Source: a virus
Taxonomy: Duplodnaviria > Caudoviricetes
Strand: one strand, 5' to 3'
IMG/VR virus record: IMGVR_UViG_3300037400_001617
Length of the DNA stretch: 64,000 nt
In this document: piece after piece, positions 1 to 64,000 of the stretch
Layout: each line of letters opens with the position of its first letter
Numbering within the stretch: position 1 is the first letter of the stretch
The notes under the pieces: generated by a model
Database searches by the model: none
What the model was told of the DNA's origin: nothing
The model's input: only the letters and a program-made list of their open reading frames with translations
Position numbers and translations under genes: made by a program

Positions 1-356
1 AGCTCATCTAGCTCTCCTGAATCTACTACTCTTCTCATGTATGCATTATTCTGAGCTGCTCCAGGAGAGTAAACATGAATAAAGTCAGAGCTCTTAGCGA
101 ACTCTGTGATGTTAGATCTATTGATAAGTCTATATCTAGGACGCTTAGCACCTTCTGGTACCATATATAATACAAATGATATTCGATTGTAATACAGATT
201 CTCCATTCGCCTAGCCTTCTCAGAAAGAATCTGTTTAGCAAGTTGATCATCTATTTTGTAGTGTTCATACATCCACTCTAATCTTTCTCTGTAATCGAGC
301 GGAATGTCGCCATATTTAGCGTTGTACTGCTTCTGCATTTGCTTGAAAGAAGCCAC
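1..356 (-). CDS. RusA-like Holliday junction resolvase, N-terminal part (runs off the window's left edge)
   Basis: Not in the ORF track. GTG at 356 after AAGGTGGTGA, open to base 1: MASFKQMQKQYNAKYGDIP...VPEGAKRPRYR...HVYSP. The P-x-G-x-x-RPR...VYxP pattern resembles the RusA N-terminus; catalytic residues lie outside the window. Confidence 0.6.
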   Translation of the reverse strand, partial: MASFKQMQKQYNAKYGDIPLDYRERLEWMYEHYKIDDQLAKQILSEKARRMENLYYNRISFVLYMVPEGAKRPRYRLINRSNITEFAKSSDFIHVYSPGAAQNNAYMRRVVDSGELDE

Positions 357-430
357 ACTTTCACCACCTTTATAATGTAGAGTAAGGTGTTTCCACCTTA
401 CTCTATTGTTTTGGACGTAGTTAGATCTGA

Positions 431-2527
431 TTAGAGCATTGAGTATATACTAGAGATTCTGCTTGTTATTTTCTGAGTCATACCAGAAGTAAGATTGAAT
501 GGAATATCTACCCACTTGCTAGTAATATTGAGTGTAGCATACAGCTTAACAAGTCTTGTCAGTTCTGGTTCGTTGATATTGATACCACAGAGACTACAGA
601 GATAGTCAAGCTCCTGAATATTCTCAAGAGTATTACTCTTGGCAAGTGTGATCGGTGACATCGATATTGATGAATAGAGATCCTGGATGGTGAATGATAC
701 GTCTACTACTGTAGGAAGACCATCTTTAGTCCATCCTCCCTCTTTACCCTTATTGATAGTCATCTCAGTGATGATACCCATATCGATATTGAACGATCCC
801 TTATAGAAAGCCTTTACAAGGAAAGGAGCAGAGTATCCATTATGGTATTCACCTCTAGGCATAACGAGTCCTATAAGATGACATAAAGGAACATAGATAT
901 TTAACCACCAGGACTTAACGTCATAGTACGGTGTAGTAAGCTTGATGTTTATCTGGTAGCTCTTATTGTAAGAAGCATTAGACCAGATATTAGGGAACTG
1001 AAGTCTACCACCAGTAGCTACAGTCTTCAATGAACCAAGTAAACTGGAGAAGATATTACCATTTCCAGCAAGCTTAGAAGTGAAATCATCTATAGCCTTA
1101 CGGGAGTTAGCAAATACATCTCCTAGAGCATCAAAGTCTTCTGCTATCATAGATGATGTAGTACCCATAAGGAACTGCATCTCTCTTGCAGCATCAGAGA
1201 ATCCGTTGATCTTCGATGCAAGAGATGATTCAGTAGTCTCGTTAGAGAAGTTATCTGAATATTGAGACTCAGATGTGATATAGAACGGGATAACCTGTCT
1301 ATAGTATATCCATGACAGAGTATCTTGTGCCCATTCTACAACCTTTTCGAATGCTGAGTTAGTCTCATTGTCTCCCTTAAATGAATCGTCTTCTCCACTA
1401 TTATCAGCCCAGGCCCAGTTATAGTCTGAACAGGTACGACCATCAAGCATTCTGTATTCATTATACTCTGCTTCTGTGTCGAAGTCATCCGCTATAGCTC
1501 TTTTATCCTGACCAGTAGCAACGTGATCAAGTCCTAAAAGAACTGCACCTATTCTACACATAGGATTGACATACTGGAAATACTCGTTATATGCTGGCTG
1601 TATAGAGTACAGCTTACCAGAGTATCCATCCAAAAGGTCATTCAGATTACCGTCGTTGCCGCCAAACATGTGGTCGATGATGTTAGAGATAGCACCCTGT
1701 CTTTCAGAAGATGTACTATCAGCAAGGAATCTTGAGTTTCCTGGAGTAAGGTATAGAAGTGGCATTCTCGATGCTATCTTCTCAGCATAAGTAATACCGA
1801 ATATCTCATCTTCTCCAGCAGAGTTAAGATTGCTGTTTTGAATTCTCATATCTGCAGTGGGAAGAAACTGATACGGCAGACCGAATATGAATCTTAACTT
1901 CTTAAGATCATTCATATTGCTTACGGCATTACTATAAGCTTCAGCAGTCGAAGTAGCATCTGTAATCCAGTAATCTTCTACAGCATATGCTTCTATTCTG
2001 GCTACAGCATCCTCGCCTTCTGCTCCTTCTTCAGATTCTGAATCGTTTTTAAGGTCTTCCATTTTAGAAGACCATTCTGATATATTCTGGATTCTGTTCA
2101 GATCTGCCCTACCGTTCTTTACAAACTTTGGGGTAGCGACAAGATCTCTTCCAGCGTCATGCTCTTCATAGTCGTCTACTTTTGTCTTCTTGATATAACT
2201 CTTATTATCGTTACCTGTGTAAAGTTTAGCAACTCCGCTATCGTCTGTTCCTATCTCGATCCAAACATAATGAGACCCTTCCCAGTTATTGCCGACATTA
2301 TCTGCAGGGAGTAACACGGATATATAGTGTTTGCCGTCTACAGCCTTATAAGCAGTGCTTTGAACCTTGACAGGTCCTTTCACGCTACCCAGTAACGAAT
2401 CAGGTATTTTAGCAACGTCTCCGTAAACAGGTATTGATGAGGAATCTATTACTATCCAAGCACCATACTGTACGTTAGTTAACATAGATATCGTGTCTTT
2501 ATAATCTACATATGATGAATTCGCCAT
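431..2527 (-). CDS. putative baseplate/tail-associated virion protein
   Basis: 698 aa, directly downstream of the tape measure, with a late-type promoter and GGAGG RBS. C-terminal PFLVKAFYKG...GIITEMTINKG...GLPTVVDVSFTIQDLY resembles tube-initiator/baseplate proteins of contractile tails. Confidence 0.5.
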   Translation of the reverse strand: MANSSYVDYKDTISMLTNVQYGAWIVIDSSSIPVYGDVAKIPDSLLGSVKGPVKVQSTAYKAVDGKHYISVLLPADNVGNNWEGSHYVWIEIGTDDSGVAKLYTGNDNKSYIKKTKVDDYEEHDAGRDLVATPKFVKNGRADLNRIQNISEWSSKMEDLKNDSESEEGAEGEDAVARIEAYAVEDYWITDATSTAEAYSNAVSNMNDLKKLRFIFGLPYQFLPTADMRIQNSNLNSAGEDEIFGITYAEKIASRMPLLYLTPGNSRFLADSTSSERQGAISNIIDHMFGGNDGNLNDLLDGYSGKLYSIQPAYNEYFQYVNPMCRIGAVLLGLDHVATGQDKRAIADDFDTEAEYNEYRMLDGRTCSDYNWAWADNSGEDDSFKGDNETNSAFEKVVEWAQDTLSWIYYRQVIPFYITSESQYSDNFSNETTESSLASKINGFSDAAREMQFLMGTTSSMIAEDFDALGDVFANSRKAIDDFTSKLAGNGNIFSSLLGSLKTVATGGRLQFPNIWSNASYNKSYQINIKLTTPYYDVKSWWLNIYVPLCHLIGLVMPRGEYHNGYSAPFLVKAFYKGSFNIDMGIITEMTINKGKEGGWTKDGLPTVVDVSFTIQDLYSSISMSPITLAKSNTLENIQELDYLCSLCGININEPELTRLVKLYATLNITSKWVDIPFNLTSGMTQKITSRISSIYSML

Positions 2528-2578
2528 AACGTGTACCTCCTTTAGTCATTATTATAGAAATGTTCCAGAGACAAAAAG

Positions 2579-2605
2579 AGCCAGTAGAGGTTTCCCTCTA
2601 CTGGC
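2579..2605 (-). terminator. terminator after the tape measure gene
   Basis: GCCAGTAGAGG-TTTC-CCTCTACTGGC with a T-rich tract on the minus strand. Confidence 0.7.
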
Positions 2606-2612
2606 GTTCTTG

Positions 2613-5600
2613 TTAGTTCTTAGCTATCTGATATACTGCAGATGATATGTCCTTACCTGTAGAGTTGTTGAGTATAGAGTTGAGTGCTGTGATTGGAGCT
2701 GATGTGTTTGAATTGCCACCTGCCGCAGTGATAAGCTTAAGAAGATCAGCAGTTGTTGTATCTCCATTCTTAGCAGCAGTGTTAGCTACGATAGCAGCAA
2801 GAAGCTGAACTATTTGTTCGTTTCTAGCACTGTTGTCTGCTATAGTCTTGAGGATATCTACCACTGATGTAAGTTCCAGATTGATTGTAGATGAGGATTC
2901 AGATATACCGCCTCTACCCATTCCAGAGTTAACTGGTGTAACTACAGCATCACTACCGTTGATTTTGATATTAGTCTGAGGGACAATATTACGTCTAGCG
3001 GTATTGTGTACTGCATCTGCATAGATACCTGTCTGAATCAGCTGAGGATTTCTGCGGTTGTCTTCTGATCTCACCTTTATGAGTTTACGTCTCTGTGATT
3101 GTTGCTCTGCACCGAGAGTATTATAGATCTTCTTATTAGCAGACCTCATTCTCATAGCAAGTTCAGCTCGTCTTGATTGGCTAACTCTTTCGGGTGCCTT
3201 ACTTCTAGCCGTACCGAACTTGAATTCAGACATGCTAATCTTAGGAGCCTTTCTACCCTGACCAGTGAAGAGGTGTGATTCGTATTCCTGATACTCTACG
3301 ATATCATCGTTCGGGAAGCCCATGATATAAACTTCAGGGTTGATGAATGTACCATCGGACTTCTTGATACCGAAGTGAAGATGTCTACCTGTAGAAGAAC
3401 CAGTATGACCACCTATACCGATTGGTGAACCGATATAAACTTGAGCATTCTCCTTGATGTCTTGATGAATTGCGTTAAGATGCATGAACTGATAGATGTA
3501 TCCGTCAGTACCAGTGATTTCAACATAGTTACCAGCTCCTCCGCCATCGCTAGAACCAAGACAACCAGTGTTTGGAGCATAACCGCTTGTAACGTGTGTA
3601 ACAACACCATCACAAAGTGAGTATACTGTCCAAGCTTCATCTGAGTCGCCGCTTGCGAGAAGGTCAGTACCATTGTGTCCGTTAGGATGAACACCATCGT
3701 TATACCAACCAAATCTACACGAGCATCTAAACGTACCTCTAAACGGAGCAACGATTTCTCCATTAAAGTTAGTATTGACGTCTCCTGGAACTCCACTGCT
3801 CATACTTGCTCCATCTTCCTCTGATGCTGTGTCTCCGAAGAGAGCATCGTACAGAGGTCCGAAGAGTTTCTTAGATGCAGTGATAATATCGTTAGATATA
3901 ATGCTAAGTAATGATTTGCTACCAGATGATGCTGCTGAAGAACTGCTTGAAGTTGATGAAGAAGTCTTACTGTCAGATGATTCATCTTCCTTGATTTCTT
4001 TAGCTATCTCTTTAGCAGTACGCTTATCTTGTATTACAGTACCATATTTGTCTGGGAATCTGTTTCCCTTATTGATATGAGCACCATATACAACTTCGAA
4101 TGCTTCAGCATCGCTCTTACCGACATTCTTATTAGCTCTGAAAGATTCAGCCATCTTATACTGAATTTCGGCCTTATCGAGATCGTCTTTGATTCTCTTA
4201 TAAGCTGCGTCGTATGCTGGTCCAGTTGTATTAGCGAATGCACCTCTATGATGCTTGAGTTCATTCATTTCATATAAACGCTGCTTGTAAGCCCTAGCAG
4301 AATCTCTGTAATACGATTCATAGTCGTAACCATCTGTTCCCTTACCGAATCTACTGAGTATTCTATTAGCTTTGCTCTTACCCTTACCTGTGCTGTCTGA
4401 ATCGCTCTTACCATTGACGATGAGCTCGTACAGTATCTTAGCATTCAGTCTTCTGAGACGATCATAGATCATATTCTCAGAGTAGCTAACTCCCTCAGAG
4501 TTTCTACCATTCCAGTCACCTGAAACCTCGAATACTCTTTCGAAGTTAGCAGCTGCAGATTCAGGATCTGAGAGCTTCTTGAATTCCTCGAATGAACCTA
4601 CTGGAGTAAGTCCCTGAGATGCAAATGAAGGACTAGCATTAGCAGGATTAGACCAGTTGCCGCCATTCATGATCTCATATTTAGCGTGTTCAAGGTTTGC
4701 TTCCCAACTCCATACATCACCAGCAAAGCCATTATCTCTAGCCCAGTTTTCATGCTTTGAACCAGGAGTCCACTGCATGATACCGCCACCATAATAGATA
4801 ACACCCTTAGTAGCAATATTCCTAATAGAGTTGATACCACATTCCTGTTCCCAGTTACCAATAGCTCCACAAGCTGCCGCAGGACTAAGTCCGCAATCAC
4901 CTGTAAGCATAGCGTAGAGTTCAACCTCATCATCGGTAATAGAGATTGTGTGGGTATTTCCAACATCGTCTGTCAGAGTAAGGCTCTTGCCCTTCATCTT
5001 GGAAGCATCACCAGGATTACCTCCAACAGAACCAGATGTACTACCCTTTTTAGTGCTAGAAGTGCTGAGTATATTCCTGAGAATCTTACCATAAGGTACA
5101 AGTATAGCGTTAGCTGTATTGGAGATGAACTTCGAGAGAAGTGTTTCTTTACCCATACCTGTAGTAATCTTAACAGAACTGTTAGCCAGTGTAGAAGCAA
5201 GGTCGTAACGGTCACCACTTGTTCTCGATTCAGAATCTTCAACAATGAGTTTACCGTTTCTATCGATTCCTGTAGCTACTACGTAGTGAGACTGACTACC
5301 ATAAGGAGTGCTACCACTATTGCTAGAGTCATTACCCATCAGAACGACAGGATTACCGCTAAGCAGTGATTTCATAACACTCTTGTTGCTAGATGTAACG
5401 TTAGCAGGTATACCCTTCTTAGCAAGATAGTCTGTGAAGAATGCAGGGTATGTACCGCCATTAACTTCCTTATAGTTGTTGTTCATTGCATATCTGCCAG
5501 CTTCAGTAATATTGGCATCTTTGATACCAAACCTTCTAGCTACTGTAGCTGCAGCTGCAGGACCACAACCAGAATCAGCAAGTGTTTGTTTAGTAGAATC

Positions 5601-8600
5601 TCCCTTAGTAGAGTAAGCTGCGTTATAGTTTCTCTGATAGATATGATCTGGATCATATGTACCGTTACCATAACTGTCATCATTACCCATACCGAAGATA
5701 CTCTTGATCTTACTTATACCGCTCTTAATGGAAGAAGAAAGTTTTGCGGTGAATGATGTGTCTGACTTAGTGTCTTTTCCAGTAGATGAAGACGAAACCT
5801 TAGTTGTCTTGATATCTCCCTTATCGTTGCTCATTGAGTTGGTAACGTTTCTCATTGTATTAGATACAATAGCAAACGGTGCCTTGATTACTCTTTCCAT
5901 GAGTTCCTTCAGAGAGAACATTGAGTCTGCTATTCCTGCATTTGTATCGCCTCTTACTTCCCAGAACTTTGAGTCAAGAGGAGTAAGTACACCATCGTTA
6001 ATCTTCTTATCAGTAGCAGCATTCTTCGAGATAAGACTCCTGAATGCTTTTCCGATATTAGATACTTTTCCGAATGCACTATTGAGTCCGTTCTTTATAG
6101 AACCTTGTATTGTTCCAGTAACGTCACTAATAGAAGTTTCTCCAGTAAGCAGACCCTTTGCAGTTCCAACCATACCTTTAAATCTATCCATCATTCTGGA
6201 TGGAGCACTCTTAATTCTTTCGAGACCTCTGCGAGGAGCTCTCTTAATATACTCCATGACGTCTTCAGGATCGATATCTACACCGATTCTATCGAGTATT
6301 TCTGCTGGAATCCTATACATATTCTGATCAGCACGAGCATTGAACCAACCAGTTACAGTGTTCCATGCTTTCTTTGCGTGTTTCTTGACGCCCTTACCGA
6401 TTTTGGAACCCTTATCTACTATCCAGTCTCCAGCATCCTTGGCTTTCTTACGAACAGATTTTACTGCATCTGTATTCCAAACATCAGTAGCTGAGTCTTT
6501 AATCCAGTTTCCTATAGCCTTAGTGTCGCTCTTGGTCCAATCTATAGCCTGAGTAAACGCTTTCTTAAAGTCTCCGTTCTTGATATTGGTCAACTGTGTT
6601 TTCGCTCTACCAGGAATGCTTGTGATGCTGTTGATAAGTCCATTACCAGCTTTATCAGCATAGCTCCATAGTACACGATCCAACTTGTTCTTCTCTCTTG
6701 AGTAGTTATACTCTTCAAGAGACATATCTGTACCGTGCTCTTCGTTATATGCCTTTATGAACTCATTAGCCTCTTCCTGTCTTCTAATGTACTCATCTTC
6801 AAGACCGCATTTAGCTATAGACTCAAAGAGATGAATACATGCCATTACACACTGAGATGGGCTAAGAACCATTACCAGTCCGCTAAGAACTTTAGCAAGA
6901 CCAGCAAGCTGTCTATCTACACTGTCTATTTCATCTGGAGTAACTTGGAGAATATCTGCTGCTTGAGTTTTACCCTTTGAATAGTCTATAAGCATGATTG
7001 CTACTTCTACTACTGCTCCTACAATCTTTCCAGCTATAGTAACACTCTTCTTAGCACATCGCTCAGCGACTTCCTTAGCAGCCTTTTCAGCACCTTCTTC
7101 GATACCTTCCTCAACACCCTTGGATGTGATTTTCTTACCGAATTTAGCTGCAATGTTATCGGCTAATTCCTTGAACATTGATCCTTCTCCAAAGAACTTC
7201 TTGAATGCTTTCTTGATAAGTCCTGTAAGTTTTGAGAGAACACCTTTTTCAGCACCCTCAGTAATAGCTTTTTTAGTTCCCTTTTCGGTAGCTTCTTCAG
7301 CCATTTCTTTAAGTACTTTCTCTCCGCCTTCTTTAGTGACTTTCTCTACTGTCTCACCAGCTACTTCCTTAGCAGCCTTTTCAGCTACTTCTTTTTCCAT
7401 CTTAGTGATAGCACCCTTGGTGGTCTGTTCTATACCTTCCTCGGCTACTTCCTTGGCATTTTTCCTGAAGATATCCTTGACGTTCATACTGAGTACTTCA
7501 TCAAGGCCCTTGTCTTCTATCTTAGCAGCAAGCCTATTGATGAGTCTATTCTTCCAACCCATCTTAGCTCCCCACTTACCAGCTTTATTTGTAGCTTTGC
7601 CGACAGCTTTTCCTTCGGTCTCGACTACTCTACCAGTCAACTTGCTAAACTTGCCAGTGAGTCCAGGAATCTTTCCGAAAGTTTTTCGTGTAAATCTTCC
7701 AGATTTCTGAAGTGCTCCACCTATTAACCGAGCAGCAGAACCATGTAATCCTCTATAAGAAGAATTCTGAATGAGTGCATCTTTGATGAAAGTGCTAAGG
7801 AATCTGTTTCCTCTGCTTTGACGTTGTGCATTAGATTCATCGGCAGCAACCGCATCGATCATATTACCTTCTTCATGTGCACCCTGCCATGACGCATTAT
7901 CTTTAAGATTAATATCTTTATGAGCAAATTCTACTATGTCTTTTCGATCATAGATATTACCGTAGTCATCTTTACTGTATGCTTTAGTGTTCCCTTTGTT
8001 GTGCAGTATCTCTACGCCAGACAAATCGGTTTTCTTAGCTCCAGTAAGATCTTTTTCCTTAACGTCAGTTTTAGGTTTAGGAATATCTGAATCTTGAGTT
8101 GAACTGTAAGAACCTGCCATTTTAGCAAGATCTGATCCTATTGGTGAAACAGAAACAGAGTTGAGTGAGTTGATTTCGCCCTGTTGTGAGATAGCAAATA
8201 GTGTCTTCTGTCCAGTGAATGGGTTTGTTACGCTATGAACTGACTTAGCATTTGCCAGAAGAGCCTTACTCTGATTATCTAAGTTGGTATTGCTATTGTT
8301 ATACTCTGTCGCCATGTTCATGATGGCACGAGTATCATCTTTGTAAGCACCAGGTTTAGTTTCTGTATCACCCTTAATGACGTTAGCAGCACCCTTAGCT
8401 ACGCCCTTAGCAATTGTTCCCATGAGCGGTATAGCATTTTCAGCTACTGTTTCTACAGCTTTTCCGATAAGATTAGAAAGGTCTCCTCCAAATGATTTGA
8501 GTATAACTGGAAGTTTAGTCATGATTGCATCCGCGCCAATCTTCCAGAGATCTACGAATGAATGAAGGAATCCTGAACTTCCTTTATCTGGAGCAGAGTA

Positions 8601-11600
8601 TTCACCCTTATTAAAGATCCAGTCCTTAACTCCCTTGAAGAAGTTCTTTACCTTAGCAAGTGCGGGAGATATCATGTTAGCGAGACCGCTGAATATACCG
8701 CCTTCCCACTTTTCTACAGGATTTCCGTCTTCGTCTGTATATGAGTTCTTCTTACCCAAGAAGATAGGACCAAGCTTATCCTTAAAGAAAGGTACCAGAT
8801 GTTCTTTAGCCCATGGTTTGATAAACTGCTTATAGATTCCAGTAAGCAGAGGAGCAAATATAGCAACCTTAACTGCACCAGAGATAAGTCTCTGTATTAA
8901 GCTCTTGCCCTTCTCCTTGATATTACCTACTTTATCCTTAAGGCTTTCCTTGGTATTACCCTTGATCTCCTTAAGTTCAGCAAGCATTTTGGAGAATACA
9001 CTGTTCTTTTCGTTGTCTTGAGCATCCTTTGAACCCTTTTCAGAGTTCTTGTTGCCAGAGAAGAAGTTCTTAATTGACCTGATAGGATGGAATCCGTCAG
9101 AAACGAATGCGTTAGTGTGGATAGTATTGGTGTTGTTATTGAAGAAAGTCTCTGCTGTATCGAGGAGACTCTTAATCGACTTGATATTGAGAATCCTGTC
9201 TATCAGACCAGAGTAGTCTTTCTTTCTTTTCCGCTGCATGTCGGAAAGTTCTTTTCTGTATTTCTTATCTTCGAAGTCTGGGAAAGCTACTTTGATGTAG
9301 TCTCTAAATCCATCTATAGTGAATGGATAAACTACACCCTTATACTTAACTCCGCCGTTTCGATCTTTATACTTTCTCTTGAAAGTGTCATACATTGTCT
9401 TTATAACTTTTTCAAGAGTACTATGACGCTTTGTTATGTAGGCATCATCTGTTATTGTAAGAATCTTACCTTCCTTATCAACGTCGTCTTGTTTGTCCTT
9501 ATTACTTGCAGAGTAGTCTTGGTTTTCGCCAAGCCAGTTTGCTAAGTCGTTTGCACCAGTTCCTAATCTATTAAACAGACTACCGACTATTGGTACATGT
9601 GAAGCTACTGAACCTGCTAATCCTAAAGTTCTAGCGCCAAGTTTAGCAACTCCTATACCTCTACGGAGAAGGAAATTGTTTCTTCTTCTAGTGCCACCGA
9701 AGTCATCTGCATCTGCATTTCCTCCAGCAGAAGAATTTCTGAGATCATGTTCACTCTCCATTTCGGCTAATGCTCTTAACCTAGCTTCCTCTGCAGTTAT
9801 ACCAGGATTCTCAGCTTTTATTCTGCTGTATCTTTCTCTTACTTCTCCCTTGAGACCGCTAGCTTCAGCTAAACCACTTGTAACTTTAGCTCTGTCTCTA
9901 CGGATTCTTTCCATAAGATCTTTATCGTCAGTATAACCTACCTGAGACTTGATAGTATCAATCTCGTAGTCAGAAAGCATACTAACGTCAGCATATCCTC
10001 TAGCCGCTGCATAGTCTGCTTTAGCTTTATTGAATGCTTGATCACGCTTAGCCTTCTCTGAGTTGAACTGGTCGTTTGTATCTTTATACTGATAGTAAGC
10101 ATCCCATATAGCCTTACCGATCTTATCTGGGAGATCTGCGATCTGATCAGAGATAACTGCTACATTATTCTCGATCTTACCCTGTGGTGTAGCTATACCG
10201 TCTTCTGCTTCCTGATGATACTTTGCTTTGTATTCTGTGTGGAAGTTCTTTCTAAGCTTTTCGAGACCCTTCTTGTTCTTAAGGAACTTCTCGCTTATAC
10301 CAGCCTTCTTAAGATTCTCAAGCATCTGCTCCTTGCTAGTATTCTTGAATACTTGCTGCTGTTGCATAATGCGTTGTGTATCTTTCTTAAACTGGTCGAG
10401 AAGTTTAAGTATAGCCTCTTGATCAGACTTATCGAGAAGTGTTCTTCCGTCTTTACCCTTAGCTTTACTCTTGATAAAGCTCTGAGCAGCCTTGAAATCT
10501 GGAGCTGGATATCTGAGCATCTTAGTCAGTCTACCAGCATCAGCAGTATTCATATACTCAAGAAGTGAGTTAGAGAAGTCGTTCTTAGCCTGATTATAAC
10601 GGTCTCTGTATGGATCGCCAGTGGTCAGTGCAGCAAGCTGAGCTTCTATATCGCCTATCTGAGTAGAAGTTCTGTCTCTAGCAACGTCTGCTATATTAGT
10701 ATCAAACTCAATACTTTCTTTATTCTTGAATCCTCTACCTCTCATCATAGCATCGAAACCAAATCCGAACTTATGTTGATCTCTATACTGAAGTCTCTCT
10801 TCAGCAGATTTATTGTAAGCAGTACCTCTACGTATACGTCCTCTTTCAAGTCTATTGCCCACACTCTTAACCATATGAGCTCCAGCTATGAATGGAGATA
10901 ATGCTATGGTACCGCCAACCTTAACTGCTCCACCTATCAGTTTCTTAAGAGGATTCCTAAGGAAATCTGTTATACGAGCAGCAAGATTTTCTCCGAATAC
11001 ATTCTCGAAGTGTTTTCCTATCTTCTCAGCGAATGTATCCTTAATGTCTTGAGCAACGTTCTTAAAGGACTGAGCTATAGACTCTGCACCTTCCTTGAAA
11101 GGTTTGATTACCCAATCCTTAACCTCTCCAATGAGGCCGCCTTCACGTTTCTCTTTACCATTCTCGTCCTGAACCTTTTCACCGAATATAGCACTCATAG
11201 TGCTTTCGATAAGATCACGACCGAAGTTTGTAAGAGGATTGATGGCTTTCTTGATAGTACCTACAACGCCACCCTGTTTCTTTCCGTTAACTTCCTTACC
11301 AAAGATGAACTCTTTGAACTTGTCAGTTGAGGTTACCATACCAGCAGCACTACCAAGTAATGCGCCAGGCAGTATTCCTATAGGACTGAAGACTGCACCA
11401 GCAAGTGCACCTAATCCTATCTTAGGAAGTTTCTGTTTGAACTTTTCCTTATCTCCAAGGAGACTATCCTCACCAAAGATAAGACCGTCAAACATTCCTT
11501 CGTGTTCAGCGATTCCTGCAGCTCCTCCGAGGAGTATACCTGCAAGAGGTCCAAGCGGTGTAACAAGACTAAGTGCTCCTCCCAGGAGTGCCCCTTTACG

Positions 11601-14600
11601 CATACTTGGGAATGCCTTTTGGAGCTCTGTAGAAATAAGTCCAGTATCATCTCTTTCGCCATTCTCTCCAAGATTGCCGAACAGTGCATTAGCAAAGCCA
11701 TTAGATCTCTTAGAAAGTCCTGTAGCTATACCGAGTCCAGCACCGAGAAGTGGTACACCAAGTAATGCACCAGCAACTCCGCCGATACCAGCTTTAGCAA
11801 GATAATCTGTAGCAACGTCTACCTTTTCTCCATTGTTAAAGAAGTCAAGGATAGATTGTCTGATCGACTTTTCATCTGTATCAGTTCCTTCAGATGCGGT
11901 AGCATTAGCCATAAGCTTGTTGCGATACTTACGCTCTGCAGTATACTGTCTAGAAGCTGTAGAAGGAGATGCAGGGTTGATTACTACATCGCCCTTAGAG
12001 AGTCCATAAACTCCCATCTTAGGTACAACACCAGAACCTCCACGACCCATAACGATTTCGCCAGGGGAGAGGATAGATGTCATGTTACTCTTAGCTACAC
12101 CACCGTAAGCAGCACCGCTAAGATTTAAGTTGTCAAGAATCTGTTCTTCTTCGTCTCTGTTATCTCCTATAGGATTACCGAGAGCTTCTGCGATCTTCTT
12201 TAAAGGACCAGTTATCTTTTCGAGTGTTGGTCCTATAACCTTGGATAATGTTTCGGAGATTTTCTTTTCTCTTTCTTCCTTGGCTCTTTCTTGCTCAGTT
12301 ACTTCTGGAGAAGGCTGTGACTCTGAGTTAATGGTAGGATTGAGGAAGCTGCTATCTATAACTGTATCGAAGTTATTGTTTCTACGTATTCTAAGTCTTT
12401 GAAGCTGTCTTTCCTTTTTCTGAGCCTCAGTCTCACCATGCATATAGCGATCAGCATATTTGTCAAATACTTCTTGTCCATCTCCACCAACATCTGCTTT
12501 CATCTGCTTATAGTTGATATTGTGACTCATAATGAACTGAACGTACTTATCTGCTTCAGCATCATCTGCTCCCTTGAGAGTAAGTGCATTTCTACACTTG
12601 TCAAGGAATCTATCATCTTTGCTTCCTCTATACTGGTTCTTAAGGTTCATGATCTTACTACGTTGCTCATCATCAACCTTAATTGTGTTAGTTTTCCTCC
12701 TGAATCTGTTTTTGACTCTATTGAAGTCAGTAATAGGAAGACGATCAGTTCTTTCGTTAGTGAAATAATGAATTACAGATTCTTGTCTTGCTGCGTCATT
12801 GTAAGACATATTCACTGAGGCTGCCCACTTGATATACTCAGTACCGAATCCAGTTATTTTCTGGGTTGTGTACTTTACAGGAATAAGACTTGGGTTGAAT
12901 GATGATTTAACGATCTGTCTTATAGCCTTCTTTTTGTCTTTGTTATTGTACCATTCGCTACTAGAAGAATCAGAAGAGCCAGAAGAATCCGATGATCCTT
13001 CCTCATCATCTCTATCTCTATTTCTTCCAGTAAGGTCTCTAAGATCACGCCTGGCCATTTCAATTACATCGTGAGCGTTAGACCTGGTACGATCCCACAA
13101 GCCTCCTAATATTCCTCCAGTTCTAAAGCCTTCTCCATCAGCTTTACCAAGAATAGCCTCTTTAAGTTGGCCTAAGAAACTGTCTGGAGCAAGAAGCTTT
13201 TTGACTACATTACGTTGCCACCATCCGTTCTCGTCAGTAAAGAATTTTTCTAACGTAGTACCAATTCTGTTAGTGAGTTCATTAAATCCATCGGTGAACT
13301 TCTGTTGAAGCATTCCGAACAGACCTTCCTCTTCAACTGTTTCACCGTCTTTGTTTTTCATCTTGAAAGCATGCTTGAAGAAGATATCATGAATGAGAGC
13401 TTCGGTGCTTACCATAGCATCTGTAGCATACTGCCATGGCTTATCTGCAAGGCTCTTCATATATGCTCTAGCAAGTAAGAGCTTAGCCTTACCACCCTGA
13501 GCAGCCTTCATCTGTTCCTTAATATCTTTTTCTTTATCGTACTTGACAGATCGAGCATTTCTCTTTTCATCAGATGTGATAAGACCCCACTCTTCAAGTA
13601 CGTCGAACATGTCTTTCTCATTGGCTTTCTCTTGTTTCTGACGCTCAGCTTCATCTCTCTTGAATTCTTCAGTGATGTCATTGAGGACAGAACCGAACTG
13701 GCTTCTTACATTATCGGCATCAAGATCAACTCTGTTAGGACGTCTGAGTTTTCTATTGTAACGCTTATCGCCAGCTTTACGATACTTCTCATTTTGTTCC
13801 CATTTAGCTAACTCTTCCTGATAACGTCTTTCAAATGCCTTTTCGTCATTCGCTTTCTGTTTACTATATCGATGCTCAAGTCTCTTCCAATCAAATTTTT
13901 CTTTGGTCTCAAATGTCATGGGATCACTGGATGTGCTAGCATCATTGGGATCTCCTCCACCAAGCAATATAGAGAAAAGTCCGTTGTTTCTGATTCCAGC
14001 AAGATCAAGTTTGATATTCTTGAGATAATCAAAGATAGTATAACCATATTGGTCAGTGGTCATAGCTATAGCCTTAGCAGTAGGTGAATTCATTATAGAC
14101 TTCTGGTCATAATCACCATACTTATTCTTAAAGCGTTCGAGCCACTCGCCACTGTTCTTATTGATATCGATACCCTCCGAAGCAAAGAGAAGCTCAAGAG
14201 CAAGAGGATTGTTTCCTGTATCATTTCTCTTGTCAGCATTTCTCTTACGAGATTCGAAGACACTCTTGATTGTATTAGCAAGAACAACAGTTACATCGTC
14301 TCTATTAGTCAGTATAGGACTACCATTAGACCAATCAAGACCAGCAACTCTTTGCTGTTCTCTGTCACGTTCTGCAGTACCGTTACCATATCTCCAGTCT
14401 CTCTTCTTAGTATAACGATATTTATACTTAGTCTCTTGGAAACTCTTCTGGATGAACTGAGCTATGTTTTCATCAATGCCGTATTCTCTAGGATTACGAA
14501 GCATATTGAAGTCTGGGTTTTCATAGAAAGCGTTAGCAAATGCAGTAAGTCCCTTAATGAACTTATCTGCGTCTTGCTTATTCTTCATAATCTTATTGAA

Positions 14601-15980
14601 GTCCCCTCCAATACCCTGTTTCATATAAGAGAAGAAATCTCCCATAGCAGACATAGCCTTGTTCTTCTCATTCTTGAGAATCTCGTTATACTTGGCTCTC
14701 TTAGTAGTCCACTTACCGCTATTATAGTCGTAGATCTCCTCATCTTCTCCTGTCAATGCAGAAGCGATTTTAGCGAGGTGATGCGGCATAACTTCTGTGA
14801 TGGCTTTCTTAGTAATACCGTCAAATGGAACTGGGCCTTTTGTGTACTTGGAAGTATCGAAGTTGCCTTCTCTATCCATCTTCATACCGAAGATGGATCC
14901 CATAAGCTTATTCATTCCAGTACCATTGAGCTTCATATTGTTTAACTGACCAAAGAGAGTATAAGCAAGACCTCCAAGAACTTCGTTCAGGTTATTAGCT
15001 GAAGCTTTGAAGTTCTTATTGATATTCTTCTTAAGAAATCCCTGAGTGAGATCTCTCATTGGGTTAGCGAACATGAGAGCGAGGGTATTACCTTCGCCGA
15101 TTTTAAACGAATCCATAGAAAGACCAGTAGCTTCAGTGATAGTATCACTGATGTTCTTCTTGATAGCATTCTTATAATCCTTGAGGTTAAGCATACCATT
15201 AGCATTGACTACACTAGTGGCGGTAACTTTGTTCCCCTTCTTTTGTGTCTGACGCTGGTCTTCATACAGATTTCTCTGCATCTTGAGAAGTTCATCGAGC
15301 TGAGCTACTATGGTATTAGTATTCTTCTCGATCTTCTCATAGAACTTAGCAGTCTTTTCCCAAGTCTTCTGCTGATTCTTGATATTAGTATTAGCCGAGT
15401 CTGTAAGCAGTCTAGTGATTCTTTCGAATCCATTATTGACTGATCCCATGAGCTTCTCGTTCTGCATAAAGAGAAGAGTAGTGTTCTCTCTAGATGAATC
15501 TATCTGAGCTTTGCCAACTGTGACAATAGCATCAGTAGTCATCATAGTATTGAGCTTAGAATTCTTCTTGATAGCTGTAGCAATGATCTTGTCACCATCG
15601 CTTACATCCATTCCTTCTTTATCCCAGTCGAACTCGGCTCCATCCATATCCCAGTCGTCGCCGATACCAAGACCGCCAAACTTCTCAGTGAGTCTGGTTT
15701 CACGATCCTTAGCATACCAGTCGCCTGTTTTGATATCTTCTATGAGCGAGTTTACACCTACAGAAGCAGCTACATAAACATCGCTTTTCTGAAATCTATC
15801 CTTAACACGTTTAAACGTAGTACGATAGTCTCGTACCGAGTTGTATGCGCCCTTTAAGGATTCCTTATTCTCTTCAACGAATGATTTAGGGTTGGTAAAC
15901 ATCTCACCTGCTACATCAGCAGCAGAATAGATGACTGACTTACCAACGTTCTTAGCATATTGAGCTACCTTATTAAGCAT
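2613..15980 (-). CDS. tape measure protein with C-terminal C39-like peptidase, phage-tail lysozyme and M23 peptidase domains
   Basis: 4455 aa, helical and K/E/G-rich, with Gly-zipper hydrophobic repeats (~11200-11800). Domains: YQ...SGCGPAAAA...HYVV...IVED (C39-like, ~5170-5650); SPAAACGAIGNWEQECG...GIMQWT...AANFERVFE (lysozyme, ~4430-4920); HNGTD...H...GHTGSSTGRHLHF (M23, ~3330-3750). Confidence 0.85.
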   Translation of the reverse strand: MLNKVAQYAKNVGKSVIYSAADVAGEMFTNPKSFVEENKESLKGAYNSVRDYRTTFKRVKDRFQKSDVYVAASVGVNSLIEDIKTGDWYAKDRETRLTEKFGGLGIGDDWDMDGAEFDWDKEGMDVSDGDKIIATAIKKNSKLNTMMTTDAIVTVGKAQIDSSRENTTLLFMQNEKLMGSVNNGFERITRLLTDSANTNIKNQQKTWEKTAKFYEKIEKNTNTIVAQLDELLKMQRNLYEDQRQTQKKGNKVTATSVVNANGMLNLKDYKNAIKKNISDTITEATGLSMDSFKIGEGNTLALMFANPMRDLTQGFLKKNINKNFKASANNLNEVLGGLAYTLFGQLNNMKLNGTGMNKLMGSIFGMKMDREGNFDTSKYTKGPVPFDGITKKAITEVMPHHLAKIASALTGEDEEIYDYNSGKWTTKRAKYNEILKNEKNKAMSAMGDFFSYMKQGIGGDFNKIMKNKQDADKFIKGLTAFANAFYENPDFNMLRNPREYGIDENIAQFIQKSFQETKYKYRYTKKRDWRYGNGTAERDREQQRVAGLDWSNGSPILTNRDDVTVVLANTIKSVFESRKRNADKRNDTGNNPLALELLFASEGIDINKNSGEWLERFKNKYGDYDQKSIMNSPTAKAIAMTTDQYGYTIFDYLKNIKLDLAGIRNNGLFSILLGGGDPNDASTSSDPMTFETKEKFDWKRLEHRYSKQKANDEKAFERRYQEELAKWEQNEKYRKAGDKRYNRKLRRPNRVDLDADNVRSQFGSVLNDITEEFKRDEAERQKQEKANEKDMFDVLEEWGLITSDEKRNARSVKYDKEKDIKEQMKAAQGGKAKLLLARAYMKSLADKPWQYATDAMVSTEALIHDIFFKHAFKMKNKDGETVEEEGLFGMLQQKFTDGFNELTNRIGTTLEKFFTDENGWWQRNVVKKLLAPDSFLGQLKEAILGKADGEGFRTGGILGGLWDRTRSNAHDVIEMARRDLRDLTGRNRDRDDEEGSSDSSGSSDSSSSEWYNNKDKKKAIRQIVKSSFNPSLIPVKYTTQKITGFGTEYIKWAASVNMSYNDAARQESVIHYFTNERTDRLPITDFNRVKNRFRRKTNTIKVDDEQRSKIMNLKNQYRGSKDDRFLDKCRNALTLKGADDAEADKYVQFIMSHNINYKQMKADVGGDGQEVFDKYADRYMHGETEAQKKERQLQRLRIRRNNNFDTVIDSSFLNPTINSESQPSPEVTEQERAKEEREKKISETLSKVIGPTLEKITGPLKKIAEALGNPIGDNRDEEEQILDNLNLSGAAYGGVAKSNMTSILSPGEIVMGRGGSGVVPKMGVYGLSKGDVVINPASPSTASRQYTAERKYRNKLMANATASEGTDTDEKSIRQSILDFFNNGEKVDVATDYLAKAGIGGVAGALLGVPLLGAGLGIATGLSKRSNGFANALFGNLGENGERDDTGLISTELQKAFPSMRKGALLGGALSLVTPLGPLAGILLGGAAGIAEHEGMFDGLIFGEDSLLGDKEKFKQKLPKIGLGALAGAVFSPIGILPGALLGSAAGMVTSTDKFKEFIFGKEVNGKKQGGVVGTIKKAINPLTNFGRDLIESTMSAIFGEKVQDENGKEKREGGLIGEVKDWVIKPFKEGAESIAQSFKNVAQDIKDTFAEKIGKHFENVFGENLAARITDFLRNPLKKLIGGAVKVGGTIALSPFIAGAHMVKSVGNRLERGRIRRGTAYNKSAEERLQYRDQHKFGFGFDAMMRGRGFKNKESIEFDTNIADVARDRTSTQIGDIEAQLAALTTGDPYRDRYNQAKNDFSNSLLEYMNTADAGRLTKMLRYPAPDFKAAQSFIKSKAKGKDGRTLLDKSDQEAILKLLDQFKKDTQRIMQQQQVFKNTSKEQMLENLKKAGISEKFLKNKKGLEKLRKNFHTEYKAKYHQEAEDGIATPQGKIENNVAVISDQIADLPDKIGKAIWDAYYQYKDTNDQFNSEKAKRDQAFNKAKADYAAARGYADVSMLSDYEIDTIKSQVGYTDDKDLMERIRRDRAKVTSGLAEASGLKGEVRERYSRIKAENPGITAEEARLRALAEMESEHDLRNSSAGGNADADDFGGTRRRNNFLLRRGIGVAKLGARTLGLAGSVASHVPIVGSLFNRLGTGANDLANWLGENQDYSASNKDKQDDVDKEGKILTITDDAYITKRHSTLEKVIKTMYDTFKRKYKDRNGGVKYKGVVYPFTIDGFRDYIKVAFPDFEDKKYRKELSDMQRKRKKDYSGLIDRILNIKSIKSLLDTAETFFNNNTNTIHTNAFVSDGFHPIRSIKNFFSGNKNSEKGSKDAQDNEKNSVFSKMLAELKEIKGNTKESLKDKVGNIKEKGKSLIQRLISGAVKVAIFAPLLTGIYKQFIKPWAKEHLVPFFKDKLGPIFLGKKNSYTDEDGNPVEKWEGGIFSGLANMISPALAKVKNFFKGVKDWIFNKGEYSAPDKGSSGFLHSFVDLWKIGADAIMTKLPVILKSFGGDLSNLIGKAVETVAENAIPLMGTIAKGVAKGAANVIKGDTETKPGAYKDDTRAIMNMATEYNNSNTNLDNQSKALLANAKSVHSVTNPFTGQKTLFAISQQGEINSLNSVSVSPIGSDLAKMAGSYSSTQDSDIPKPKTDVKEKDLTGAKKTDLSGVEILHNKGNTKAYSKDDYGNIYDRKDIVEFAHKDINLKDNASWQGAHEEGNMIDAVAADESNAQRQSRGNRFLSTFIKDALIQNSSYRGLHGSAARLIGGALQKSGRFTRKTFGKIPGLTGKFSKLTGRVVETEGKAVGKATNKAGKWGAKMGWKNRLINRLAAKIEDKGLDEVLSMNVKDIFRKNAKEVAEEGIEQTTKGAITKMEKEVAEKAAKEVAGETVEKVTKEGGEKVLKEMAEEATEKGTKKAITEGAEKGVLSKLTGLIKKAFKKFFGEGSMFKELADNIAAKFGKKITSKGVEEGIEEGAEKAAKEVAERCAKKSVTIAGKIVGAVVEVAIMLIDYSKGKTQAADILQVTPDEIDSVDRQLAGLAKVLSGLVMVLSPSQCVMACIHLFESIAKCGLEDEYIRRQEEANEFIKAYNEEHGTDMSLEEYNYSREKNKLDRVLWSYADKAGNGLINSITSIPGRAKTQLTNIKNGDFKKAFTQAIDWTKSDTKAIGNWIKDSATDVWNTDAVKSVRKKAKDAGDWIVDKGSKIGKGVKKHAKKAWNTVTGWFNARADQNMYRIPAEILDRIGVDIDPEDVMEYIKRAPRRGLERIKSAPSRMMDRFKGMVGTAKGLLTGETSISDVTGTIQGSIKNGLNSAFGKVSNIGKAFRSLISKNAATDKKINDGVLTPLDSKFWEVRGDTNAGIADSMFSLKELMERVIKAPFAIVSNTMRNVTNSMSNDKGDIKTTKVSSSSTGKDTKSDTSFTAKLSSSIKSGISKIKSIFGMGNDDSYGNGTYDPDHIYQRNYNAAYSTKGDSTKQTLADSGCGPAAAATVARRFGIKDANITEAGRYAMNNNYKEVNGGTYPAFFTDYLAKKGIPANVTSSNKSVMKSLLSGNPVVLMGNDSSNSGSTPYGSQSHYVVATGIDRNGKLIVEDSESRTSGDRYDLASTLANSSVKITTGMGKETLLSKFISNTANAILVPYGKILRNILSTSSTKKGSTSGSVGGNPGDASKMKGKSLTLTDDVGNTHTISITDDEVELYAMLTGDCGLSPAAACGAIGNWEQECGINSIRNIATKGVIYYGGGIMQWTPGSKHENWARDNGFAGDVWSWEANLEHAKYEIMNGGNWSNPANASPSFASQGLTPVGSFEEFKKLSDPESAAANFERVFEVSGDWNGRNSEGVSYSENMIYDRLRRLNAKILYELIVNGKSDSDSTGKGKSKANRILSRFGKGTDGYDYESYYRDSARAYKQRLYEMNELKHHRGAFANTTGPAYDAAYKRIKDDLDKAEIQYKMAESFRANKNVGKSDAEAFEVVYGAHINKGNRFPDKYGTVIQDKRTAKEIAKEIKEDESSDSKTSSSTSSSSSAASSGSKSLLSIISNDIITASKKLFGPLYDALFGDTASEEDGASMSSGVPGDVNTNFNGEIVAPFRGTFRCSCRFGWYNDGVHPNGHNGTDLLASGDSDEAWTVYSLCDGVVTHVTSGYAPNTGCLGSSDGGGAGNYVEITGTDGYIYQFMHLNAIHQDIKENAQVYIGSPIGIGGHTGSSTGRHLHFGIKKSDGTFINPEVYIMGFPNDDIVEYQEYESHLFTGQGRKAPKISMSEFKFGTARSKAPERVSQSRRAELAMRMRSANKKIYNTLGAEQQSQRRKLIKVRSEDNRRNPQLIQTGIYADAVHNTARRNIVPQTNIKINGSDAVVTPVNSGMGRGGISESSSTINLELTSVVDILKTIADNSARNEQIVQLLAAIVANTAAKNGDTTTADLLKLITAAGGNSNTSAPITALNSILNNSTGKDISSAVYQIAKN

Positions 15981-16060
15981 AAGGCTCTCCTCCTTTCTAT
16001 TAGATTACTAAGATGTTCCTCCCTCCAAATTGGTACGATTGTATACTATTAGAGGGCAAT

Positions 16061-16116
16061 CAACCATTAAATAATCAAGTAATCGTACGTATTTGGGGCG
16101 ATTACGAACAAGGAGG
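16061..16116 (+). promoter_or_regulatory. conserved polymerase leader, copy 1 (promoter + hairpin + SD)
   Basis: CAACCATTAAATAATCAA-GTAATCGT-ACGTATTTGGG-GCGATTAC-GAACA-AGGAGG; near-identical to 43547-43603. Confidence 0.85.
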
Positions 16117-16122
16117 AAAACT

Positions 16123-18279
16123 ATGATACCAATATCAGACAGAGGTCTTACAATCTATAAGACCGAAATGAAAGAAGCGTTGAGACTGTCTTTCCCAAGA
16201 CTGTTCGATACGGACATTGACGCAGCTATAGACTATTCTATAGCAAAAAGATTTTCAGACACTCCAGTAAAACTGGATAACAACTACACACACAACACCC
16301 AAAACACAACACTTTACAACGTGTTGAATTATATCATAGAACGAGAACCGATAGTAACTGTATCTGGTGTTCTCTTCAAGAAGCATGGCACTTGCCCTAA
16401 CCCATACGTAGATCTCATTCAGGAATTCCTGACTAAGAGAGCTGAGTATAAGGGAATGATGCTTAAGTATCCTAAGGGATCAGAGATGTATGAGAAGTAC
16501 AATCTTCTTCAGCTTTCAGAGAAGGTATCTGCAAATGCTATCTATGGAGCTAGTGGTAATCATACATCTATCTTCTACAACGTTAACGTTGCATCATCTA
16601 TCACAATGCAGGGTCAGAACTGTATTGCTACAGCACTTCTGTTGTTTGAAGCTACACTCAACAATAACGTTAAGTTCGGCTCACTCAATGAGATTATACA
16701 GTTCATCAATAACGTTCGTCGTGAGAGACCTACTCGTAAGTATAATGACTACGATGTCATTGATATGCCAGTATCGGCATACGATGTATTCTGTCAGCTT
16801 ATCTGTACATGTGGTTTCTACTACAGACCTTCAGAGAAGGATCTGATGATTGTATGGGATATCATCAATCAGCTTGACCAGGAAGACCTTAATCGTATCT
16901 TCTTTAAGAATAACCTCTTCTACTTCTTCGACAATAAGTATGTTATGGATAAGGTCGTATACTTCCTTAGTCTGCTTCCGATACACTTCATGGATCCGAA
17001 CAAGACTCCTAATGCTAAGGACATCTATGATGCTCTTAAGGATACTGATAACCCGATGACAGAGGAAGAAGCTAGTCATCTTGCAGATCAGATCAAAGCG
17101 GCTCTTGATGAAGTATATGAACTCGTTAAGGAGTATGTATACTATGGTCATCAGTACATGGATCGTCTCGACAGAGCAGAGAACATGGTTCGTTCTGTAT
17201 CTATTCTTACCGATACCGACTCTTGTTTCATCAGCTTTGACGGATGGTATCGTTATCTTCTTGATAAGACTTACTCTATCCCGATGAGGATTAAGGAGAT
17301 CGAGCAGGACAATGAGGGTAAGGTATGGAGAGCAGACGTTCATTCTTATGACTATGACTTCTTTAAAGATGAAGTTATTGATCTTCAGCAGACTCTTAAT
17401 GATGATAACGCTGTAGGACCTACAGCAGGATATCGTTGTTCACTTATCAACGTACTTGCTCATATCATGGGTCGTCTGTCGATTGACTATATGACAAGAT
17501 ACTCTACAAACTCTAATGCTATCAAGACTGCTGACGGTAAGATACGTAAGTCATTCTTCATTCTCAAGAACGAGTTCCAGCTTAAGCAGGCACTGGTTAC
17601 AATGGTAAAGAAGAACTACTGTTGTTATCAGGAGCGTCAGGAGAATGCATTCATTCCTCTTGAAGAAGCTCTTGATGTTAAGGGTATGCCTATCCGTAAG
17701 GTTGGAATACCTGAGAAGACTGCGAGAAGAATTGAAGAAATCCTATGGTACTTCGTTCTCAATGCAGAACAGATCTCGCAGATAGATATCATCAAACAAT
17801 TGGCTGCACTTGAGAAGATGATATACGAATCTCTCATGGCAGGTGATAAGAGTTACTTCAAGCCTCAGCGTATCAAAGCATCGTCTGGTTATGCAGATCC
17901 TATGGGTCAGTATACTATCAAAGCCGCTGTAGCATACAATCTCCTTAGGAGAGATAACGAACCAATCATCGACCTTACTACACGTAACACTGTTCTGATC
18001 ATCAAGACAGATATGACTGAGAAGAATATCGATCAGATCAAGGATACTTTCCCTGATGTGTATGAGAGAGCGGTAAAGATGCTCGCTACAAAGGACTTCA
18101 AGGGCGAGTGTGGTAATATAGCTATACTTTCCGAAGAAGAAGTACCAGAGTGGGTTAAACCATTCATCAACTATACTCAGGTTATCAATGACAATATAGC
18201 TACGTTCCCAGTAGAAGCTCTCGGCATTGACAGAAGAGAGAAGAAGAGTGTAAACTTCACTAACATTGTATCTCTGTAA
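16123..18279 (+). CDS. family B DNA polymerase, C-terminal subunit (motifs B and C)
   Basis: QLSEKVSANAIYG (motif B), SITMQGQ, LTDTDS (motif C), KKNY, VKGM. No exonuclease motifs or motif A. Start moved to ATG 16123 after AGGAGG. Confidence 0.85.
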   Translation: MIPISDRGLTIYKTEMKEALRLSFPRLFDTDIDAAIDYSIAKRFSDTPVKLDNNYTHNTQNTTLYNVLNYIIEREPIVTVSGVLFKKHGTCPNPYVDLIQEFLTKRAEYKGMMLKYPKGSEMYEKYNLLQLSEKVSANAIYGASGNHTSIFYNVNVASSITMQGQNCIATALLLFEATLNNNVKFGSLNEIIQFINNVRRERPTRKYNDYDVIDMPVSAYDVFCQLICTCGFYYRPSEKDLMIVWDIINQLDQEDLNRIFFKNNLFYFFDNKYVMDKVVYFLSLLPIHFMDPNKTPNAKDIYDALKDTDNPMTEEEASHLADQIKAALDEVYELVKEYVYYGHQYMDRLDRAENMVRSVSILTDTDSCFISFDGWYRYLLDKTYSIPMRIKEIEQDNEGKVWRADVHSYDYDFFKDEVIDLQQTLNDDNAVGPTAGYRCSLINVLAHIMGRLSIDYMTRYSTNSNAIKTADGKIRKSFFILKNEFQLKQALVTMVKKNYCCYQERQENAFIPLEEALDVKGMPIRKVGIPEKTARRIEEILWYFVLNAEQISQIDIIKQLAALEKMIYESLMAGDKSYFKPQRIKASSGYADPMGQYTIKAAVAYNLLRRDNEPIIDLTTRNTVLIIKTDMTEKNIDQIKDTFPDVYERAVKMLATKDFKGECGNIAILSEEEVPEWVKPFINYTQVINDNIATFPVEALGIDRREKKSVNFTNIVSL

Positions 18280-18284
18280 GGCTG

Positions 18285-18319
18285 TGGGTAGGGGTTTCCC
18301 TACCCATTTCCTTCTTTTT
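18285..18319 (+). terminator. terminator after the polymerase C-subunit gene
   Basis: TGGGTAGGG-GTTT-CCCTACCCA followed by TTTCCTTCTTTTT. Confidence 0.7.
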
Positions 18320-18399
18320 AGTCGTTCGGATAGAACTATTATATAATCAGTAGTGGCAATTACACCACTCAGATATACTAAACAAGGAGGAATCCAACT

Positions 18400-18846
18400 A
18401 TGGGAATATATTCACAGTCAACTGGAGTAAGTCCTGAACTCGAATCAATAGACGTTAATATGGACGAACTCATGGAGGCTTTCTTCTATGACGACTTCGC
18501 TAACTGTAGCGATGAGGAAAAGAAAGCACTCTTCGAATCAGCAGAGATCGCTCTTCTTGAAAAGAAGAACATCACTAACCGTAAGACTATGGTTAGACTT
18601 AACAAGAACGACGACATCAGCAGACGTACAACTATGGCTGCTCTTCAGCTTGCTAAGGATAACAACGATCCTCTCTGGAAGTCTCTCAAGATCAACCGTA
18701 TCAAAGAGCGTAAGCTTCTCAATGCTATCGAGAAGAAGTACAACTCAAGAGCTCAGAAGGTTGCGAGAATCGGCCAGAAGGAGTATCTCAAGAATGTCAA
18801 CAAGCCTAAGATGCTTAAGACATCTGATATCTCACACAGAGACTAA
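18400..18846 (+). CDS. hypothetical protein, possibly a virion head protein
   Basis: 148 aa with AGGAGG RBS, late-type promoter at 18334-18346 and a downstream hairpin. Acidic N-terminus with LES/FES motifs, basic C-terminus. Confidence 0.55.
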   Translation: MGIYSQSTGVSPELESIDVNMDELMEAFFYDDFANCSDEEKKALFESAEIALLEKKNITNRKTMVRLNKNDDISRRTTMAALQLAKDNNDPLWKSLKINRIKERKLLNAIEKKYNSRAQKVARIGQKEYLKNVNKPKMLKTSDISHRD

Positions 18847-18852
18847 CATCGT

Positions 18853-18875
18853 GAGGGTAGGCATTGCCTACCCTC
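18853..18875. terminator. hairpin GAGGGTAGGC-ATT-GCCTACCCTC (identical copy at 26997-27019)
   Basis: Perfect 10-bp stem just after a stop codon. Confidence 0.65.
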
Positions 18876-18892
18876 TCAATTATGTCTTTCGT

Positions 18893-18903
18893 TGTATATT
18901 ATA
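18893..18903 (+). promoter_or_regulatory. putative early (virion RNAP) promoter TGTATATTATA
   Basis: Same motif at 22721-22731 (+), 53610-53620 (+) and 42324-42334 (-); variant TTGTATACTATT at 16039-16050 and 34196-34207. Resembles the phiKZ early motif TATATTAC. Confidence 0.6.
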
Positions 18904-18962
18904 TTGGCGTCAGTAGAGGTTTACCTCTACTGAAACTATCCAATACTAAGGAGGTAAAATAT

Positions 18963-21107
18963 ATGACACGAACCGATTTATATGGAGTATGGTCATGCCT
19001 ACTCGAAAGTGAAACAAACGTTGAGATCGTAGCCGAAGATCTCGACAATGCTAAACTTAACGACTACAGAATAGGTTTGCAGAATCTGATTACAGATAAT
19101 GTCGAACAGCCGTTAATGCAGACCAAAGTAACAGTCGTATTCAGAGACTATAAGAAGAGTGTGAGACTCACACTCCCAGATCTTATGGTAAATTTATGTA
19201 TGTGGGGATTTGTCGTTGAAGCAGGACACACCCTTAAGCCTTGGCATCTGTTCTTCTGTAAGAAGGGAATCGATAAGAAGGCTATAGCGAACTACATCAA
19301 CAAGTACGCCATCATACCTAACAGAGATACGATGGAACCTAAGAGACTTAATGAGATGATCTATACAAATCATAAGACTCTTAAGTTTGCTGAGAAGTTT
19401 GCTCTGTACTACAACAACTCAATCAATCATGAGGATTTCATTCTCATGGCAAACGCTTGTCCTGAGTTTGATGAGCTTATGCATAAGGACTATTCAAACC
19501 TTCCTGCTGATCAGATGAACGCCGAGGCAATGAAGGATTGTAATAGAATCATCGAGCTTATCCTTGAGAGCAAGAAGTGGATTGGAAGGGACCATTGTCT
19601 TGCAGACGCATTCAGAGCTAAGGTCGGTGTAAAGCCAAAGCAGTTTAGAGAGATGATCTCTAATATAGGCATAAAGCCTAATGGTGAGGGAGGAATCTTC
19701 CCCCACTCCATAGACGCTTCTTACATGAGAGGTGGTCTTAACCGTTTTGAATGGATGGTTGCTGAAGCAGGTATTGGACGTCAGGCTCAGATCTTATCCA
19801 AGCAGAACACAGCAGACTCAGGTGCTTTCGCCAGAGTACTTGGTCTGAATCAGATCGATACATGCCTCTATACAGATGAGTTCGGTAATGTTGATCCTAA
19901 CTATGATTGTCATACTAGAAACTTTGTTGAGGTGACACTCACTGAGGAGAACATCGAGATGTATCAAGACAGATACTTCAGATTCCATCCAGATGGAATG
20001 GAGTATAATACTGGATGCTTAGATACCCTTAGACACGATCTTGTTGGTCAGACAATCTATTTAAGATCTCCTATTACTTGTGCAAGTGCTGCTCGAGGAA
20101 AGGGTATCTGTAAGAGATGCTACGGTAATCTCTTCATGGGCAATAAAATCGTAAACATCGGAAAGATTGCAGCCGAGCTGATATCACAAACCCTCACTCA
20201 GCTTATGTTATCAGCTAAGCATCTTCTTGAGGCTAAGATTAGTAAGATTGAATGGAGCATTCCTCAGGAGCAGTTCGATCAGTTCTTCTCATTCGATGAT
20301 GAGGATATCTATATCAACTCAGAGTTCATGGGAGGTAAGAAGTGGTTACTCCATATCGACAGAGACAATGTAGATACTGAAACAGTTGTGTCTATGAGCG
20401 ATAGCGATAGTGAAGGAGACGACTTCGATATTCTCAGAGACTACATCACTCAGTTCGATATCATCACTCCAGATGGAGAAGTTATAGAGGTACATGGTAC
20501 AAATAATGAGTGTCTGTATCTTCAGGATGAGCTTTGCAAGCTTATCAACACTAAGCAGTACGAGGATGAAACTGACATCTTCATTCCTATCACAGATCTT
20601 CAGCAGTCCAGAATACCTATTTTTGGAGTGGGTATTTATAATGATGATCTTGGTAAGAATCTGAAGGAAGTTATGTCTATTATCAATCTCAAGACAAAGA
20701 CATGTAACTATACACGCCATGAGATTCTTAGAGACTTCATCAACAAACTCATAGATTGTGGTATGGGCGGTATCCGTTCTGTCCATGCAGAGATCATAAT
20801 CATGAATCAGATCAGAGATGTCGATGATGTACTTCTCAAACCTGATTGGGACTATCCAGATCAGAAGTATAGAATACTCACTCTTCGTCAGGCTTTAGAG
20901 TACAACCCGAGCATTCAGGTTACAATGCAGTATGAGAATCTTGCTCGTACTCTGTATAAGCCGATATCTTTCAGAAAGACAGCTCCAAGTAAACTTGATA
21001 TGTTTGCACATGTTCAGCCTCAGGTTTACATGGCAGAGGATGTAGAAAGCGAAGTTGTTACTAAGCCTCTCTTTGAAGTTATTGATAAGAGAGAAGATAA
21101 AAAATGA
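18963..21107 (+). CDS. phage multisubunit RNA polymerase beta' subunit, C-terminal part (probably non-virion RNAP)
   Basis: KQNTADSG, RSPITC...GICKRCYG (Zn site), IGKIAA...TQLMLSAKH (trigger-loop region) and HAEIII match RpoC C-terminal regions. No NADFDGD. Start at ATG 18963 after AAGGAGGT. Confidence 0.85.
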   Translation: MTRTDLYGVWSCLLESETNVEIVAEDLDNAKLNDYRIGLQNLITDNVEQPLMQTKVTVVFRDYKKSVRLTLPDLMVNLCMWGFVVEAGHTLKPWHLFFCKKGIDKKAIANYINKYAIIPNRDTMEPKRLNEMIYTNHKTLKFAEKFALYYNNSINHEDFILMANACPEFDELMHKDYSNLPADQMNAEAMKDCNRIIELILESKKWIGRDHCLADAFRAKVGVKPKQFREMISNIGIKPNGEGGIFPHSIDASYMRGGLNRFEWMVAEAGIGRQAQILSKQNTADSGAFARVLGLNQIDTCLYTDEFGNVDPNYDCHTRNFVEVTLTEENIEMYQDRYFRFHPDGMEYNTGCLDTLRHDLVGQTIYLRSPITCASAARGKGICKRCYGNLFMGNKIVNIGKIAAELISQTLTQLMLSAKHLLEAKISKIEWSIPQEQFDQFFSFDDEDIYINSEFMGGKKWLLHIDRDNVDTETVVSMSDSDSEGDDFDILRDYITQFDIITPDGEVIEVHGTNNECLYLQDELCKLINTKQYEDETDIFIPITDLQQSRIPIFGVGIYNDDLGKNLKEVMSIINLKTKTCNYTRHEILRDFINKLIDCGMGGIRSVHAEIIIMNQIRDVDDVLLKPDWDYPDQKYRILTLRQALEYNPSIQVTMQYENLARTLYKPISFRKTAPSKLDMFAHVQPQVYMAEDVESEVVTKPLFEVIDKREDKK

Positions 21108-21154
21108 TAGTGGGGAGGAATCTCCTCCCCATTCTTTAGGGAGGAGGACAACCA

Positions 21155-22681
21155 ATGAAGATTGTAGTACGACCTACAAGTATAGTAATAAACGATTACA
21201 CATGGGGAGACGCCCCTAAGATAGAAAACAAATTCCGTGTATGGAACAAAGCTACGAGATCAGTAACGTTTGAGCACATCGTATATGACGAGCATGCACG
21301 GAAACTCTATCTCCCTAGAGGTATAAGCGTAAGGAGTCTAGAGAACGCGCTTGACACTAAAGCCTATTACCAGACTACGTGTGATGAGTATCGTGTGAAC
21401 TCTACTCAAACGCTTTTAAAGTATGGTCCTAAGGATGACGTACAGAAAGAGAGTATCAGATTCTTATTTGGTGTCGATGAATATTCGTATACCAAGAATG
21501 CATCTCAAATGATGCTTGCTCTCAACACAGGTGCTGGAAAAACATACCTTGGCATAGCATATATGGCATTCATGAACATCAAAGGTATTGTAATAGCATC
21601 TTCTATAGACTGGTTGAAGCAGTGGAAGGATAGAATCCTAGAGCATTGCAATATAGAATCAAAGGAAGTCTATTCTATCTCTGGTTCTCCATCCATAGCT
21701 AGTCTGTATAAGAAAAAACAAACTGCCTTAGACAAGATAAAAGTCTATCTGGTAACACATTCTACCTTGTCTTCTTTAGCTAGCAGACAAGGATGGGAAG
21801 CAGTCGGAGAACTGTTTAAGTACTTGGGTATAGGAGTCAAAATCTTCGATGAGGCTCATTTGTACTTTGGTGCTATGAGTCATATAGACTACTTCAGTAA
21901 TACATACAAGACAATCTATATGACAGCAACTCCAGAACGAGGGGACGAAGGAGATAACAAGATCTTTCAGTTGTATTTCAAGAACGTTCCCACTATCAAT
22001 CTCTTCGATCCAGATAAGGATCCGAGAACACATTATATATCTATCCGTTACAACAGTAGGATGTCTCCACAAGACATCAGCAATTGTGGGAACTTCTATG
22101 GTTTCAATAGAATGAACTATGCAGCCATGATAACTAAATATCCCAACTTTCAAAAGATGTGTCATGTTGTGATGGATCTTATTGGTAAGATGAGTGGTAG
22201 GATACTTATCTTCATGGCAAGTAACGAAGCTATACAGGCAGTGTATGACTGGATACTCGAAAACTATCCAGAGTATACGTATAGTGTAGGTATATACACA
22301 TCTCTGAACAAGAATAAGAGAAGCGCACTGAATCACAAGATTATACTGACTACATCTATATCTGCAGGAGAAGCATTAGATGTATCAGATGTCTTCTGTT
22401 CAGTTCAGTTAGCTGAACCTATGAAGAGTAGACCAAAGTGTAGGCAAAGACTTGGAAGAACTCGTATAAGGGGAAGCTACTTTATAGATGTCATAGATGA
22501 CTCGGTACATACAATAAGAAAGTACTATGAGACGAATCTTATAATGTATGAAGAGTACGCTATGGATATCAAGACAATAAAGTTCAATGATAAGCAGCTT
22601 GACAAAGTGTCTAGTGCTATCATTGAAGAAAGGACAAAAGGCATAAATCCGTTCATCATGGGATACAACAGCCTTGGGTAA
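21155..22681 (+). CDS. superfamily 2 DExH helicase (UvsW-like)
   Basis: NTGAGKT (Walker A), IFDEAH, TATP, QRLGRTR. Confidence 0.85.
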   Translation: MKIVVRPTSIVINDYTWGDAPKIENKFRVWNKATRSVTFEHIVYDEHARKLYLPRGISVRSLENALDTKAYYQTTCDEYRVNSTQTLLKYGPKDDVQKESIRFLFGVDEYSYTKNASQMMLALNTGAGKTYLGIAYMAFMNIKGIVIASSIDWLKQWKDRILEHCNIESKEVYSISGSPSIASLYKKKQTALDKIKVYLVTHSTLSSLASRQGWEAVGELFKYLGIGVKIFDEAHLYFGAMSHIDYFSNTYKTIYMTATPERGDEGDNKIFQLYFKNVPTINLFDPDKDPRTHYISIRYNSRMSPQDISNCGNFYGFNRMNYAAMITKYPNFQKMCHVVMDLIGKMSGRILIFMASNEAIQAVYDWILENYPEYTYSVGIYTSLNKNKRSALNHKIILTTSISAGEALDVSDVFCSVQLAEPMKSRPKCRQRLGRTRIRGSYFIDVIDDSVHTIRKYYETNLIMYEEYAMDIKTIKFNDKQLDKVSSAIIEERTKGINPFIMGYNSLG

Positions 22682-22791
22682 TCCCAAGGCTGAATTCTAT
22701 CGTTCAAACGAGAAGATGGATGTATATTATATGTGTGTAAGAGAGCAGTGATCACGGCTCTCAAATAAAATAATTTTAAGGAGGATCAGTT

Positions 22792-23604
22792 ATGATCTAT
22801 TACAATTCAACAGCAAACACCATTGACCAGACAAGGGTTGTCCAGAACATCGCAAACAAGGTGTTCAATGCCTTGTCAAACGCAGGCATCCAGGGTTACG
22901 ACCTGAGATGTACAAAGATCGACATTCCGACAATGAGTATCTCGTTCGAGATAACTCATATCGGATATCCCGTAGAGATACTGTTCTACAACGGAACAGT
23001 ATTCAAGAGAGATTCTCTTTTTACTGTGGACTACAAGTCTGTGATCGAAATGATCAAGGACGGCAGCCTGACACCGCAGCAGAAGGAAGACGCTGTGGAC
23101 AAGCAGATAGAATCACTCAACACAAGTACAGCGGAGATGATCTACGACCAAATCAAGACTCATCAGGTTCTGAAGAGTTTTGAAAAGCTCGTTCATGACA
23201 AATACGTTGTACCAAGGAACTTCCCTAGTCCTGAAAAGATGTGGGAAGAGTTCAAAGCATACTATGAGGCGGTAAAGTCAATACCGTCACCGATACAATT
23301 CCCTTGTACAATCGATGATTGGTGGGAAAAGCTCGAAGAAACAATCAAGAAGAACACTGCTTTCTGGAAGTATAAGATAACTAGAGATGCATCATACAGG
23401 GTAAACTACGGTCTTGACGTCAACAAGAGCTCTTTCGATCCAAACTATTTTACAGTATATCATAATATGTATGATGCGTGTAGCGATGAGAGTTATGACG
23501 ATGAGGAATTAGGAAGAAGGTTAAGAGAGATGTCGACGAGATTAATAAATGAGCTTAACGGCACTCCTGCAATCGTACAGAGCAGCATCCCGACAGCAGT
23601 TTAA
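22792..23604 (+). CDS. hypothetical protein (early-type cluster)
   Basis: 270 aa, AGGAGG RBS, early-type motif at 22721, terminator hairpin at ~23616-23640. Confidence 0.6.
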   Translation: MIYYNSTANTIDQTRVVQNIANKVFNALSNAGIQGYDLRCTKIDIPTMSISFEITHIGYPVEILFYNGTVFKRDSLFTVDYKSVIEMIKDGSLTPQQKEDAVDKQIESLNTSTAEMIYDQIKTHQVLKSFEKLVHDKYVVPRNFPSPEKMWEEFKAYYEAVKSIPSPIQFPCTIDDWWEKLEETIKKNTAFWKYKITRDASYRVNYGLDVNKSSFDPNYFTVYHNMYDACSDESYDDEELGRRLREMSTRLINELNGTPAIVQSSIPTAV

Positions 23605-23661
23605 AATCAATGAAGAGAAAGGTGGCTAGTCCACCTTTCTTTTTAGAAAGGAACGATACTT

Positions 23662-24507
23662 ATGCAAAGAACCATATTAGACTTCACAAAAATAGGCTTC
23701 AGTCATGGCCTAAGATATAACGAAATCGATGATATGAACGAGGTAATCTCTGAGATAAAGAAATGTATCTTAGACAACCTCCTTCCCGCAATCGATTTAA
23801 ATGCTAAAACAAGATACATCTGGCACGCAAATTACAACCCAGTAGATCTTGACGAAATAGACACAACCCTCAAGATCGAAGTGGTAGAAATCGACGGTAA
23901 AGAACACATAGATATCACAATATGGTATCCAGGCATCTACTATGATTGCGGGGATATCGATAATGATATCGAAGCTTATGAGGAAATCCAGGAAGTGCAT
24001 AAGATGATATATGCTATGTTCCTGGAGATAAATGCTGAAATGAATGAGATGATCGCTCAGAAAGGGAATAACATGAAGATAGTTGATAACAGGAAAGATT
24101 TCGTAGACTACATTCTAAATGAATGCCACAAGTATGCTGAAGACGAGTTAGGTTTCATATTCTTTAGAGACCTTTTTATTAGGGACATGAGTAGAAAGGA
24201 CTTCATTGAAGCTTACGACGAGATCCTTCAGAAAACAAACGGAGATCATCTTGTAAGAGTAACTCCGACTCCACAAGTTCTCGAAACTAGAGAGAACTTA
24301 ACTTTGTGCAAGGATAACGACATCAGATACACAGGTTATGCTGATCTCATCCTCTTCCACATCAATTCAGAGGCAAGAAACGCTGGAAACGGCCACGATT
24401 ACTATATCAGAGTCACTCCAGAAGGTGAATATCTTGACTTCGTTGTTGGTGGAGGAAAAGCTGGTACTCCCTATGATCCATTCGTAGGTATAGTAATCGA
24501 TAAGTAA
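23662..24507 (+). CDS. hypothetical protein
   Basis: 281-aa ORF with AAAGGA RBS. Confidence 0.55.
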   Translation: MQRTILDFTKIGFSHGLRYNEIDDMNEVISEIKKCILDNLLPAIDLNAKTRYIWHANYNPVDLDEIDTTLKIEVVEIDGKEHIDITIWYPGIYYDCGDIDNDIEAYEEIQEVHKMIYAMFLEINAEMNEMIAQKGNNMKIVDNRKDFVDYILNECHKYAEDELGFIFFRDLFIRDMSRKDFIEAYDEILQKTNGDHLVRVTPTPQVLETRENLTLCKDNDIRYTGYADLILFHINSEARNAGNGHDYYIRVTPEGEYLDFVVGGGKAGTPYDPFVGIVIDK

Positions 24508-24519
24508 AGGAGAATAACG

Positions 24520-24837
24520 ATGTTGATACTTGAACCAATATTCAAAGATGTCGACTATGTTGACATCTTTATAGATGGAGAGAAAGCCGCAAGAAGCAAC
24601 TATCTTCTATATCCAACAGTCTTCCGTATAATAATAGACGGAAGTACTCTTTGGAATCACTATGTTGATAAGGTCAGTCTTGATGACCGTATCATAAAAG
24701 CAATAGCCGTAAAGGACAACACCGAAGAGGTGTTGTTCGAAAGAAAGCTCTCATACGAAACTCTGCAGTGGTTAGCAGAGAAGAGAGCAAGTGAAAAGCT
24801 GTTCCACAACACAAGATATGGAATGGCATCAATGTAA
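24520..24837 (+). CDS. hypothetical protein
   Basis: 105-aa ORF, AAGGAG RBS, tightly packed. Confidence 0.55.
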   Translation: MLILEPIFKDVDYVDIFIDGEKAARSNYLLYPTVFRIIIDGSTLWNHYVDKVSLDDRIIKAIAVKDNTEEVLFERKLSYETLQWLAEKRASEKLFHNTRYGMASM

Positions 24838-24849
24838 GGAGGAACCTAT

Positions 24850-25719
24850 ATGAATTCAATTTTCGACAGAGACAATCTTGGAACAACTAAGAACTGGAAG
24901 TTCTTAAGAGATGATCTTATCAGCATCTTCGCAGCAGATGACGACAGATTCAACAAAGAGTACAAAAACGGCGAGATCGAGCAGGTATTTGATCAGATGG
25001 CTGAAGAATATCTCGATGGTTATACAGTATCTGGCTTCTGTATTGATTCAAACGACGACGTTATCGACGTGGTAGAGTTGATTATTGCACTCGCAGGAGT
25101 ATCAATTTTTAACGTACATCCATTCGGATGGGATTTAAGAATAGGGTACGATGATGAAGGAAACCCTCGTACTATACTGAAACCCGACAATACTCCTGGT
25201 GGAGGCTGCGTGCCAGATGTCTTTGTAATAGACTTCAGTAACGCTGCAGAAAACTTTAACGAAGAGTTCAGAAGAACTCTTGATGGCTACATGACATTGT
25301 TTGGATATGGTCATATGGATACTGTATACGGAGAGAGACTAGTGTACATATCTAAGCTTTCTTACGCTAGAAAAACCAAGAGTACTGCAGATATAATCGA
25401 CAGTGTAAACAATAAGTTTTACACCTTGAAGTTCGACCAATACGATTTCCATCTTCTTGTTGATAAGCGTATTCATATCACGTCTGTACTGGCATCAGTA
25501 TTACTGACGGAAATAGCAATAGCACACACATGCAGAAAAGAAACATTTAGGATAAAGTCATCAGGTAATGATGTGATGATAAGCAAGATGTGTGATATAG
25601 CTAATGCGGTTACAGGTAATGCTCCGCATATTCCTGGAGCTTCGAAAGTTACAGTGTTATGCAATCGTGCTTCGGAACCAGAATACACTGAATTTCAGAT
25701 CACAAGTGTAATCGACTAA
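24850..25719 (+). CDS. hypothetical protein
   Basis: 289-aa ORF, AGGAGG RBS, followed by a hairpin and T-tract (~25736-25768). Confidence 0.55.
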   Translation: MNSIFDRDNLGTTKNWKFLRDDLISIFAADDDRFNKEYKNGEIEQVFDQMAEEYLDGYTVSGFCIDSNDDVIDVVELIIALAGVSIFNVHPFGWDLRIGYDDEGNPRTILKPDNTPGGGCVPDVFVIDFSNAAENFNEEFRRTLDGYMTLFGYGHMDTVYGERLVYISKLSYARKTKSTADIIDSVNNKFYTLKFDQYDFHLLVDKRIHITSVLASVLLTEIAIAHTCRKETFRIKSSGNDVMISKMCDIANAVTGNAPHIPGASKVTVLCNRASEPEYTEFQITSVID

Positions 25720-25805
25720 GCTTACTGAACCATAAAAAAGGGAGTCCTCGTGACTCCCTTTCTTTTTACTACCCTTCATACATTATAATACAGGGGGTGT
25801 ATGAT

Positions 25806-26513
25806 ATGACTAACAACAACCAGATATACAGAATGGTCGATACTATCTTCGAATCTGGTCCAATCAAACTTAACTTCAACATTAACCTTATCTGGACTCT
25901 ACCAGAAACAGAGATGTATGAGGAACGCACATATCATTACTGGGGAGAGTATAGGATTAAGACTAGACCCAGTAACGCTAATGTTCTTGTGAAGAGAAAG
26001 CTTGACTACTTCATGACATTAGAACTTAAGAACTATAGAGCGAATATGGATGACTCCATATTCATTCCTAATGACATTCAGTATAAGTTCATAACTTCTA
26101 TCCGAGTAGCATCGGAGAAGTTGTTTGGCTTAGGACAGAACATATTCGTCATGGAGAACGACCACATGAGAATAAACAATAATCTTCCAGTAGTCGTAGA
26201 TAACTATCCCAGGAACAAGATCTTTAAGGTAGTTCCTACAATCATAAATGGTAGCAACTATCAACAACCTGGTGCTACATTGATAGTCGGTAATGTAGAT
26301 TGTATGGCAGATATAACCGACTCGGAGTTTATATACTTAGCCAACATGCTGAGTACATTCAATGGTATCATGTATGCAAACTCTATGCTCGCATCATTAG
26401 GTCCATTAGAAGGACCCGTATCAGCTCCAATGGATAGAGTAATGGAGTTCAAACACCAAAACACAATACGGAAAGGTAGAACCTTTGCAGGAAAGAAGGA
26501 AGGGATAATATGA
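25806..26513 (+). CDS. hypothetical protein
   Basis: ~235-aa ORF, GGGGGTG RBS. Confidence 0.55.
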   Translation: MTNNNQIYRMVDTIFESGPIKLNFNINLIWTLPETEMYEERTYHYWGEYRIKTRPSNANVLVKRKLDYFMTLELKNYRANMDDSIFIPNDIQYKFITSIRVASEKLFGLGQNIFVMENDHMRINNNLPVVVDNYPRNKIFKVVPTIINGSNYQQPGATLIVGNVDCMADITDSEFIYLANMLSTFNGIMYANSMLASLGPLEGPVSAPMDRVMEFKHQNTIRKGRTFAGKKEGII

Positions 26514-27004
26514 GCGACAACATACGCATATACACATACAAACAAAAGGAAGCATACTATGCTTACCTTAATAAGCGAAGCGAGATAATAGCAGTAGAGC
26601 AAGAGTCGGTCAATCTTCTTAATCGATATTATGAGCTTCTCAGACTACCGATGAAGATATACATGTCTGCAATCAATAAGGATCTTGTAGACAACCAGAT
26701 ACTTGACCTTAAGATCCCCAAGTCTATGTCACCATTACTTGGTAGAACAATCAATGCAGACGCTACTGTATGCTATGACATCAAGTTTGTTACGCCTATC
26801 AGAAGTGCGATAGAAGACATTCGTCATTATCTTGGTAGTGATATAGACGATTGTATTCGTGTGAAGAGAGTGAAGAGTGGAAGACGAATGTTCGTTCTTC
26901 AGCTTAAGAACGTTGATGATCAGGCGGTAATCGATGATGTCTTCGATGCATTATACTACGCTTCCAGTCAGGCGATAACTCACAGGATGAACAATAGAGG
27001 GTAG
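26510..27004 (+). CDS. hypothetical protein
   Basis: 164 aa, ATGA overlap with the upstream gene. Confidence 0.55.
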   Translation: MSDNIRIYTYKQKEAYYAYLNKRSEIIAVEQESVNLLNRYYELLRLPMKIYMSAINKDLVDNQILDLKIPKSMSPLLGRTINADATVCYDIKFVTPIRSAIEDIRHYLGSDIDDCIRVKRVKSGRRMFVLQLKNVDDQAVIDDVFDALYYASSQAITHRMNNRG

Positions 27005-27019
27005 GCATTGCCTACCCTC
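26997..27019. terminator. bidirectional terminator-like hairpin between convergent genes
   Basis: Identical to 18853-18875, followed by CTGTTTATTTTT. Confidence 0.7.
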
Positions 27020-27030
27020 CCTGTTTATTT

Positions 27031-28239
27031 TTAATAACGATTCTCAACTATCTCGGGATACTGAACAGTGATTACACTACCACTGTAGTCGTATCTGTAC
27101 TTAGTGTTAGCAGCCATCTCTGCTCTGAGAGAACAGTACTTATCATGCAGTGCGAACCAGCGATCTCTCTCATACTCATCGAATCTCTCCTTGTTAAGAG
27201 CATCTTCGATAGCAGTGATTCTGAGATTGACCTGACGCATGAGATAGAGCGCATCCTCTTCAGTAGCGACGTGACGAGATCTGAGTGTATACTCGTAGAC
27301 ATCGCTCTCGAAGTCTCTGAGTTTGTTATTGGTAACCATCTTCCTCAGGATAGCAAACTTAGTATCCTTCTTCTTAAGAGAAGCTCCCTCCTGTACAAGT
27401 ACATAGTAGAAGTCACAATCCTTGAAGGGTTTAGCAGCTTCCTTGATAGCGGAAGTATCTATACTCTTCAGAGCATTAGTAACAATCTCATATTCTTTTT
27501 TGTCGAGCTTGGATGAGGTGATTGAAGATGCCCGTCTGAGTAACTTGAGAGCAGGTATTCTTCTCAATTCCACGTTCTTATAGAGATTCAGTGTCCACGT
27601 TAAGGCAGCGAGCTTATTGACGTCATCGTTGACTTTCATGCCGTTCTTACACAGTTTTCTGAAGACATTGTTAAGTTCATCTTGGAATCCACACATCATA
27701 ACGAACTCATCGGCAAGAACCTCACCATCTCTGTAGATAAAGAACATACTGTTCATCTTTCTTACAGTATTCTTGATACCATATGCAAGAATCTGATAGT
27801 ACTGTACAGTATCAACGATAGAGAGTGTAGTGTTCTCCTTAGCGAGAGTAACGTTGATAGCATCTCTTACCTGTTCAACAGGGTTAGGATCATTGATGAT
27901 ATGTCCAACTTCGTGAAGCAGCATAGCGAGCAGCTCACTGGGAGTGATATCGATGATAGGATTGAAGATCTTGGAGTCAATCTCTATGACATAGTTCTTG
28001 AAACGATACTTACCGTCATCCTGAACAATCATCTGTACATCAAGCTTGCTGACTACAGGATAAACACACATACCGAAGAACAGACCATCGTTTCTTGTGT
28101 AGATAATATCTGTACACTTTGAATCTTTGAAGAACTTGTTAAGTTCCTTTCTGAGATTCTGATATGAAGAAGCTCTCTCTGGGTTGGAGATCACAAGCTC
28201 ACAAGCCTCGAGGAGATTACTAAAATCATACTTAATCAT
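27031..28239 (-). CDS. HExxH zinc-metallopeptidase-like protein, probably virion-associated
   Basis: LLAMLLHEVGH plus a downstream EVLADEF; lies directly after the capsid gene. Confidence 0.55.
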   Translation of the reverse strand: MIKYDFSNLLEACELVISNPERASSYQNLRKELNKFFKDSKCTDIIYTRNDGLFFGMCVYPVVSKLDVQMIVQDDGKYRFKNYVIEIDSKIFNPIIDITPSELLAMLLHEVGHIINDPNPVEQVRDAINVTLAKENTTLSIVDTVQYYQILAYGIKNTVRKMNSMFFIYRDGEVLADEFVMMCGFQDELNNVFRKLCKNGMKVNDDVNKLAALTWTLNLYKNVELRRIPALKLLRRASSITSSKLDKKEYEIVTNALKSIDTSAIKEAAKPFKDCDFYYVLVQEGASLKKKDTKFAILRKMVTNNKLRDFESDVYEYTLRSRHVATEEDALYLMRQVNLRITAIEDALNKERFDEYERDRWFALHDKYCSLRAEMAANTKYRYDYSGSVITVQYPEIVENRY

Positions 28240-28328
28240 TATCTCTTACTCCTTTCTAAAGATTGTAAAAGAAGGGCCTGGCACCCTTAGGCACCAGGCT
28301 CTTTGTTCTTTCGATCTTGGCCGTACTA

Positions 28329-30326
28329 TTAGCGAGCGTCGATATCGAAGTCGTTCTTACCAACGCTAGCAACGCCCTGACCGTCACCACGTCCAACAGG
28401 ATCATTGTTGAATGCGTAGTTCTGACCATAGTTGCGGAGGCCAGTAGGATTGAGTATGCCGATACGTCCCTGTACAGGCTGATACTTCTCGAACTTCCAA
28501 CGCTCGAATGCATGTACTGCAGGGAGTGCAGGATTTTTGAAGTTCTTGATCTCGTTGCTCAGATACATCTGGTAATCGTAGATTCTGTAGATGAAACGAT
28601 CTGTGTTTCTTGGGCAGAGAAGTACGATCAGGTTGTTTGTATCACGGAGCTTATCAGAGCTGATGAACTGGTATGTTCTTCTGTCTGATGTAACAACAGT
28701 CTTTACAAAGTCGAGCTCAACAGGGCCGATGTTTGTAGGTGTCTGATATGTGTACTCGGTAGGTGTGATCTTTCTGATGAGATCATCACGGCCGATTACG
28801 TTGATTGTCATGTTAGGATCATTGAGAACATGGAGCAGCTGAGTTACATGTGTATCCATAGCGTCCATGAACAACTTGTAACGCCACTCGAGAGGATCGA
28901 GAGCGTAGCTGGTTGTAGGAGCGAAGTCGAAGTAACGACCGATCTTCTGTGATTTCGGAAGTTTAACGAAGTCTTCGTCGAGTGCTCTACGAATAAGATC
29001 ATCCTTGTAGTTGTTGAGGGATGTCTTGATAAGTGAGAGAACCTTTGTCAGCTGGTTGATCTGATACAGAGCAGAGATGTCCTTAACCTCTTCAGGAGAG
29101 ATTGTAACGTTGATCGGGATAGCGTTAGGAATCTCGATGATGTCTGTACGAACATCCCAAGATACTGAAGCAGTTCTGAGCTTAGCAGAAGATGTATCGA
29201 TTCTTGAAGTAAGAACGATACCGCCTGCAGCAGCATTTGAAGATGAGAGACCGAAACGGTCATCCTTAGAATAACCTGAGAGGAAGCCCTTTGTTCTTGC
29301 CTCAGCAGGAATGCTGTCTTCTGATGTACAGTTGTCGTACTGAACGCCGTTAGCTGTAAGCTTCCATGTGTCAGGAAGTGTACCTGCAGCAACTGCTGTA
29401 ACCATAGGAACTGAGAAGCTCTCTACGATCTGTCTGTCATACTCGCCGTATGCAGGAGTGAACTTACCCTCGAACGGGAAGATAGCGCCGACTACTGTAT
29501 CGCCAACGATAGGTGTAGAACCGCCAGGTGTAACACCAGCAGCGATAACCTCAGCATTAGCTGTGTCGTTTGTATAGTTTTCGATCTGATATGTTGTAAC
29601 GCCGCCGCTTGTTGTACTTGTAACGATCTGGAGTGACTGACCAGGGAATACAACACGGCTGCCAACGATGCCGCTTACGAATGACTCGATTGAAAGATGA
29701 TCCTCAGGATCTGTAGCGCCGAACAGTGTAGCAAGTACGTCTGTTGAGCCGTCTTCAGGAAGAGCCATGTACATGCTCTTGAGAGGAGCAGCCTTGAGGA
29801 TAGCATCAGTCATCTTCCACTGATCCTTCCACATATCGATCTTCTCACCTGTTACAGGATCGATGAGCCATCTGGTCTCCATAGAAACTGTGAACTTAGG
29901 TGAAGTAGCAACGAACTTCGGGATTGCGCCCTTGTCGAAGATATTGTTCAGCATGATATTCTTATGGATAGGGAATGTCATACCGATTACGGGGTTGTGC
30001 TGACCAGGTGCTGAATGCTCAAGGATAGCTTCCTTATCATTGATGTACATCTCCTCCATCATCTGAATCTGGTCTTCCTGAGCTTCTGCATCGTCGCGGA
30101 ACATAGGATCATTTCTGTCGAAGCAGTTCTCGACAAAGAAGTCCTTGATTGTGCTGTCTGTGATAGGGTTCATATGAACCTTTGTTGTCTCGTCATAGAT
30201 TGAGAGATTATTTTCATGAAGTATTGAGCTGGTAACGTCAAGATATGCTTTGGCAAGAGGTGCTAAAGCATCCTTAGAATAGTTAGAACCAGCTGTTCTA
30301 ACTTCTCTTGTACCTGAAATAGGCAT
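28329..30326 (-). CDS. major capsid protein precursor
   Basis: 665 aa with highly biased codons, a late promoter, a structured leader and a strong RBS. Size, position and overall sequence character fit jumbo-phage (AR9/PBS1-type) head proteins. Confidence 0.7.
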   Translation of the reverse strand: MPISGTREVRTAGSNYSKDALAPLAKAYLDVTSSILHENNLSIYDETTKVHMNPITDSTIKDFFVENCFDRNDPMFRDDAEAQEDQIQMMEEMYINDKEAILEHSAPGQHNPVIGMTFPIHKNIMLNNIFDKGAIPKFVATSPKFTVSMETRWLIDPVTGEKIDMWKDQWKMTDAILKAAPLKSMYMALPEDGSTDVLATLFGATDPEDHLSIESFVSGIVGSRVVFPGQSLQIVTSTTSGGVTTYQIENYTNDTANAEVIAAGVTPGGSTPIVGDTVVGAIFPFEGKFTPAYGEYDRQIVESFSVPMVTAVAAGTLPDTWKLTANGVQYDNCTSEDSIPAEARTKGFLSGYSKDDRFGLSSSNAAAGGIVLTSRIDTSSAKLRTASVSWDVRTDIIEIPNAIPINVTISPEEVKDISALYQINQLTKVLSLIKTSLNNYKDDLIRRALDEDFVKLPKSQKIGRYFDFAPTTSYALDPLEWRYKLFMDAMDTHVTQLLHVLNDPNMTINVIGRDDLIRKITPTEYTYQTPTNIGPVELDFVKTVVTSDRRTYQFISSDKLRDTNNLIVLLCPRNTDRFIYRIYDYQMYLSNEIKNFKNPALPAVHAFERWKFEKYQPVQGRIGILNPTGLRNYGQNYAFNNDPVGRGDGQGVASVGKNDFDIDAR

Positions 30327-30414
30327 ACTATTTTCCTCCTTTTTTGATTTATGATAGTAAGAGTTACCTTGGAAAACTAATAGCCGCTGACCGCCTTACG
30401 GATAGAGGCTATAT

Positions 30415-30427
30415 TTAATATATTGTT
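30415..30427 (-). promoter_or_regulatory. late-type phage promoter AAC[ACT]-N6-TAA (example upstream of the capsid gene; 16 copies found)
   Basis: Minus strand: 398-410, 2552-2564, 16005-16017, 30415-30427, 34133-34145, 38879-38891, 40243-40255, 43349-43361, 52818-52830, 53593-53605, 58361-58373. Plus strand: 16062-16074, 18334-18346, 43373-43385, 43548-43560, 46348-46360. Confidence 0.8.
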
Positions 30428-30459
30428 GTGTCCGAACGAACGATTCGGGCATCTTTGAC

Positions 30460-31455
30460 TTATAAGAAGGTATTGAATCTTCCAGAATCGGCTGATTCTA
30501 CCATCTTATCACCATATGCGACTACACTATCGCCAGGATTTACATCAGAATCATCAAAGTCACCGACTACGACTCCGTCTTGATCTTCCTGTTCTTCCTC
30601 TGTAGGATTATCCTCAGCCAGTTGAGCAGATGCTATGATGTCTGATATACTGTCGAGAGTAGACAGACAGATCTGATAGTTGATAGAGTTCTCGATATAA
30701 GTCTTAGTGTCGAATGATTTCTGTACAGTGAAGTCTACAAGATCCTTAAGCTCCATTAACTTGTCGGTAACAAAGTGAAGGATATCAACATTTGTATCTG
30801 TCTTAGGAATATCATTGATTCTGAGAATAACAGAAGAGATTGTTCCATAGATATCTATGAAGCGTTGTTTAAGTTCCTTGTTCTTGATGTCGATTTGTTC
30901 TGGTGAGAGGTTGGAAAAGAGTTCAGCCTCTATCTTTCTGAGGTCTTCGTAGGTATTGTCTTCTCCTTCTTCTCCCTCAGTATCTTCGGAGCCTTCTCCT
31001 TCTTCGCCAGTATCGTTATCATCCCCAGATTCGCCATCGCCACCATCATCAGCACCATCGGTGTAGTCGACGTCTCCATCATCGGATCCCTCAGAATCAG
31101 CATCAGGCTCATCCCCAGTATCATTAGATTCGTCATCAGCAGCACCGTCAGCCCCATCAGTGTAGTCAACGTCATCACCTTCTGGATTATCTTGGTCGTC
31201 CTGTCCTTCTTCACCTGTTTCGTCGTCATTAGACTCATCATCTCCTGCTTCATCAGCACCGTCGGTGTAGTCGACATCGTCGTCTCCACCAGCATCATTA
31301 TCTGTTGCTGGGTCGTTAGACTCATCATCCGCTGCAGTATCTGCACCAGCTGTATAGTCTTCATCGTCCTGATTAGGTTGCTGATTATTATTGGTGGTAC
31401 CGTCATCTACTTCCGCTTCATTTAACGGATGTCTATATGAACTAAATATGCCCAT
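30460..31455 (-). CDS. acidic repeat-containing head/scaffold-like protein
   Basis: 331 aa, D/E-rich N-half with four DYT[AD]GAD repeats; lies just upstream of the capsid gene. Confidence 0.55.
   Translation of the reverse strand: MGIFSSYRHPLNEAEVDDGTTNNNQQPNQDDEDYTAGADTAADDESNDPATDNDAGGDDDVDYTDGADEAGDDESNDDETGEEGQDDQDNPEGDDVDYTDGADGAADDESNDTGDEPDADSEGSDDGDVDYTDGADDGGDGESGDDNDTGEEGEGSEDTEGEEGEDNTYEDLRKIEAELFSNLSPEQIDIKNKELKQRFIDIYGTISSVILRINDIPKTDTNVDILHFVTDKLMELKDLVDFTVQKSFDTKTYIENSINYQICLSTLDSISDIIASAQLAEDNPTEEEQEDQDGVVVGDFDDSDVNPGDSVVAYGDKMVESADSGRFNTFL
31010..31370 (-). repeat. four imperfect coding repeats D-x-DYT-[AD]-GAD-xxx-D-x-ES-x-D
   Basis: DEDYTAGADTAADDESND, DDVDYTDGADEAGDDESND, DDVDYTDGADGAADDESND, GDVDYTDGADDGGDGESGD. 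Coordinates approximate. Confidence 0.8.
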
Positions 31456-31468
31456 ACTATAACCTCCC

Positions 31469-34108
31469 TTACGTTTCTTTGATATCGATAACTCCAGGGA
31501 GTCCGATATACTTTTCTTCGAAGTTTACGGCTTCATCATAACTCTTATCTCCAGCGGTTGTAGGAGCTTTCTCGTTCCAATTAACCTTCATGTTATAGCG
31601 AAGTCTACTTCTCTGTCTTTCAAGAGCCCTTTGAGTTTGCATGATTGAACGTACTGCCTTGAGGTCATTCCTATCTTCGGCAAGACGCATATACTTATCA
31701 CACATCTTGAGCTCTATCTCAATGTCGTCAAGAATGATCTGACGCTCTTTCTTTTGAAGCTTCTTAGAAGTTCCAATAGCACCGAGTACACCAATAACTG
31801 CAATGGCAGGAGATACCAACCAAGCAGCACCAGTAACGAGTGCAGCCTTGATAGTCTTTGAAGCAGATGGAATCAGAGAACCTTTGATGATAGCTTCTCT
31901 TCTGTCATTAGTAAGAGCCCTCTCTGCAGCTTGAGCAAAGTGACCCATAGTAACGTCGATGTCCTTAGAGATCTTACGGTCTTTATCTTTGAGCTTAACA
32001 GCAGTCTTACCGAGTTTGTCTGCAGCAAGTTTAACCTTGTTAGACAGACTACTCTCGTTAAGAGCTTCTGTTCTACTGATGTCGAGAAGTTCAAGTACAT
32101 CCTGTACAGTCTCCTGGACATAGTGTGTATACTCATTAGTAGAGATGATATCAAGATCTGGAATAGAGTCATCTTCCTCCTGTTCCTTAAGAGCAGCGAT
32201 ATCTGCAAGTGCCAGATTGATAGGATCTATCTTAGCATACTTACCATATCCATTCTCAGAACGGAGACGATGTCTCTCATATTCAAGTATAGAAGCATAC
32301 TCCTTCACATCAAAGATGTCTCTGTTGAGAATGACAGCTTCTGTAAGTACAGGAATGCAGTCTGCAGTGACATAGTTGATGGAACGTCTTATAGTATTCA
32401 TGAGTTCGTTCTTATCCCAGTTCATAGACTCTACTAAGACAGAAGTATCGTCCAGATACTTATACATCTCATCCCATGAACCGAAGTCAAAGTCATCATC
32501 TGATGAAGAAGAGTCTTTGTTTCTCTTCTCATAACGCTCTTCTCTCTTCTTTTCGACCTCTTCATCTGTATAGAGAGTATCTTCTCTAGCTTCAAGTTTA
32601 TCTCTATCAGCTTCGAGTTTCTTAATGTACTCCTTATAGCGCTGTTTAGACTTTTCATCTTTAGTTTTATTGAGTTTGTCTTTATAGCGAGAGATCTCTT
32701 TGTCGTAAGCATCAACAACTTCTTTCATCTGCTTACGAGAGATATCCATCTTAAGGAAAGCACCAGTGATCAGACCGAAGATACCGAGGAATGGTGAAAA
32801 GGCAAACATGCCGATGACTGCTGCTCCTCTTACTACAGCGAAGATATCAGGAAGTTCCTTGACGATATTCTCTGGTGAGTTACAGAAGACTCTATGGAGA
32901 CACTTCTTCAGAGTCTGAATAGATTTGTTGTGAGACATCTTAAAGGCGTTAAGATCACCCTTGATTGTATTCTTCTTATCACCATTCAACTTCACCTTAG
33001 TTACAGTAGGCTTAATCTTCTTACCATTCTCATCCTTTCTTATAAGCTCCTTGTGCTTATCTGAATGAAACTCAAGGATAGTATCGATAGCCTCTTCTGT
33101 AGTAGTGATTGACTCATAATCTTCATCGAAGATATAAGCTATGGGAGCGAAGTCATCGTCATCGTAGAACTTAGAATTCTCTACAACGTACTTCATATCA
33201 TGAATGAGATCATCCATAGAGAACTCTTCCGAGTCTTGGTTGTTGAGCAAGAAGTAATCAGTAACAGCCTCGGCAATGAAGCTGTTCTCAAGAGGTATAC
33301 AGTTCTTGTTCATAAGATACATGATATTCTCAAGTGCAATACCATACTTAGCACCGACAGCGATATCATATGAATCTATAAGTGAACACAGCTCAAAGAT
33401 GCAGTCTCTATAAGAACCATCTTCTCTACGACATTCTCTGACAATCTTATCAAGATTGAATCTCTTTGAGAGTTTATCATGGTTATCTATGACACGATCA
33501 CATTGCTGATTCTTTTGAACACACTCGATCATTCTATTATAGCACTCTTCAACCATTTTCTCCTTAGGAGTCTTCTCTTCCTGTCCTTCTTCTCCTTCTG
33601 GAGTATTCTTCTTGACAGCTTCATCCTTACGCTGATTGAACATGTCATACTTATACTTACGGTTAGGGTGAAGAGTATTAACGTGGTGACCCTTATTCTC
33701 AAGGTCACGGGTAGTTACAGTAGCATTAGCATGTGTCTGCTTTTCGATCTTAGTGTTTGCTATCTTATGCTTACCCATCTTGTAGTTGTTAAGATGACGA
33801 AGAGCTTTACCGTCACGAACCTTGTGAAGTATTTTGCCTTCTATAAGTTCTGAAGCATTCTTGATGTGGGAAGGCGAGTCATTGTCGCATATCAGCTGGA
33901 ATAGTTCAAGAACTTCCTGAAAAGCAACAGATTCATCTCTAGATAGTCCTCTCCAGTTCTCAAGGACTATCTTAGCATTGTTGTAAGAGTATTGACTCTT
34001 AACGTGTCTGAACAGGGTCTTGATGTTCACGCTAGCGGGAGTCTCCGAGATGATACGGAGATTGTTACTACGCTCTTTGATATCCCTGGCAGTAAGTTTA
34101 GGCATCAC
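31469..34108 (-). CDS. large virion (internal head) protein
   Basis: 879 aa, late promoter at 34133-34145, coiled coils plus two hydrophobic segments, in the head module. Confidence 0.5.
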   Translation of the reverse strand: MMPKLTARDIKERSNNLRIISETPASVNIKTLFRHVKSQYSYNNAKIVLENWRGLSRDESVAFQEVLELFQLICDNDSPSHIKNASELIEGKILHKVRDGKALRHLNNYKMGKHKIANTKIEKQTHANATVTTRDLENKGHHVNTLHPNRKYKYDMFNQRKDEAVKKNTPEGEEGQEEKTPKEKMVEECYNRMIECVQKNQQCDRVIDNHDKLSKRFNLDKIVRECRREDGSYRDCIFELCSLIDSYDIAVGAKYGIALENIMYLMNKNCIPLENSFIAEAVTDYFLLNNQDSEEFSMDDLIHDMKYVVENSKFYDDDDFAPIAYIFDEDYESITTTEEAIDTILEFHSDKHKELIRKDENGKKIKPTVTKVKLNGDKKNTIKGDLNAFKMSHNKSIQTLKKCLHRVFCNSPENIVKELPDIFAVVRGAAVIGMFAFSPFLGIFGLITGAFLKMDISRKQMKEVVDAYDKEISRYKDKLNKTKDEKSKQRYKEYIKKLEADRDKLEAREDTLYTDEEVEKKREERYEKRNKDSSSSDDDFDFGSWDEMYKYLDDTSVLVESMNWDKNELMNTIRRSINYVTADCIPVLTEAVILNRDIFDVKEYASILEYERHRLRSENGYGKYAKIDPINLALADIAALKEQEEDDSIPDLDIISTNEYTHYVQETVQDVLELLDISRTEALNESSLSNKVKLAADKLGKTAVKLKDKDRKISKDIDVTMGHFAQAAERALTNDRREAIIKGSLIPSASKTIKAALVTGAAWLVSPAIAVIGVLGAIGTSKKLQKKERQIILDDIEIELKMCDKYMRLAEDRNDLKAVRSIMQTQRALERQRSRLRYNMKVNWNEKAPTTAGDKSYDEAVNFEEKYIGLPGVIDIKET

Positions 34109-34248
34109 GATTCCTCCTTTTTGGTATTGAATTTATTATAAAGTTGACTCTGAACGGATTGAGTTGGGAGCGATTGTAAAGGTGAGAAAGTAGAGTTGTA
34201 TACTATTGTAGTGTAGGAATACAAAATCTCTTCCATCTTGAAAGGAGA

Positions 34249-34602
34249 ATGGATATGTTAAACACAAATATCATAAACACTTTCGCCGACTCAGCAAACC
34301 CAGAGATTGCAGATAAGCTTAGCGAAGTGCTGAAGAAGCATCTTACTAAGATAAACGATCTCACAACTGAAGCTATGAAAGCTTCATTAGACGAACCAGA
34401 TCCTGAGAAGTCTCTCAAGACCCTCCAGCTTAAGAAGAAAGACGCAAATAAAGAAATCATAAACCTCTACAATCTTCTCATCGATCTTTACAAGAGTGAT
34501 AAGTTTATAGCTTCAGCAGGAGCTGATAAATGTAAAGAAAGAATAGAGTACTTTGAGGAAAGCATCAGAAGAATGAATGAAGAAATAGAGGGAACCCACT
34601 AA
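34249..34602 (+). CDS. hypothetical coiled-coil protein
   Basis: 117 aa, AAAGGAG RBS, TTGTATACTATT motif upstream, hairpin at its end. Confidence 0.55.
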   Translation: MDMLNTNIINTFADSANPEIADKLSEVLKKHLTKINDLTTEAMKASLDEPDPEKSLKTLQLKKKDANKEIINLYNLLIDLYKSDKFIASAGADKCKERIEYFEESIRRMNEEIEGTH

Positions 34603-34641
34603 GGGTTCCCTCATATCTCTGTATCACGTTGTACTTTCTTT

Positions 34642-36457
34642 TTAGTTATCTGAAGCGTCATGAGGACGTCTCATGCTCTCTTCGGCTCTCTTTGCGTCGT
34701 TCCATGTAACTACATCGCCGACAAGATAGCCCGTTATTCGTCTGATTCTCTCGAATCTAATATGGTCTTCTGATTCCTTACGTCCACAGCATGGACAAGT
34801 ATCACCGATGATACCTGTGTAACCACATACAGGGTCTCTATCTACAGGATGGTTGATAGCACCGTAGCCGATTCCCTGATCATGCATGCAACGTACTACC
34901 TTTTCGATAGAAGTTACATTCTCTGATGTGTCTCCGTCGAACTCGATGTATGTGATATGACCAGCATTAGTAAGCTCATGGAAAGGAGCTTCAAGCTTGA
35001 TCTTGTCGTATGCAGAGATCTTGAAGTTTACAGGAATGTGGAATGAGTTAGTATAGAACTCCTTATCTGTTACTCCTTCGATAACACCGAACTTCTTTCT
35101 GTCGATTCTAAGGAATCTACCACAAAGTCCTTCTGCAGGAGTAGCAAGAAGTGAGAAGTTAAGTCCAGTCTCTTCAGCCATCTGATCTGTTATGTTTCGC
35201 ATGAACTTGACGATGTTGATAGCTTTCTGTTCATACTCCTCACCTTCACCATGATGGTGTCCATACAGACACTTCATAGCTTCAGCGATACCAATGAATC
35301 CTATAGAGAGTGTACCGTTCTTGATAACTTCTCTCACCTCATCTGTCCACTTGAGTTTATCAGAGCCGATCCATACTCCCTGTCCCATAAGGAATGGGAA
35401 GTTATAGACATGTCTCTTAGCCTGAATCTCAAATCTTTCAAGAAGCTGAGACTTAGCAACTTCCATATAGTATCTGAGATCATTGAAGAACTTCTCTTCT
35501 GAACCTCCAGACTCTATAGCGAGTCTAGGGAGATTGATAGAGGTGAATGAGAGGTTACCTCTACCATGAGTAATCTCATTGTTAGGATCATAGTGATTAC
35601 CGATAACTCTTGTACGGCAGTTATGTGATACAATACCAGAGACATCGAATCTATCAGATGCAGTCTCTACATCATATCCATCTTCCTTCATATCAAGAAC
35701 TGAATACTCTACGACTTCTGAAGAGTTGAGTGTAGTCATGAAGTCTGATCCATCCCAATACTCAGAATCGAATACCACGTTAGCAGGTCCCACTACAGCG
35801 ATCTTATCGCCGATTTCGATATCTGCTACTGGTGTTCTTACAAATGTCTTGTCTTCTGTCTTAGACAGTACAGGAAGCGGATGGTCATCTGTAGCAGTAA
35901 TGATTCTTCCGTTAGCAAGTTTGATTCGAACCCAGTTAGTCATCTTAGGAGTAACCATTACCTTTCTACAAGGAACGAATCCTCCACTGGATGTATCATA
36001 GATATCAACGTCGCCGTCGACATCGATGTATTTAGAGATTCCGAATGTCTCAATCTTGAAATGAGCAGAGAGCTTCTCATACATCTTCTTGAATGTATGC
36101 TTGTACTCTTTATTATTGTAACGATAGTATACTTCATGGTCTCCTGTAACAGATCCCATGTAAGCTATCTCTGTTTCAGGACGTCCCTCAACATAGTACT
36201 GTTTGTTGAATGGAGCATCGATGAATGAGAAGTTAGGGAAGAGTCTACGAGATGTAACCTCACAAGCCTGCTTGAAGAGGTCGTAGTTAGGATCTTCCTT
36301 ATTGTAGTTGATTCCCTCTTTTACCTTGAAGATAACGATTGGGAAGATAGCAGTCTCTCCATGTCCAAGACCTTCATTCATAGCCTTGAGGAGATTCTTG
36401 GTAACCATTCTTCCTGCAGGAGAAGTGTCAGTTCCAAGATTTACACTAGAGAAAGGT
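34642..36457 (-). CDS. nrdD: anaerobic ribonucleoside-triphosphate reductase, exon 2 (contains a mini-intein)
   Basis: Begins ...PFSSVNLGTDTSPAGRMVT. Contains IFPI, YMG|CRT, GRGNLSFTSINLPR, ATPAEGL, YTNSFH, GHITY, a C-terminal Cys cluster and RITGYL (glycyl radical). Confidence 0.95.
35620..36153 (-). mobile_element. mini-intein (178 aa, Ser-initiated, no endonuclease) in NrdD
   Basis: Splits the conserved YMG|CRT. Starts SVTGDHEV, block B ITATDDHPL, block F GYDVETASDRF, ends SHN followed by Cys. Confidence 0.9.
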
Positions 36458-37703
36458 CAGTTGTGTTATCGTATAGGCTTTTTATCCTATACTTCTGGAG
36501 GTCACCCTCATACGATTTACTAAGAATCGATACGTCTGTCAATTCAGACCAGCTCAGCGTACATTTCTACCCTCGTCATTACGTTAGGACCACGGGGCGC
36601 AACTCCCGTAGCAATGCCCTATAGACATTGTATCGGATACTCTTGGTGGGATTATATTCCTCTCGGTGTTGAGGTTTCACCCACTACGCGTTACGATACT
36701 GATACTTGTTAGAGTATCAGTTATCTCGGTATTAACTTACACGATCATGTTTTCTTCTCTAAAGAAAGATTCGAATCTTGTTTTCTTTCTATGTAAGAAG
36801 ATGGTTGCATTAGTGTAGATGTAATTGTAGAATCTTACTATATCATCTTTACGTCGAAGTCTGATCGATCTGAGCCATGGTGTGTTCTTTTGGTTGTTGT
36901 AGGAAAATGAAGACACACCTATTAAATTGGTATATATCCAGGTTAGATCATCCATGACATTTGGCCATGCCACAATATCAATACAACCTCTTTGGCTATT
37001 ACATACTTTTCTTTCTGGATGAGTTAGTCCGTAAGAGAAACTTCCATCTCCATCGAAGTATCCTCTTAGGAGATGTGGTATCAATGTATATGGTAACAAT
37101 GGTAGTTCCCTAAACATTTTGCCTACGCACATTCCGTAATTGTCTAGATCGTTAGCCATGATATAGCTATAGATAGAAGCTTGATAGCACACACTGTATT
37201 CTTCTCCAGCATCTGAACGATGTTTTACTTGCCTAAGTATTTGATTTGGAGAATTGATAGCATTAGCAAAGTATTCTACCATATATCTATCTTGTTCTTG
37301 CAAGGACAATGCTATCTTTGGGCATTTAGAGCCTCCTTTTGTATCATAGGAGACACAACCGTCTGCTATAAGTAGTCCTAATAGATAAGCTTGCTCTTCA
37401 GTTCTTATCAATGAGAAGTAATCTTCTATAGCATCTCTATTGTGGATCTGTTGCTTGGTATGCATATCGACATTCTGTGCCTTAAGTATCCTTCGTATTG
37501 TTTCAGAACAATATGGATACATTTCAGACATCTCTTGTAGTGAGTATGGATAGCTACGGTATCTGTTAATTATCTCTTCTTTGATATATCTTGGTATTTT
37601 CATCAGAATCCCTCCTTTCTTGTAAAGTTATGATACGTGTAAGTCTTCACCGATATTACCCGAGCTCTGTATAAGGTTTCCCTTATACTAGGCAACTTTC
37701 TTT
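36458..37703 (-). ncRNA. group I self-splicing intron (1246 nt) in nrdD
   Basis: Removing it joins CAG-GT|A-CCT-TTC to restore HSRAGAQVPFSS in frame. The 5' exon ends in U and the intron ends in G. P1 AGGU/GCCU with a U-G pair, P2 GUAUAAGG-GAAA-CCUUAUAC, P/Q-like UAUCGGUGAA...AAUACCGAGAUA, P7-like GCGUA/UACGC. Confidence 0.9.
36737..37603 (-). CDS. intron-encoded LAGLIDADG homing endonuclease
   Basis: Two motifs, YLLGLLIADG and LLRGYFDGDG; own RBS AAAGGAGG; entirely inside the intron. Confidence 0.9.
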   Translation of the reverse strand: MKIPRYIKEEIINRYRSYPYSLQEMSEMYPYCSETIRRILKAQNVDMHTKQQIHNRDAIEDYFSLIRTEEQAYLLGLLIADGCVSYDTKGGSKCPKIALSLQEQDRYMVEYFANAINSPNQILRQVKHRSDAGEEYSVCYQASIYSYIMANDLDNYGMCVGKMFRELPLLPYTLIPHLLRGYFDGDGSFSYGLTHPERKVCNSQRGCIDIVAWPNVMDDLTWIYTNLIGVSSFSYNNQKNTPWLRSIRLRRKDDIVRFYNYIYTNATIFLHRKKTRFESFFREENMIV

Positions 37704-38854
37704 ACCTGTGCGCCTGCTCTGGAGTGCATTGTATTGAGATTGTGTACAAATGCTTCCATAGCCTGATGTGTTTCTTTGTCAGTGTCTTTGTATGCATTAT
37801 CCAATGAAGTCTGAATAGTCTTATCGAGATAGGATACTACATTGACGTCATCGCTAGACACAATATTATTCTCCTCAAGCTTCTTAGCTATCTCATAGAT
37901 GGCTTTATGAGTAATAGGAGTCATCTTTGTGCTGAGTTGTCCTCTGAGACTTTCAAGTATGAAGTTCTCCATCTCTGGCATTAACTCGTCTAACTTCTTT
38001 CGTGCTTCCCCTCCAGGAGTTATGTAGTACGAGAATGCGAAGTCGAAGAGCTTGCTGAAGTTATCCTTGAAATGCTTTGCAAAACTCTTATCTACATACT
38101 TAGCGAGACCGTAGTCGAGGTTAGGAATGCTCTGTCCGCCGTGACAGTCATTCTGGTCACTCTGTATAGCTATAGCAGCCAATGCAGCTGCTGACAGTAT
38201 AGTAGCAGGTTCTCTAAGGTATCCATGGCCAGTATTGAAACCACCCTCGAGGATCTTCTTAGCGTCGATCTGGCAGCAAGTAACAGTGAGGTCATAGAAG
38301 TCAAGATCATGTATATGTATATGACCATCTCTATGAGCTGTAGCTGCTGTGCGATTGATACGATTGTCAAGATAATACTCCTTAGATACATTAGCTCCAA
38401 TCTGAAGCATAGTACCCATAGCAGTATCGCCGTTTACATTGGCATTATCACGTTTAAGATTGCTGTCTTCAGAGCTCTTACCGAGGATCTCTTCCATACA
38501 CTCAGCAGTCTTGTTACGAGTGTTACGGATCTCGTCACGCTTCTTACGATAGAGGATATACTCTTTTGCTGTATCAGCATATCCTTTCTTGATAAGAACC
38601 CGTTCAACAAGATCCTGTATGCGTTCTACATGTATCCTTCCAGGTTCATGGTTAAGGAAAGTGTCTACCTCATCTATTACAGCGTCAACAACTTCGTTGT
38701 TCTTAGCGCTATACATGGGGTCTTTGGTTGGGTCGAATGATTGATGAGATGCTTTCACTGCTTTGGTAACAGCAACAGAGATATTCACCCTATTGAAGGG
38801 AACTACCTTACCGTCACGTTTTTCAACAGTGACATTCTCAAGATTCTTTGTCAT
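37704..38854 (-). CDS. nrdD: anaerobic ribonucleoside-triphosphate reductase, exon 1 (ATP cone)
   Basis: VEKRDG ATP cone, DNAN, HIHIHDLDFY, TCCQID, QNDCHGGQS, LNTMHSRAGAQ. Confidence 0.95.
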
Positions 38855-38908
38855 GCTAGAATTCCTCCTTTAATTATATTATAAGAGGGTTGTGGGCCCT
38901 GTTATTGC

Positions 38909-40210
38909 TTACTGAATAGAAGTCCTTGACTTGTCAATGCCTTTATCAATGATACGCTGATCATTCAGGTAGAGAGTATCGATGTAAATGACTATGCTCG
39001 TAATAAGTTTAGGAGGATAACCCTTTACCGAGAGCATCATAGTCTTCCAATTCATCTCAGTCTCAAGGAAATCGTCATCACAATAGACTCTGATATCCAT
39101 AAAGACTTCTGGTGATATGAAACGATTCTTGTGTTTGTTGATGAACTTGAGAAGTTCTCCTTCAAACAACTCTCCCATATTAATCTCGAATGGTCCTGGT
39201 GCATCAGCCTGGTAGTCGGACTCTATATACTTTAACCATCCTCTTTCGTTCATATCTGGTGGTGGAGTTCCCTGCTTGAATGCTATCATGAGAGCTCCAT
39301 CTATAGCGTATGCTGACTTGGTTTGAGTAGAATATATCTGTTGTGTCTTGGTATGATATACATAAAGCTGCATACCAGGGAAACGAACGTTGATATTCAT
39401 CTCTATACCGAAGTCTGAGAGAAGATGTCCTGTTCTATTACCGTCATCTTTAGAGATAGATTCAAAACCTACTCTTACGGGGAGATCGTCCATACGTACA
39501 TAGTAGTCTTCTCTACCTGTCATATTATTAAACCTGAAGAGAATCGGCAAAAAAGAATGCTGATTGAGCCATGTAAGGAACTCTATAGGGTTCTTGATTC
39601 TGGCATTCTCGCAGTCTATCTTGAAACCAGCATCTGATGCCACGCTCAGCATCAGACTGTAAGGAATAAGATAGTCGTTAGTAGCGTCTCTGGTCTCCGA
39701 AAGACCAATTCTGAAAGCAAGTTTCATGAACTTGAAAAGGTCAAGTTGCTTAGCCCTAGTAGGACACTTGATTCTAAAGGTAAAGTTCATGAGTTCCATT
39801 TCCATCTTCATCATTAAGTAACGATGATTGATTGGATCTTGGATGAATGAACGGTCTATAGGAGTAGTATTTACAAACATCTCCAGACCAAAGAGATTAG
39901 TATCGATCATTGAACGGTCATACGTGTCGTCCAATTGACATGACATAGTACATGTACATGTGTCATCGCTTCCTTTAACGATAACTTTGTCCTTAGGAAG
40001 TCTTACGGTCTCACCAAAGACATTACTTCCGTCGACAAAAAAGTAAGAGAAGAAGTCCTTAGGGAACTTTTCGAGAAACCACTTCTTCACATACTCTATA
40101 CACACGGCATAGTTGTGAGACAGTGGAGCTACAGTACAGTAGTGATTCAGAATGTCCTCTTGTATATACCTATGGAACTGTACAGGAGTGTATCTATGTG
40201 ACATATACAA
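38909..40210 (-). CDS. hypothetical protein, possibly virion structural
   Basis: 433 aa, late-type promoter at 40243-40255, AAAGGAG RBS. Confidence 0.5.
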   Translation of the reverse strand: MYMSHRYTPVQFHRYIQEDILNHYCTVAPLSHNYAVCIEYVKKWFLEKFPKDFFSYFFVDGSNVFGETVRLPKDKVIVKGSDDTCTCTMSCQLDDTYDRSMIDTNLFGLEMFVNTTPIDRSFIQDPINHRYLMMKMEMELMNFTFRIKCPTRAKQLDLFKFMKLAFRIGLSETRDATNDYLIPYSLMLSVASDAGFKIDCENARIKNPIEFLTWLNQHSFLPILFRFNNMTGREDYYVRMDDLPVRVGFESISKDDGNRTGHLLSDFGIEMNINVRFPGMQLYVYHTKTQQIYSTQTKSAYAIDGALMIAFKQGTPPPDMNERGWLKYIESDYQADAPGPFEINMGELFEGELLKFINKHKNRFISPEVFMDIRVYCDDDFLETEMNWKTMMLSVKGYPPKLITSIVIYIDTLYLNDQRIIDKGIDKSRTSIQ

Positions 40211-40280
40211 CTCTCCTTTCTAGTAAAAATAAACTGGTGGTTTTACTCAGATGTTCGAGCTCTACCACCAGTCATTTTTC

Positions 40281-40700
40281 TTACTTCTGCTGTTTATTCA
40301 TAAGAGCACAATACTCTTCAAATCCTATCAGACGTTCAAAGTCGTCGTCTGAAGGCTGCCATGGAACAACCTTCTCCGACTCCATATACGAAACTATGGC
40401 TATGAACTTCTGTCCAGGGAGTGTCTGAGGATCCTCTTCTGTGTTGTAGCTTTCATCGTAGCATTTTAACGTATAGAAAAGGATTCCACAACCCATGTAG
40501 TCCTGCATTACATTAATGACTTCACACAAAGCTTTGCAGGTTTCTCCAGTATAAGGGTTGATGGTATTGCGATCGTAGTAGGTGACAAGATCGCCCATCT
40601 TAAGCATGATAGGTGTTCTGTCATTTCCCTTCTGTATAACGCTTTTGGATGCGTTACGTACAAACTGCTGAGGGTTTATATTATTATACATAAAAATCAC
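40281..40700 (-). CDS. hypothetical protein
   Basis: 139-aa ORF overlapping the upstream gene. Confidence 0.5.
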   Translation of the reverse strand: MIFMYNNINPQQFVRNASKSVIQKGNDRTPIMLKMGDLVTYYDRNTINPYTGETCKALCEVINVMQDYMGCGILFYTLKCYDESYNTEEDPQTLPGQKFIAIVSYMESEKVVPWQPSDDDFERLIGFEEYCALMNKQQK

Positions 40701-41121
40701 TCTTTCTTGCTCGGTTTAGTGCTCTCTTTCTCTCGAGCTCTGTTATGTCTTCCGATGCATTCACATCATCGATGGAAACGTTCTCCTGACGATCTATACC
40801 ACGTATGATACCAGAAGCGACGATATCGAGGTTGCGAGCACTTGCATCCTCTATTATCATCTTGACTATTTCTACAGAGTTAGGACCTGTAAGATACTGG
40901 TTCTCTCTGTGATCTTCTGCCTCGAAGTACTCTATCGAGTACTCGTATGGCCCATGCATATAGATAATCTTTGATGAGTTCTTATCCTGCTCAAAGATTG
41001 TTATCTTACTGAATTTTATGATATATCCCGAGTTCAGCAAGATGGTCGTATTTGTTCCGTCAACAGTCTGAGGATGTAAGGTCGGATAGTTGGCAGAGAC
41101 AATCTTATCGATTTCGTTCAT
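40684..41121 (-). CDS. hypothetical protein
   Basis: Start moved to MNEIDK (41121) after GAAAGGTGGTG. Confidence 0.5.
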   Translation of the reverse strand: MNEIDKIVSANYPTLHPQTVDGTNTTILLNSGYIIKFSKITIFEQDKNSSKIIYMHGPYEYSIEYFEAEDHRENQYLTGPNSVEIVKMIIEDASARNLDIVASGIIRGIDRQENVSIDDVNASEDITELERKRALNRARKSDFYV

Positions 41122-41122
41122 A

Positions 41123-41830
41123 TCATAACACCACCTTTCCATCGATTTTGTCAAAGGTGTAGTCGTAGAGGTCTTTGAACTCTCCATACTCACCAGCAAA
41201 TTCGCCAGAGTTCTCCTTAACAGTGATCAATACGTCATCGATTGAACCTGTTTCGGTTGTGGTGTCACAGAAGTTATCGTTATACACATACTTCTTAGCA
41301 GCCAAGATTGCAGCTTCTTCAGAGTCTTTTGCCTTGACCTTTACTGTGTGATGTATAACTTCTTCAATACAAACATCGAATTCCTCCTCGTCTTCATGGA
41401 GGAAATCTGAGATTGTCATGAACTCCTGATCTTCTGGAGCATCATGTTGGTTTTCACAATCCCAAAGTTTGTCGTACATATCCTGTCTCTCTTCACCATT
41501 GAGAGAATAGTATATGTCTTTTGGTGTTTCGGTAGTCTTTCTTGTGTCTGATAAGATATCTTCTTTTGCTAACAGAGACCCGCATCTATTAACTATAACC
41601 TTATCTTCGATTGTTGCAGGCATATCTGGGTCTGCATCACATCCCCTAACGGCAAAGTAATGTGTGCCTTCTGGAAGGAACTTGTAGAGTTCGTTGAACT
41701 CTCTTCCTGTCGTCATAAGGACTTTCTTATCGAGTACATTCTTCGCTAAGAACTCTTCGGTAAAGATTCTTCTCTCGTCCTCTTCAGTAGGCTCTGTATA
41801 GCCGCTTTCTGTGTAATCAAACTTATTCAT
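41123..41830 (-). CDS. LPD28-like plus DpnD/PcfM-like two-domain protein
   Basis: LPEGTHYFAVRGCDADPDMPATIEDKVIVNRCGSLL resembles LPD28; FDVCIEEVIHHTVKVKAKDSEEAA resembles DpnD/PcfM. Start at 41830 after AGGAGG. Confidence 0.55.
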   Translation of the reverse strand: MNKFDYTESGYTEPTEEDERRIFTEEFLAKNVLDKKVLMTTGREFNELYKFLPEGTHYFAVRGCDADPDMPATIEDKVIVNRCGSLLAKEDILSDTRKTTETPKDIYYSLNGEERQDMYDKLWDCENQHDAPEDQEFMTISDFLHEDEEEFDVCIEEVIHHTVKVKAKDSEEAAILAAKKYVYNDNFCDTTTETGSIDDVLITVKENSGEFAGEYGEFKDLYDYTFDKIDGKVVL

Positions 41831-41990
41831 GGTTTTCCTCCTGTTCATTTTCGAGTATGACTATCTGTCTGTTTACTTCGTCTAAACGTTCTTTGAGTTG
41901 ATCCTGAGATGATGGATGCCTACATTCCTCCATCATTATCTCCAACTCTTCTCTTGCGATATAGAGTCTTGCGAGATCGTCCATACTCAT
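41823..41990 (-). CDS. small hypothetical coiled-coil protein (55 aa, missed by the ORF track)
   Basis: MSMDDLARLYIAREELEIMMEECRHPSSQDQLKERLDEVNRQIVILENEQEENHE*. GAAGGAG RBS, ATGA overlap with the upstream gene, and it fills the gap exactly. Confidence 0.6.
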   Translation of the reverse strand: MSMDDLARLYIAREELEIMMEECRHPSSQDQLKERLDEVNRQIVILENEQEENHE

Positions 41991-42265
41991 TCTCCTTCTT
42001 CTGAAGTTGTGGTGGGTATTCTTCTGATTATGAGATGCTTGTACTGAAGCTTATCATCTGCATCATATGATACGATATATGAAGCTACCAGATTTCCAGC
42101 ATCGTCTGTAGAGTATCCTCTTTCGATGATTATCTTAGGGAGTCCCCTAGTTTCGTCTTCCCATGCGGAGAATGCTATATCTCCTATTCTTGAGAAGACT
42201 TCTGATCTTGTTCCTCTAAGAATCTCTTCGATTCCTTCATAGAGGACATAAGTGTAGTTGTCCAT
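41987..42265 (-). CDS. hypothetical protein, first gene of an early-type operon
   Basis: Start MDNYTY after AAGGAGGT; early-type motif at 42324-42334. Confidence 0.55.
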   Translation of the reverse strand: MDNYTYVLYEGIEEILRGTRSEVFSRIGDIAFSAWEDETRGLPKIIIERGYSTDDAGNLVASYIVSYDADDKLQYKHLIIRRIPTTTSEEGE

Positions 42266-42339
42266 CTTTTGAACCTCCTTTATTTTAGATTGCCAGGAAG
42301 TCGAAACGACTTCCTGACTCATCTATAATATATAACTTC

Positions 42340-43323
42340 TTAGAACTTTGATATAGCACCACTATTGATGGTGACGACATCCCAACTCTTACCAAGATTA
42401 CTGTTGGTTGCTCTACCAGTAGAACGATCTATAATCGTTTCGGCGATAAGCTCCTGATTGGGTCTTGGATAGTTTGGAACTGATTGACCAGTGGTTGTGT
42501 CGATTACATCGAATGATGCAGCACCAGTAGAATCGTCAAGTACTACAACCTCTTTGATATTGGGATTGTGCTCAAGTATCATACGATTCTGTTCTGGTGA
42601 TATAGTCTGCATGTAGTTACCATAGCCAGCGTCAACGATATCTCCAGAAGGAGTTATCACTGTACCAGAACCCATCATGCCAGGATTAGCTATAGTGTTC
42701 TGAGATGTCTGCTGCAGGAATGGAGGAAGGTTACCAGTGTTGATAGGAGTATTGATGTATGCATTATACATTGCTGCCATACTTCTATCATCGTCTTCAG
42801 CCATCTGAAGTTCCTTTGTAGCTTGGTAACGCTTCATCTCAAGTTCATGAGACTTAGTTGTTACTGCATTGAGTTCCTTGATGGCAGTAAGCTTGTTTCC
42901 AAGAACACCGCAGATAGATTCGCCGAGATTGCTGATATATGTATATCTGCCTTTCATCTGCTTATTGCTTCTGATAGACTCAAACTCTTTCATGAGTTCG
43001 ATAGCCATGACATCCATCTGCTGAATTGTGCCACGAATCATACCTACACCTTCAGCGTAGGTCATTTCGTAAGGTTCGTTTGATGTACAGAGAGGAGTAT
43101 AAGGCTGTCCCTTAGGATTTTCAACTGGAACTGAAACTGTTTGTGGAACTGGAAGAGCTACTGCACTAGCAGTCTGCTGTTCTTCAGGTTTCTTTTTTGG
43201 AGGACGTCCTCTCTTCTTTTTGCCAGGTTCTGTTGTTGATTGTGACGTTGTACTTGTATTAGCCTCGTCAACTTCAACGTCAATGATTGAATTACCCTGA
43301 TAGGGTTTAACAGATTCAAACAT
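42340..43323 (-). CDS. hypothetical protein with an AT-hook-like motif
   Basis: 327 aa, contains KKKRGRPPKKK; promoter at 43349-43361. Confidence 0.55.
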   Translation of the reverse strand: MFESVKPYQGNSIIDVEVDEANTSTTSQSTTEPGKKKRGRPPKKKPEEQQTASAVALPVPQTVSVPVENPKGQPYTPLCTSNEPYEMTYAEGVGMIRGTIQQMDVMAIELMKEFESIRSNKQMKGRYTYISNLGESICGVLGNKLTAIKELNAVTTKSHELEMKRYQATKELQMAEDDDRSMAAMYNAYINTPINTGNLPPFLQQTSQNTIANPGMMGSGTVITPSGDIVDAGYGNYMQTISPEQNRMILEHNPNIKEVVVLDDSTGAASFDVIDTTTGQSVPNYPRPNQELIAETIIDRSTGRATNSNLGKSWDVVTINSGAISKF

Positions 43324-43384
43324 GAATCGTACCTCCTTCGGTTAATTTTTATAAGAGTGTTAGCTGTATCAGAACATAATGGTA

Positions 43385-43525
43385 AGGAAGCATTAAAACG
43401 GGTGGTGTTTCCTTTCATGGTGTCATAGTCCTCCTAACTAATGAATCGGCTATTCATTAGCGACAACAACTGACCTCTCTGGAATGCTGGTAGGGATCTT
43501 CCCTACCAGTCGTTCTTGCGTCTTT
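43385..43525 (+). ncRNA. candidate small RNA with anti-SD motifs
   Basis: Late-type promoter at 43373-43385, no + strand ORF with an RBS, internal 9-bp hairpin at 43438-43460, terminal 10-bp hairpin at 43487-43509. Confidence 0.45.
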
Positions 43526-43546
43526 TGTAGACTATAAAACCCTCTC

Positions 43547-43603
43547 CAACCATTAAATAATCAAAGTAATCGTACGTGTTTGGGACGATTACGGAAAAGG
43601 AGG
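43547..43603 (+). promoter_or_regulatory. conserved polymerase leader, copy 2 (promoter + hairpin + SD)
   Basis: CAACCATTAAATAATCAAA-GTAATCGT-ACGTGTTTGGG-ACGATTAC-GGAAA-AGGAGG. Confidence 0.85.
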
Positions 43604-43610
43604 AATCACA

Positions 43611-45608
43611 ATGATACAGATAGGAAACTATCCTTTGCAGTACGATTTATCGTTATTGCAGACAATCTACCACAGACCAAAAAGAAACAAGAATACTCAT
43701 ACGGACATCCCAGATTCAATGGACCTTGTTATTAAGGACAATGTGACTGGAGAGAAGTTCGTAGAGACAATAGAAAATCCCGAATACACTTGGTACAGAA
43801 TAAAGAACGACGTGTTCGTTGACTACAATCTCGCTTTCATAGAGAAAGAGAAGTGTGATGCGATCACTGTTCCATACAGAAAACTTCTTAGAAGTATAGC
43901 AGAAGCAACTGGTAATGAGACATTCTTTGATGCTAATGCTGACAATGGAGACTACAAGAACAATCAGAGACTTCACGAGCATGTAAGAGTTATGGGTTCA
44001 GATATGAACATCGAAGACTTCTACAGGTTTCAGTTCGGTGAGTCTTATAAGAATGCCTTTGGTCCTATAAACAAGAGCTATCTCGATATTGAGGTTGACT
44101 CAAGAACTGCGAAGGGAGACTTCGTAGAACCAGGTGAGTGTCCAATCAATGCGGTGACATTCATAGACGATAGAACTCAGACAGTGTTCACCTTACTTCT
44201 TAGGGATCCATATAATCCCTTATGCCTGGAGTTCGAGAAGTTATTGAACAGTGGTAAGTTCGAAGCTATAGCGAGAGACTTTGTTATCAATGCTGTAGGT
44301 GGAATGGAGAAAGCTAAGAAGTATCGTGTAGATACTCTTCAGTTCTCGACAGCTATGTATACTGATGAGAAGGAGTTAATCAAGACCCTGTTCAATGTCA
44401 TTAACAAACTCGAACCAGACTTCTTATTGGCATGGAACATGGCGTTCGATATCCCATACATCATCGAGAGATGTAAGAAGTTAGAGATGAAGCCAGAAAA
44501 GGTAATGTGTCATCCAGACTTCAAGTACAAAGAAGTCAGCTACTTCATAGATGACAAGAACTACAATGAGTTTGCTGAGAGAAATGACTTCTGTAAGATA
44601 AGCAGTAAGACTGTATATCTTGACCAGTTAATTCACTTCGCTAGTAGACGTAAGGGACGTTCAGCAATCCCTAACTTCAGACTTGACAGTATAGCAGAGA
44701 TGACAGTAGGTTTCGGTAAGCTTGACTACCATCACATCTGCGAGAAGCTTGAAGATCTTCCGCAGAAGGATTACTTAACATTCGTGTTATACAATATCAT
44801 GGACGTTATCTCACAGTACTGTATCGAGAACAAGGTGAACGATGTAGGTAATGCATATAACAACGTTCTTCTGAACAACACTCGTATCAGTAAGATATAT
44901 CGTCAGACAGTATATCTGAAGAACAGAGCCTTCAAGTCATACTGGAGACAGGGCTTCGTAATGGGCAACAATACCAACAAGAACAACACCAAGACGAAGT
45001 TCCCAGGTGCTTGGGTATCAGATCCTACAAAGCTCGGACCTTACTCCAAGATGATAGTAAACGGCAAGCCTATCATGGTATTCAGAAATCTGAACGACTA
45101 TGACTACAAGAGCCTTTATCCGTCTATCACATCAGAACTCAATCTTGCGGCTAACACAATCATTGCTCGTATCATTATACCAACTCAGGTATATAAGAAC
45201 GAGAATAGATTTGCGAGAGAGGAATACAAGTACAAGAGAGAAGGACAGTTCCTTGAGGATTATCAGTCTCATCAGTGGCTTGAGTTCTATCATAGGTGGT
45301 TCCACCTTGCGTCATATGAAGAGATGTATGATGATGTAGTAACCTACTTCTCAGATATTGTACATCCAAGAGGTAAACTTGATCTCCATTGTACAGAGGG
45401 TGTATATCTGTTCTACAAAGTGCCCAACAGTAATACTCAAACTTCACCATTCGTTCCGATATGGGAACAGAAGATGATGGACAAGAAGACTGAGTATCCG
45501 CATGTACAGTTCCCATTCGATGACGAAGTCAGAACTTTCTCAGAGTTCTATAATAAGATAGAGTCTAGAGAAGAGAATTGTTATAGTAGAGAGGTAGTAG
45601 CAGTATGA
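43611..45608 (+). CDS. family B DNA polymerase, N-terminal subunit (3'-5' exonuclease plus motif A)
   Basis: ExoI YLDIEVD, ExoII AWNMAFDIPYI, ExoIII YNIMDV, FPGAWVSDP, motif A DYDYKSLYPS. No motif B or C. Confidence 0.9.
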   Translation: MIQIGNYPLQYDLSLLQTIYHRPKRNKNTHTDIPDSMDLVIKDNVTGEKFVETIENPEYTWYRIKNDVFVDYNLAFIEKEKCDAITVPYRKLLRSIAEATGNETFFDANADNGDYKNNQRLHEHVRVMGSDMNIEDFYRFQFGESYKNAFGPINKSYLDIEVDSRTAKGDFVEPGECPINAVTFIDDRTQTVFTLLLRDPYNPLCLEFEKLLNSGKFEAIARDFVINAVGGMEKAKKYRVDTLQFSTAMYTDEKELIKTLFNVINKLEPDFLLAWNMAFDIPYIIERCKKLEMKPEKVMCHPDFKYKEVSYFIDDKNYNEFAERNDFCKISSKTVYLDQLIHFASRRKGRSAIPNFRLDSIAEMTVGFGKLDYHHICEKLEDLPQKDYLTFVLYNIMDVISQYCIENKVNDVGNAYNNVLLNNTRISKIYRQTVYLKNRAFKSYWRQGFVMGNNTNKNNTKTKFPGAWVSDPTKLGPYSKMIVNGKPIMVFRNLNDYDYKSLYPSITSELNLAANTIIARIIIPTQVYKNENRFAREEYKYKREGQFLEDYQSHQWLEFYHRWFHLASYEEMYDDVVTYFSDIVHPRGKLDLHCTEGVYLFYKVPNSNTQTSPFVPIWEQKMMDKKTEYPHVQFPFDDEVRTFSEFYNKIESREENCYSREVVAV

Positions 45609-46288
45609 TTAACACAATACTTGAGGCTATGAAAGTCGTTATAGCCTTAATGAAAGGTAAACCAGGAGACGCATTATACTTCCATAAAGACACCAAGAGT
45701 GGAGAGATGTATGCATACCTTATAGTGGGTAACAACTACATTCGTTACACTAGAGATGCACTCATACCAGAATTCGAATCGTTTAATGAAGAGATCTTTC
45801 TGGTGAATGTATTAGCATCGTTAGACCAAATCCAGGATGTAGCTGAAAGAGAAAAGGCATTCTTCAACTGTTATATACATGGTAAGGGTTTGTTAGTATT
45901 CGGAAAGACTTCTGTATCAGACTATGTGGCAGACGCTCGTTATCGTGACTTAATGTCGACTATAGGCGCAATGTTCAAGTATATGAGTAACGAGTGTACT
46001 TTGTCAGCTTATAAAGACTTCCATACCACACCACAATGGGATCTTTATACTAGTCTGAAAGCATCTGATGGTGCTAAGTATGTAAATATAGATGGCAAGT
46101 ATACGATGTACTTGTTCAGTGGTGTAATACCAACAACGAAGAACGATCATGTCGACCTCTTCGTCTTAGACAATCCCAACTATAATTTCTTCATGTCGAA
46201 CTTTGAGGTTACTAAGTGGAAGATAACCAAGAAAGAGACCAAGAGACTTTATACGTACAACTGTATTGTCTGCTTCTTTAGAATTTGA
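45605..46288 (+). CDS. hypothetical protein translationally coupled to the polymerase N-subunit
   Basis: 227 aa, ATGA overlap. Confidence 0.55.
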   Translation: MINTILEAMKVVIALMKGKPGDALYFHKDTKSGEMYAYLIVGNNYIRYTRDALIPEFESFNEEIFLVNVLASLDQIQDVAEREKAFFNCYIHGKGLLVFGKTSVSDYVADARYRDLMSTIGAMFKYMSNECTLSAYKDFHTTPQWDLYTSLKASDGAKYVNIDGKYTMYLFSGVIPTTKNDHVDLFVLDNPNYNFFMSNFEVTKWKITKKETKRLYTYNCIVCFFRI

Positions 46289-46379
46289 AAGTTATGAGAG
46301 ATTAGTCCCAGAGAGGTCTACTCTCTGGGCTATTCTTTGTTACTCGAAACATTATAGTAACTTGAAAGGAGGAGTTATA

Positions 46380-48773
46380 ATGGCTTCAAACCAAAAGCAG
46401 CGTGAACGCAAAGTTGCTTCTGCTAATCGTAAAGCTAATCGTTTGGCTTCATTCGTACAGACAAATATTGATAAGCTCTACCAAAGCATATACTATACAC
46501 AGCCCTCTAACAAACATGACCTCGATATTATAAAGTCTAAACTGGATGCTTCTATAGATGGTATAGTAAGCTCAAACAAGGCTCAGACTGGTCAGGGTAA
46601 CTTAAGTGCTCTATACAATAGAGCTATGAGACAGCAATCCAACAACCCAGAAGCTATCAAGATGAGAGATATGAACAAAGACCTTGAGTCTCTACTCAAT
46701 GATACTAATATACTTGATACTGGTATTCTGGGTTTCATGAACGATACTACTACCGTAGCTGATTACGATGCTAAGATAGATACTATCGTAAAGTACATGC
46801 CTAAACTGAAAGAAGCGTTAGATACTAGAAAGGACAATGTCCTTTCTGCTGATCACTTCAGTAAGGACTTCATCAATGTAACTAATACTACAGTTGCTGG
46901 TGTACAAGCATCAGTACAGGAGCATATCAAAGAAATCAAAGAGAGATATAACTTCATCGATATCGCTGGAGAGATCTATGACAATGCTTCTAAGTATGGC
47001 GAACAGTTCGTCTATATAGTTCCTGCTAAGAAGGCTATAGCTAAACTTCTTGCTAACAAGAACAAGCCTGGCATCAGAGGTGACATTGACATTCATGAGC
47101 ATTGTATAATCTCTGAGTCTGGTGACTTTAGTAGAGAGAAGTTCGAAGCTGATATGAAAAGCTATGGACTTAAGCAGGAAGACTTCGGAGATATAGATAA
47201 GGTAGAAATTGAGTTCAACCGTTCTGGTCTCCTCACTGAGACAGTAGAGAATGAATACAAGTTCTACAAGGAGATAGGAGCAATCAACGAGATGGCTCTT
47301 AGTGATCCAGTAGGACACGTTATCAATGAAGCTACTGAGAAGAAGGTTACTGATCCTGAAGGAGATAGAATCAAGAATGCTCCAGATATCTCTAACTTCG
47401 ATACTGGTAAGAAGGCTAAGCCTAGTAATAAGACTAAGTTCGACGATACAGTAAAGGATGATCTTAAGTTCGACAACTTCGACTACAGAGGCACTGAGGG
47501 ACTTATAACTGATCAGAAGCGCTCTAATAAAGGAGACGTGGTTGATGTCCCAGGTAGCATCGTAAAACTCCTGGATCGTGAACACATCATTCCTATCTAC
47601 ATCGAAACACACTGTTTCGGATACTACTATATCGAGACTGACTACAGATATGATCCTATGAGAGACTATGACAGGATGCAGGATCCTACTATGTCACTCA
47701 AGGGTTCTAACTCTATTCTCTCTACCAACTCAGTTACAGATGCTACAGGTAGACAGAACAATATCACACGATTCCTTTCTTCTCAGATAGCTCAGTATAT
47801 TGACGCTAACTTCGTCAATGCTAACCAGGATCTGAGAGATGAGATCTACATGATACTGAAGAACAACGATATGGAGAACGGCCATAAGCTCAGTAAGGTA
47901 AAGGTTACATTCATACCTCCTGAGGATATGGAGCATGTCTACTTCAGAATGAACAAGAAGACTCATAGAGGTATATCAGATCTCCATGAGGCTCTCTTCC
48001 CTGCAACTCTCTACTCTGCAATGTATATCACTAACTGCATCATGACAATGACACGCTCTCAGGATAAGAGAGTGTACTATGTCAAGCAGAACGTGGATAC
48101 AAACATCTCGAAGACCCTTCTGAATACTATCAACCAGATCAAGAAGGGTAACATGAACATTCGACAGATTGAGAATATCAACCACATTCTCAATATCACT
48201 GGTCGATTCAATGACTACATCATTCCTAGAAACTCATCAGGTGAATCTCCTATAGACTTTGAGGTTATGCAGGGTCAACAGATAGAATTCAAGACAGAAC
48301 TGATGACAGTACTGGAAGAGATGGCAATCAACTCTACAGATGTACCACTTGAGATGATTCAGATGAGACAGTCTGTTGAGTATGCTACACAGCTTACTAT
48401 GACATCCAGTAAGTTCCTCAGAAAGGTATATAACCGTCAGGCTAAGTACCAGAAGAATCTTACTAGAATCTTCGCTAAGCTTTACAAGAATGAGTATCAG
48501 GATGATGATGTTTGTCTTGAGGTTACATTACCACCTCCGATGTTCCTTAACATCACCAATACTAACCAGATGGTTACAAACGTTCAGGACTATGCAAACA
48601 GCATAGCTGAAATAGAACTGGCTGAGGAAGATGATGAAATGGTTAAACGTCTTGCTGTAAAGGCGTTAACACTTCACTTCTTAGGATCATATCTCGATCT
48701 CCCAGCAATAGAAGATGTAATCACAAGAGCAAAACAAGAAGCATCAAAGCTTAAAAATAACGAAGAAGAGTAA
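46380..48773 (+). CDS. portal protein
   Basis: ~797 aa with a late promoter. RSQDKRVYYV, DYIIPR, PIDFEVMQGQ and MAINSTDVP...KFLRKVYNRQ parallel T4 gp20/jumbo-phage portal motifs. Confidence 0.75.
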   Translation: MASNQKQRERKVASANRKANRLASFVQTNIDKLYQSIYYTQPSNKHDLDIIKSKLDASIDGIVSSNKAQTGQGNLSALYNRAMRQQSNNPEAIKMRDMNKDLESLLNDTNILDTGILGFMNDTTTVADYDAKIDTIVKYMPKLKEALDTRKDNVLSADHFSKDFINVTNTTVAGVQASVQEHIKEIKERYNFIDIAGEIYDNASKYGEQFVYIVPAKKAIAKLLANKNKPGIRGDIDIHEHCIISESGDFSREKFEADMKSYGLKQEDFGDIDKVEIEFNRSGLLTETVENEYKFYKEIGAINEMALSDPVGHVINEATEKKVTDPEGDRIKNAPDISNFDTGKKAKPSNKTKFDDTVKDDLKFDNFDYRGTEGLITDQKRSNKGDVVDVPGSIVKLLDREHIIPIYIETHCFGYYYIETDYRYDPMRDYDRMQDPTMSLKGSNSILSTNSVTDATGRQNNITRFLSSQIAQYIDANFVNANQDLRDEIYMILKNNDMENGHKLSKVKVTFIPPEDMEHVYFRMNKKTHRGISDLHEALFPATLYSAMYITNCIMTMTRSQDKRVYYVKQNVDTNISKTLLNTINQIKKGNMNIRQIENINHILNITGRFNDYIIPRNSSGESPIDFEVMQGQQIEFKTELMTVLEEMAINSTDVPLEMIQMRQSVEYATQLTMTSSKFLRKVYNRQAKYQKNLTRIFAKLYKNEYQDDDVCLEVTLPPPMFLNITNTNQMVTNVQDYANSIAEIELAEEDDEMVKRLAVKALTLHFLGSYLDLPAIEDVITRAKQEASKLKNNEEE

Positions 48774-48787
48774 AAGAAAGAAGAGAC

Positions 48788-48809
48788 GGACTGGGAATAA
48801 TCCCAGTCC
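48788..48809. terminator. bidirectional terminator hairpin between the portal and tail tube genes
   Basis: GGACTGGGA-ATAA-TCCCAGTCC flanked by A-rich and T-rich tracts. Confidence 0.7.
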
Positions 48810-48839
48810 GAATCTTTTGTTGTGATCATTGGAACGATT

Positions 48840-49997
48840 TTACTGTCCCTGTCCCTGTGTCGGTTTGTAAGTGAGATCAGCTTTAAGGATATGCTCTGAT
48901 GTACCAACAGCCTTAACCTGCTGTGAATAGATACCATCGCTTCTTCCGAGTCCATAGTTTGAACCTTTGGTCTCGTCGAATACTGAACCAATCTTGCCGA
49001 CTGAGTTTGTATCTCTCTGAGTGAATGCTTCTGTAACAACACCGTTAGCGTCAGTCCATGATGTAGCACCAACTGCATAAGGATTGCTATTATCATTACC
49101 AGTACTGCTGGTATTAGCGTTAAGACCGAGGTTCTCATTAACTCTCTTAAGAGCTTCGTATGTGAAGTTAGTAGAGTCAACAATGAGACGGCTACCAGTT
49201 GTGTTGCGAGGATTACGCATAGCGAGAAGCATTCTCTGAGCAGCGAGTGATACCTGATCGTTGTTGATGAAGAATCCGTTGAAGGACATTGAGAGTTCAC
49301 CCCAACCGATTTCACCCTTTTCGCCGTCGTAGAGTGTGCTGAACTCAGCTGTTGTAGGCTGTGCAGCACAGATAAGGAATGCCTTTTCGATCTTAGTTAC
49401 TGTATTGTCAGTAAGGAAGTACATGAAGCTGAATACCTCACGGTGCGGTCCAGGATCCTTACCTGACTCAGTTGCAGGACCAGTACCGAATGTATACCAG
49501 TCGATAAGACCGTGGTATGTCTTAGCCTGTGTATCCTTATCCTTGATACCTGTAAGATAAAGCTCGTTGAACTTTGTCATTACAGAACCAGAACGCTCAT
49601 AGAATCTCATGGTGAACGTTGTAGAAGCACCCTGAGTTACTCTGTTGATGAGCTGAATAGATCTGATACCATTGCTGATTTCGCCGTTAGGTTCGCCAGT
49701 GATGTTTTCGATGTTGTCAATACCCTTGAAGTCGTGCTCTAAGATATGAACGTAGTTTCCTACGATAGTCTTCATCTCATCGCTGTTTTCAGCGAGTTCA
49801 CGCATGAAGTCAGGGACGCTGATTACTACGAGCCAAGGATAGCCTTTCTCATAGAGGTCGAACTGCTCGAGCTGTGAGAAGTCAGTAACACCTCTCATGA
49901 GGTTGTACTCAAGAAGGTTACGGGGAGTTTTAAGACCCTTGAAAATCTGCTGACCAACACCAGTTTGTGTGCTCTGAACGTTGCTAGTATCTGCCAT
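48840..49997 (-). CDS. tail tube protein
   Basis: 385 aa, directly downstream of the sheath gene, with biased codons and a beta-rich FTMRFYE...AAQPT...ELSMSFNGF pattern. Confidence 0.7.
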   Translation of the reverse strand: MADTSNVQSTQTGVGQQIFKGLKTPRNLLEYNLMRGVTDFSQLEQFDLYEKGYPWLVVISVPDFMRELAENSDEMKTIVGNYVHILEHDFKGIDNIENITGEPNGEISNGIRSIQLINRVTQGASTTFTMRFYERSGSVMTKFNELYLTGIKDKDTQAKTYHGLIDWYTFGTGPATESGKDPGPHREVFSFMYFLTDNTVTKIEKAFLICAAQPTTAEFSTLYDGEKGEIGWGELSMSFNGFFINNDQVSLAAQRMLLAMRNPRNTTGSRLIVDSTNFTYEALKRVNENLGLNANTSSTGNDNSNPYAVGATSWTDANGVVTEAFTQRDTNSVGKIGSVFDETKGSNYGLGRSDGIYSQQVKAVGTSEHILKADLTYKPTQGQGQ

Positions 49998-50014
49998 AAT
50001 CTATTCCTCCCTTC

Positions 50015-52747
50015 TTATACTGTAGTCACATCGCTACTCAGTGTTGAGTAGTTGAGTGCTGTGATTGTGAAGATTTCTGCCTGTGCAAACGGTCTGAATA
50101 CAACTTCGATAGCTGCATAGTAGATCTTGTTTGCTACAGAGTTCTCATCCTGAACGTACTTGAATCTCAGAGCAGCGAACTTAGAACGGAATACCTTGAG
50201 GACTTCCTCTACTGAACGCTGGTAAGTAGACAGGTCGTTGTTATCGATGAACTTGTATCTTGAAGCAGGGCAAGCCTTTCTTACAGCCTGCATTACCTGA
50301 TGAACAAGCATGATATTGTTGATGTATGAGAAGTCTGAATCCTTAGGGCTGAGTGTGAACTCGGTATCCATAGTGAAGACTCCGTTGTAGTATGAGCCGT
50401 AGTTGACCTTGAGGTCTGTCATCTTCTGTTTCTCATTAACGATTGTCTCATCGTCTGAAGGATAAGTATCGCCGATGTATGAACGTGATGTCATTGCAGA
50501 AGAAGGATAGATCTTAGGAATGTAGTTTATAGTACCCTCGATGAATTCAGGAAGTACGATGCCATATCCCTGACCAGCGAACGGACGACCAACACCATTG
50601 ATGAAGTGGCTAACCATCAGTCTTGACAGTCCATATGTAGCTGTAACAGTGATCTGCTTGTTTGAATAAGGATCACGGATATCACCGTAGATCGAAGTAA
50701 CAGAGCAGTTACGATCATGAATATAGTAGTTTGTTGCTTCCTCATCAGGCGGGAACTCGTTTTCGTCGTCGACTACATTGATAAGAGTATTAACGTCGTC
50801 GTAAGTCTTAACGTCTGAGTTAAGATCGAGGTAAACGAAGAAGTCACCTCTGTATGCAGCAAGCTTCTGGATAGCGAGCTTAACCTTCTTGTCGTAGTTA
50901 GCATCGAACACGCAGTTCGGGAACCATACGTCAAGATTGAAGATGTCTCTGTCGAACTGACCGTTGAAGAACTTTCTGTACTGATTCTGGTAAGAGAGAT
51001 CCCATGAGTACTCCTGAACTGTAATAGTTGCGTCGTACTTATAGAGAGTATCAACAGCCTGTGCTCTTGTCAGCTCAGCTGAGATATAGTAGTATCCGCC
51101 GCCAGTAGAAGCTACCTTGAGCTTTGTAGCAGATGAGTGTTCTTCAGGATTCTGAGCATCAACAACAAAATCAGCACCGCTGAAGTTGATATTAAGGCCA
51201 GCAAGCTTCAGAAGATTGATAGCAGCATCACACTTGTCGTGAGTTGCTTCTGTTTCTCCTGTTACCATGAAACCGAGGTTTACCTTAGAGCCAGCAGCTA
51301 TTGTAGTAACAGCTGTACCAGTACTGTCATATACCTGAGCAGTAGCGCCGAGAGCAGCCTTAGAAGTGATTGTAGTAGTATATACTGTATTATCAATTAC
51401 ACCGTCGTCACCATAACGAAGATTCTCGAAGATGTTTTGCTTTGAACGAGTCTTGTAGTTATAGTAGTAGTAAGTGATATCAGCATCGCCGCTATCGAGG
51501 TTGTTAGCAGTAGAATTACTTACACAGTAGAGATCTGATGTAGCACCTCTTGTAACACGGTTGTCAACAAGAGTAGTACCAGAGAGATCATAACCGAAGA
51601 GACAGTCTGCATCATCGAAGAGATACTCGTTGTTGATACTGAGCTCATCGTTGATTAACTGCAGGAGCTTGTCATAAGAATCGTAATAGTACTTAACCTT
51701 GATCTGGTCAGACTTCAGATTAACTGCAGATTCGATATCGAAAGTATAACCAGTGTTAGTGTTTCTTGAGTAGGGGTTAACAGTAAATGCATATGTTTCA
51801 AGTGTTCTTCCTGTTACAGAATCAGAAACCTTGAGAGTATATACTGCCTTGCCGATAGACTTAGATGTGTTTACATCGAATACGATAGCATAGTTCTTCA
51901 GAGAAGCACCACGACCGTTATCGAAGATTGTGAAGAGCGGGAAGAAGTACTCGCCGCCGTTAGCGGCTGCATATACTGTAGAAAGGAACTTTGTCTGAAC
52001 CAGAGTTTTATCTTCATCTGTAGAAGCTTCAGAGTAATCTGCTGTTACTGTACCAGTACCAGAAGGATCTGCGTAAACTACTTCAGAAGAGTTACCGTTG
52101 GCGATTATACCAGCAGTATAGACATTACCAGTCCATGTACCGTTATCGAGAGGAATGTTCTCTGTTGTAGTTCCGTTGGTATACACGCCAACGAGACCAG
52201 TGTTCATTTTCAGAGATTCGCCCATCGAAATATCATAGGATATCTTGTCCTTGTGGGTATTATACATGAACTTACCCTCGACGATAGCAGAGTTGTTAGA
52301 AGTATTGGTAGTGTCCTTTATCGATGCGATTACAGGACGAAGTACATATTTCTTTGTATCGCCGAATGTAGCATCCTTGATATAGCCGTCTTCGTTCTTA
52401 GTGAACCTAACGTCAAGCTGCTTTGAGAGCATAATGCCGACTGTAGCATTAGCAAGTTTAGCGGAGTCAAGAACTGCTCTCTTTGCGATGAGTCTTGCTC
52501 CTTCATTGATGTCCATGGAAGCCTGGAGAAGAGGCTGCTTATATGTGTTGAACTTGATCTTGTCCTGCGAACCATAAAGGTTATAGAAACGCTGACCAGC
52601 AACAAGAAGCATATCTTCTGGTCCCTTAGGTGCTCTGAAAGTTGTCATGAATACAGGTGCTGAGTTGCTGACCTGCTGAATCGGCACTGCAGCACTAGCT
52701 TCAGAATGATCTCTCAGGACAAATTGTGTGCCAGGATATCTTGCCAT
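50015..52747 (-). CDS. contractile tail sheath protein
   Basis: 910 aa; starts MARYPGTQF; contains VFDANY, RGD and a C-terminal YINN...IEVVFRPFAQAEIFTI typical of sheath proteins. Confidence 0.8.
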   Translation of the reverse strand: MARYPGTQFVLRDHSEASAAVPIQQVSNSAPVFMTTFRAPKGPEDMLLVAGQRFYNLYGSQDKIKFNTYKQPLLQASMDINEGARLIAKRAVLDSAKLANATVGIMLSKQLDVRFTKNEDGYIKDATFGDTKKYVLRPVIASIKDTTNTSNNSAIVEGKFMYNTHKDKISYDISMGESLKMNTGLVGVYTNGTTTENIPLDNGTWTGNVYTAGIIANGNSSEVVYADPSGTGTVTADYSEASTDEDKTLVQTKFLSTVYAAANGGEYFFPLFTIFDNGRGASLKNYAIVFDVNTSKSIGKAVYTLKVSDSVTGRTLETYAFTVNPYSRNTNTGYTFDIESAVNLKSDQIKVKYYYDSYDKLLQLINDELSINNEYLFDDADCLFGYDLSGTTLVDNRVTRGATSDLYCVSNSTANNLDSGDADITYYYYNYKTRSKQNIFENLRYGDDGVIDNTVYTTTITSKAALGATAQVYDSTGTAVTTIAAGSKVNLGFMVTGETEATHDKCDAAINLLKLAGLNINFSGADFVVDAQNPEEHSSATKLKVASTGGGYYYISAELTRAQAVDTLYKYDATITVQEYSWDLSYQNQYRKFFNGQFDRDIFNLDVWFPNCVFDANYDKKVKLAIQKLAAYRGDFFVYLDLNSDVKTYDDVNTLINVVDDENEFPPDEEATNYYIHDRNCSVTSIYGDIRDPYSNKQITVTATYGLSRLMVSHFINGVGRPFAGQGYGIVLPEFIEGTINYIPKIYPSSAMTSRSYIGDTYPSDDETIVNEKQKMTDLKVNYGSYYNGVFTMDTEFTLSPKDSDFSYINNIMLVHQVMQAVRKACPASRYKFIDNNDLSTYQRSVEEVLKVFRSKFAALRFKYVQDENSVANKIYYAAIEVVFRPFAQAEIFTITALNYSTLSSDVTTV

Positions 52748-52853
52748 TAGTTATTCCTCCTTTTAGATTTATAGTAATAATAAGGATTGTCATAATCTAA
52801 TCTAAAGAATTAGATCTTTATACTGATGTTATAGACGGAGCCAGCTCCGTTGA

Positions 52854-53576
52854 TTAGTCCATCATAATCTTTTCAAGCGGAGATTCACCATTGTTACCGA
52901 CAACCATTGATGATACAAGAGCCTTATCCCAAGTCTCTGAAGTGAAGGCTGTAAACGGTGATACTTCACGAGGAATGTCTCGTATGTTTACCATACGGTA
53001 TTCGTTCATGTCCTTTGATCCAGAAAGCCTGAATGGAACTGAAGTGTCGGATGCTGATCTAGCACACTCAGAAACTACGATACCGATAAGCTGAAGGGAC
53101 ACATCATAGCTGTTCTCTGTAAGCTCAATGTTTCTGAGGAAGTACTCCTGAAGCTGATCGTAGGGTATAGTGTTAGGTATGTTTCCATACTGTAAAGCTC
53201 TATACCAAGTATCAAGATTTCCACCATCTACAACTACTTCTGAGGATACTACTATCATAGCATCCTTGTTGTACTTGAGAAGACGATAGTCTTGTACATC
53301 AGTATTCTTGGTAAGCTTCAATCCTTTCACTATTTCAATGTCATCAGGTTTAGTGACAAACATTGCTGGGAAGTTAAAGTTGTGCAAGCCCGAAGCTGGC
53401 TTGCCGTCTTTGTTAAGAATAGCATAGGTACATATACCGAATAATGAGATATACTCACCATTGAAGACAGCCAGCTTAGTATCAAAGAACTTCTCAGGAA
53501 CATAGAAAACGAACGTTCCTTCGGAGTTGAATGCATAGCCACCATCTTTCTCTTTGATGAAGTTAGGCATTGCCAT
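52854..53576 (-). CDS. hypothetical protein
   Basis: ~240 aa, own promoter at 53593-53605, AAGGAG RBS. Confidence 0.55.
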   Translation of the reverse strand: MAMPNFIKEKDGGYAFNSEGTFVFYVPEKFFDTKLAVFNGEYISLFGICTYAILNKDGKPASGLHNFNFPAMFVTKPDDIEIVKGLKLTKNTDVQDYRLLKYNKDAMIVVSSEVVVDGGNLDTWYRALQYGNIPNTIPYDQLQEYFLRNIELTENSYDVSLQLIGIVVSECARSASDTSVPFRLSGSKDMNEYRMVNIRDIPREVSPFTAFTSETWDKALVSSMVVGNNGESPLEKIMMD

Positions 53577-53694
53577 AGATATCACTCTCCTTTTAATAGA
53601 TGGTTTGGCTGTATATTATATATGTGTACATGTACATGACCACTTACACTATATTAATGGTCATGCCATGAATCTTATAAAGGAGGAATTCATC

Positions 53695-54030
53695 ATGGAA
53701 TACAAGATGAAGGGGAGATTGATAACTCCCAAAGAAGAAGAATTGATGAAACAGATCAAAAACACTGATGCGTACGAGAAGATCATCAATGTATCTAATG
53801 TCGCAGTCACTGTAGAAGAACGGAGCCATATAGCAGAGATGGCAAGAGATTTCTTAAAGTTCTTCGCTTCTCGTGCTGCTACAATCAACCAAACCGATCA
53901 ACCGATAGTGAAGAAGCATACGTTGTCGGTAGATGAGTTCAGAAAGAACCCAATTAAACCGCCTAACGTAAACACTATCGAAGTCATCATGACAACGAAA
54001 GAATCAATCAAGAAGGGGGTTAATCCATGA
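53695..54030 (+). CDS. hypothetical protein (early-type cluster)
   Basis: Start MEYKMK after AAGGAGG; early motif at 53610. Confidence 0.55.
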   Translation: MEYKMKGRLITPKEEELMKQIKNTDAYEKIINVSNVAVTVEERSHIAEMARDFLKFFASRAATINQTDQPIVKKHTLSVDEFRKNPIKPPNVNTIEVIMTTKESIKKGVNP

Positions 54031-54545
54031 TTGATGAAGAAGAAATGAAATATGAATCTGTACTCTTTGGAGACAGCTTCATGATAGTAAAGAGAATCTC
54101 TGAAGAAGAGTTTCTCAAGTATCTTATCTATCGTTTAGATCCCGAAGAAAATAAACTGGACTCGTGCAAAATGGATCTCGTCGATTTTGGGAAGGTAAAT
54201 AAGAACAAGAACAAGCTAAACTATGGTTCATCATATGCTGCTGCATATATAGATGAGTTCAAGACTGAGAACATGCCGAAACCAGACACAACTACTATCG
54301 AAGTGATTCAGACTACAGACTATGAAAGACTGAACAGGATAGCTGACTATTTCAGCTATTCACATTACCTGATAGATGCGCTCGTATTAGACGCAATGTT
54401 AGAGGAAAAGGAGGAGAAGAACAATGATACTGTCATTGGCAAGATTAGTTATAGATGTAGCATACCCTATAACAATCGCATGTATAATAATGATAATAAT
54501 GAAGACGTTTCAGCTCGTAGATGTCGCTTTAGACATCGTAAATAA
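54027..54545 (+). CDS. hypothetical protein sharing a motif with the upstream gene
   Basis: ATGA overlap; shared DEF...KP...TIEVI-x-TT motif. Confidence 0.5.
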   Translation: MIDEEEMKYESVLFGDSFMIVKRISEEEFLKYLIYRLDPEENKLDSCKMDLVDFGKVNKNKNKLNYGSSYAAAYIDEFKTENMPKPDTTTIEVIQTTDYERLNRIADYFSYSHYLIDALVLDAMLEEKEEKNNDTVIGKISYRCSIPYNNRMYNNDNNEDVSARRCRFRHRK

Positions 54546-54738
54546 GAGTGTACCCAGGAAGGTTACCTCTAAAAGAGCTAAGAAAATCTTCAAGCACCTC
54601 AGAGGGTTGCTTGTTGCGTTGATGATAACTGCTATTGTAACCCTGACAGCAGCTATCGATCTCAGATCTGCAGGAGAAGAGATTGAACTGATACACTTAT
54701 ACAGTATAGGAGGAGGACTTGGAAATGGATGTATCTAA
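54424..54738 (+). CDS. small membrane protein (two hydrophobic helices)
   Basis: AAGGAGG RBS; hydrophobic segments VAYPITIACIIMIIM and GLLVALMITAIVTLTAAI separated by a basic loop. Confidence 0.5.
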   Translation: MILSLARLVIDVAYPITIACIIMIIMKTFQLVDVALDIVNKSVPRKVTSKRAKKIFKHLRGLLVALMITAIVTLTAAIDLRSAGEEIELIHLYSIGGGLGNGCI

Positions 54739-55201
54739 CTTTTGCGAAGCCATCGGGTATAACAACCCGATGGAATTTACGTCAACCAAAGAGCTGGTTA
54801 AGCAGCTTTCTAATAATCTTGTGACTTATACGAGAGGTAAGATAGCTGCTCCATACTTTATTGAGAGTGGTATAGAAGACGTTGGCTCTGTAATACTCTC
54901 TAGAGGAGCTCGTTTCCTTTTAGACTATAGAACCAACGAAATCTATGTAGTACATCCAGTACTGAATGTACCATATGGAGATTACATGAGAAAGCTCAAG
55001 TCTTTTGTGGACGATATTCGTAAGAACCAGCTTGAAGACTACCTGGTTGGCAATATCGAAAGCTTCACTGGTAATCCAGATGATGTGTTTGCTAAGAAAG
55101 CTGGAGTGGAATACGATTACGTATTCCCATCATCAAACAGGCGACTTGTCATCTGGTACAAGAAAGAAAGGAGTGAAAACAATGATAAAGATAGAGCGTG
55201 A
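54725..55201 (+). CDS. hypothetical protein
   Basis: AGGAGGAGG RBS. Confidence 0.5.
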   Translation: MDVSNFCEAIGYNNPMEFTSTKELVKQLSNNLVTYTRGKIAAPYFIESGIEDVGSVILSRGARFLLDYRTNEIYVVHPVLNVPYGDYMRKLKSFVDDIRKNQLEDYLVGNIESFTGNPDDVFAKKAGVEYDYVFPSSNRRLVIWYKKERSENNDKDRA

Positions 55202-56057
55202 TCACTCTATAGTAACAATCAGATTCGACTGTTATACGATAACATACGATGAATGGTATGTGGCTGAAACAATCACAGTCGAATGTGACTTAGCGAAAGT
55301 CAATGAAATCATCGACGGCAAAGAAAGAAGATGGGTGGTACCTGTACTGGAATCAGTATCAGTAGAGTATGGAGAAAGAAAATTTGTACTCTACATCCCG
55401 TTTAGAGACGAAAGGATTATGATAGACTGCATCCACCCAGAGCTGTCTACATACGTCATGATGGACAACAGAAATGGCAGTATAGAACTAAACCTCACAT
55501 CAGGTTTAGGTTTCGTACGCAAATACAGACCGATTTACAAGGAGGAAAATGAAATGAGCAATTGTATCAACAACAACGACAAGTCATCATTCATCAAGAA
55601 GGAAGTATTCATAATCATGAACGACAGGATCTTTATGTATCATCTTCCCTTTCATGGACAGGTGATAGAGTATCTTCTGAAGAGTGATGCAGTTTCCCAG
55701 CAGATACTGGTATGCTGTGACTACGCTCGTATCAAAGGATCTATCATGGAACAGACTTTCGATGGTTTATCTATCGATGGAAAGCCTCTCCCTGTAGAGG
55801 CAGGACACGAGTGTCATGTAATAGGAAGTCTGGAAAGCTCAGCATACGATACAGTCCAGCAGATATACATCGTAGGCTCAGATGGTAAAGAGTTTTTCAT
55901 TGACACCTATTCGGAAGACATAGGTATAGGGGCTAAAGATGGCAGTGGATGCCATATAAAACTCAAAGACCCTGTAACCAAAGAGATCAAAGACTTCCAT
56001 GTCAATTACGCTTTCAGTGTAAGCGGCAAACGATTCATCTACCAGTCAGCAAACTAA
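55182..56057 (+). CDS. hypothetical protein with an internal in-frame start at 55554
   Basis: Start MIKIERD after AAAGGAG. Confidence 0.5.
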   Translation: MIKIERDHSIVTIRFDCYTITYDEWYVAETITVECDLAKVNEIIDGKERRWVVPVLESVSVEYGERKFVLYIPFRDERIMIDCIHPELSTYVMMDNRNGSIELNLTSGLGFVRKYRPIYKEENEMSNCINNNDKSSFIKKEVFIIMNDRIFMYHLPFHGQVIEYLLKSDAVSQQILVCCDYARIKGSIMEQTFDGLSIDGKPLPVEAGHECHVIGSLESSAYDTVQQIYIVGSDGKEFFIDTYSEDIGIGAKDGSGCHIKLKDPVTKEIKDFHVNYAFSVSGKRFIYQSAN

Positions 56058-56070
56058 GGAGGACGATACA

Positions 56071-56739
56071 ATGTATAAAATAGCAATAGCAGAGAGCAAT
56101 AAGCTCGGAAAGTTGATAGTACAGTGGTTATACACCACATATAGTGTGACGATCCACAAAGTGACGAACTCTCCGTCGCTAGTGCATAATCTTTTCTTTC
56201 ATTATGAAGAATTCGATGCCAATAAATTCTTCACACATGATGACGAGGTTCAATACAGCATAACAAACAAGAACCTTAGAAGATTAGGAGATGAGACTCA
56301 CTGTATAGGCTGCGAGTTCTATCTTCTCGAAACTGGAGAGAGATACTATCTCGACTTTGTCAATGAGACAGTCGAAAAACTGACTGAAGAGAAAGAAGCT
56401 AAAGAAAAGGAGCAGCCTGAGGAGATGTATATCAACGACAGAGATAAAGGTAAAGTCGTCAGAATCGGCAAGATCACTTATAAGTGCGGCGATGACTTCG
56501 ATATCTATGATGATGGTATGACCAGTCTTGTTATAGACTGGGTAAACCGCAAGATATTAGAGGTTGATATGAGCTACTTTATTCCTTGTCCAGACGACGA
56601 AGAGATCGACGATGAGACTCTGGAAGAGAGATTCTTCAAAGAATCAACTATGATGTCATACGACTTCAGACAGAGAGTAAAGGGTGGTTATATCTTTATA
56701 AAAACACTTGATGAAGGCGAGGATGAAGAAGATGAATAA
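56071..56739 (+). CDS. hypothetical protein
   Basis: 222 aa, AAGGAGG RBS. Confidence 0.55.
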   Translation: MYKIAIAESNKLGKLIVQWLYTTYSVTIHKVTNSPSLVHNLFFHYEEFDANKFFTHDDEVQYSITNKNLRRLGDETHCIGCEFYLLETGERYYLDFVNETVEKLTEEKEAKEKEQPEEMYINDRDKGKVVRIGKITYKCGDDFDIYDDGMTSLVIDWVNRKILEVDMSYFIPCPDDEEIDDETLEERFFKESTMMSYDFRQRVKGGYIFIKTLDEGEDEEDE

Positions 56740-57469
56740 CGACAAAGCCAAGGAACTTCTCAAAGAGATATTCGGAGCTAAAGAGGAGAAGCATTCCTAT
56801 CCAGAGGAGTACCCTAATATAGTCCGCTGTATGGCGGACTATAGATACATTAAAAAGAAGAGTAGAAGGTTCTTCAATAGTTTCAATGGCTCTAGAAACT
56901 ATGTAAACTGTTCTTTCAGTAATGGGTCAATCATTCCGTCTATCATAAAAAGCACTATCAACGACAACGGTACCAGATATGTGATCGATGAAAGGACTTA
57001 CTGTGCAGTTCTCTACCTAAGGGACAGATCATCAGTAATGACTGAATTCGAGTTCCTCAGACCTATCCTTCTGAATAAAGAAGGAACCAAGATGAAAGTT
57101 GCAGATCACTTCGAAAGCTGCTCAAGAACTATGTATGGATCAAATGACTATAGTACTTCTATACCTGGAGAGGAGGATGGATGCTTAACATGTCAGGATG
57201 TAGCATGGGCACTTACAGATCTCATTCACACTGCTTGTGATTTGAATCTGGAAGATGATCGTAAAGGGGATCGTTGGAGGAATGGTATCGAAGTGATTCT
57301 TCAGACTCATATGCTTAGAAACGACATTGTTGGACACTGGTACAAGTATGATGGGGATACGAAGAAGATACACTCACAGATAGATGTGTATAATATACCC
57401 ATCACAGGCTTCACAAACAGTACAAACAGTGTAGAGTACAACTTCCCTCGACAGATATTACAGCAGTAG
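56723..57469 (+). CDS. hypothetical protein
   Basis: ~248 aa, start uncertain; ends at the hairpin GAGGGTGGA-TTTC-TCCACCCTC. Confidence 0.5.
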   Translation: MKKMNNDKAKELLKEIFGAKEEKHSYPEEYPNIVRCMADYRYIKKKSRRFFNSFNGSRNYVNCSFSNGSIIPSIIKSTINDNGTRYVIDERTYCAVLYLRDRSSVMTEFEFLRPILLNKEGTKMKVADHFESCSRTMYGSNDYSTSIPGEEDGCLTCQDVAWALTDLIHTACDLNLEDDRKGDRWRNGIEVILQTHMLRNDIVGHWYKYDGDTKKIHSQIDVYNIPITGFTNSTNSVEYNFPRQILQQ

Positions 57470-57501
57470 AAGAGAGGGTGGATTTCTCCACCCTCCATCT
57501 G

Positions 57502-58335
57502 TTAAGGATTAGGCTGTTTGCAGAGAAGAGTTTCGATGATATCAACGATGCTCTTTCCAGCAAGATCATCTCCAGCTTTGAATCCACCCACGTCGTTTAC
57601 TACTTCGTGGAGTTTACCCTCTGGCCATGTAAGGCTAGGGATAGTAGCTGCTACATCGGCAAGAGCCTGTGTAGTAGCATAACCGCCGAGAGCAGTTTCG
57701 AGTGCTTCGGTAGTTACATAGCTTGACAGGTATGTTGTCATGTCTGTCTTAGCTACATAATCACCAAGTGCTGTTGTAAGAGCCTCTGTAGTTACGAGAC
57801 CTTCAACACTTGGGATAGTGGGCTTATCTGTAAGATCGTTATAGGAACCAGATACTGCTACAGTAGCAAGGAATGCCTTAACAAGATCTTCCAGCTCACC
57901 CATCTTAACGTACTCTTCAGGGTCTACAGGCTGATCGCCAGAGGGGAAGAGAAGCTTAGCAACAAGTTCTGAGAACGTAATGTCACCGAGCTTAGTACCC
58001 TTAGCAATACCGCCGACTCTGATAGTAGTACCTGTTTCGCTCTTATCCTGATAGATATCAGCCTTAGCGATGTTTTTGAGTATTTCGTTGAGTTGTCTCT
58101 TCAGAACGAAGAACTCCTCAGGATGATGAGGCCAAGGACCACAAGGCGGTACAGGATAGAAGTAACGAGTAGGAACAGGATTCGGCACACCAGGATTGTA
58201 AGGATTTACAACAGGTGCGTCGGGACAGCATCCACCAGGATGCTCATACGGTGGTCTGCCTGGGATCCACATGGGATCAGTCGGGCATGGACCAGGAATA
58301 CAATGTATTCTTTCGTCGTAAAGATTATTCGACAT
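57502..58335 (-). CDS. virion/fibre-like protein with a Pro/Cys-rich N-terminus
   Basis: SGSYNDLTDKP fibre-type motif, TTEALxTALGxY repeats, duplicated VGG[IF]xxG; late promoter at 58361-58373. Confidence 0.5.
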   Translation of the reverse strand: MSNNLYDERIHCIPGPCPTDPMWIPGRPPYEHPGGCCPDAPVVNPYNPGVPNPVPTRYFYPVPPCGPWPHHPEEFFVLKRQLNEILKNIAKADIYQDKSETGTTIRVGGIAKGTKLGDITFSELVAKLLFPSGDQPVDPEEYVKMGELEDLVKAFLATVAVSGSYNDLTDKPTIPSVEGLVTTEALTTALGDYVAKTDMTTYLSSYVTTEALETALGGYATTQALADVAATIPSLTWPEGKLHEVVNDVGGFKAGDDLAGKSIVDIIETLLCKQPNP

Positions 58336-58415
58336 ATCTAAACCTCCTTTAGGTGTAGTATTATTAGAGTGTTGAGTAAACTTGTGACGGCGAAAGAGAG
58401 ATGAAAGGAGAATGT

Positions 58416-59534
58416 ATGTATATGATAAAGGTAGATGAAGTAATAGAAATCCTTAAGAACAGGTTTAAAGCTAAGATTAAACAAGAACCTACAGACATGA
58501 TAGATATGAAAATCGACTCTCGTTTCAAGCTAAGTGCGTTAGCTGGTTTAATTGACATGAAGTACGCTAAAGATGAGAAAGAGATGACAAAAGAAGAGCT
58601 AAATCAAGCTTGCATCGAGATTGGTAAAGTAAAACTTCCAGCCGATATCATAGTTCAAAACACTGTCCCAATCAAAGATATCATTCTTAAGGACGATTAC
58701 AATCCAAAACAAAGCTATCGTTTCATTTTGTTTAAAGAAGAAGATTGGATCGTTAGAGAATACACGGTAGTAGATGGTTCTCTAACAATAATTGGGATAT
58801 TGGTTACGTACATTGATAATAATGTAAATGATGGAGCAGTGATCTTTCCAATAACAATGTTCTCTCATGAAGAATGTAATGAACTTTCATTAGAACTTTC
58901 CATGTCTTTCAAGTTCTGGCACAATGCTATCGTTTCTAAAGGTTATGAACCGCACAATGTGATATTGTACTCACGTATGATTACAGAAGAAGGTCTATGG
59001 AAACTTAACGCTTGGTATTGTGTACAAGTATCTTTACTCAATCCGCTAATCAGGTTTAAGACTAAAGAGAAGAATGTAATCGTTAGCCAGAAGACTAGGA
59101 AAGGTAAGAAGAAAAGTGGCGCTCCAAAAGTGAGGTACTTCAAGACAATATACATTGATAACGAACCTATCAATCAATTCTTTGATAAGAAAGAAGATGA
59201 GAACGGAAAGACTCATTATCACTGTCTTATGTGGTATGTGACTGGCCATTGGAGACACTATGCAAATGGTAAGAAGGTCTTCATCCAGGGATACTGGAAG
59301 GGTGAGGGACGTTTCTCTGGAATCGAAGCAGAGACAAGACAAAGAGAACTTGTGCTTGATGAGGACGATCTTCCGAAAGAAAGAGTTCCGAAGCCCAAGG
59401 AGCCCGTAAAGCGTCTCTTCGTGGACAGCACATATGACGAGCATGTTCGCTGTGAGTGCGGTCAGTTGACTGGCAGTGACCATCTCACTGAACGCTGCGA
59501 CAAGTGCAATACACTTGTAATGTATCGTAACTGA
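58416..59534 (+). CDS. hypothetical protein with a GHWR...GYWKG domain and a C-terminal Cys4 zinc ribbon
   Basis: WYVTGHWRHYANGKKVFIQGYWKG; CECG...CDKC. Confidence 0.55.
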   Translation: MYMIKVDEVIEILKNRFKAKIKQEPTDMIDMKIDSRFKLSALAGLIDMKYAKDEKEMTKEELNQACIEIGKVKLPADIIVQNTVPIKDIILKDDYNPKQSYRFILFKEEDWIVREYTVVDGSLTIIGILVTYIDNNVNDGAVIFPITMFSHEECNELSLELSMSFKFWHNAIVSKGYEPHNVILYSRMITEEGLWKLNAWYCVQVSLLNPLIRFKTKEKNVIVSQKTRKGKKKSGAPKVRYFKTIYIDNEPINQFFDKKEDENGKTHYHCLMWYVTGHWRHYANGKKVFIQGYWKGEGRFSGIEAETRQRELVLDEDDLPKERVPKPKEPVKRLFVDSTYDEHVRCECGQLTGSDHLTERCDKCNTLVMYRN

Positions 59535-59538
59535 ACAA

Positions 59539-59574
59539 ACAAGGCAGTGGGATTCACCCACTGCCTTGTTTTTT
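59539..59574. terminator. bidirectional intrinsic terminator
   Basis: ACAAGGCAGTGGG-ATTCA-CCCACTGCCTTGT followed by a T-tract, between convergent genes. Confidence 0.8.
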
Positions 59575-59618
59575 GTCGAATAGCTTTAATCAAAGTTGTC
59601 GTGTATGTACAATCACAT

Positions 59619-60575
59619 TTAAGCAAAATCTCTACGGTTCATGTATACGCTTAATGAACCTACACCATTGTGTTGATATCTATACATTCCTGCTTTTAAA
59701 GGAACGATTATGTTGCTCCTATAACGTATACATCCTTTTATCTCTCCACGTCCTATTGTATGAGTTTCACCTTGTGCATCGAAATCTCTAATTGCGAAGC
59801 CATTAACATCGCCGTCTGATTGCTCAAGCGTAAAATCTACACTATACCAACCATCTTTCTCAACAGTAAAATCTAAATATGTAGCAGGATTAGCAGAAGT
59901 TCTTGTATTTGACCATGAATACAAATTGTAATTTGTCTCTTGTCCTACATAACCTACTAAAGAGTCTGCGAAATCAGTAGGAACAGCAACTTGTTTTGCT
60001 TTGATGATGTAGTTTAATCTTACGTTTGCAGGTCTTGTTTCACCATTATTAGTATAAACATTATTTCCGTTTATATCAATCGAAGCATCAGAATGTGAGG
60101 CATCAAATGTCACTACTTTACAAGCAGAGGTACTTTGCTGTCCCGTATATACTGCACCTTTTGCTTCTGAACCTATAAGAGCACCGTTGAAACTATTTGT
60201 TGATGAACTGAAACCCATTACACCAAATGTACCACTCTTATTATCAATCTTACCTGTGATGTTAGGCAATTGAGCTGACTGTGATGCACCTAAAGCACCG
60301 TTCGTTCCTGCACCCATAACGGCTTTATCTCTCAAATCTGGTACATTAAAGGTAGTAGAACCATCACCTGTACCAAATGCTGTTCCGATAGCAGCAAACA
60401 GATCTGCATAAGTTGTTCTACTTACCGCTTGTCCTTGACACAGAAGCCAACCTGACGGAGCAGTAGTACCACCATATGCTTGAATAGAACCAATCGGAGC
60501 ATCAGCATAAAGCGTTTCTTTAGCAACAATAGGAACTAACTCTCCTGTATCTTTATTATAATAACTTACACTCAT
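59619..60575 (-). CDS. tail fibre protein with a tail-collar domain
   Basis: PIGSIQAYGGTTAPSGWLLCQGQAVSRTTYADLFAAIGT...FNVPDLR and ETRPANVRLNYIIKA are the classic collar domain. Confidence 0.9.
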   Translation of the reverse strand: MSVSYYNKDTGELVPIVAKETLYADAPIGSIQAYGGTTAPSGWLLCQGQAVSRTTYADLFAAIGTAFGTGDGSTTFNVPDLRDKAVMGAGTNGALGASQSAQLPNITGKIDNKSGTFGVMGFSSSTNSFNGALIGSEAKGAVYTGQQSTSACKVVTFDASHSDASIDINGNNVYTNNGETRPANVRLNYIIKAKQVAVPTDFADSLVGYVGQETNYNLYSWSNTRTSANPATYLDFTVEKDGWYSVDFTLEQSDGDVNGFAIRDFDAQGETHTIGRGEIKGCIRYRSNIIVPLKAGMYRYQHNGVGSLSVYMNRRDFA

Positions 60576-60589
60576 AATCTCACCTCCGC

Positions 60590-63334
60590 TTATTCATCTG
60601 TCAAGTATATAATGCTGTAAGTTGTTTCGGTGGCTGTTGAACAGTACACCCTCAACGTAGAGTCTGTTATCCTCGCACTCTGAGTAGCCGAATTTAACGC
60701 AGTTCCAAGTGCTGAATTAGTAGTACCATTACTTATTGGTACAGGGGCTTTCGTAATAATATCTCTAAAACCATTAGAGCCAGATACTTTAGGTACATAA
60801 CCATTTATCACCACAATTTGTCCACACTTCATAACTTTCGCTGTACCAAGAGCCACAATACATTGTGAAGTAATATCAATGAACTTGTCATTAGGGTTTG
60901 TATCATCTATGATATTGACAATGGTATACATAGCCTTCTCGTCAACAGTTAGAGCGTTCCATTCGAATTGTGTACCTGTGAAAGTGTTTGGTTTCTTACT
61001 TACATCTGGAACGTCGTCATACTTCGCAAGTCGTTCTGTCTTCTGATTTATAGTGTCTCCTGCATAGTAGAGGGTGATTTTGAAGTAAAAGACTGTAAAC
61101 GCATCATATTCTGTAGCTTCATGCAACACCTCATCATTATACATGATCTTATGATAACAATGAAGTTCATCAGAAAATTTATATATGATTTTGTTTACAC
61201 GCTTGTATTCTGAGCTGATTTTAACATAAATCTCCAAGTCAGTAGTCCATTCTCTTGTGAGAACTCCGTCTACTGTATCTTCTGTATAGGTGAAACCTTC
61301 CGATGCAAGGATCATTTGATCAGGGGATTGATTGAAAACAGTCGAAAAGACTGAGGTTAACCTGTAGATGATATTCTCGATGTTAGTTGTAGGAAGTTCA
61401 TTGACATCCTTGATTGTAATAGAACCGCCACTACCAAGTTCTCTCCATGAGTATGTGGGAGTCTCTTCTCCGTCGCTTATACACTCGTAGAAACTACCCT
61501 TACTATAGTCGACATTTGTGTTGCCGATATACTGATATACTTTACCCAGATTCTCTTTTGAGGGAGTTGGAAGTATATTCTTTTGTGTAATGTTTCTGAG
61601 AACGTCGCTATAGAGAGCAAGTCTAGTTTTATCACCATTGTTATTGACAGCTATAAGCTTAGTGTCGTTCTTATCGGCAGAATCTTGTGCCGTAGCGTAT
61701 CTGAAGTTGCTACCAAAGAAGCTAACTTTTACTTTTCCGTTACAGTATACACTTATCTCTGGATTGACGCCACTCATTCTTAGATCCATTTTATCGCACA
61801 GATCTTTAGTGGATATGTACTCTTCTAACGATGAACTGCCGCTTATACGCAAGAGAGTATAATTGTTCGGGAAGCTGATCCAGTATTGTGATGGGTCGCT
61901 TTCTTTCGGTGTTACTGTGAATCCAGAGGACTCTAAAGATGCTTTAACAGTTTCGATAGATGTCCAATTGATAATCACATCGGTATACAAGTTTTCCTGA
62001 TAGAAACCGCTAGTAGCATCCTCTGGAGTTCTTACAACTCTAGACAGAATAGATGATTTGTATTCATCATATGAGAGAAGTTTGAAACTTGTAGCTGAGT
62101 CACTTTGGCAAAGATATGGTGTTGGTGTTTCCGTGATAAGGTCAAGAGTGATAGTTGGAGCATCTTCAGATTTGATTACATTGTTTGCGGTATCGTATAT
62201 AGTGAGCGTAACATTGTTACCTATATATACATCTATCCTACCTACACGTTTACTCCTATCAGAAGTCTGATAAACTTCTTTGGAAGAAGTCTGTACAATA
62301 ACATAGTACTCAGTCGAATACTCGAAAGTGAAGTTGTTCTTGCGAGCATAATCGACTATATCGTACAGATAGTGATCTTTTGTTGTATCGAACACTAAAG
62401 AGTCGTTAGTAAAGGTAGTACAGTATACCTTATTTTTACGATCTGCAGGTATCGGAAGAGTATCATCATCATAGATTACAGCATCGGCTTCAAGTGTCTC
62501 CAGATCACTATAGAGTACCATACGTGCAAGAGATTGACTGGCCTTATCTCCAAGATACATGAGCTCTTCTTTATAGCGAAGAGGGATATCTTCCTGTGAT
62601 GATATAGTCAGCTCTTCATCAGCAAGTTTAGCGATAAACTTATCACCCACAATGCTTGCAGATTTTCTTATGTAGAACTTGCTTATCGTCTTATACTGAT
62701 CTGTCAATTCATCATGATACTCAATGTCTCTGAATCTGAATACAGCTTCATAGTAACCTTCATGATCAGGTTCATCTGGGTCACTTACAACGAAGCCTTT
62801 CTCCGTCATGTGCTGCATTGCAGCGTTTACATTATCACCGTTCATAATGGAACCGTCGATGACAAGTTCTTTGTATTGACTACTTTGTATTCTATAGATG
62901 TAATCGTCTATAGAACCGTATTCGGGGAGAGCATCTACAAAGAGTATTGCAGTAGTCTTACATACATAGAGACCGTCTGTCTTCTGTTCGAGAACGTTGT
63001 CCTCTTCTTCAGAGATATCAGCATTACTCTTCTGTACAGTCTTCTCTACCCATTTGTATGCTGCTCCTTCGATTATACATTCGTAGAAGTATCCATTGAT
63101 ATAATCATCGGTAGTTTCTCCGATGTATTGATATATCTTACCGAACTGTGCTTCTGAAGGTTCTGGGATTTCTGCCACTTGGATAGAAGCTCCACTAGTA
63201 CCTTCTAAAGCTTCCTCTACAGATCTACCATCTGCCAGCCAAACATCGCATGCCAATGCGGTAGGGAATCCGCCCTTGACAGGTTCGTCGCCAGAGTTGT
63301 TAGGTCTAAGAGTATCAGCAACTTTAACAGCCAT
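60590..63334 (-). CDS. modular tail fibre/adhesin-like protein
   Basis: 914 aa with a duplicated GK[IV]YQYIG...Y..G.FYECI module and an FTGTQFEWNAL motif; located in the fibre cluster. Confidence 0.6.
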   Translation of the reverse strand: MAVKVADTLRPNNSGDEPVKGGFPTALACDVWLADGRSVEEALEGTSGASIQVAEIPEPSEAQFGKIYQYIGETTDDYINGYFYECIIEGAAYKWVEKTVQKSNADISEEEDNVLEQKTDGLYVCKTTAILFVDALPEYGSIDDYIYRIQSSQYKELVIDGSIMNGDNVNAAMQHMTEKGFVVSDPDEPDHEGYYEAVFRFRDIEYHDELTDQYKTISKFYIRKSASIVGDKFIAKLADEELTISSQEDIPLRYKEELMYLGDKASQSLARMVLYSDLETLEADAVIYDDDTLPIPADRKNKVYCTTFTNDSLVFDTTKDHYLYDIVDYARKNNFTFEYSTEYYVIVQTSSKEVYQTSDRSKRVGRIDVYIGNNVTLTIYDTANNVIKSEDAPTITLDLITETPTPYLCQSDSATSFKLLSYDEYKSSILSRVVRTPEDATSGFYQENLYTDVIINWTSIETVKASLESSGFTVTPKESDPSQYWISFPNNYTLLRISGSSSLEEYISTKDLCDKMDLRMSGVNPEISVYCNGKVKVSFFGSNFRYATAQDSADKNDTKLIAVNNNGDKTRLALYSDVLRNITQKNILPTPSKENLGKVYQYIGNTNVDYSKGSFYECISDGEETPTYSWRELGSGGSITIKDVNELPTTNIENIIYRLTSVFSTVFNQSPDQMILASEGFTYTEDTVDGVLTREWTTDLEIYVKISSEYKRVNKIIYKFSDELHCYHKIMYNDEVLHEATEYDAFTVFYFKITLYYAGDTINQKTERLAKYDDVPDVSKKPNTFTGTQFEWNALTVDEKAMYTIVNIIDDTNPNDKFIDITSQCIVALGTAKVMKCGQIVVINGYVPKVSGSNGFRDIITKAPVPISNGTTNSALGTALNSATQSARITDSTLRVYCSTATETTYSIIYLTDE

Positions 63335-63352
63335 TATATATTTCCTCCTCTC

Positions 63353-64000
63353 TTACTTGATCTCTGCGGTGAACGATCCCAGAGACTTCTGCTTGAATCT
63401 TACAACACTATATGTGGTTGTATAACCACTAGCATTAGTAAAGATAACAGATCCGAGATTTTCGAGGTCTGTATTGAATCCGTTTACCCACGCTGAGGAA
63501 GGTTTCATACCGCTAGGAGTAGCGATATAACCATATTCATTATTCTCAACGTTGAAGTTGTATGTTCCCTTGTTATTGCTAGCAAGCTTACTGTTAGACA
63601 ATCCAAGAATGAATGCACTATCGTATGTAGACTGACTAGCAGCACTACCCCAATAGATCTTATTCTTGAATGAGATAGACTTACTTGCTGTTGCAGTTTT
63701 CTCTCCATCTCCGATAGTAAGAGTGAATGTCTTGTTAGCAGAGATATTCGAAGTATATGAAGCGGTTCTATCGTCCACATCTATGGTACAGTCTGTAAGG
63801 CTCTGCTGAGTGATATCCTTATTGACAGCCCATGTGAATGTAACGCCGCCTGTGATAGTCTGACCCATCTCATACTCTGTAGCAGATGGAGTCATATTGA
63901 AAGAAGTAATCTTGGGTTCTACATAGTATAACTTTGAGAGAATAGAATCAAGTGCTATCTTTACATTGGTGTATGTAGGGAAGCCCTCATTATCGTAGGA
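63353..64000 (-). CDS. virion structural protein, C-terminal part (Ig-like, truncated by the window edge)
   Basis: Frame is open from 64000 (SYDNEGFPTYTNVKIALDSILSKLYYVEPKITSFNMTPS...) to the stop at 63353; beta-rich. Confidence 0.55.
   Translation of the reverse strand, partial: SYDNEGFPTYTNVKIALDSILSKLYYVEPKITSFNMTPSATEYEMGQTITGGVTFTWAVNKDITQQSLTDCTIDVDDRTASYTSNISANKTFTLTIGDGEKTATASKSISFKNKIYWGSAASQSTYDSAFILGLSNSKLASNNKGTYNFNVENNEYGYIATPSGMKPSSAWVNGFNTDLENLGSVIFTNASGYTTTYSVVRFKQKSLGSFTAEIK

Follow-up and report, generated by a model that had tools for sequence, protein, structure and literature searches.

The question raised by this locus is how a phage could make matched amounts of the two halves of a split family B DNA polymerase (PolB) when the genes for them lie 27 kb apart, as they do in the 64,000-nucleotide stretch of phage DNA analysed here (the window). 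A split polymerase is characteristic of jumbo phages of the PhiKZ/AR9 type. In PhiKZ the homologous N and C halves associate in a stable 1:1 complex (PMC13648687), which makes a need for balanced output plausible, and the literature, as far as we found, does not address the balancing of two distant polymerase-half genes. The two genes and the features that delimit their units are as follows.

16123..18279, plus strand: C half of PolB (part of the palm, fingers and thumb), 718 aa; PF20286 (divDNApol) 9e-29, PF00136 1e-12.
18284..18307, plus strand: terminator-like hairpin and T tail closing the C-half unit (terminator scan: 10 pairs, 6 of them G-C, T-rich tail).
43487..43509, plus strand: terminator-like hairpin that would insulate the N-half leader from upstream transcription (from reading the sequence; absent from the terminator-scan list).
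43611..45608, plus strand: N half of PolB (N-terminal domain, exonuclease and start of the palm), 665 aa; PF03104 5e-9.
45605..46288, plus strand: 227-aa ORF (ORF call) whose start overlaps the N-half stop (ATGA), in the same transcription unit as the N half.
46307..46329, plus strand: terminator-like hairpin closing the N-half unit (terminator scan).

The C half aligns over its full length with a 718-aa homologue and 665-aa homologues exist for the N half, the match of which to PF00136 (positions 19-87) is weak at 22.5 bits, under the Pfam cut-off of 23. Both halves have their best cultured relatives in AR9 and PBS1, and an RNA polymerase beta gene of PhiKZ/AR9 type lies at 18864-21107 (phrog_3015, 9e-44). 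An ORF of 213-234 aa is found 3' of the N half in every relative fetched; that of the window (227 aa) matched no family in Pfam or PHROG, and searches of these collections with the small ORFs 3' of each half gave nothing useful. On this arrangement each polymerase half would head a transcription unit of its own, ending at a terminator-like hairpin. A neighbouring ORF-less unit (43384-43512) was also considered as a pairing partner of the two polymerase leaders, and was rejected: the duplexes (energies of -41.6 and -42.3) do not clearly stand out from those with other genes (best -50.3, median -32.4), the method being non-discriminating.

A sequence-only reading of the window had proposed that both genes are preceded by a near-identical leader, in the order promoter, hairpin and Shine–Dalgarno sequence (SD), and both the copies and this architecture were borne out ahead of the C half (16061-16129) and the N half (43547-43617). 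In global alignment 63 of 71 columns are identical, rising to 54 of 59 in the core (16061-16118 versus 43547-43605), while the flanks (100 nt per side) are at the background of about 50% (60/108 and 53/106). In the lineage of the window the identity extends from the promoter to codon 3, both genes beginning ATGATAC as had been described. The 18-mer CAACCATTAAATAATCAA occurs exactly twice in the window even at three mismatches (shuffles expect 0.08), as does the 27-mer hairpin GTAATCGT-ACGTRTTTGGG-RCGATTAC (0 expected), and a nucleotide search of a phage collection gave no match. The public RNA libraries (four runs, available as assembled contigs only) come from relatives that are about 93% identical; two of the contigs, from the N-half locus of a sister phage, also map to 16061-16107, which shows the repeat again and nothing more. 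The elements of the two leaders are the following.

16039..16056, plus strand: early-type promoter TTGTATACTAT-N6-G, upstream of the shared leader of the C half (TATACTAT at 16042-16049).
16062..16073, plus strand: late promoter AACC-ATTAAA-TA, of the type used by the AR9 non-virion RNA polymerase (match to the AR9 consensus); predicted start A 16073.
16079..16105, plus strand: hairpin copy 1, GTAATCGT / 11-nt loop ACGTATTTGGG / GCGATTAC, predicted mRNA +7 to +33; -9.4 kcal/mol; 38.5 bits and E = 1e-5 with covariance model R1.
16111..16116, plus strand: SD AGGAGG of the C half, 5 nt 3' of the hairpin and 6 nt 5' of the ATG (direct reading).
43525..43535, plus strand: degenerate early-promoter box TTGTAGACTAT ahead of the N half, with one mismatch in the TATA core (alignment A1; absent from the TATAYYAT matches).
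43548..43559, plus strand: late promoter AACC-ATTAAA-TA, AR9-type (match to the AR9 consensus); predicted start A 43559.
43566..43592, plus strand: hairpin copy 2, GTAATCGT / ACGTGTTTGGG / ACGATTAC; -9.4 kcal/mol; 38.9 bits with R1.
43598..43603, plus strand: SD AGGAGG of the N half, 5 nt 3' of the hairpin and 7 nt 5' of the ATG (direct reading).

The late promoters of AR9 have the consensus AACA-N6-TA/G, the last base of which is the transcript start, and its early promoters consist of AT-rich boxes followed by six nucleotides and a G at +1 (PMC5312081). The first 18 bases of the leader fit the late type (AACA-N6-TA), from which the starts at A 16073 and A 43559 are predicted, and are not specific to polymerase genes. 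In the complete sister genome G001 the late motif lies 18-80 nt upstream of 52 genes and within 130 nt of 59 of the 214 called genes, with leader lengths clustering at 20-34 nt (35 occurrences versus 5 for a reversed-motif control), and it is found about 25 nt ahead of many genes in the window's own contig. The AAC, the TA and the next A are invariant among the G001 late promoters; the fourth position, which is C in both polymerase copies and A in the AR9 consensus, is C in 6 of 36 short-leader promoters. The claim that the leader is exclusive to the polymerase genes thus holds for the hairpin (two copies per genome) but not for the promoter half, which is a general AR9-type promoter. A separate 'middle' subclass for the polymerase promoter (AACNATTAAATA) was also considered. 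It has three gene-preceding sites in G001, two of them at the polymerase halves; each base is within the range of the general matrix and the subclass was rejected.

The early consensus, RTTRTATAYTAT-N5/6-G, lies ahead of more than 20 intergenic sites in G001. The two halves are homologous to AR9 gp152 and gp132, both of which belong to the 'continuously expressed' class with tandem early and late promoters, and the early-type box (16039-16056) followed by the late motif ahead of the C half matches this class. The leaders of AR9 itself differ in having no evident hairpin (judged by eye), and for the present, uncultured phage the start sites and promoter use are predictions from sequence. A scan for sigma-70 promoters gave fewer matches than shuffled sequences did, and host-type promoters are therefore not the relevant class.

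The part of the leader that is restricted to the polymerase genes is the hairpin between promoter and SD, 27 nt long with an 8-bp stem and an 11-nt loop. Three details of the sequence-only reading proved accurate here: the stems of the two copies differ only in having U-G or U-A, the loops are identical at 10 of 11 positions and 5 nt separate the hairpin from the SD in both. A pattern search revealed no further copies in the 76.6-kb contig or in two complete 230-kb sister genomes, and the covariance model found two hairpins per complete genome, the next hit having E = 6.8. That the motif occurs only ahead of polymerase genes was upheld by the search of whole genomes and of about 750 kb of loci from relatives, in which every clear hit lay directly upstream of a polymerase half. 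No Rfam family was matched in a scan of the window. The stability is moderate (folding z-score -2.5 to -3.0 for the 36-nt core), and the fold of the whole 75-nt leader is not significantly better than that of shuffled sequence. The 20-34-nt leaders of G001 late promoters are mostly unstructured; about nine other promoters of this genome run into leader hairpins of unrelated sequence, so that a leader hairpin as such is not unique to polymerase genes. An intrinsic terminator or attenuator was also considered and rejected because the sense strand has no T run; GAACAAGG follows the hairpin, which is absent from both terminator scans.

Relatives with protein identities as low as about 45% have a hairpin at the same site, ahead of one half or of both, with stems that differ in sequence. 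The sequence-only reading had named compensatory stem changes in relatives as a sign of support, and these were found in alignments of close relatives and of divergent lineages alike. In the close relatives the outer pair forms the series G-C, G-U, A-U. In alignment A4 81.8% of cells pair, versus 24-42% when the partner is slid, and five of the 11 pairs change on both sides, with a covariation score that no more than 3 of 500 shuffles attained; the way in which the sequences were chosen accounts in part for the constancy of TAAT/ATTA in this alignment. Leaders longer than 34 nt make up 38 of 49 at N halves and 24 of 38 at C halves, versus 16 of 52 for all G001 promoters. The distance from the 3' end of the hairpin to the SD is 0-9 nt, except in G032, where the hairpin adjoins the promoter and a 179-aa ORF lies between it and the polymerase gene, which means that the hairpin is not always beside the polymerase SD. 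Parts of the loop are kept where the flanks no longer align, as ACGTRTTTGGG or, in the G006 lineage, as CCTATTTAGGG. Ahead of the C half, L129 and L149 (75-77% identity) have the loop exactly reverse-complemented and L130 (74% identity) has it inverted with changes; in the G026/L179 lineage the leaders of the N half, too, carry an inverted loop.

Near-identity of the two leaders is seen only in the lineage of the window, G001 and G002, the polymerase halves of the two sister genomes differing from those of the window by 2-5% in protein with the leader pair kept. In most lineages the two leaders are unlike in sequence, though a hairpin stands before each half in relatives. The N- and C-half leaders of one genome are nevertheless more alike than leaders across clades (permutation p = 0.0006, or 0.004 without the window's lineage), genome-matched pairs being few for relatives at 60-82% identity. 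Such likeness within a genome could also arise from genome-specific composition or gene conversion.

The reading that we prefer, with a probability of roughly 0.4, is that of a co-regulating leader, most likely acting in the mRNA, in which an AR9-type promoter and a polymerase-specific stem-loop together match the output of the two halves; the hairpin probably co-ordinates the halves because it has no further copy in the genome and is found again in related phages. Both units would open with the same expression cassette. Its first element would be the standard AR9-type promoter (AACM-N6-TA) of the phage's non-virion RNA polymerase, supplemented in the C half by the early-type promoter just upstream of the late one, and this common promoter would give both genes the same timing. 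The second would be the 27-nt stem-loop, set within a leader otherwise of the usual length of about 25 nt, which in the mRNA may act as a common point of control over the initiation of translation, and perhaps over the stability of the 5' end; control of both messages would lead to the halves being made in matched amounts. The most likely route would be the binding of one putative trans-acting protein to the helix adjoining the ribosome site, the leading (unproven) candidate being the polymerase itself or its N half.

The best placed of the other explanations, which we nevertheless regard as doubtful, is a passive RNA element with no dedicated binder, protecting the 5' end from nucleases of the host or shielding the ribosome site against the remainder of the message, so that the same promoter and initiation region would give the same output. 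The stems vary while pairing is kept, inversion of the loop is tolerated, the hairpin of G032 goes with the promoter and not with the polymerase SD, and other G001 genes have 5' leader hairpins of unrelated sequence, all of which accord with a passive role, and the identity from promoter to codon 3 could be a requirement of matched initiation rates. A purely structural element has no need of a conserved loop sequence, however, parts of which are kept where the flanks cannot be aligned, and most of the strongly expressed late genes have no hairpin. The position of the hairpin can be read either way: it begins about 6 nt from the predicted 5' end, as a protective element might, but six unpaired nucleotides are more than strong 5' stabilisers in Bacillus are known to have. 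The 5'-terminal stabiliser stem-loops of Gram-positive mRNAs are stable and lie within a few nucleotides of the 5' end; here a hairpin of -9.4 kcal/mol would follow six unpaired nucleotides.

It is unlikely, in our estimation, that the conserved feature is a DNA operator, TAATYG-N13/14-CRATTA, with its centre about 20 bp 3' of the start, through which a putative dimeric DNA-binding protein of the phage would control the transcription of the two polymerase genes together. Tests of wobble pairs and of strand could not tell an RNA hairpin and a DNA palindrome apart, and to that extent do not favour RNA: the comparison of sense with antisense folding gave p = 0.007 including the SD region and p = 0.14 without it, and the G-T and A-C mismatches counted by an unbiased stem finder (26 versus 35) are dominated by spurious AT-rich stems. 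The half-site cores TAAT/ATTA are present in many lineages at a fairly constant spacing of 13-14 bp, although the spacing is up to 19 bp in L130 and the choice of sequences contributes to the invariance of the cores in A4. A palindromic site would be unaffected by inversion of the loop and would explain both orientations; in addition L170, L199 and G006 retain the 5' ATAATTG box but have no 3' arm complementary to it, and G005 carries an unspaced palindrome (ATCATATGAT) at the site of the hairpin. However, pairing with compensatory changes continues between the half-sites (L183, L169, L190 and L131), which a dimer on double-stranded DNA does not need, Pfam and PHROG searches linked no DNA-binding gene to either locus, and we know of no repressor of the non-virion RNA polymerases of jumbo phages.

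That the near-identity is a mere trace of a recent copy or gene conversion between the leaders, the hairpin having no role of its own, is very improbable: the identity does end sharply at 16061 and 16129 with weaker similarity farther upstream, the degenerate early box before the N-half copy does look like a decaying part of a copied segment and the near-identity is confined to one lineage, but same-site hairpins with compensatory changes before both halves in distant relatives, and the maintenance of the pair while the proteins of window and sisters diverged, argue against it, as does the deletion risk of direct repeats 27 kb apart, neutral examples of which should decay.

A co-regulating leader in the mRNA, as preferred here, invites comparison with gene 43 of T4 and RB69, where gp43 binds a leader hairpin adjoining the ribosome site and represses its own translation, the operator loops carrying -UAAC- in 16-18-nt hairpins (PMC3014915). 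The likeness in geometry that had been pointed out is real, as here too the mRNA of a family B polymerase has in its 5' leader a hairpin that adjoins the ribosome site, with 5 nt between it and the SD in both copies. The differences are that the 11-nt loop on its 8-bp stem reads ACGURUUUGGG, with neither the -UAAC- nor the -UAAA- determinant, that this loop can be inverted in relatives, and that the polymerase is of the divergent PhiKZ/AR9 clade and split into two genes with a hairpin at each. Judged by its sequence the leader hairpin falls outside the family of T4 gp43 operators, but it may work like one. In the most specific form of such a mechanism, which we put forward as a speculation and think unlikely to hold as it stands, the N+C polymerase or one of its halves would, when off DNA, bind the conserved helix in both mRNAs, so that one feedback loop would balance two unlinked genes. 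For the phages with inverted loops a single protein reading the same loop sequence in both mRNAs cannot hold. More remotely, loop-to-loop pairing could hold together two messages with reverse-complement loops, which would then be translated side by side; the C-half locus L129 and the N-half locus L136, which come from one sample, have such loops.

The cassette also resembles the promoter-early stem-loops (PeSLs) of T4-type phages, which are short repeated promoter and stem-loop cassettes in front of genes (PMC2839356). PeSLs, however, combine sigma-70-type promoters with terminating stem-loops and occur in many copies in hyperplastic regions with module shuffling, whereas here a phage-polymerase promoter precedes a stem-loop without a T tail, and there are exactly two per complete genome, both at core polymerase genes.

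As a conserved, polymerase-gene-restricted element present at both genes, the leader hairpin is a compact candidate control site, and a 50-nt RNA with two purified proteins would suffice to address the question of balance directly. If the polymerase or one of its halves does bind both messages, the system would amount to autoregulation of the T4 gp43 kind at the level of a heterodimer, with an independent origin in AR9-like jumbo phages of gut and rumen. The promoter grammar of AR9 (AACA-N6-TA, with tandem early and late promoters at replication genes) extends to a large clade of uncultured 230-kb rumen and gut phages, and this aids the annotation of their transcription units.

The genes behind the two leaders encode a divergent family B polymerase in two halves: 16123–18279 (C half) matches PF20286 and PF00136, and 43611–45608 (N half) matches an exonuclease domain and, weakly and under the Pfam cut-off, the beginning of PF00136. 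Both ATG starts are confirmed by full-length homologues (718 and 665 aa). Among cultured phages, Bacillus phages AR9 and PBS1 are closest to both halves (27–31% identity), and a PhiKZ/AR9-type RNA polymerase beta subunit gene lies directly downstream of the C half. The window is part of a 76.6-kb IMG/VR contig (completeness estimate 34%); two sister genomes rated complete measure 231,846 and 229,448 bp, and rumen and gut metagenomes account for many of the related contigs. The near-identical leader that the sequence-only reading had placed before both half-genes is present at 16061–16129 and 43547–43617, with 63 of 71 columns identical in a pairwise alignment (54/59 in the core); the 100 nt flanking on each side are identical at 60/108 and 53/106, which is background level. 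Its finer claims also held: the single stem difference keeps pairing (U-G versus U-A), the loop is 10/11 identical and the hairpin ends 5 nt before AGGAGG in both copies. The 18-mer CAACCATTAAATAATCAA occurs twice in the window at up to 3 mismatches (shuffles give 0.08), and the 27-nt hairpin GTAATCGT-ACGTRTTTGGG-RCGATTAC also has two sites (0 expected). The features around the two copies are as follows.

16006–16017, minus strand: late promoter AACATCTTAGTA, driving a divergent 4455-aa gene (2613–15980)
16039–16056: early-type promoter TTGTATACTAT-N6-G upstream of the C-half copy, fitting motif RTTRTATAYTAT
16073 (A) and 43559 (A), plus strand: predicted transcript starts, from the late-promoter consensus
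18284–18307: terminator-like hairpin after the C half
43487–43509: terminator-like hairpin before the N half, read from the sequence
45605–46288: conserved 227-aa ORF following the N half, whose stop it overlaps (ATGA)
46307–46329: terminator-like hairpin after the 227-aa ORF

The promoter part of the leader is general to the phage. AR9 late promoters read AACA-(6N)-TA/G, the last base being the transcript start (PMC5312081), and both leaders carry AACC-ATTAAA-TA. This late motif also lies about 25 nt upstream of many genes in the window's own contig and within 130 nt of 59 of the 214 called genes in the complete sister genome G001, where leader lengths cluster sharply at 20–34 nt (35 occurrences; 5 with the motif reversed as a control). 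The 36 short-leader promoters of G001 all have AAC, TA and the A that comes next, and every base of the polymerase-gene promoters is inside the range tolerated there. From the consensus, the recurrence and the tolerated bases, 16062–16073 and 43548–43559 are predicted to be standard promoters for the phage's own polymerase. Of the leader that the sequence-only reading saw on no other gene, the hairpin has only two sites in the window; the promoter stands before many genes. Motif RTTRTATAYTAT, which resembles AR9 early promoters, precedes over 20 intergenic sites in G001; at the N-half copy the early-type box appears only in degenerate form, TTGTAGACTAT. AR9 gp152 and gp132, both polymerase halves, belong to the ‘continuously expressed’ genes, a class with tandem early and late promoters, which the layout here matches. 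With the minus-strand promoter at 16006–16017, the 142-nt divergent spacer holds three promoters. A homologue of the 4455-aa gene (in L129, a relative's locus) has C39 peptidase, lysozyme and M23 domains.

The terminator-like hairpins indicate that each half heads its own insulated unit. All relatives fetched have an ORF of 213–234 aa after the N half; the 227-aa ORF, in one transcription unit with the N half, has no family match and could encode a further polymerase subunit or an accessory protein. Separately, at 43373–43512 a late-type promoter (AACATAATGGTA) is directed into some 130 nt without an ORF, closed by the terminator-like hairpin immediately upstream of the N-half leader; a quick duplex test gave no clearly preferred pairing between this stretch and the polymerase leaders.

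The hairpin is specific to the polymerase genes. Typical G001 leaders are 18–34 nt long and unstructured (36/52); those of the polymerase halves are 50 and 52 nt, the surplus being the 27-nt hairpin at +7 to +33 of the predicted mRNA. A 25-mer search allowing 3 mismatches gave exactly 2 sites per complete genome, each before a polymerase half, and a covariance model trained on 15 leaders found only the same two sites in the window and all of G001 (next match E = 6.8), the kind of restriction that the sequence-only reading had named as support. About nine other G001 promoters also lead into hairpins, of unrelated sequence.

For relatives we compared 80 C-half loci from viral contigs, the matching N-half loci of 26 of those records and 80 N-half loci from metagenomes, with intermediate relatives added from Logan, ENA and JGI contigs. 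Before the N half, a promoter and a 42–56-nt leader with a hairpin are the rule in relatives of about 45% identity or more; promoter and long leader with hairpin are also common before the C half. Relatives' hairpins end 0–9 nt before the SD, and leaders exceed 34 nt in 38/49 N-half and 24/38 C-half cases versus 16/52 for all G001 promoters. In more distant relatives the promoter is present and the leader short and plain. Stems differ by lineage with pairing kept, which bears out the expected compensatory changes:

window: GTAATCG/CGATTAC
L130: TAATCATA/TATGATTA
L131 and L190: TAATTC/GAATTA
L169: TAATTGTACC/GGTGCAATTA
clade at 55% identity: ACGT/ACGT, ACGC/GCGT, ACGT/GCGT

The outer pair runs G-C, G-U, A-U in close relatives. 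In an alignment of the leader hairpins (A4), 81.8% of cells pair (24–42% with the partner slid), both sides change in 5 of 11 pairs, and the covariation score was reached by 3 of 500 shuffles, the four invariant outer pairs being partly due to the choice of sequences. Across about 750 kb of loci from relatives, each clear model match sits immediately 5′ of a polymerase half except in G032 (L116:882–1501), where promoter and hairpin precede a 179-aa ORF, possibly an inserted mobile gene, overlapping the N-half start. In the approximately 55%-identity clade (G004, G005, G028, G029; L101–L104; L022, L023, L028, L065) the two leaders within a genome have GTA(A/C)GCTGA in common, 8–12 nt before the SD, and the innermost N-half pair runs U-A, U-G, C-G (ACGT..ACGT, ACGT..GCGT, ACGC..GCGT). 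In G003 (IMGVR_UViG_3300035497_000279, 225343–228946; L019, L020) the C half lies in two open frames of 501 and 244 aa separated by about 1.5 kb, which would mean a polymerase in three pieces, or a gene with an intron or other insertion.

These comparisons support the hairpin as a polymerase-specific cis element in a standard leader, long kept before both halves. We give a probability of roughly 0.65 that it would act in the mRNA of both halves, protein-bound and passive roles taken together. A protein-bound translational operator falls somewhat short of even odds, and the polymerase itself is a doubtful candidate for the binder. A passive 5′ hairpin, stabilising the message or insulating the ribosome site, is rather unlikely as the whole account. 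The loops count against a simple operator: in the C-half leaders L129 (750–778) and L149 (754–782), at 75–77% identity, the loop is exactly reverse-complemented (CCCAAATACGT) and the stem keeps its sequence, except for the outermost base in L149. Inverted versions also occur in L130 (748–782) and in N-half leaders of the G026/L179 lineage (L107:3335–3364, minus strand); the two orientations survive in separate lineages, at the C and the N half alike, a situation like the small hairpin-loop inversions known in chloroplast spacers. L129 (C half, inverted) and L136 (N half, direct) come from one sample, and their identities are compatible with a single clade; one phage may therefore carry both. 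Recognition by a protein of one shared loop sequence in the two mRNAs cannot explain these orientations; helix recognition could, since inversion leaves a perfect palindromic stem unaltered.

Recognition of double-stranded DNA could also explain the inverted loops, and a DNA operator in the hairpin region is a further, though unlikely, reading. Comparisons aimed at telling an RNA hairpin from DNA did not separate the two: sense against antisense stability gave p = 0.14 (SD excluded), A4 holds 6 G-U against 2 A-C cells, few of them independent, and an unbiased stem count was uninformative. Near-identical copies occur only in the lineage comprising the window, G001 and G002, with a weaker case in G006, whose copies both carry CC(C)TATTTAGGG; in other genomes the two leaders differ in sequence. 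N/C leader similarity is nevertheless higher within a genome than between clades (permutation p = 0.0006; 0.004 without the window's lineage), part of which could reflect genome composition or gene conversion; that the near-identity is a neutral remnant of a copy event is improbable.

The parallel drawn with the T4/RB69 gp43 operator stands for position and logic only; the loop determinants differ, so the hairpin is not a member of that family (PMC3014915). Nor is the leader a PeSL cassette (PMC2839356): it lacks a sigma-70 promoter and terminator function, and it exists in just two copies. No Rfam family matches it. By eye, the AR9 leaders upstream of g152 (L230:1120–1160) and g132 (L231:665–706) are alike before the SD (AACTAAA..TTGAT.AATA.TTG.GAGGAG), with no hairpin seen. 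Two papers on the split DNA polymerase of jumbo phages mention no shared leader or operator, and regulation was outside the scope of the PhiKZ polymerase paper, in which the N and C parts form a stable 1:1 complex (PMC13648687); balanced synthesis of the halves is therefore a reasonable need. What appears to be new is that a promoter-leader hairpin, or translational operator, has a copy at each of the two genes encoding a single split enzyme.
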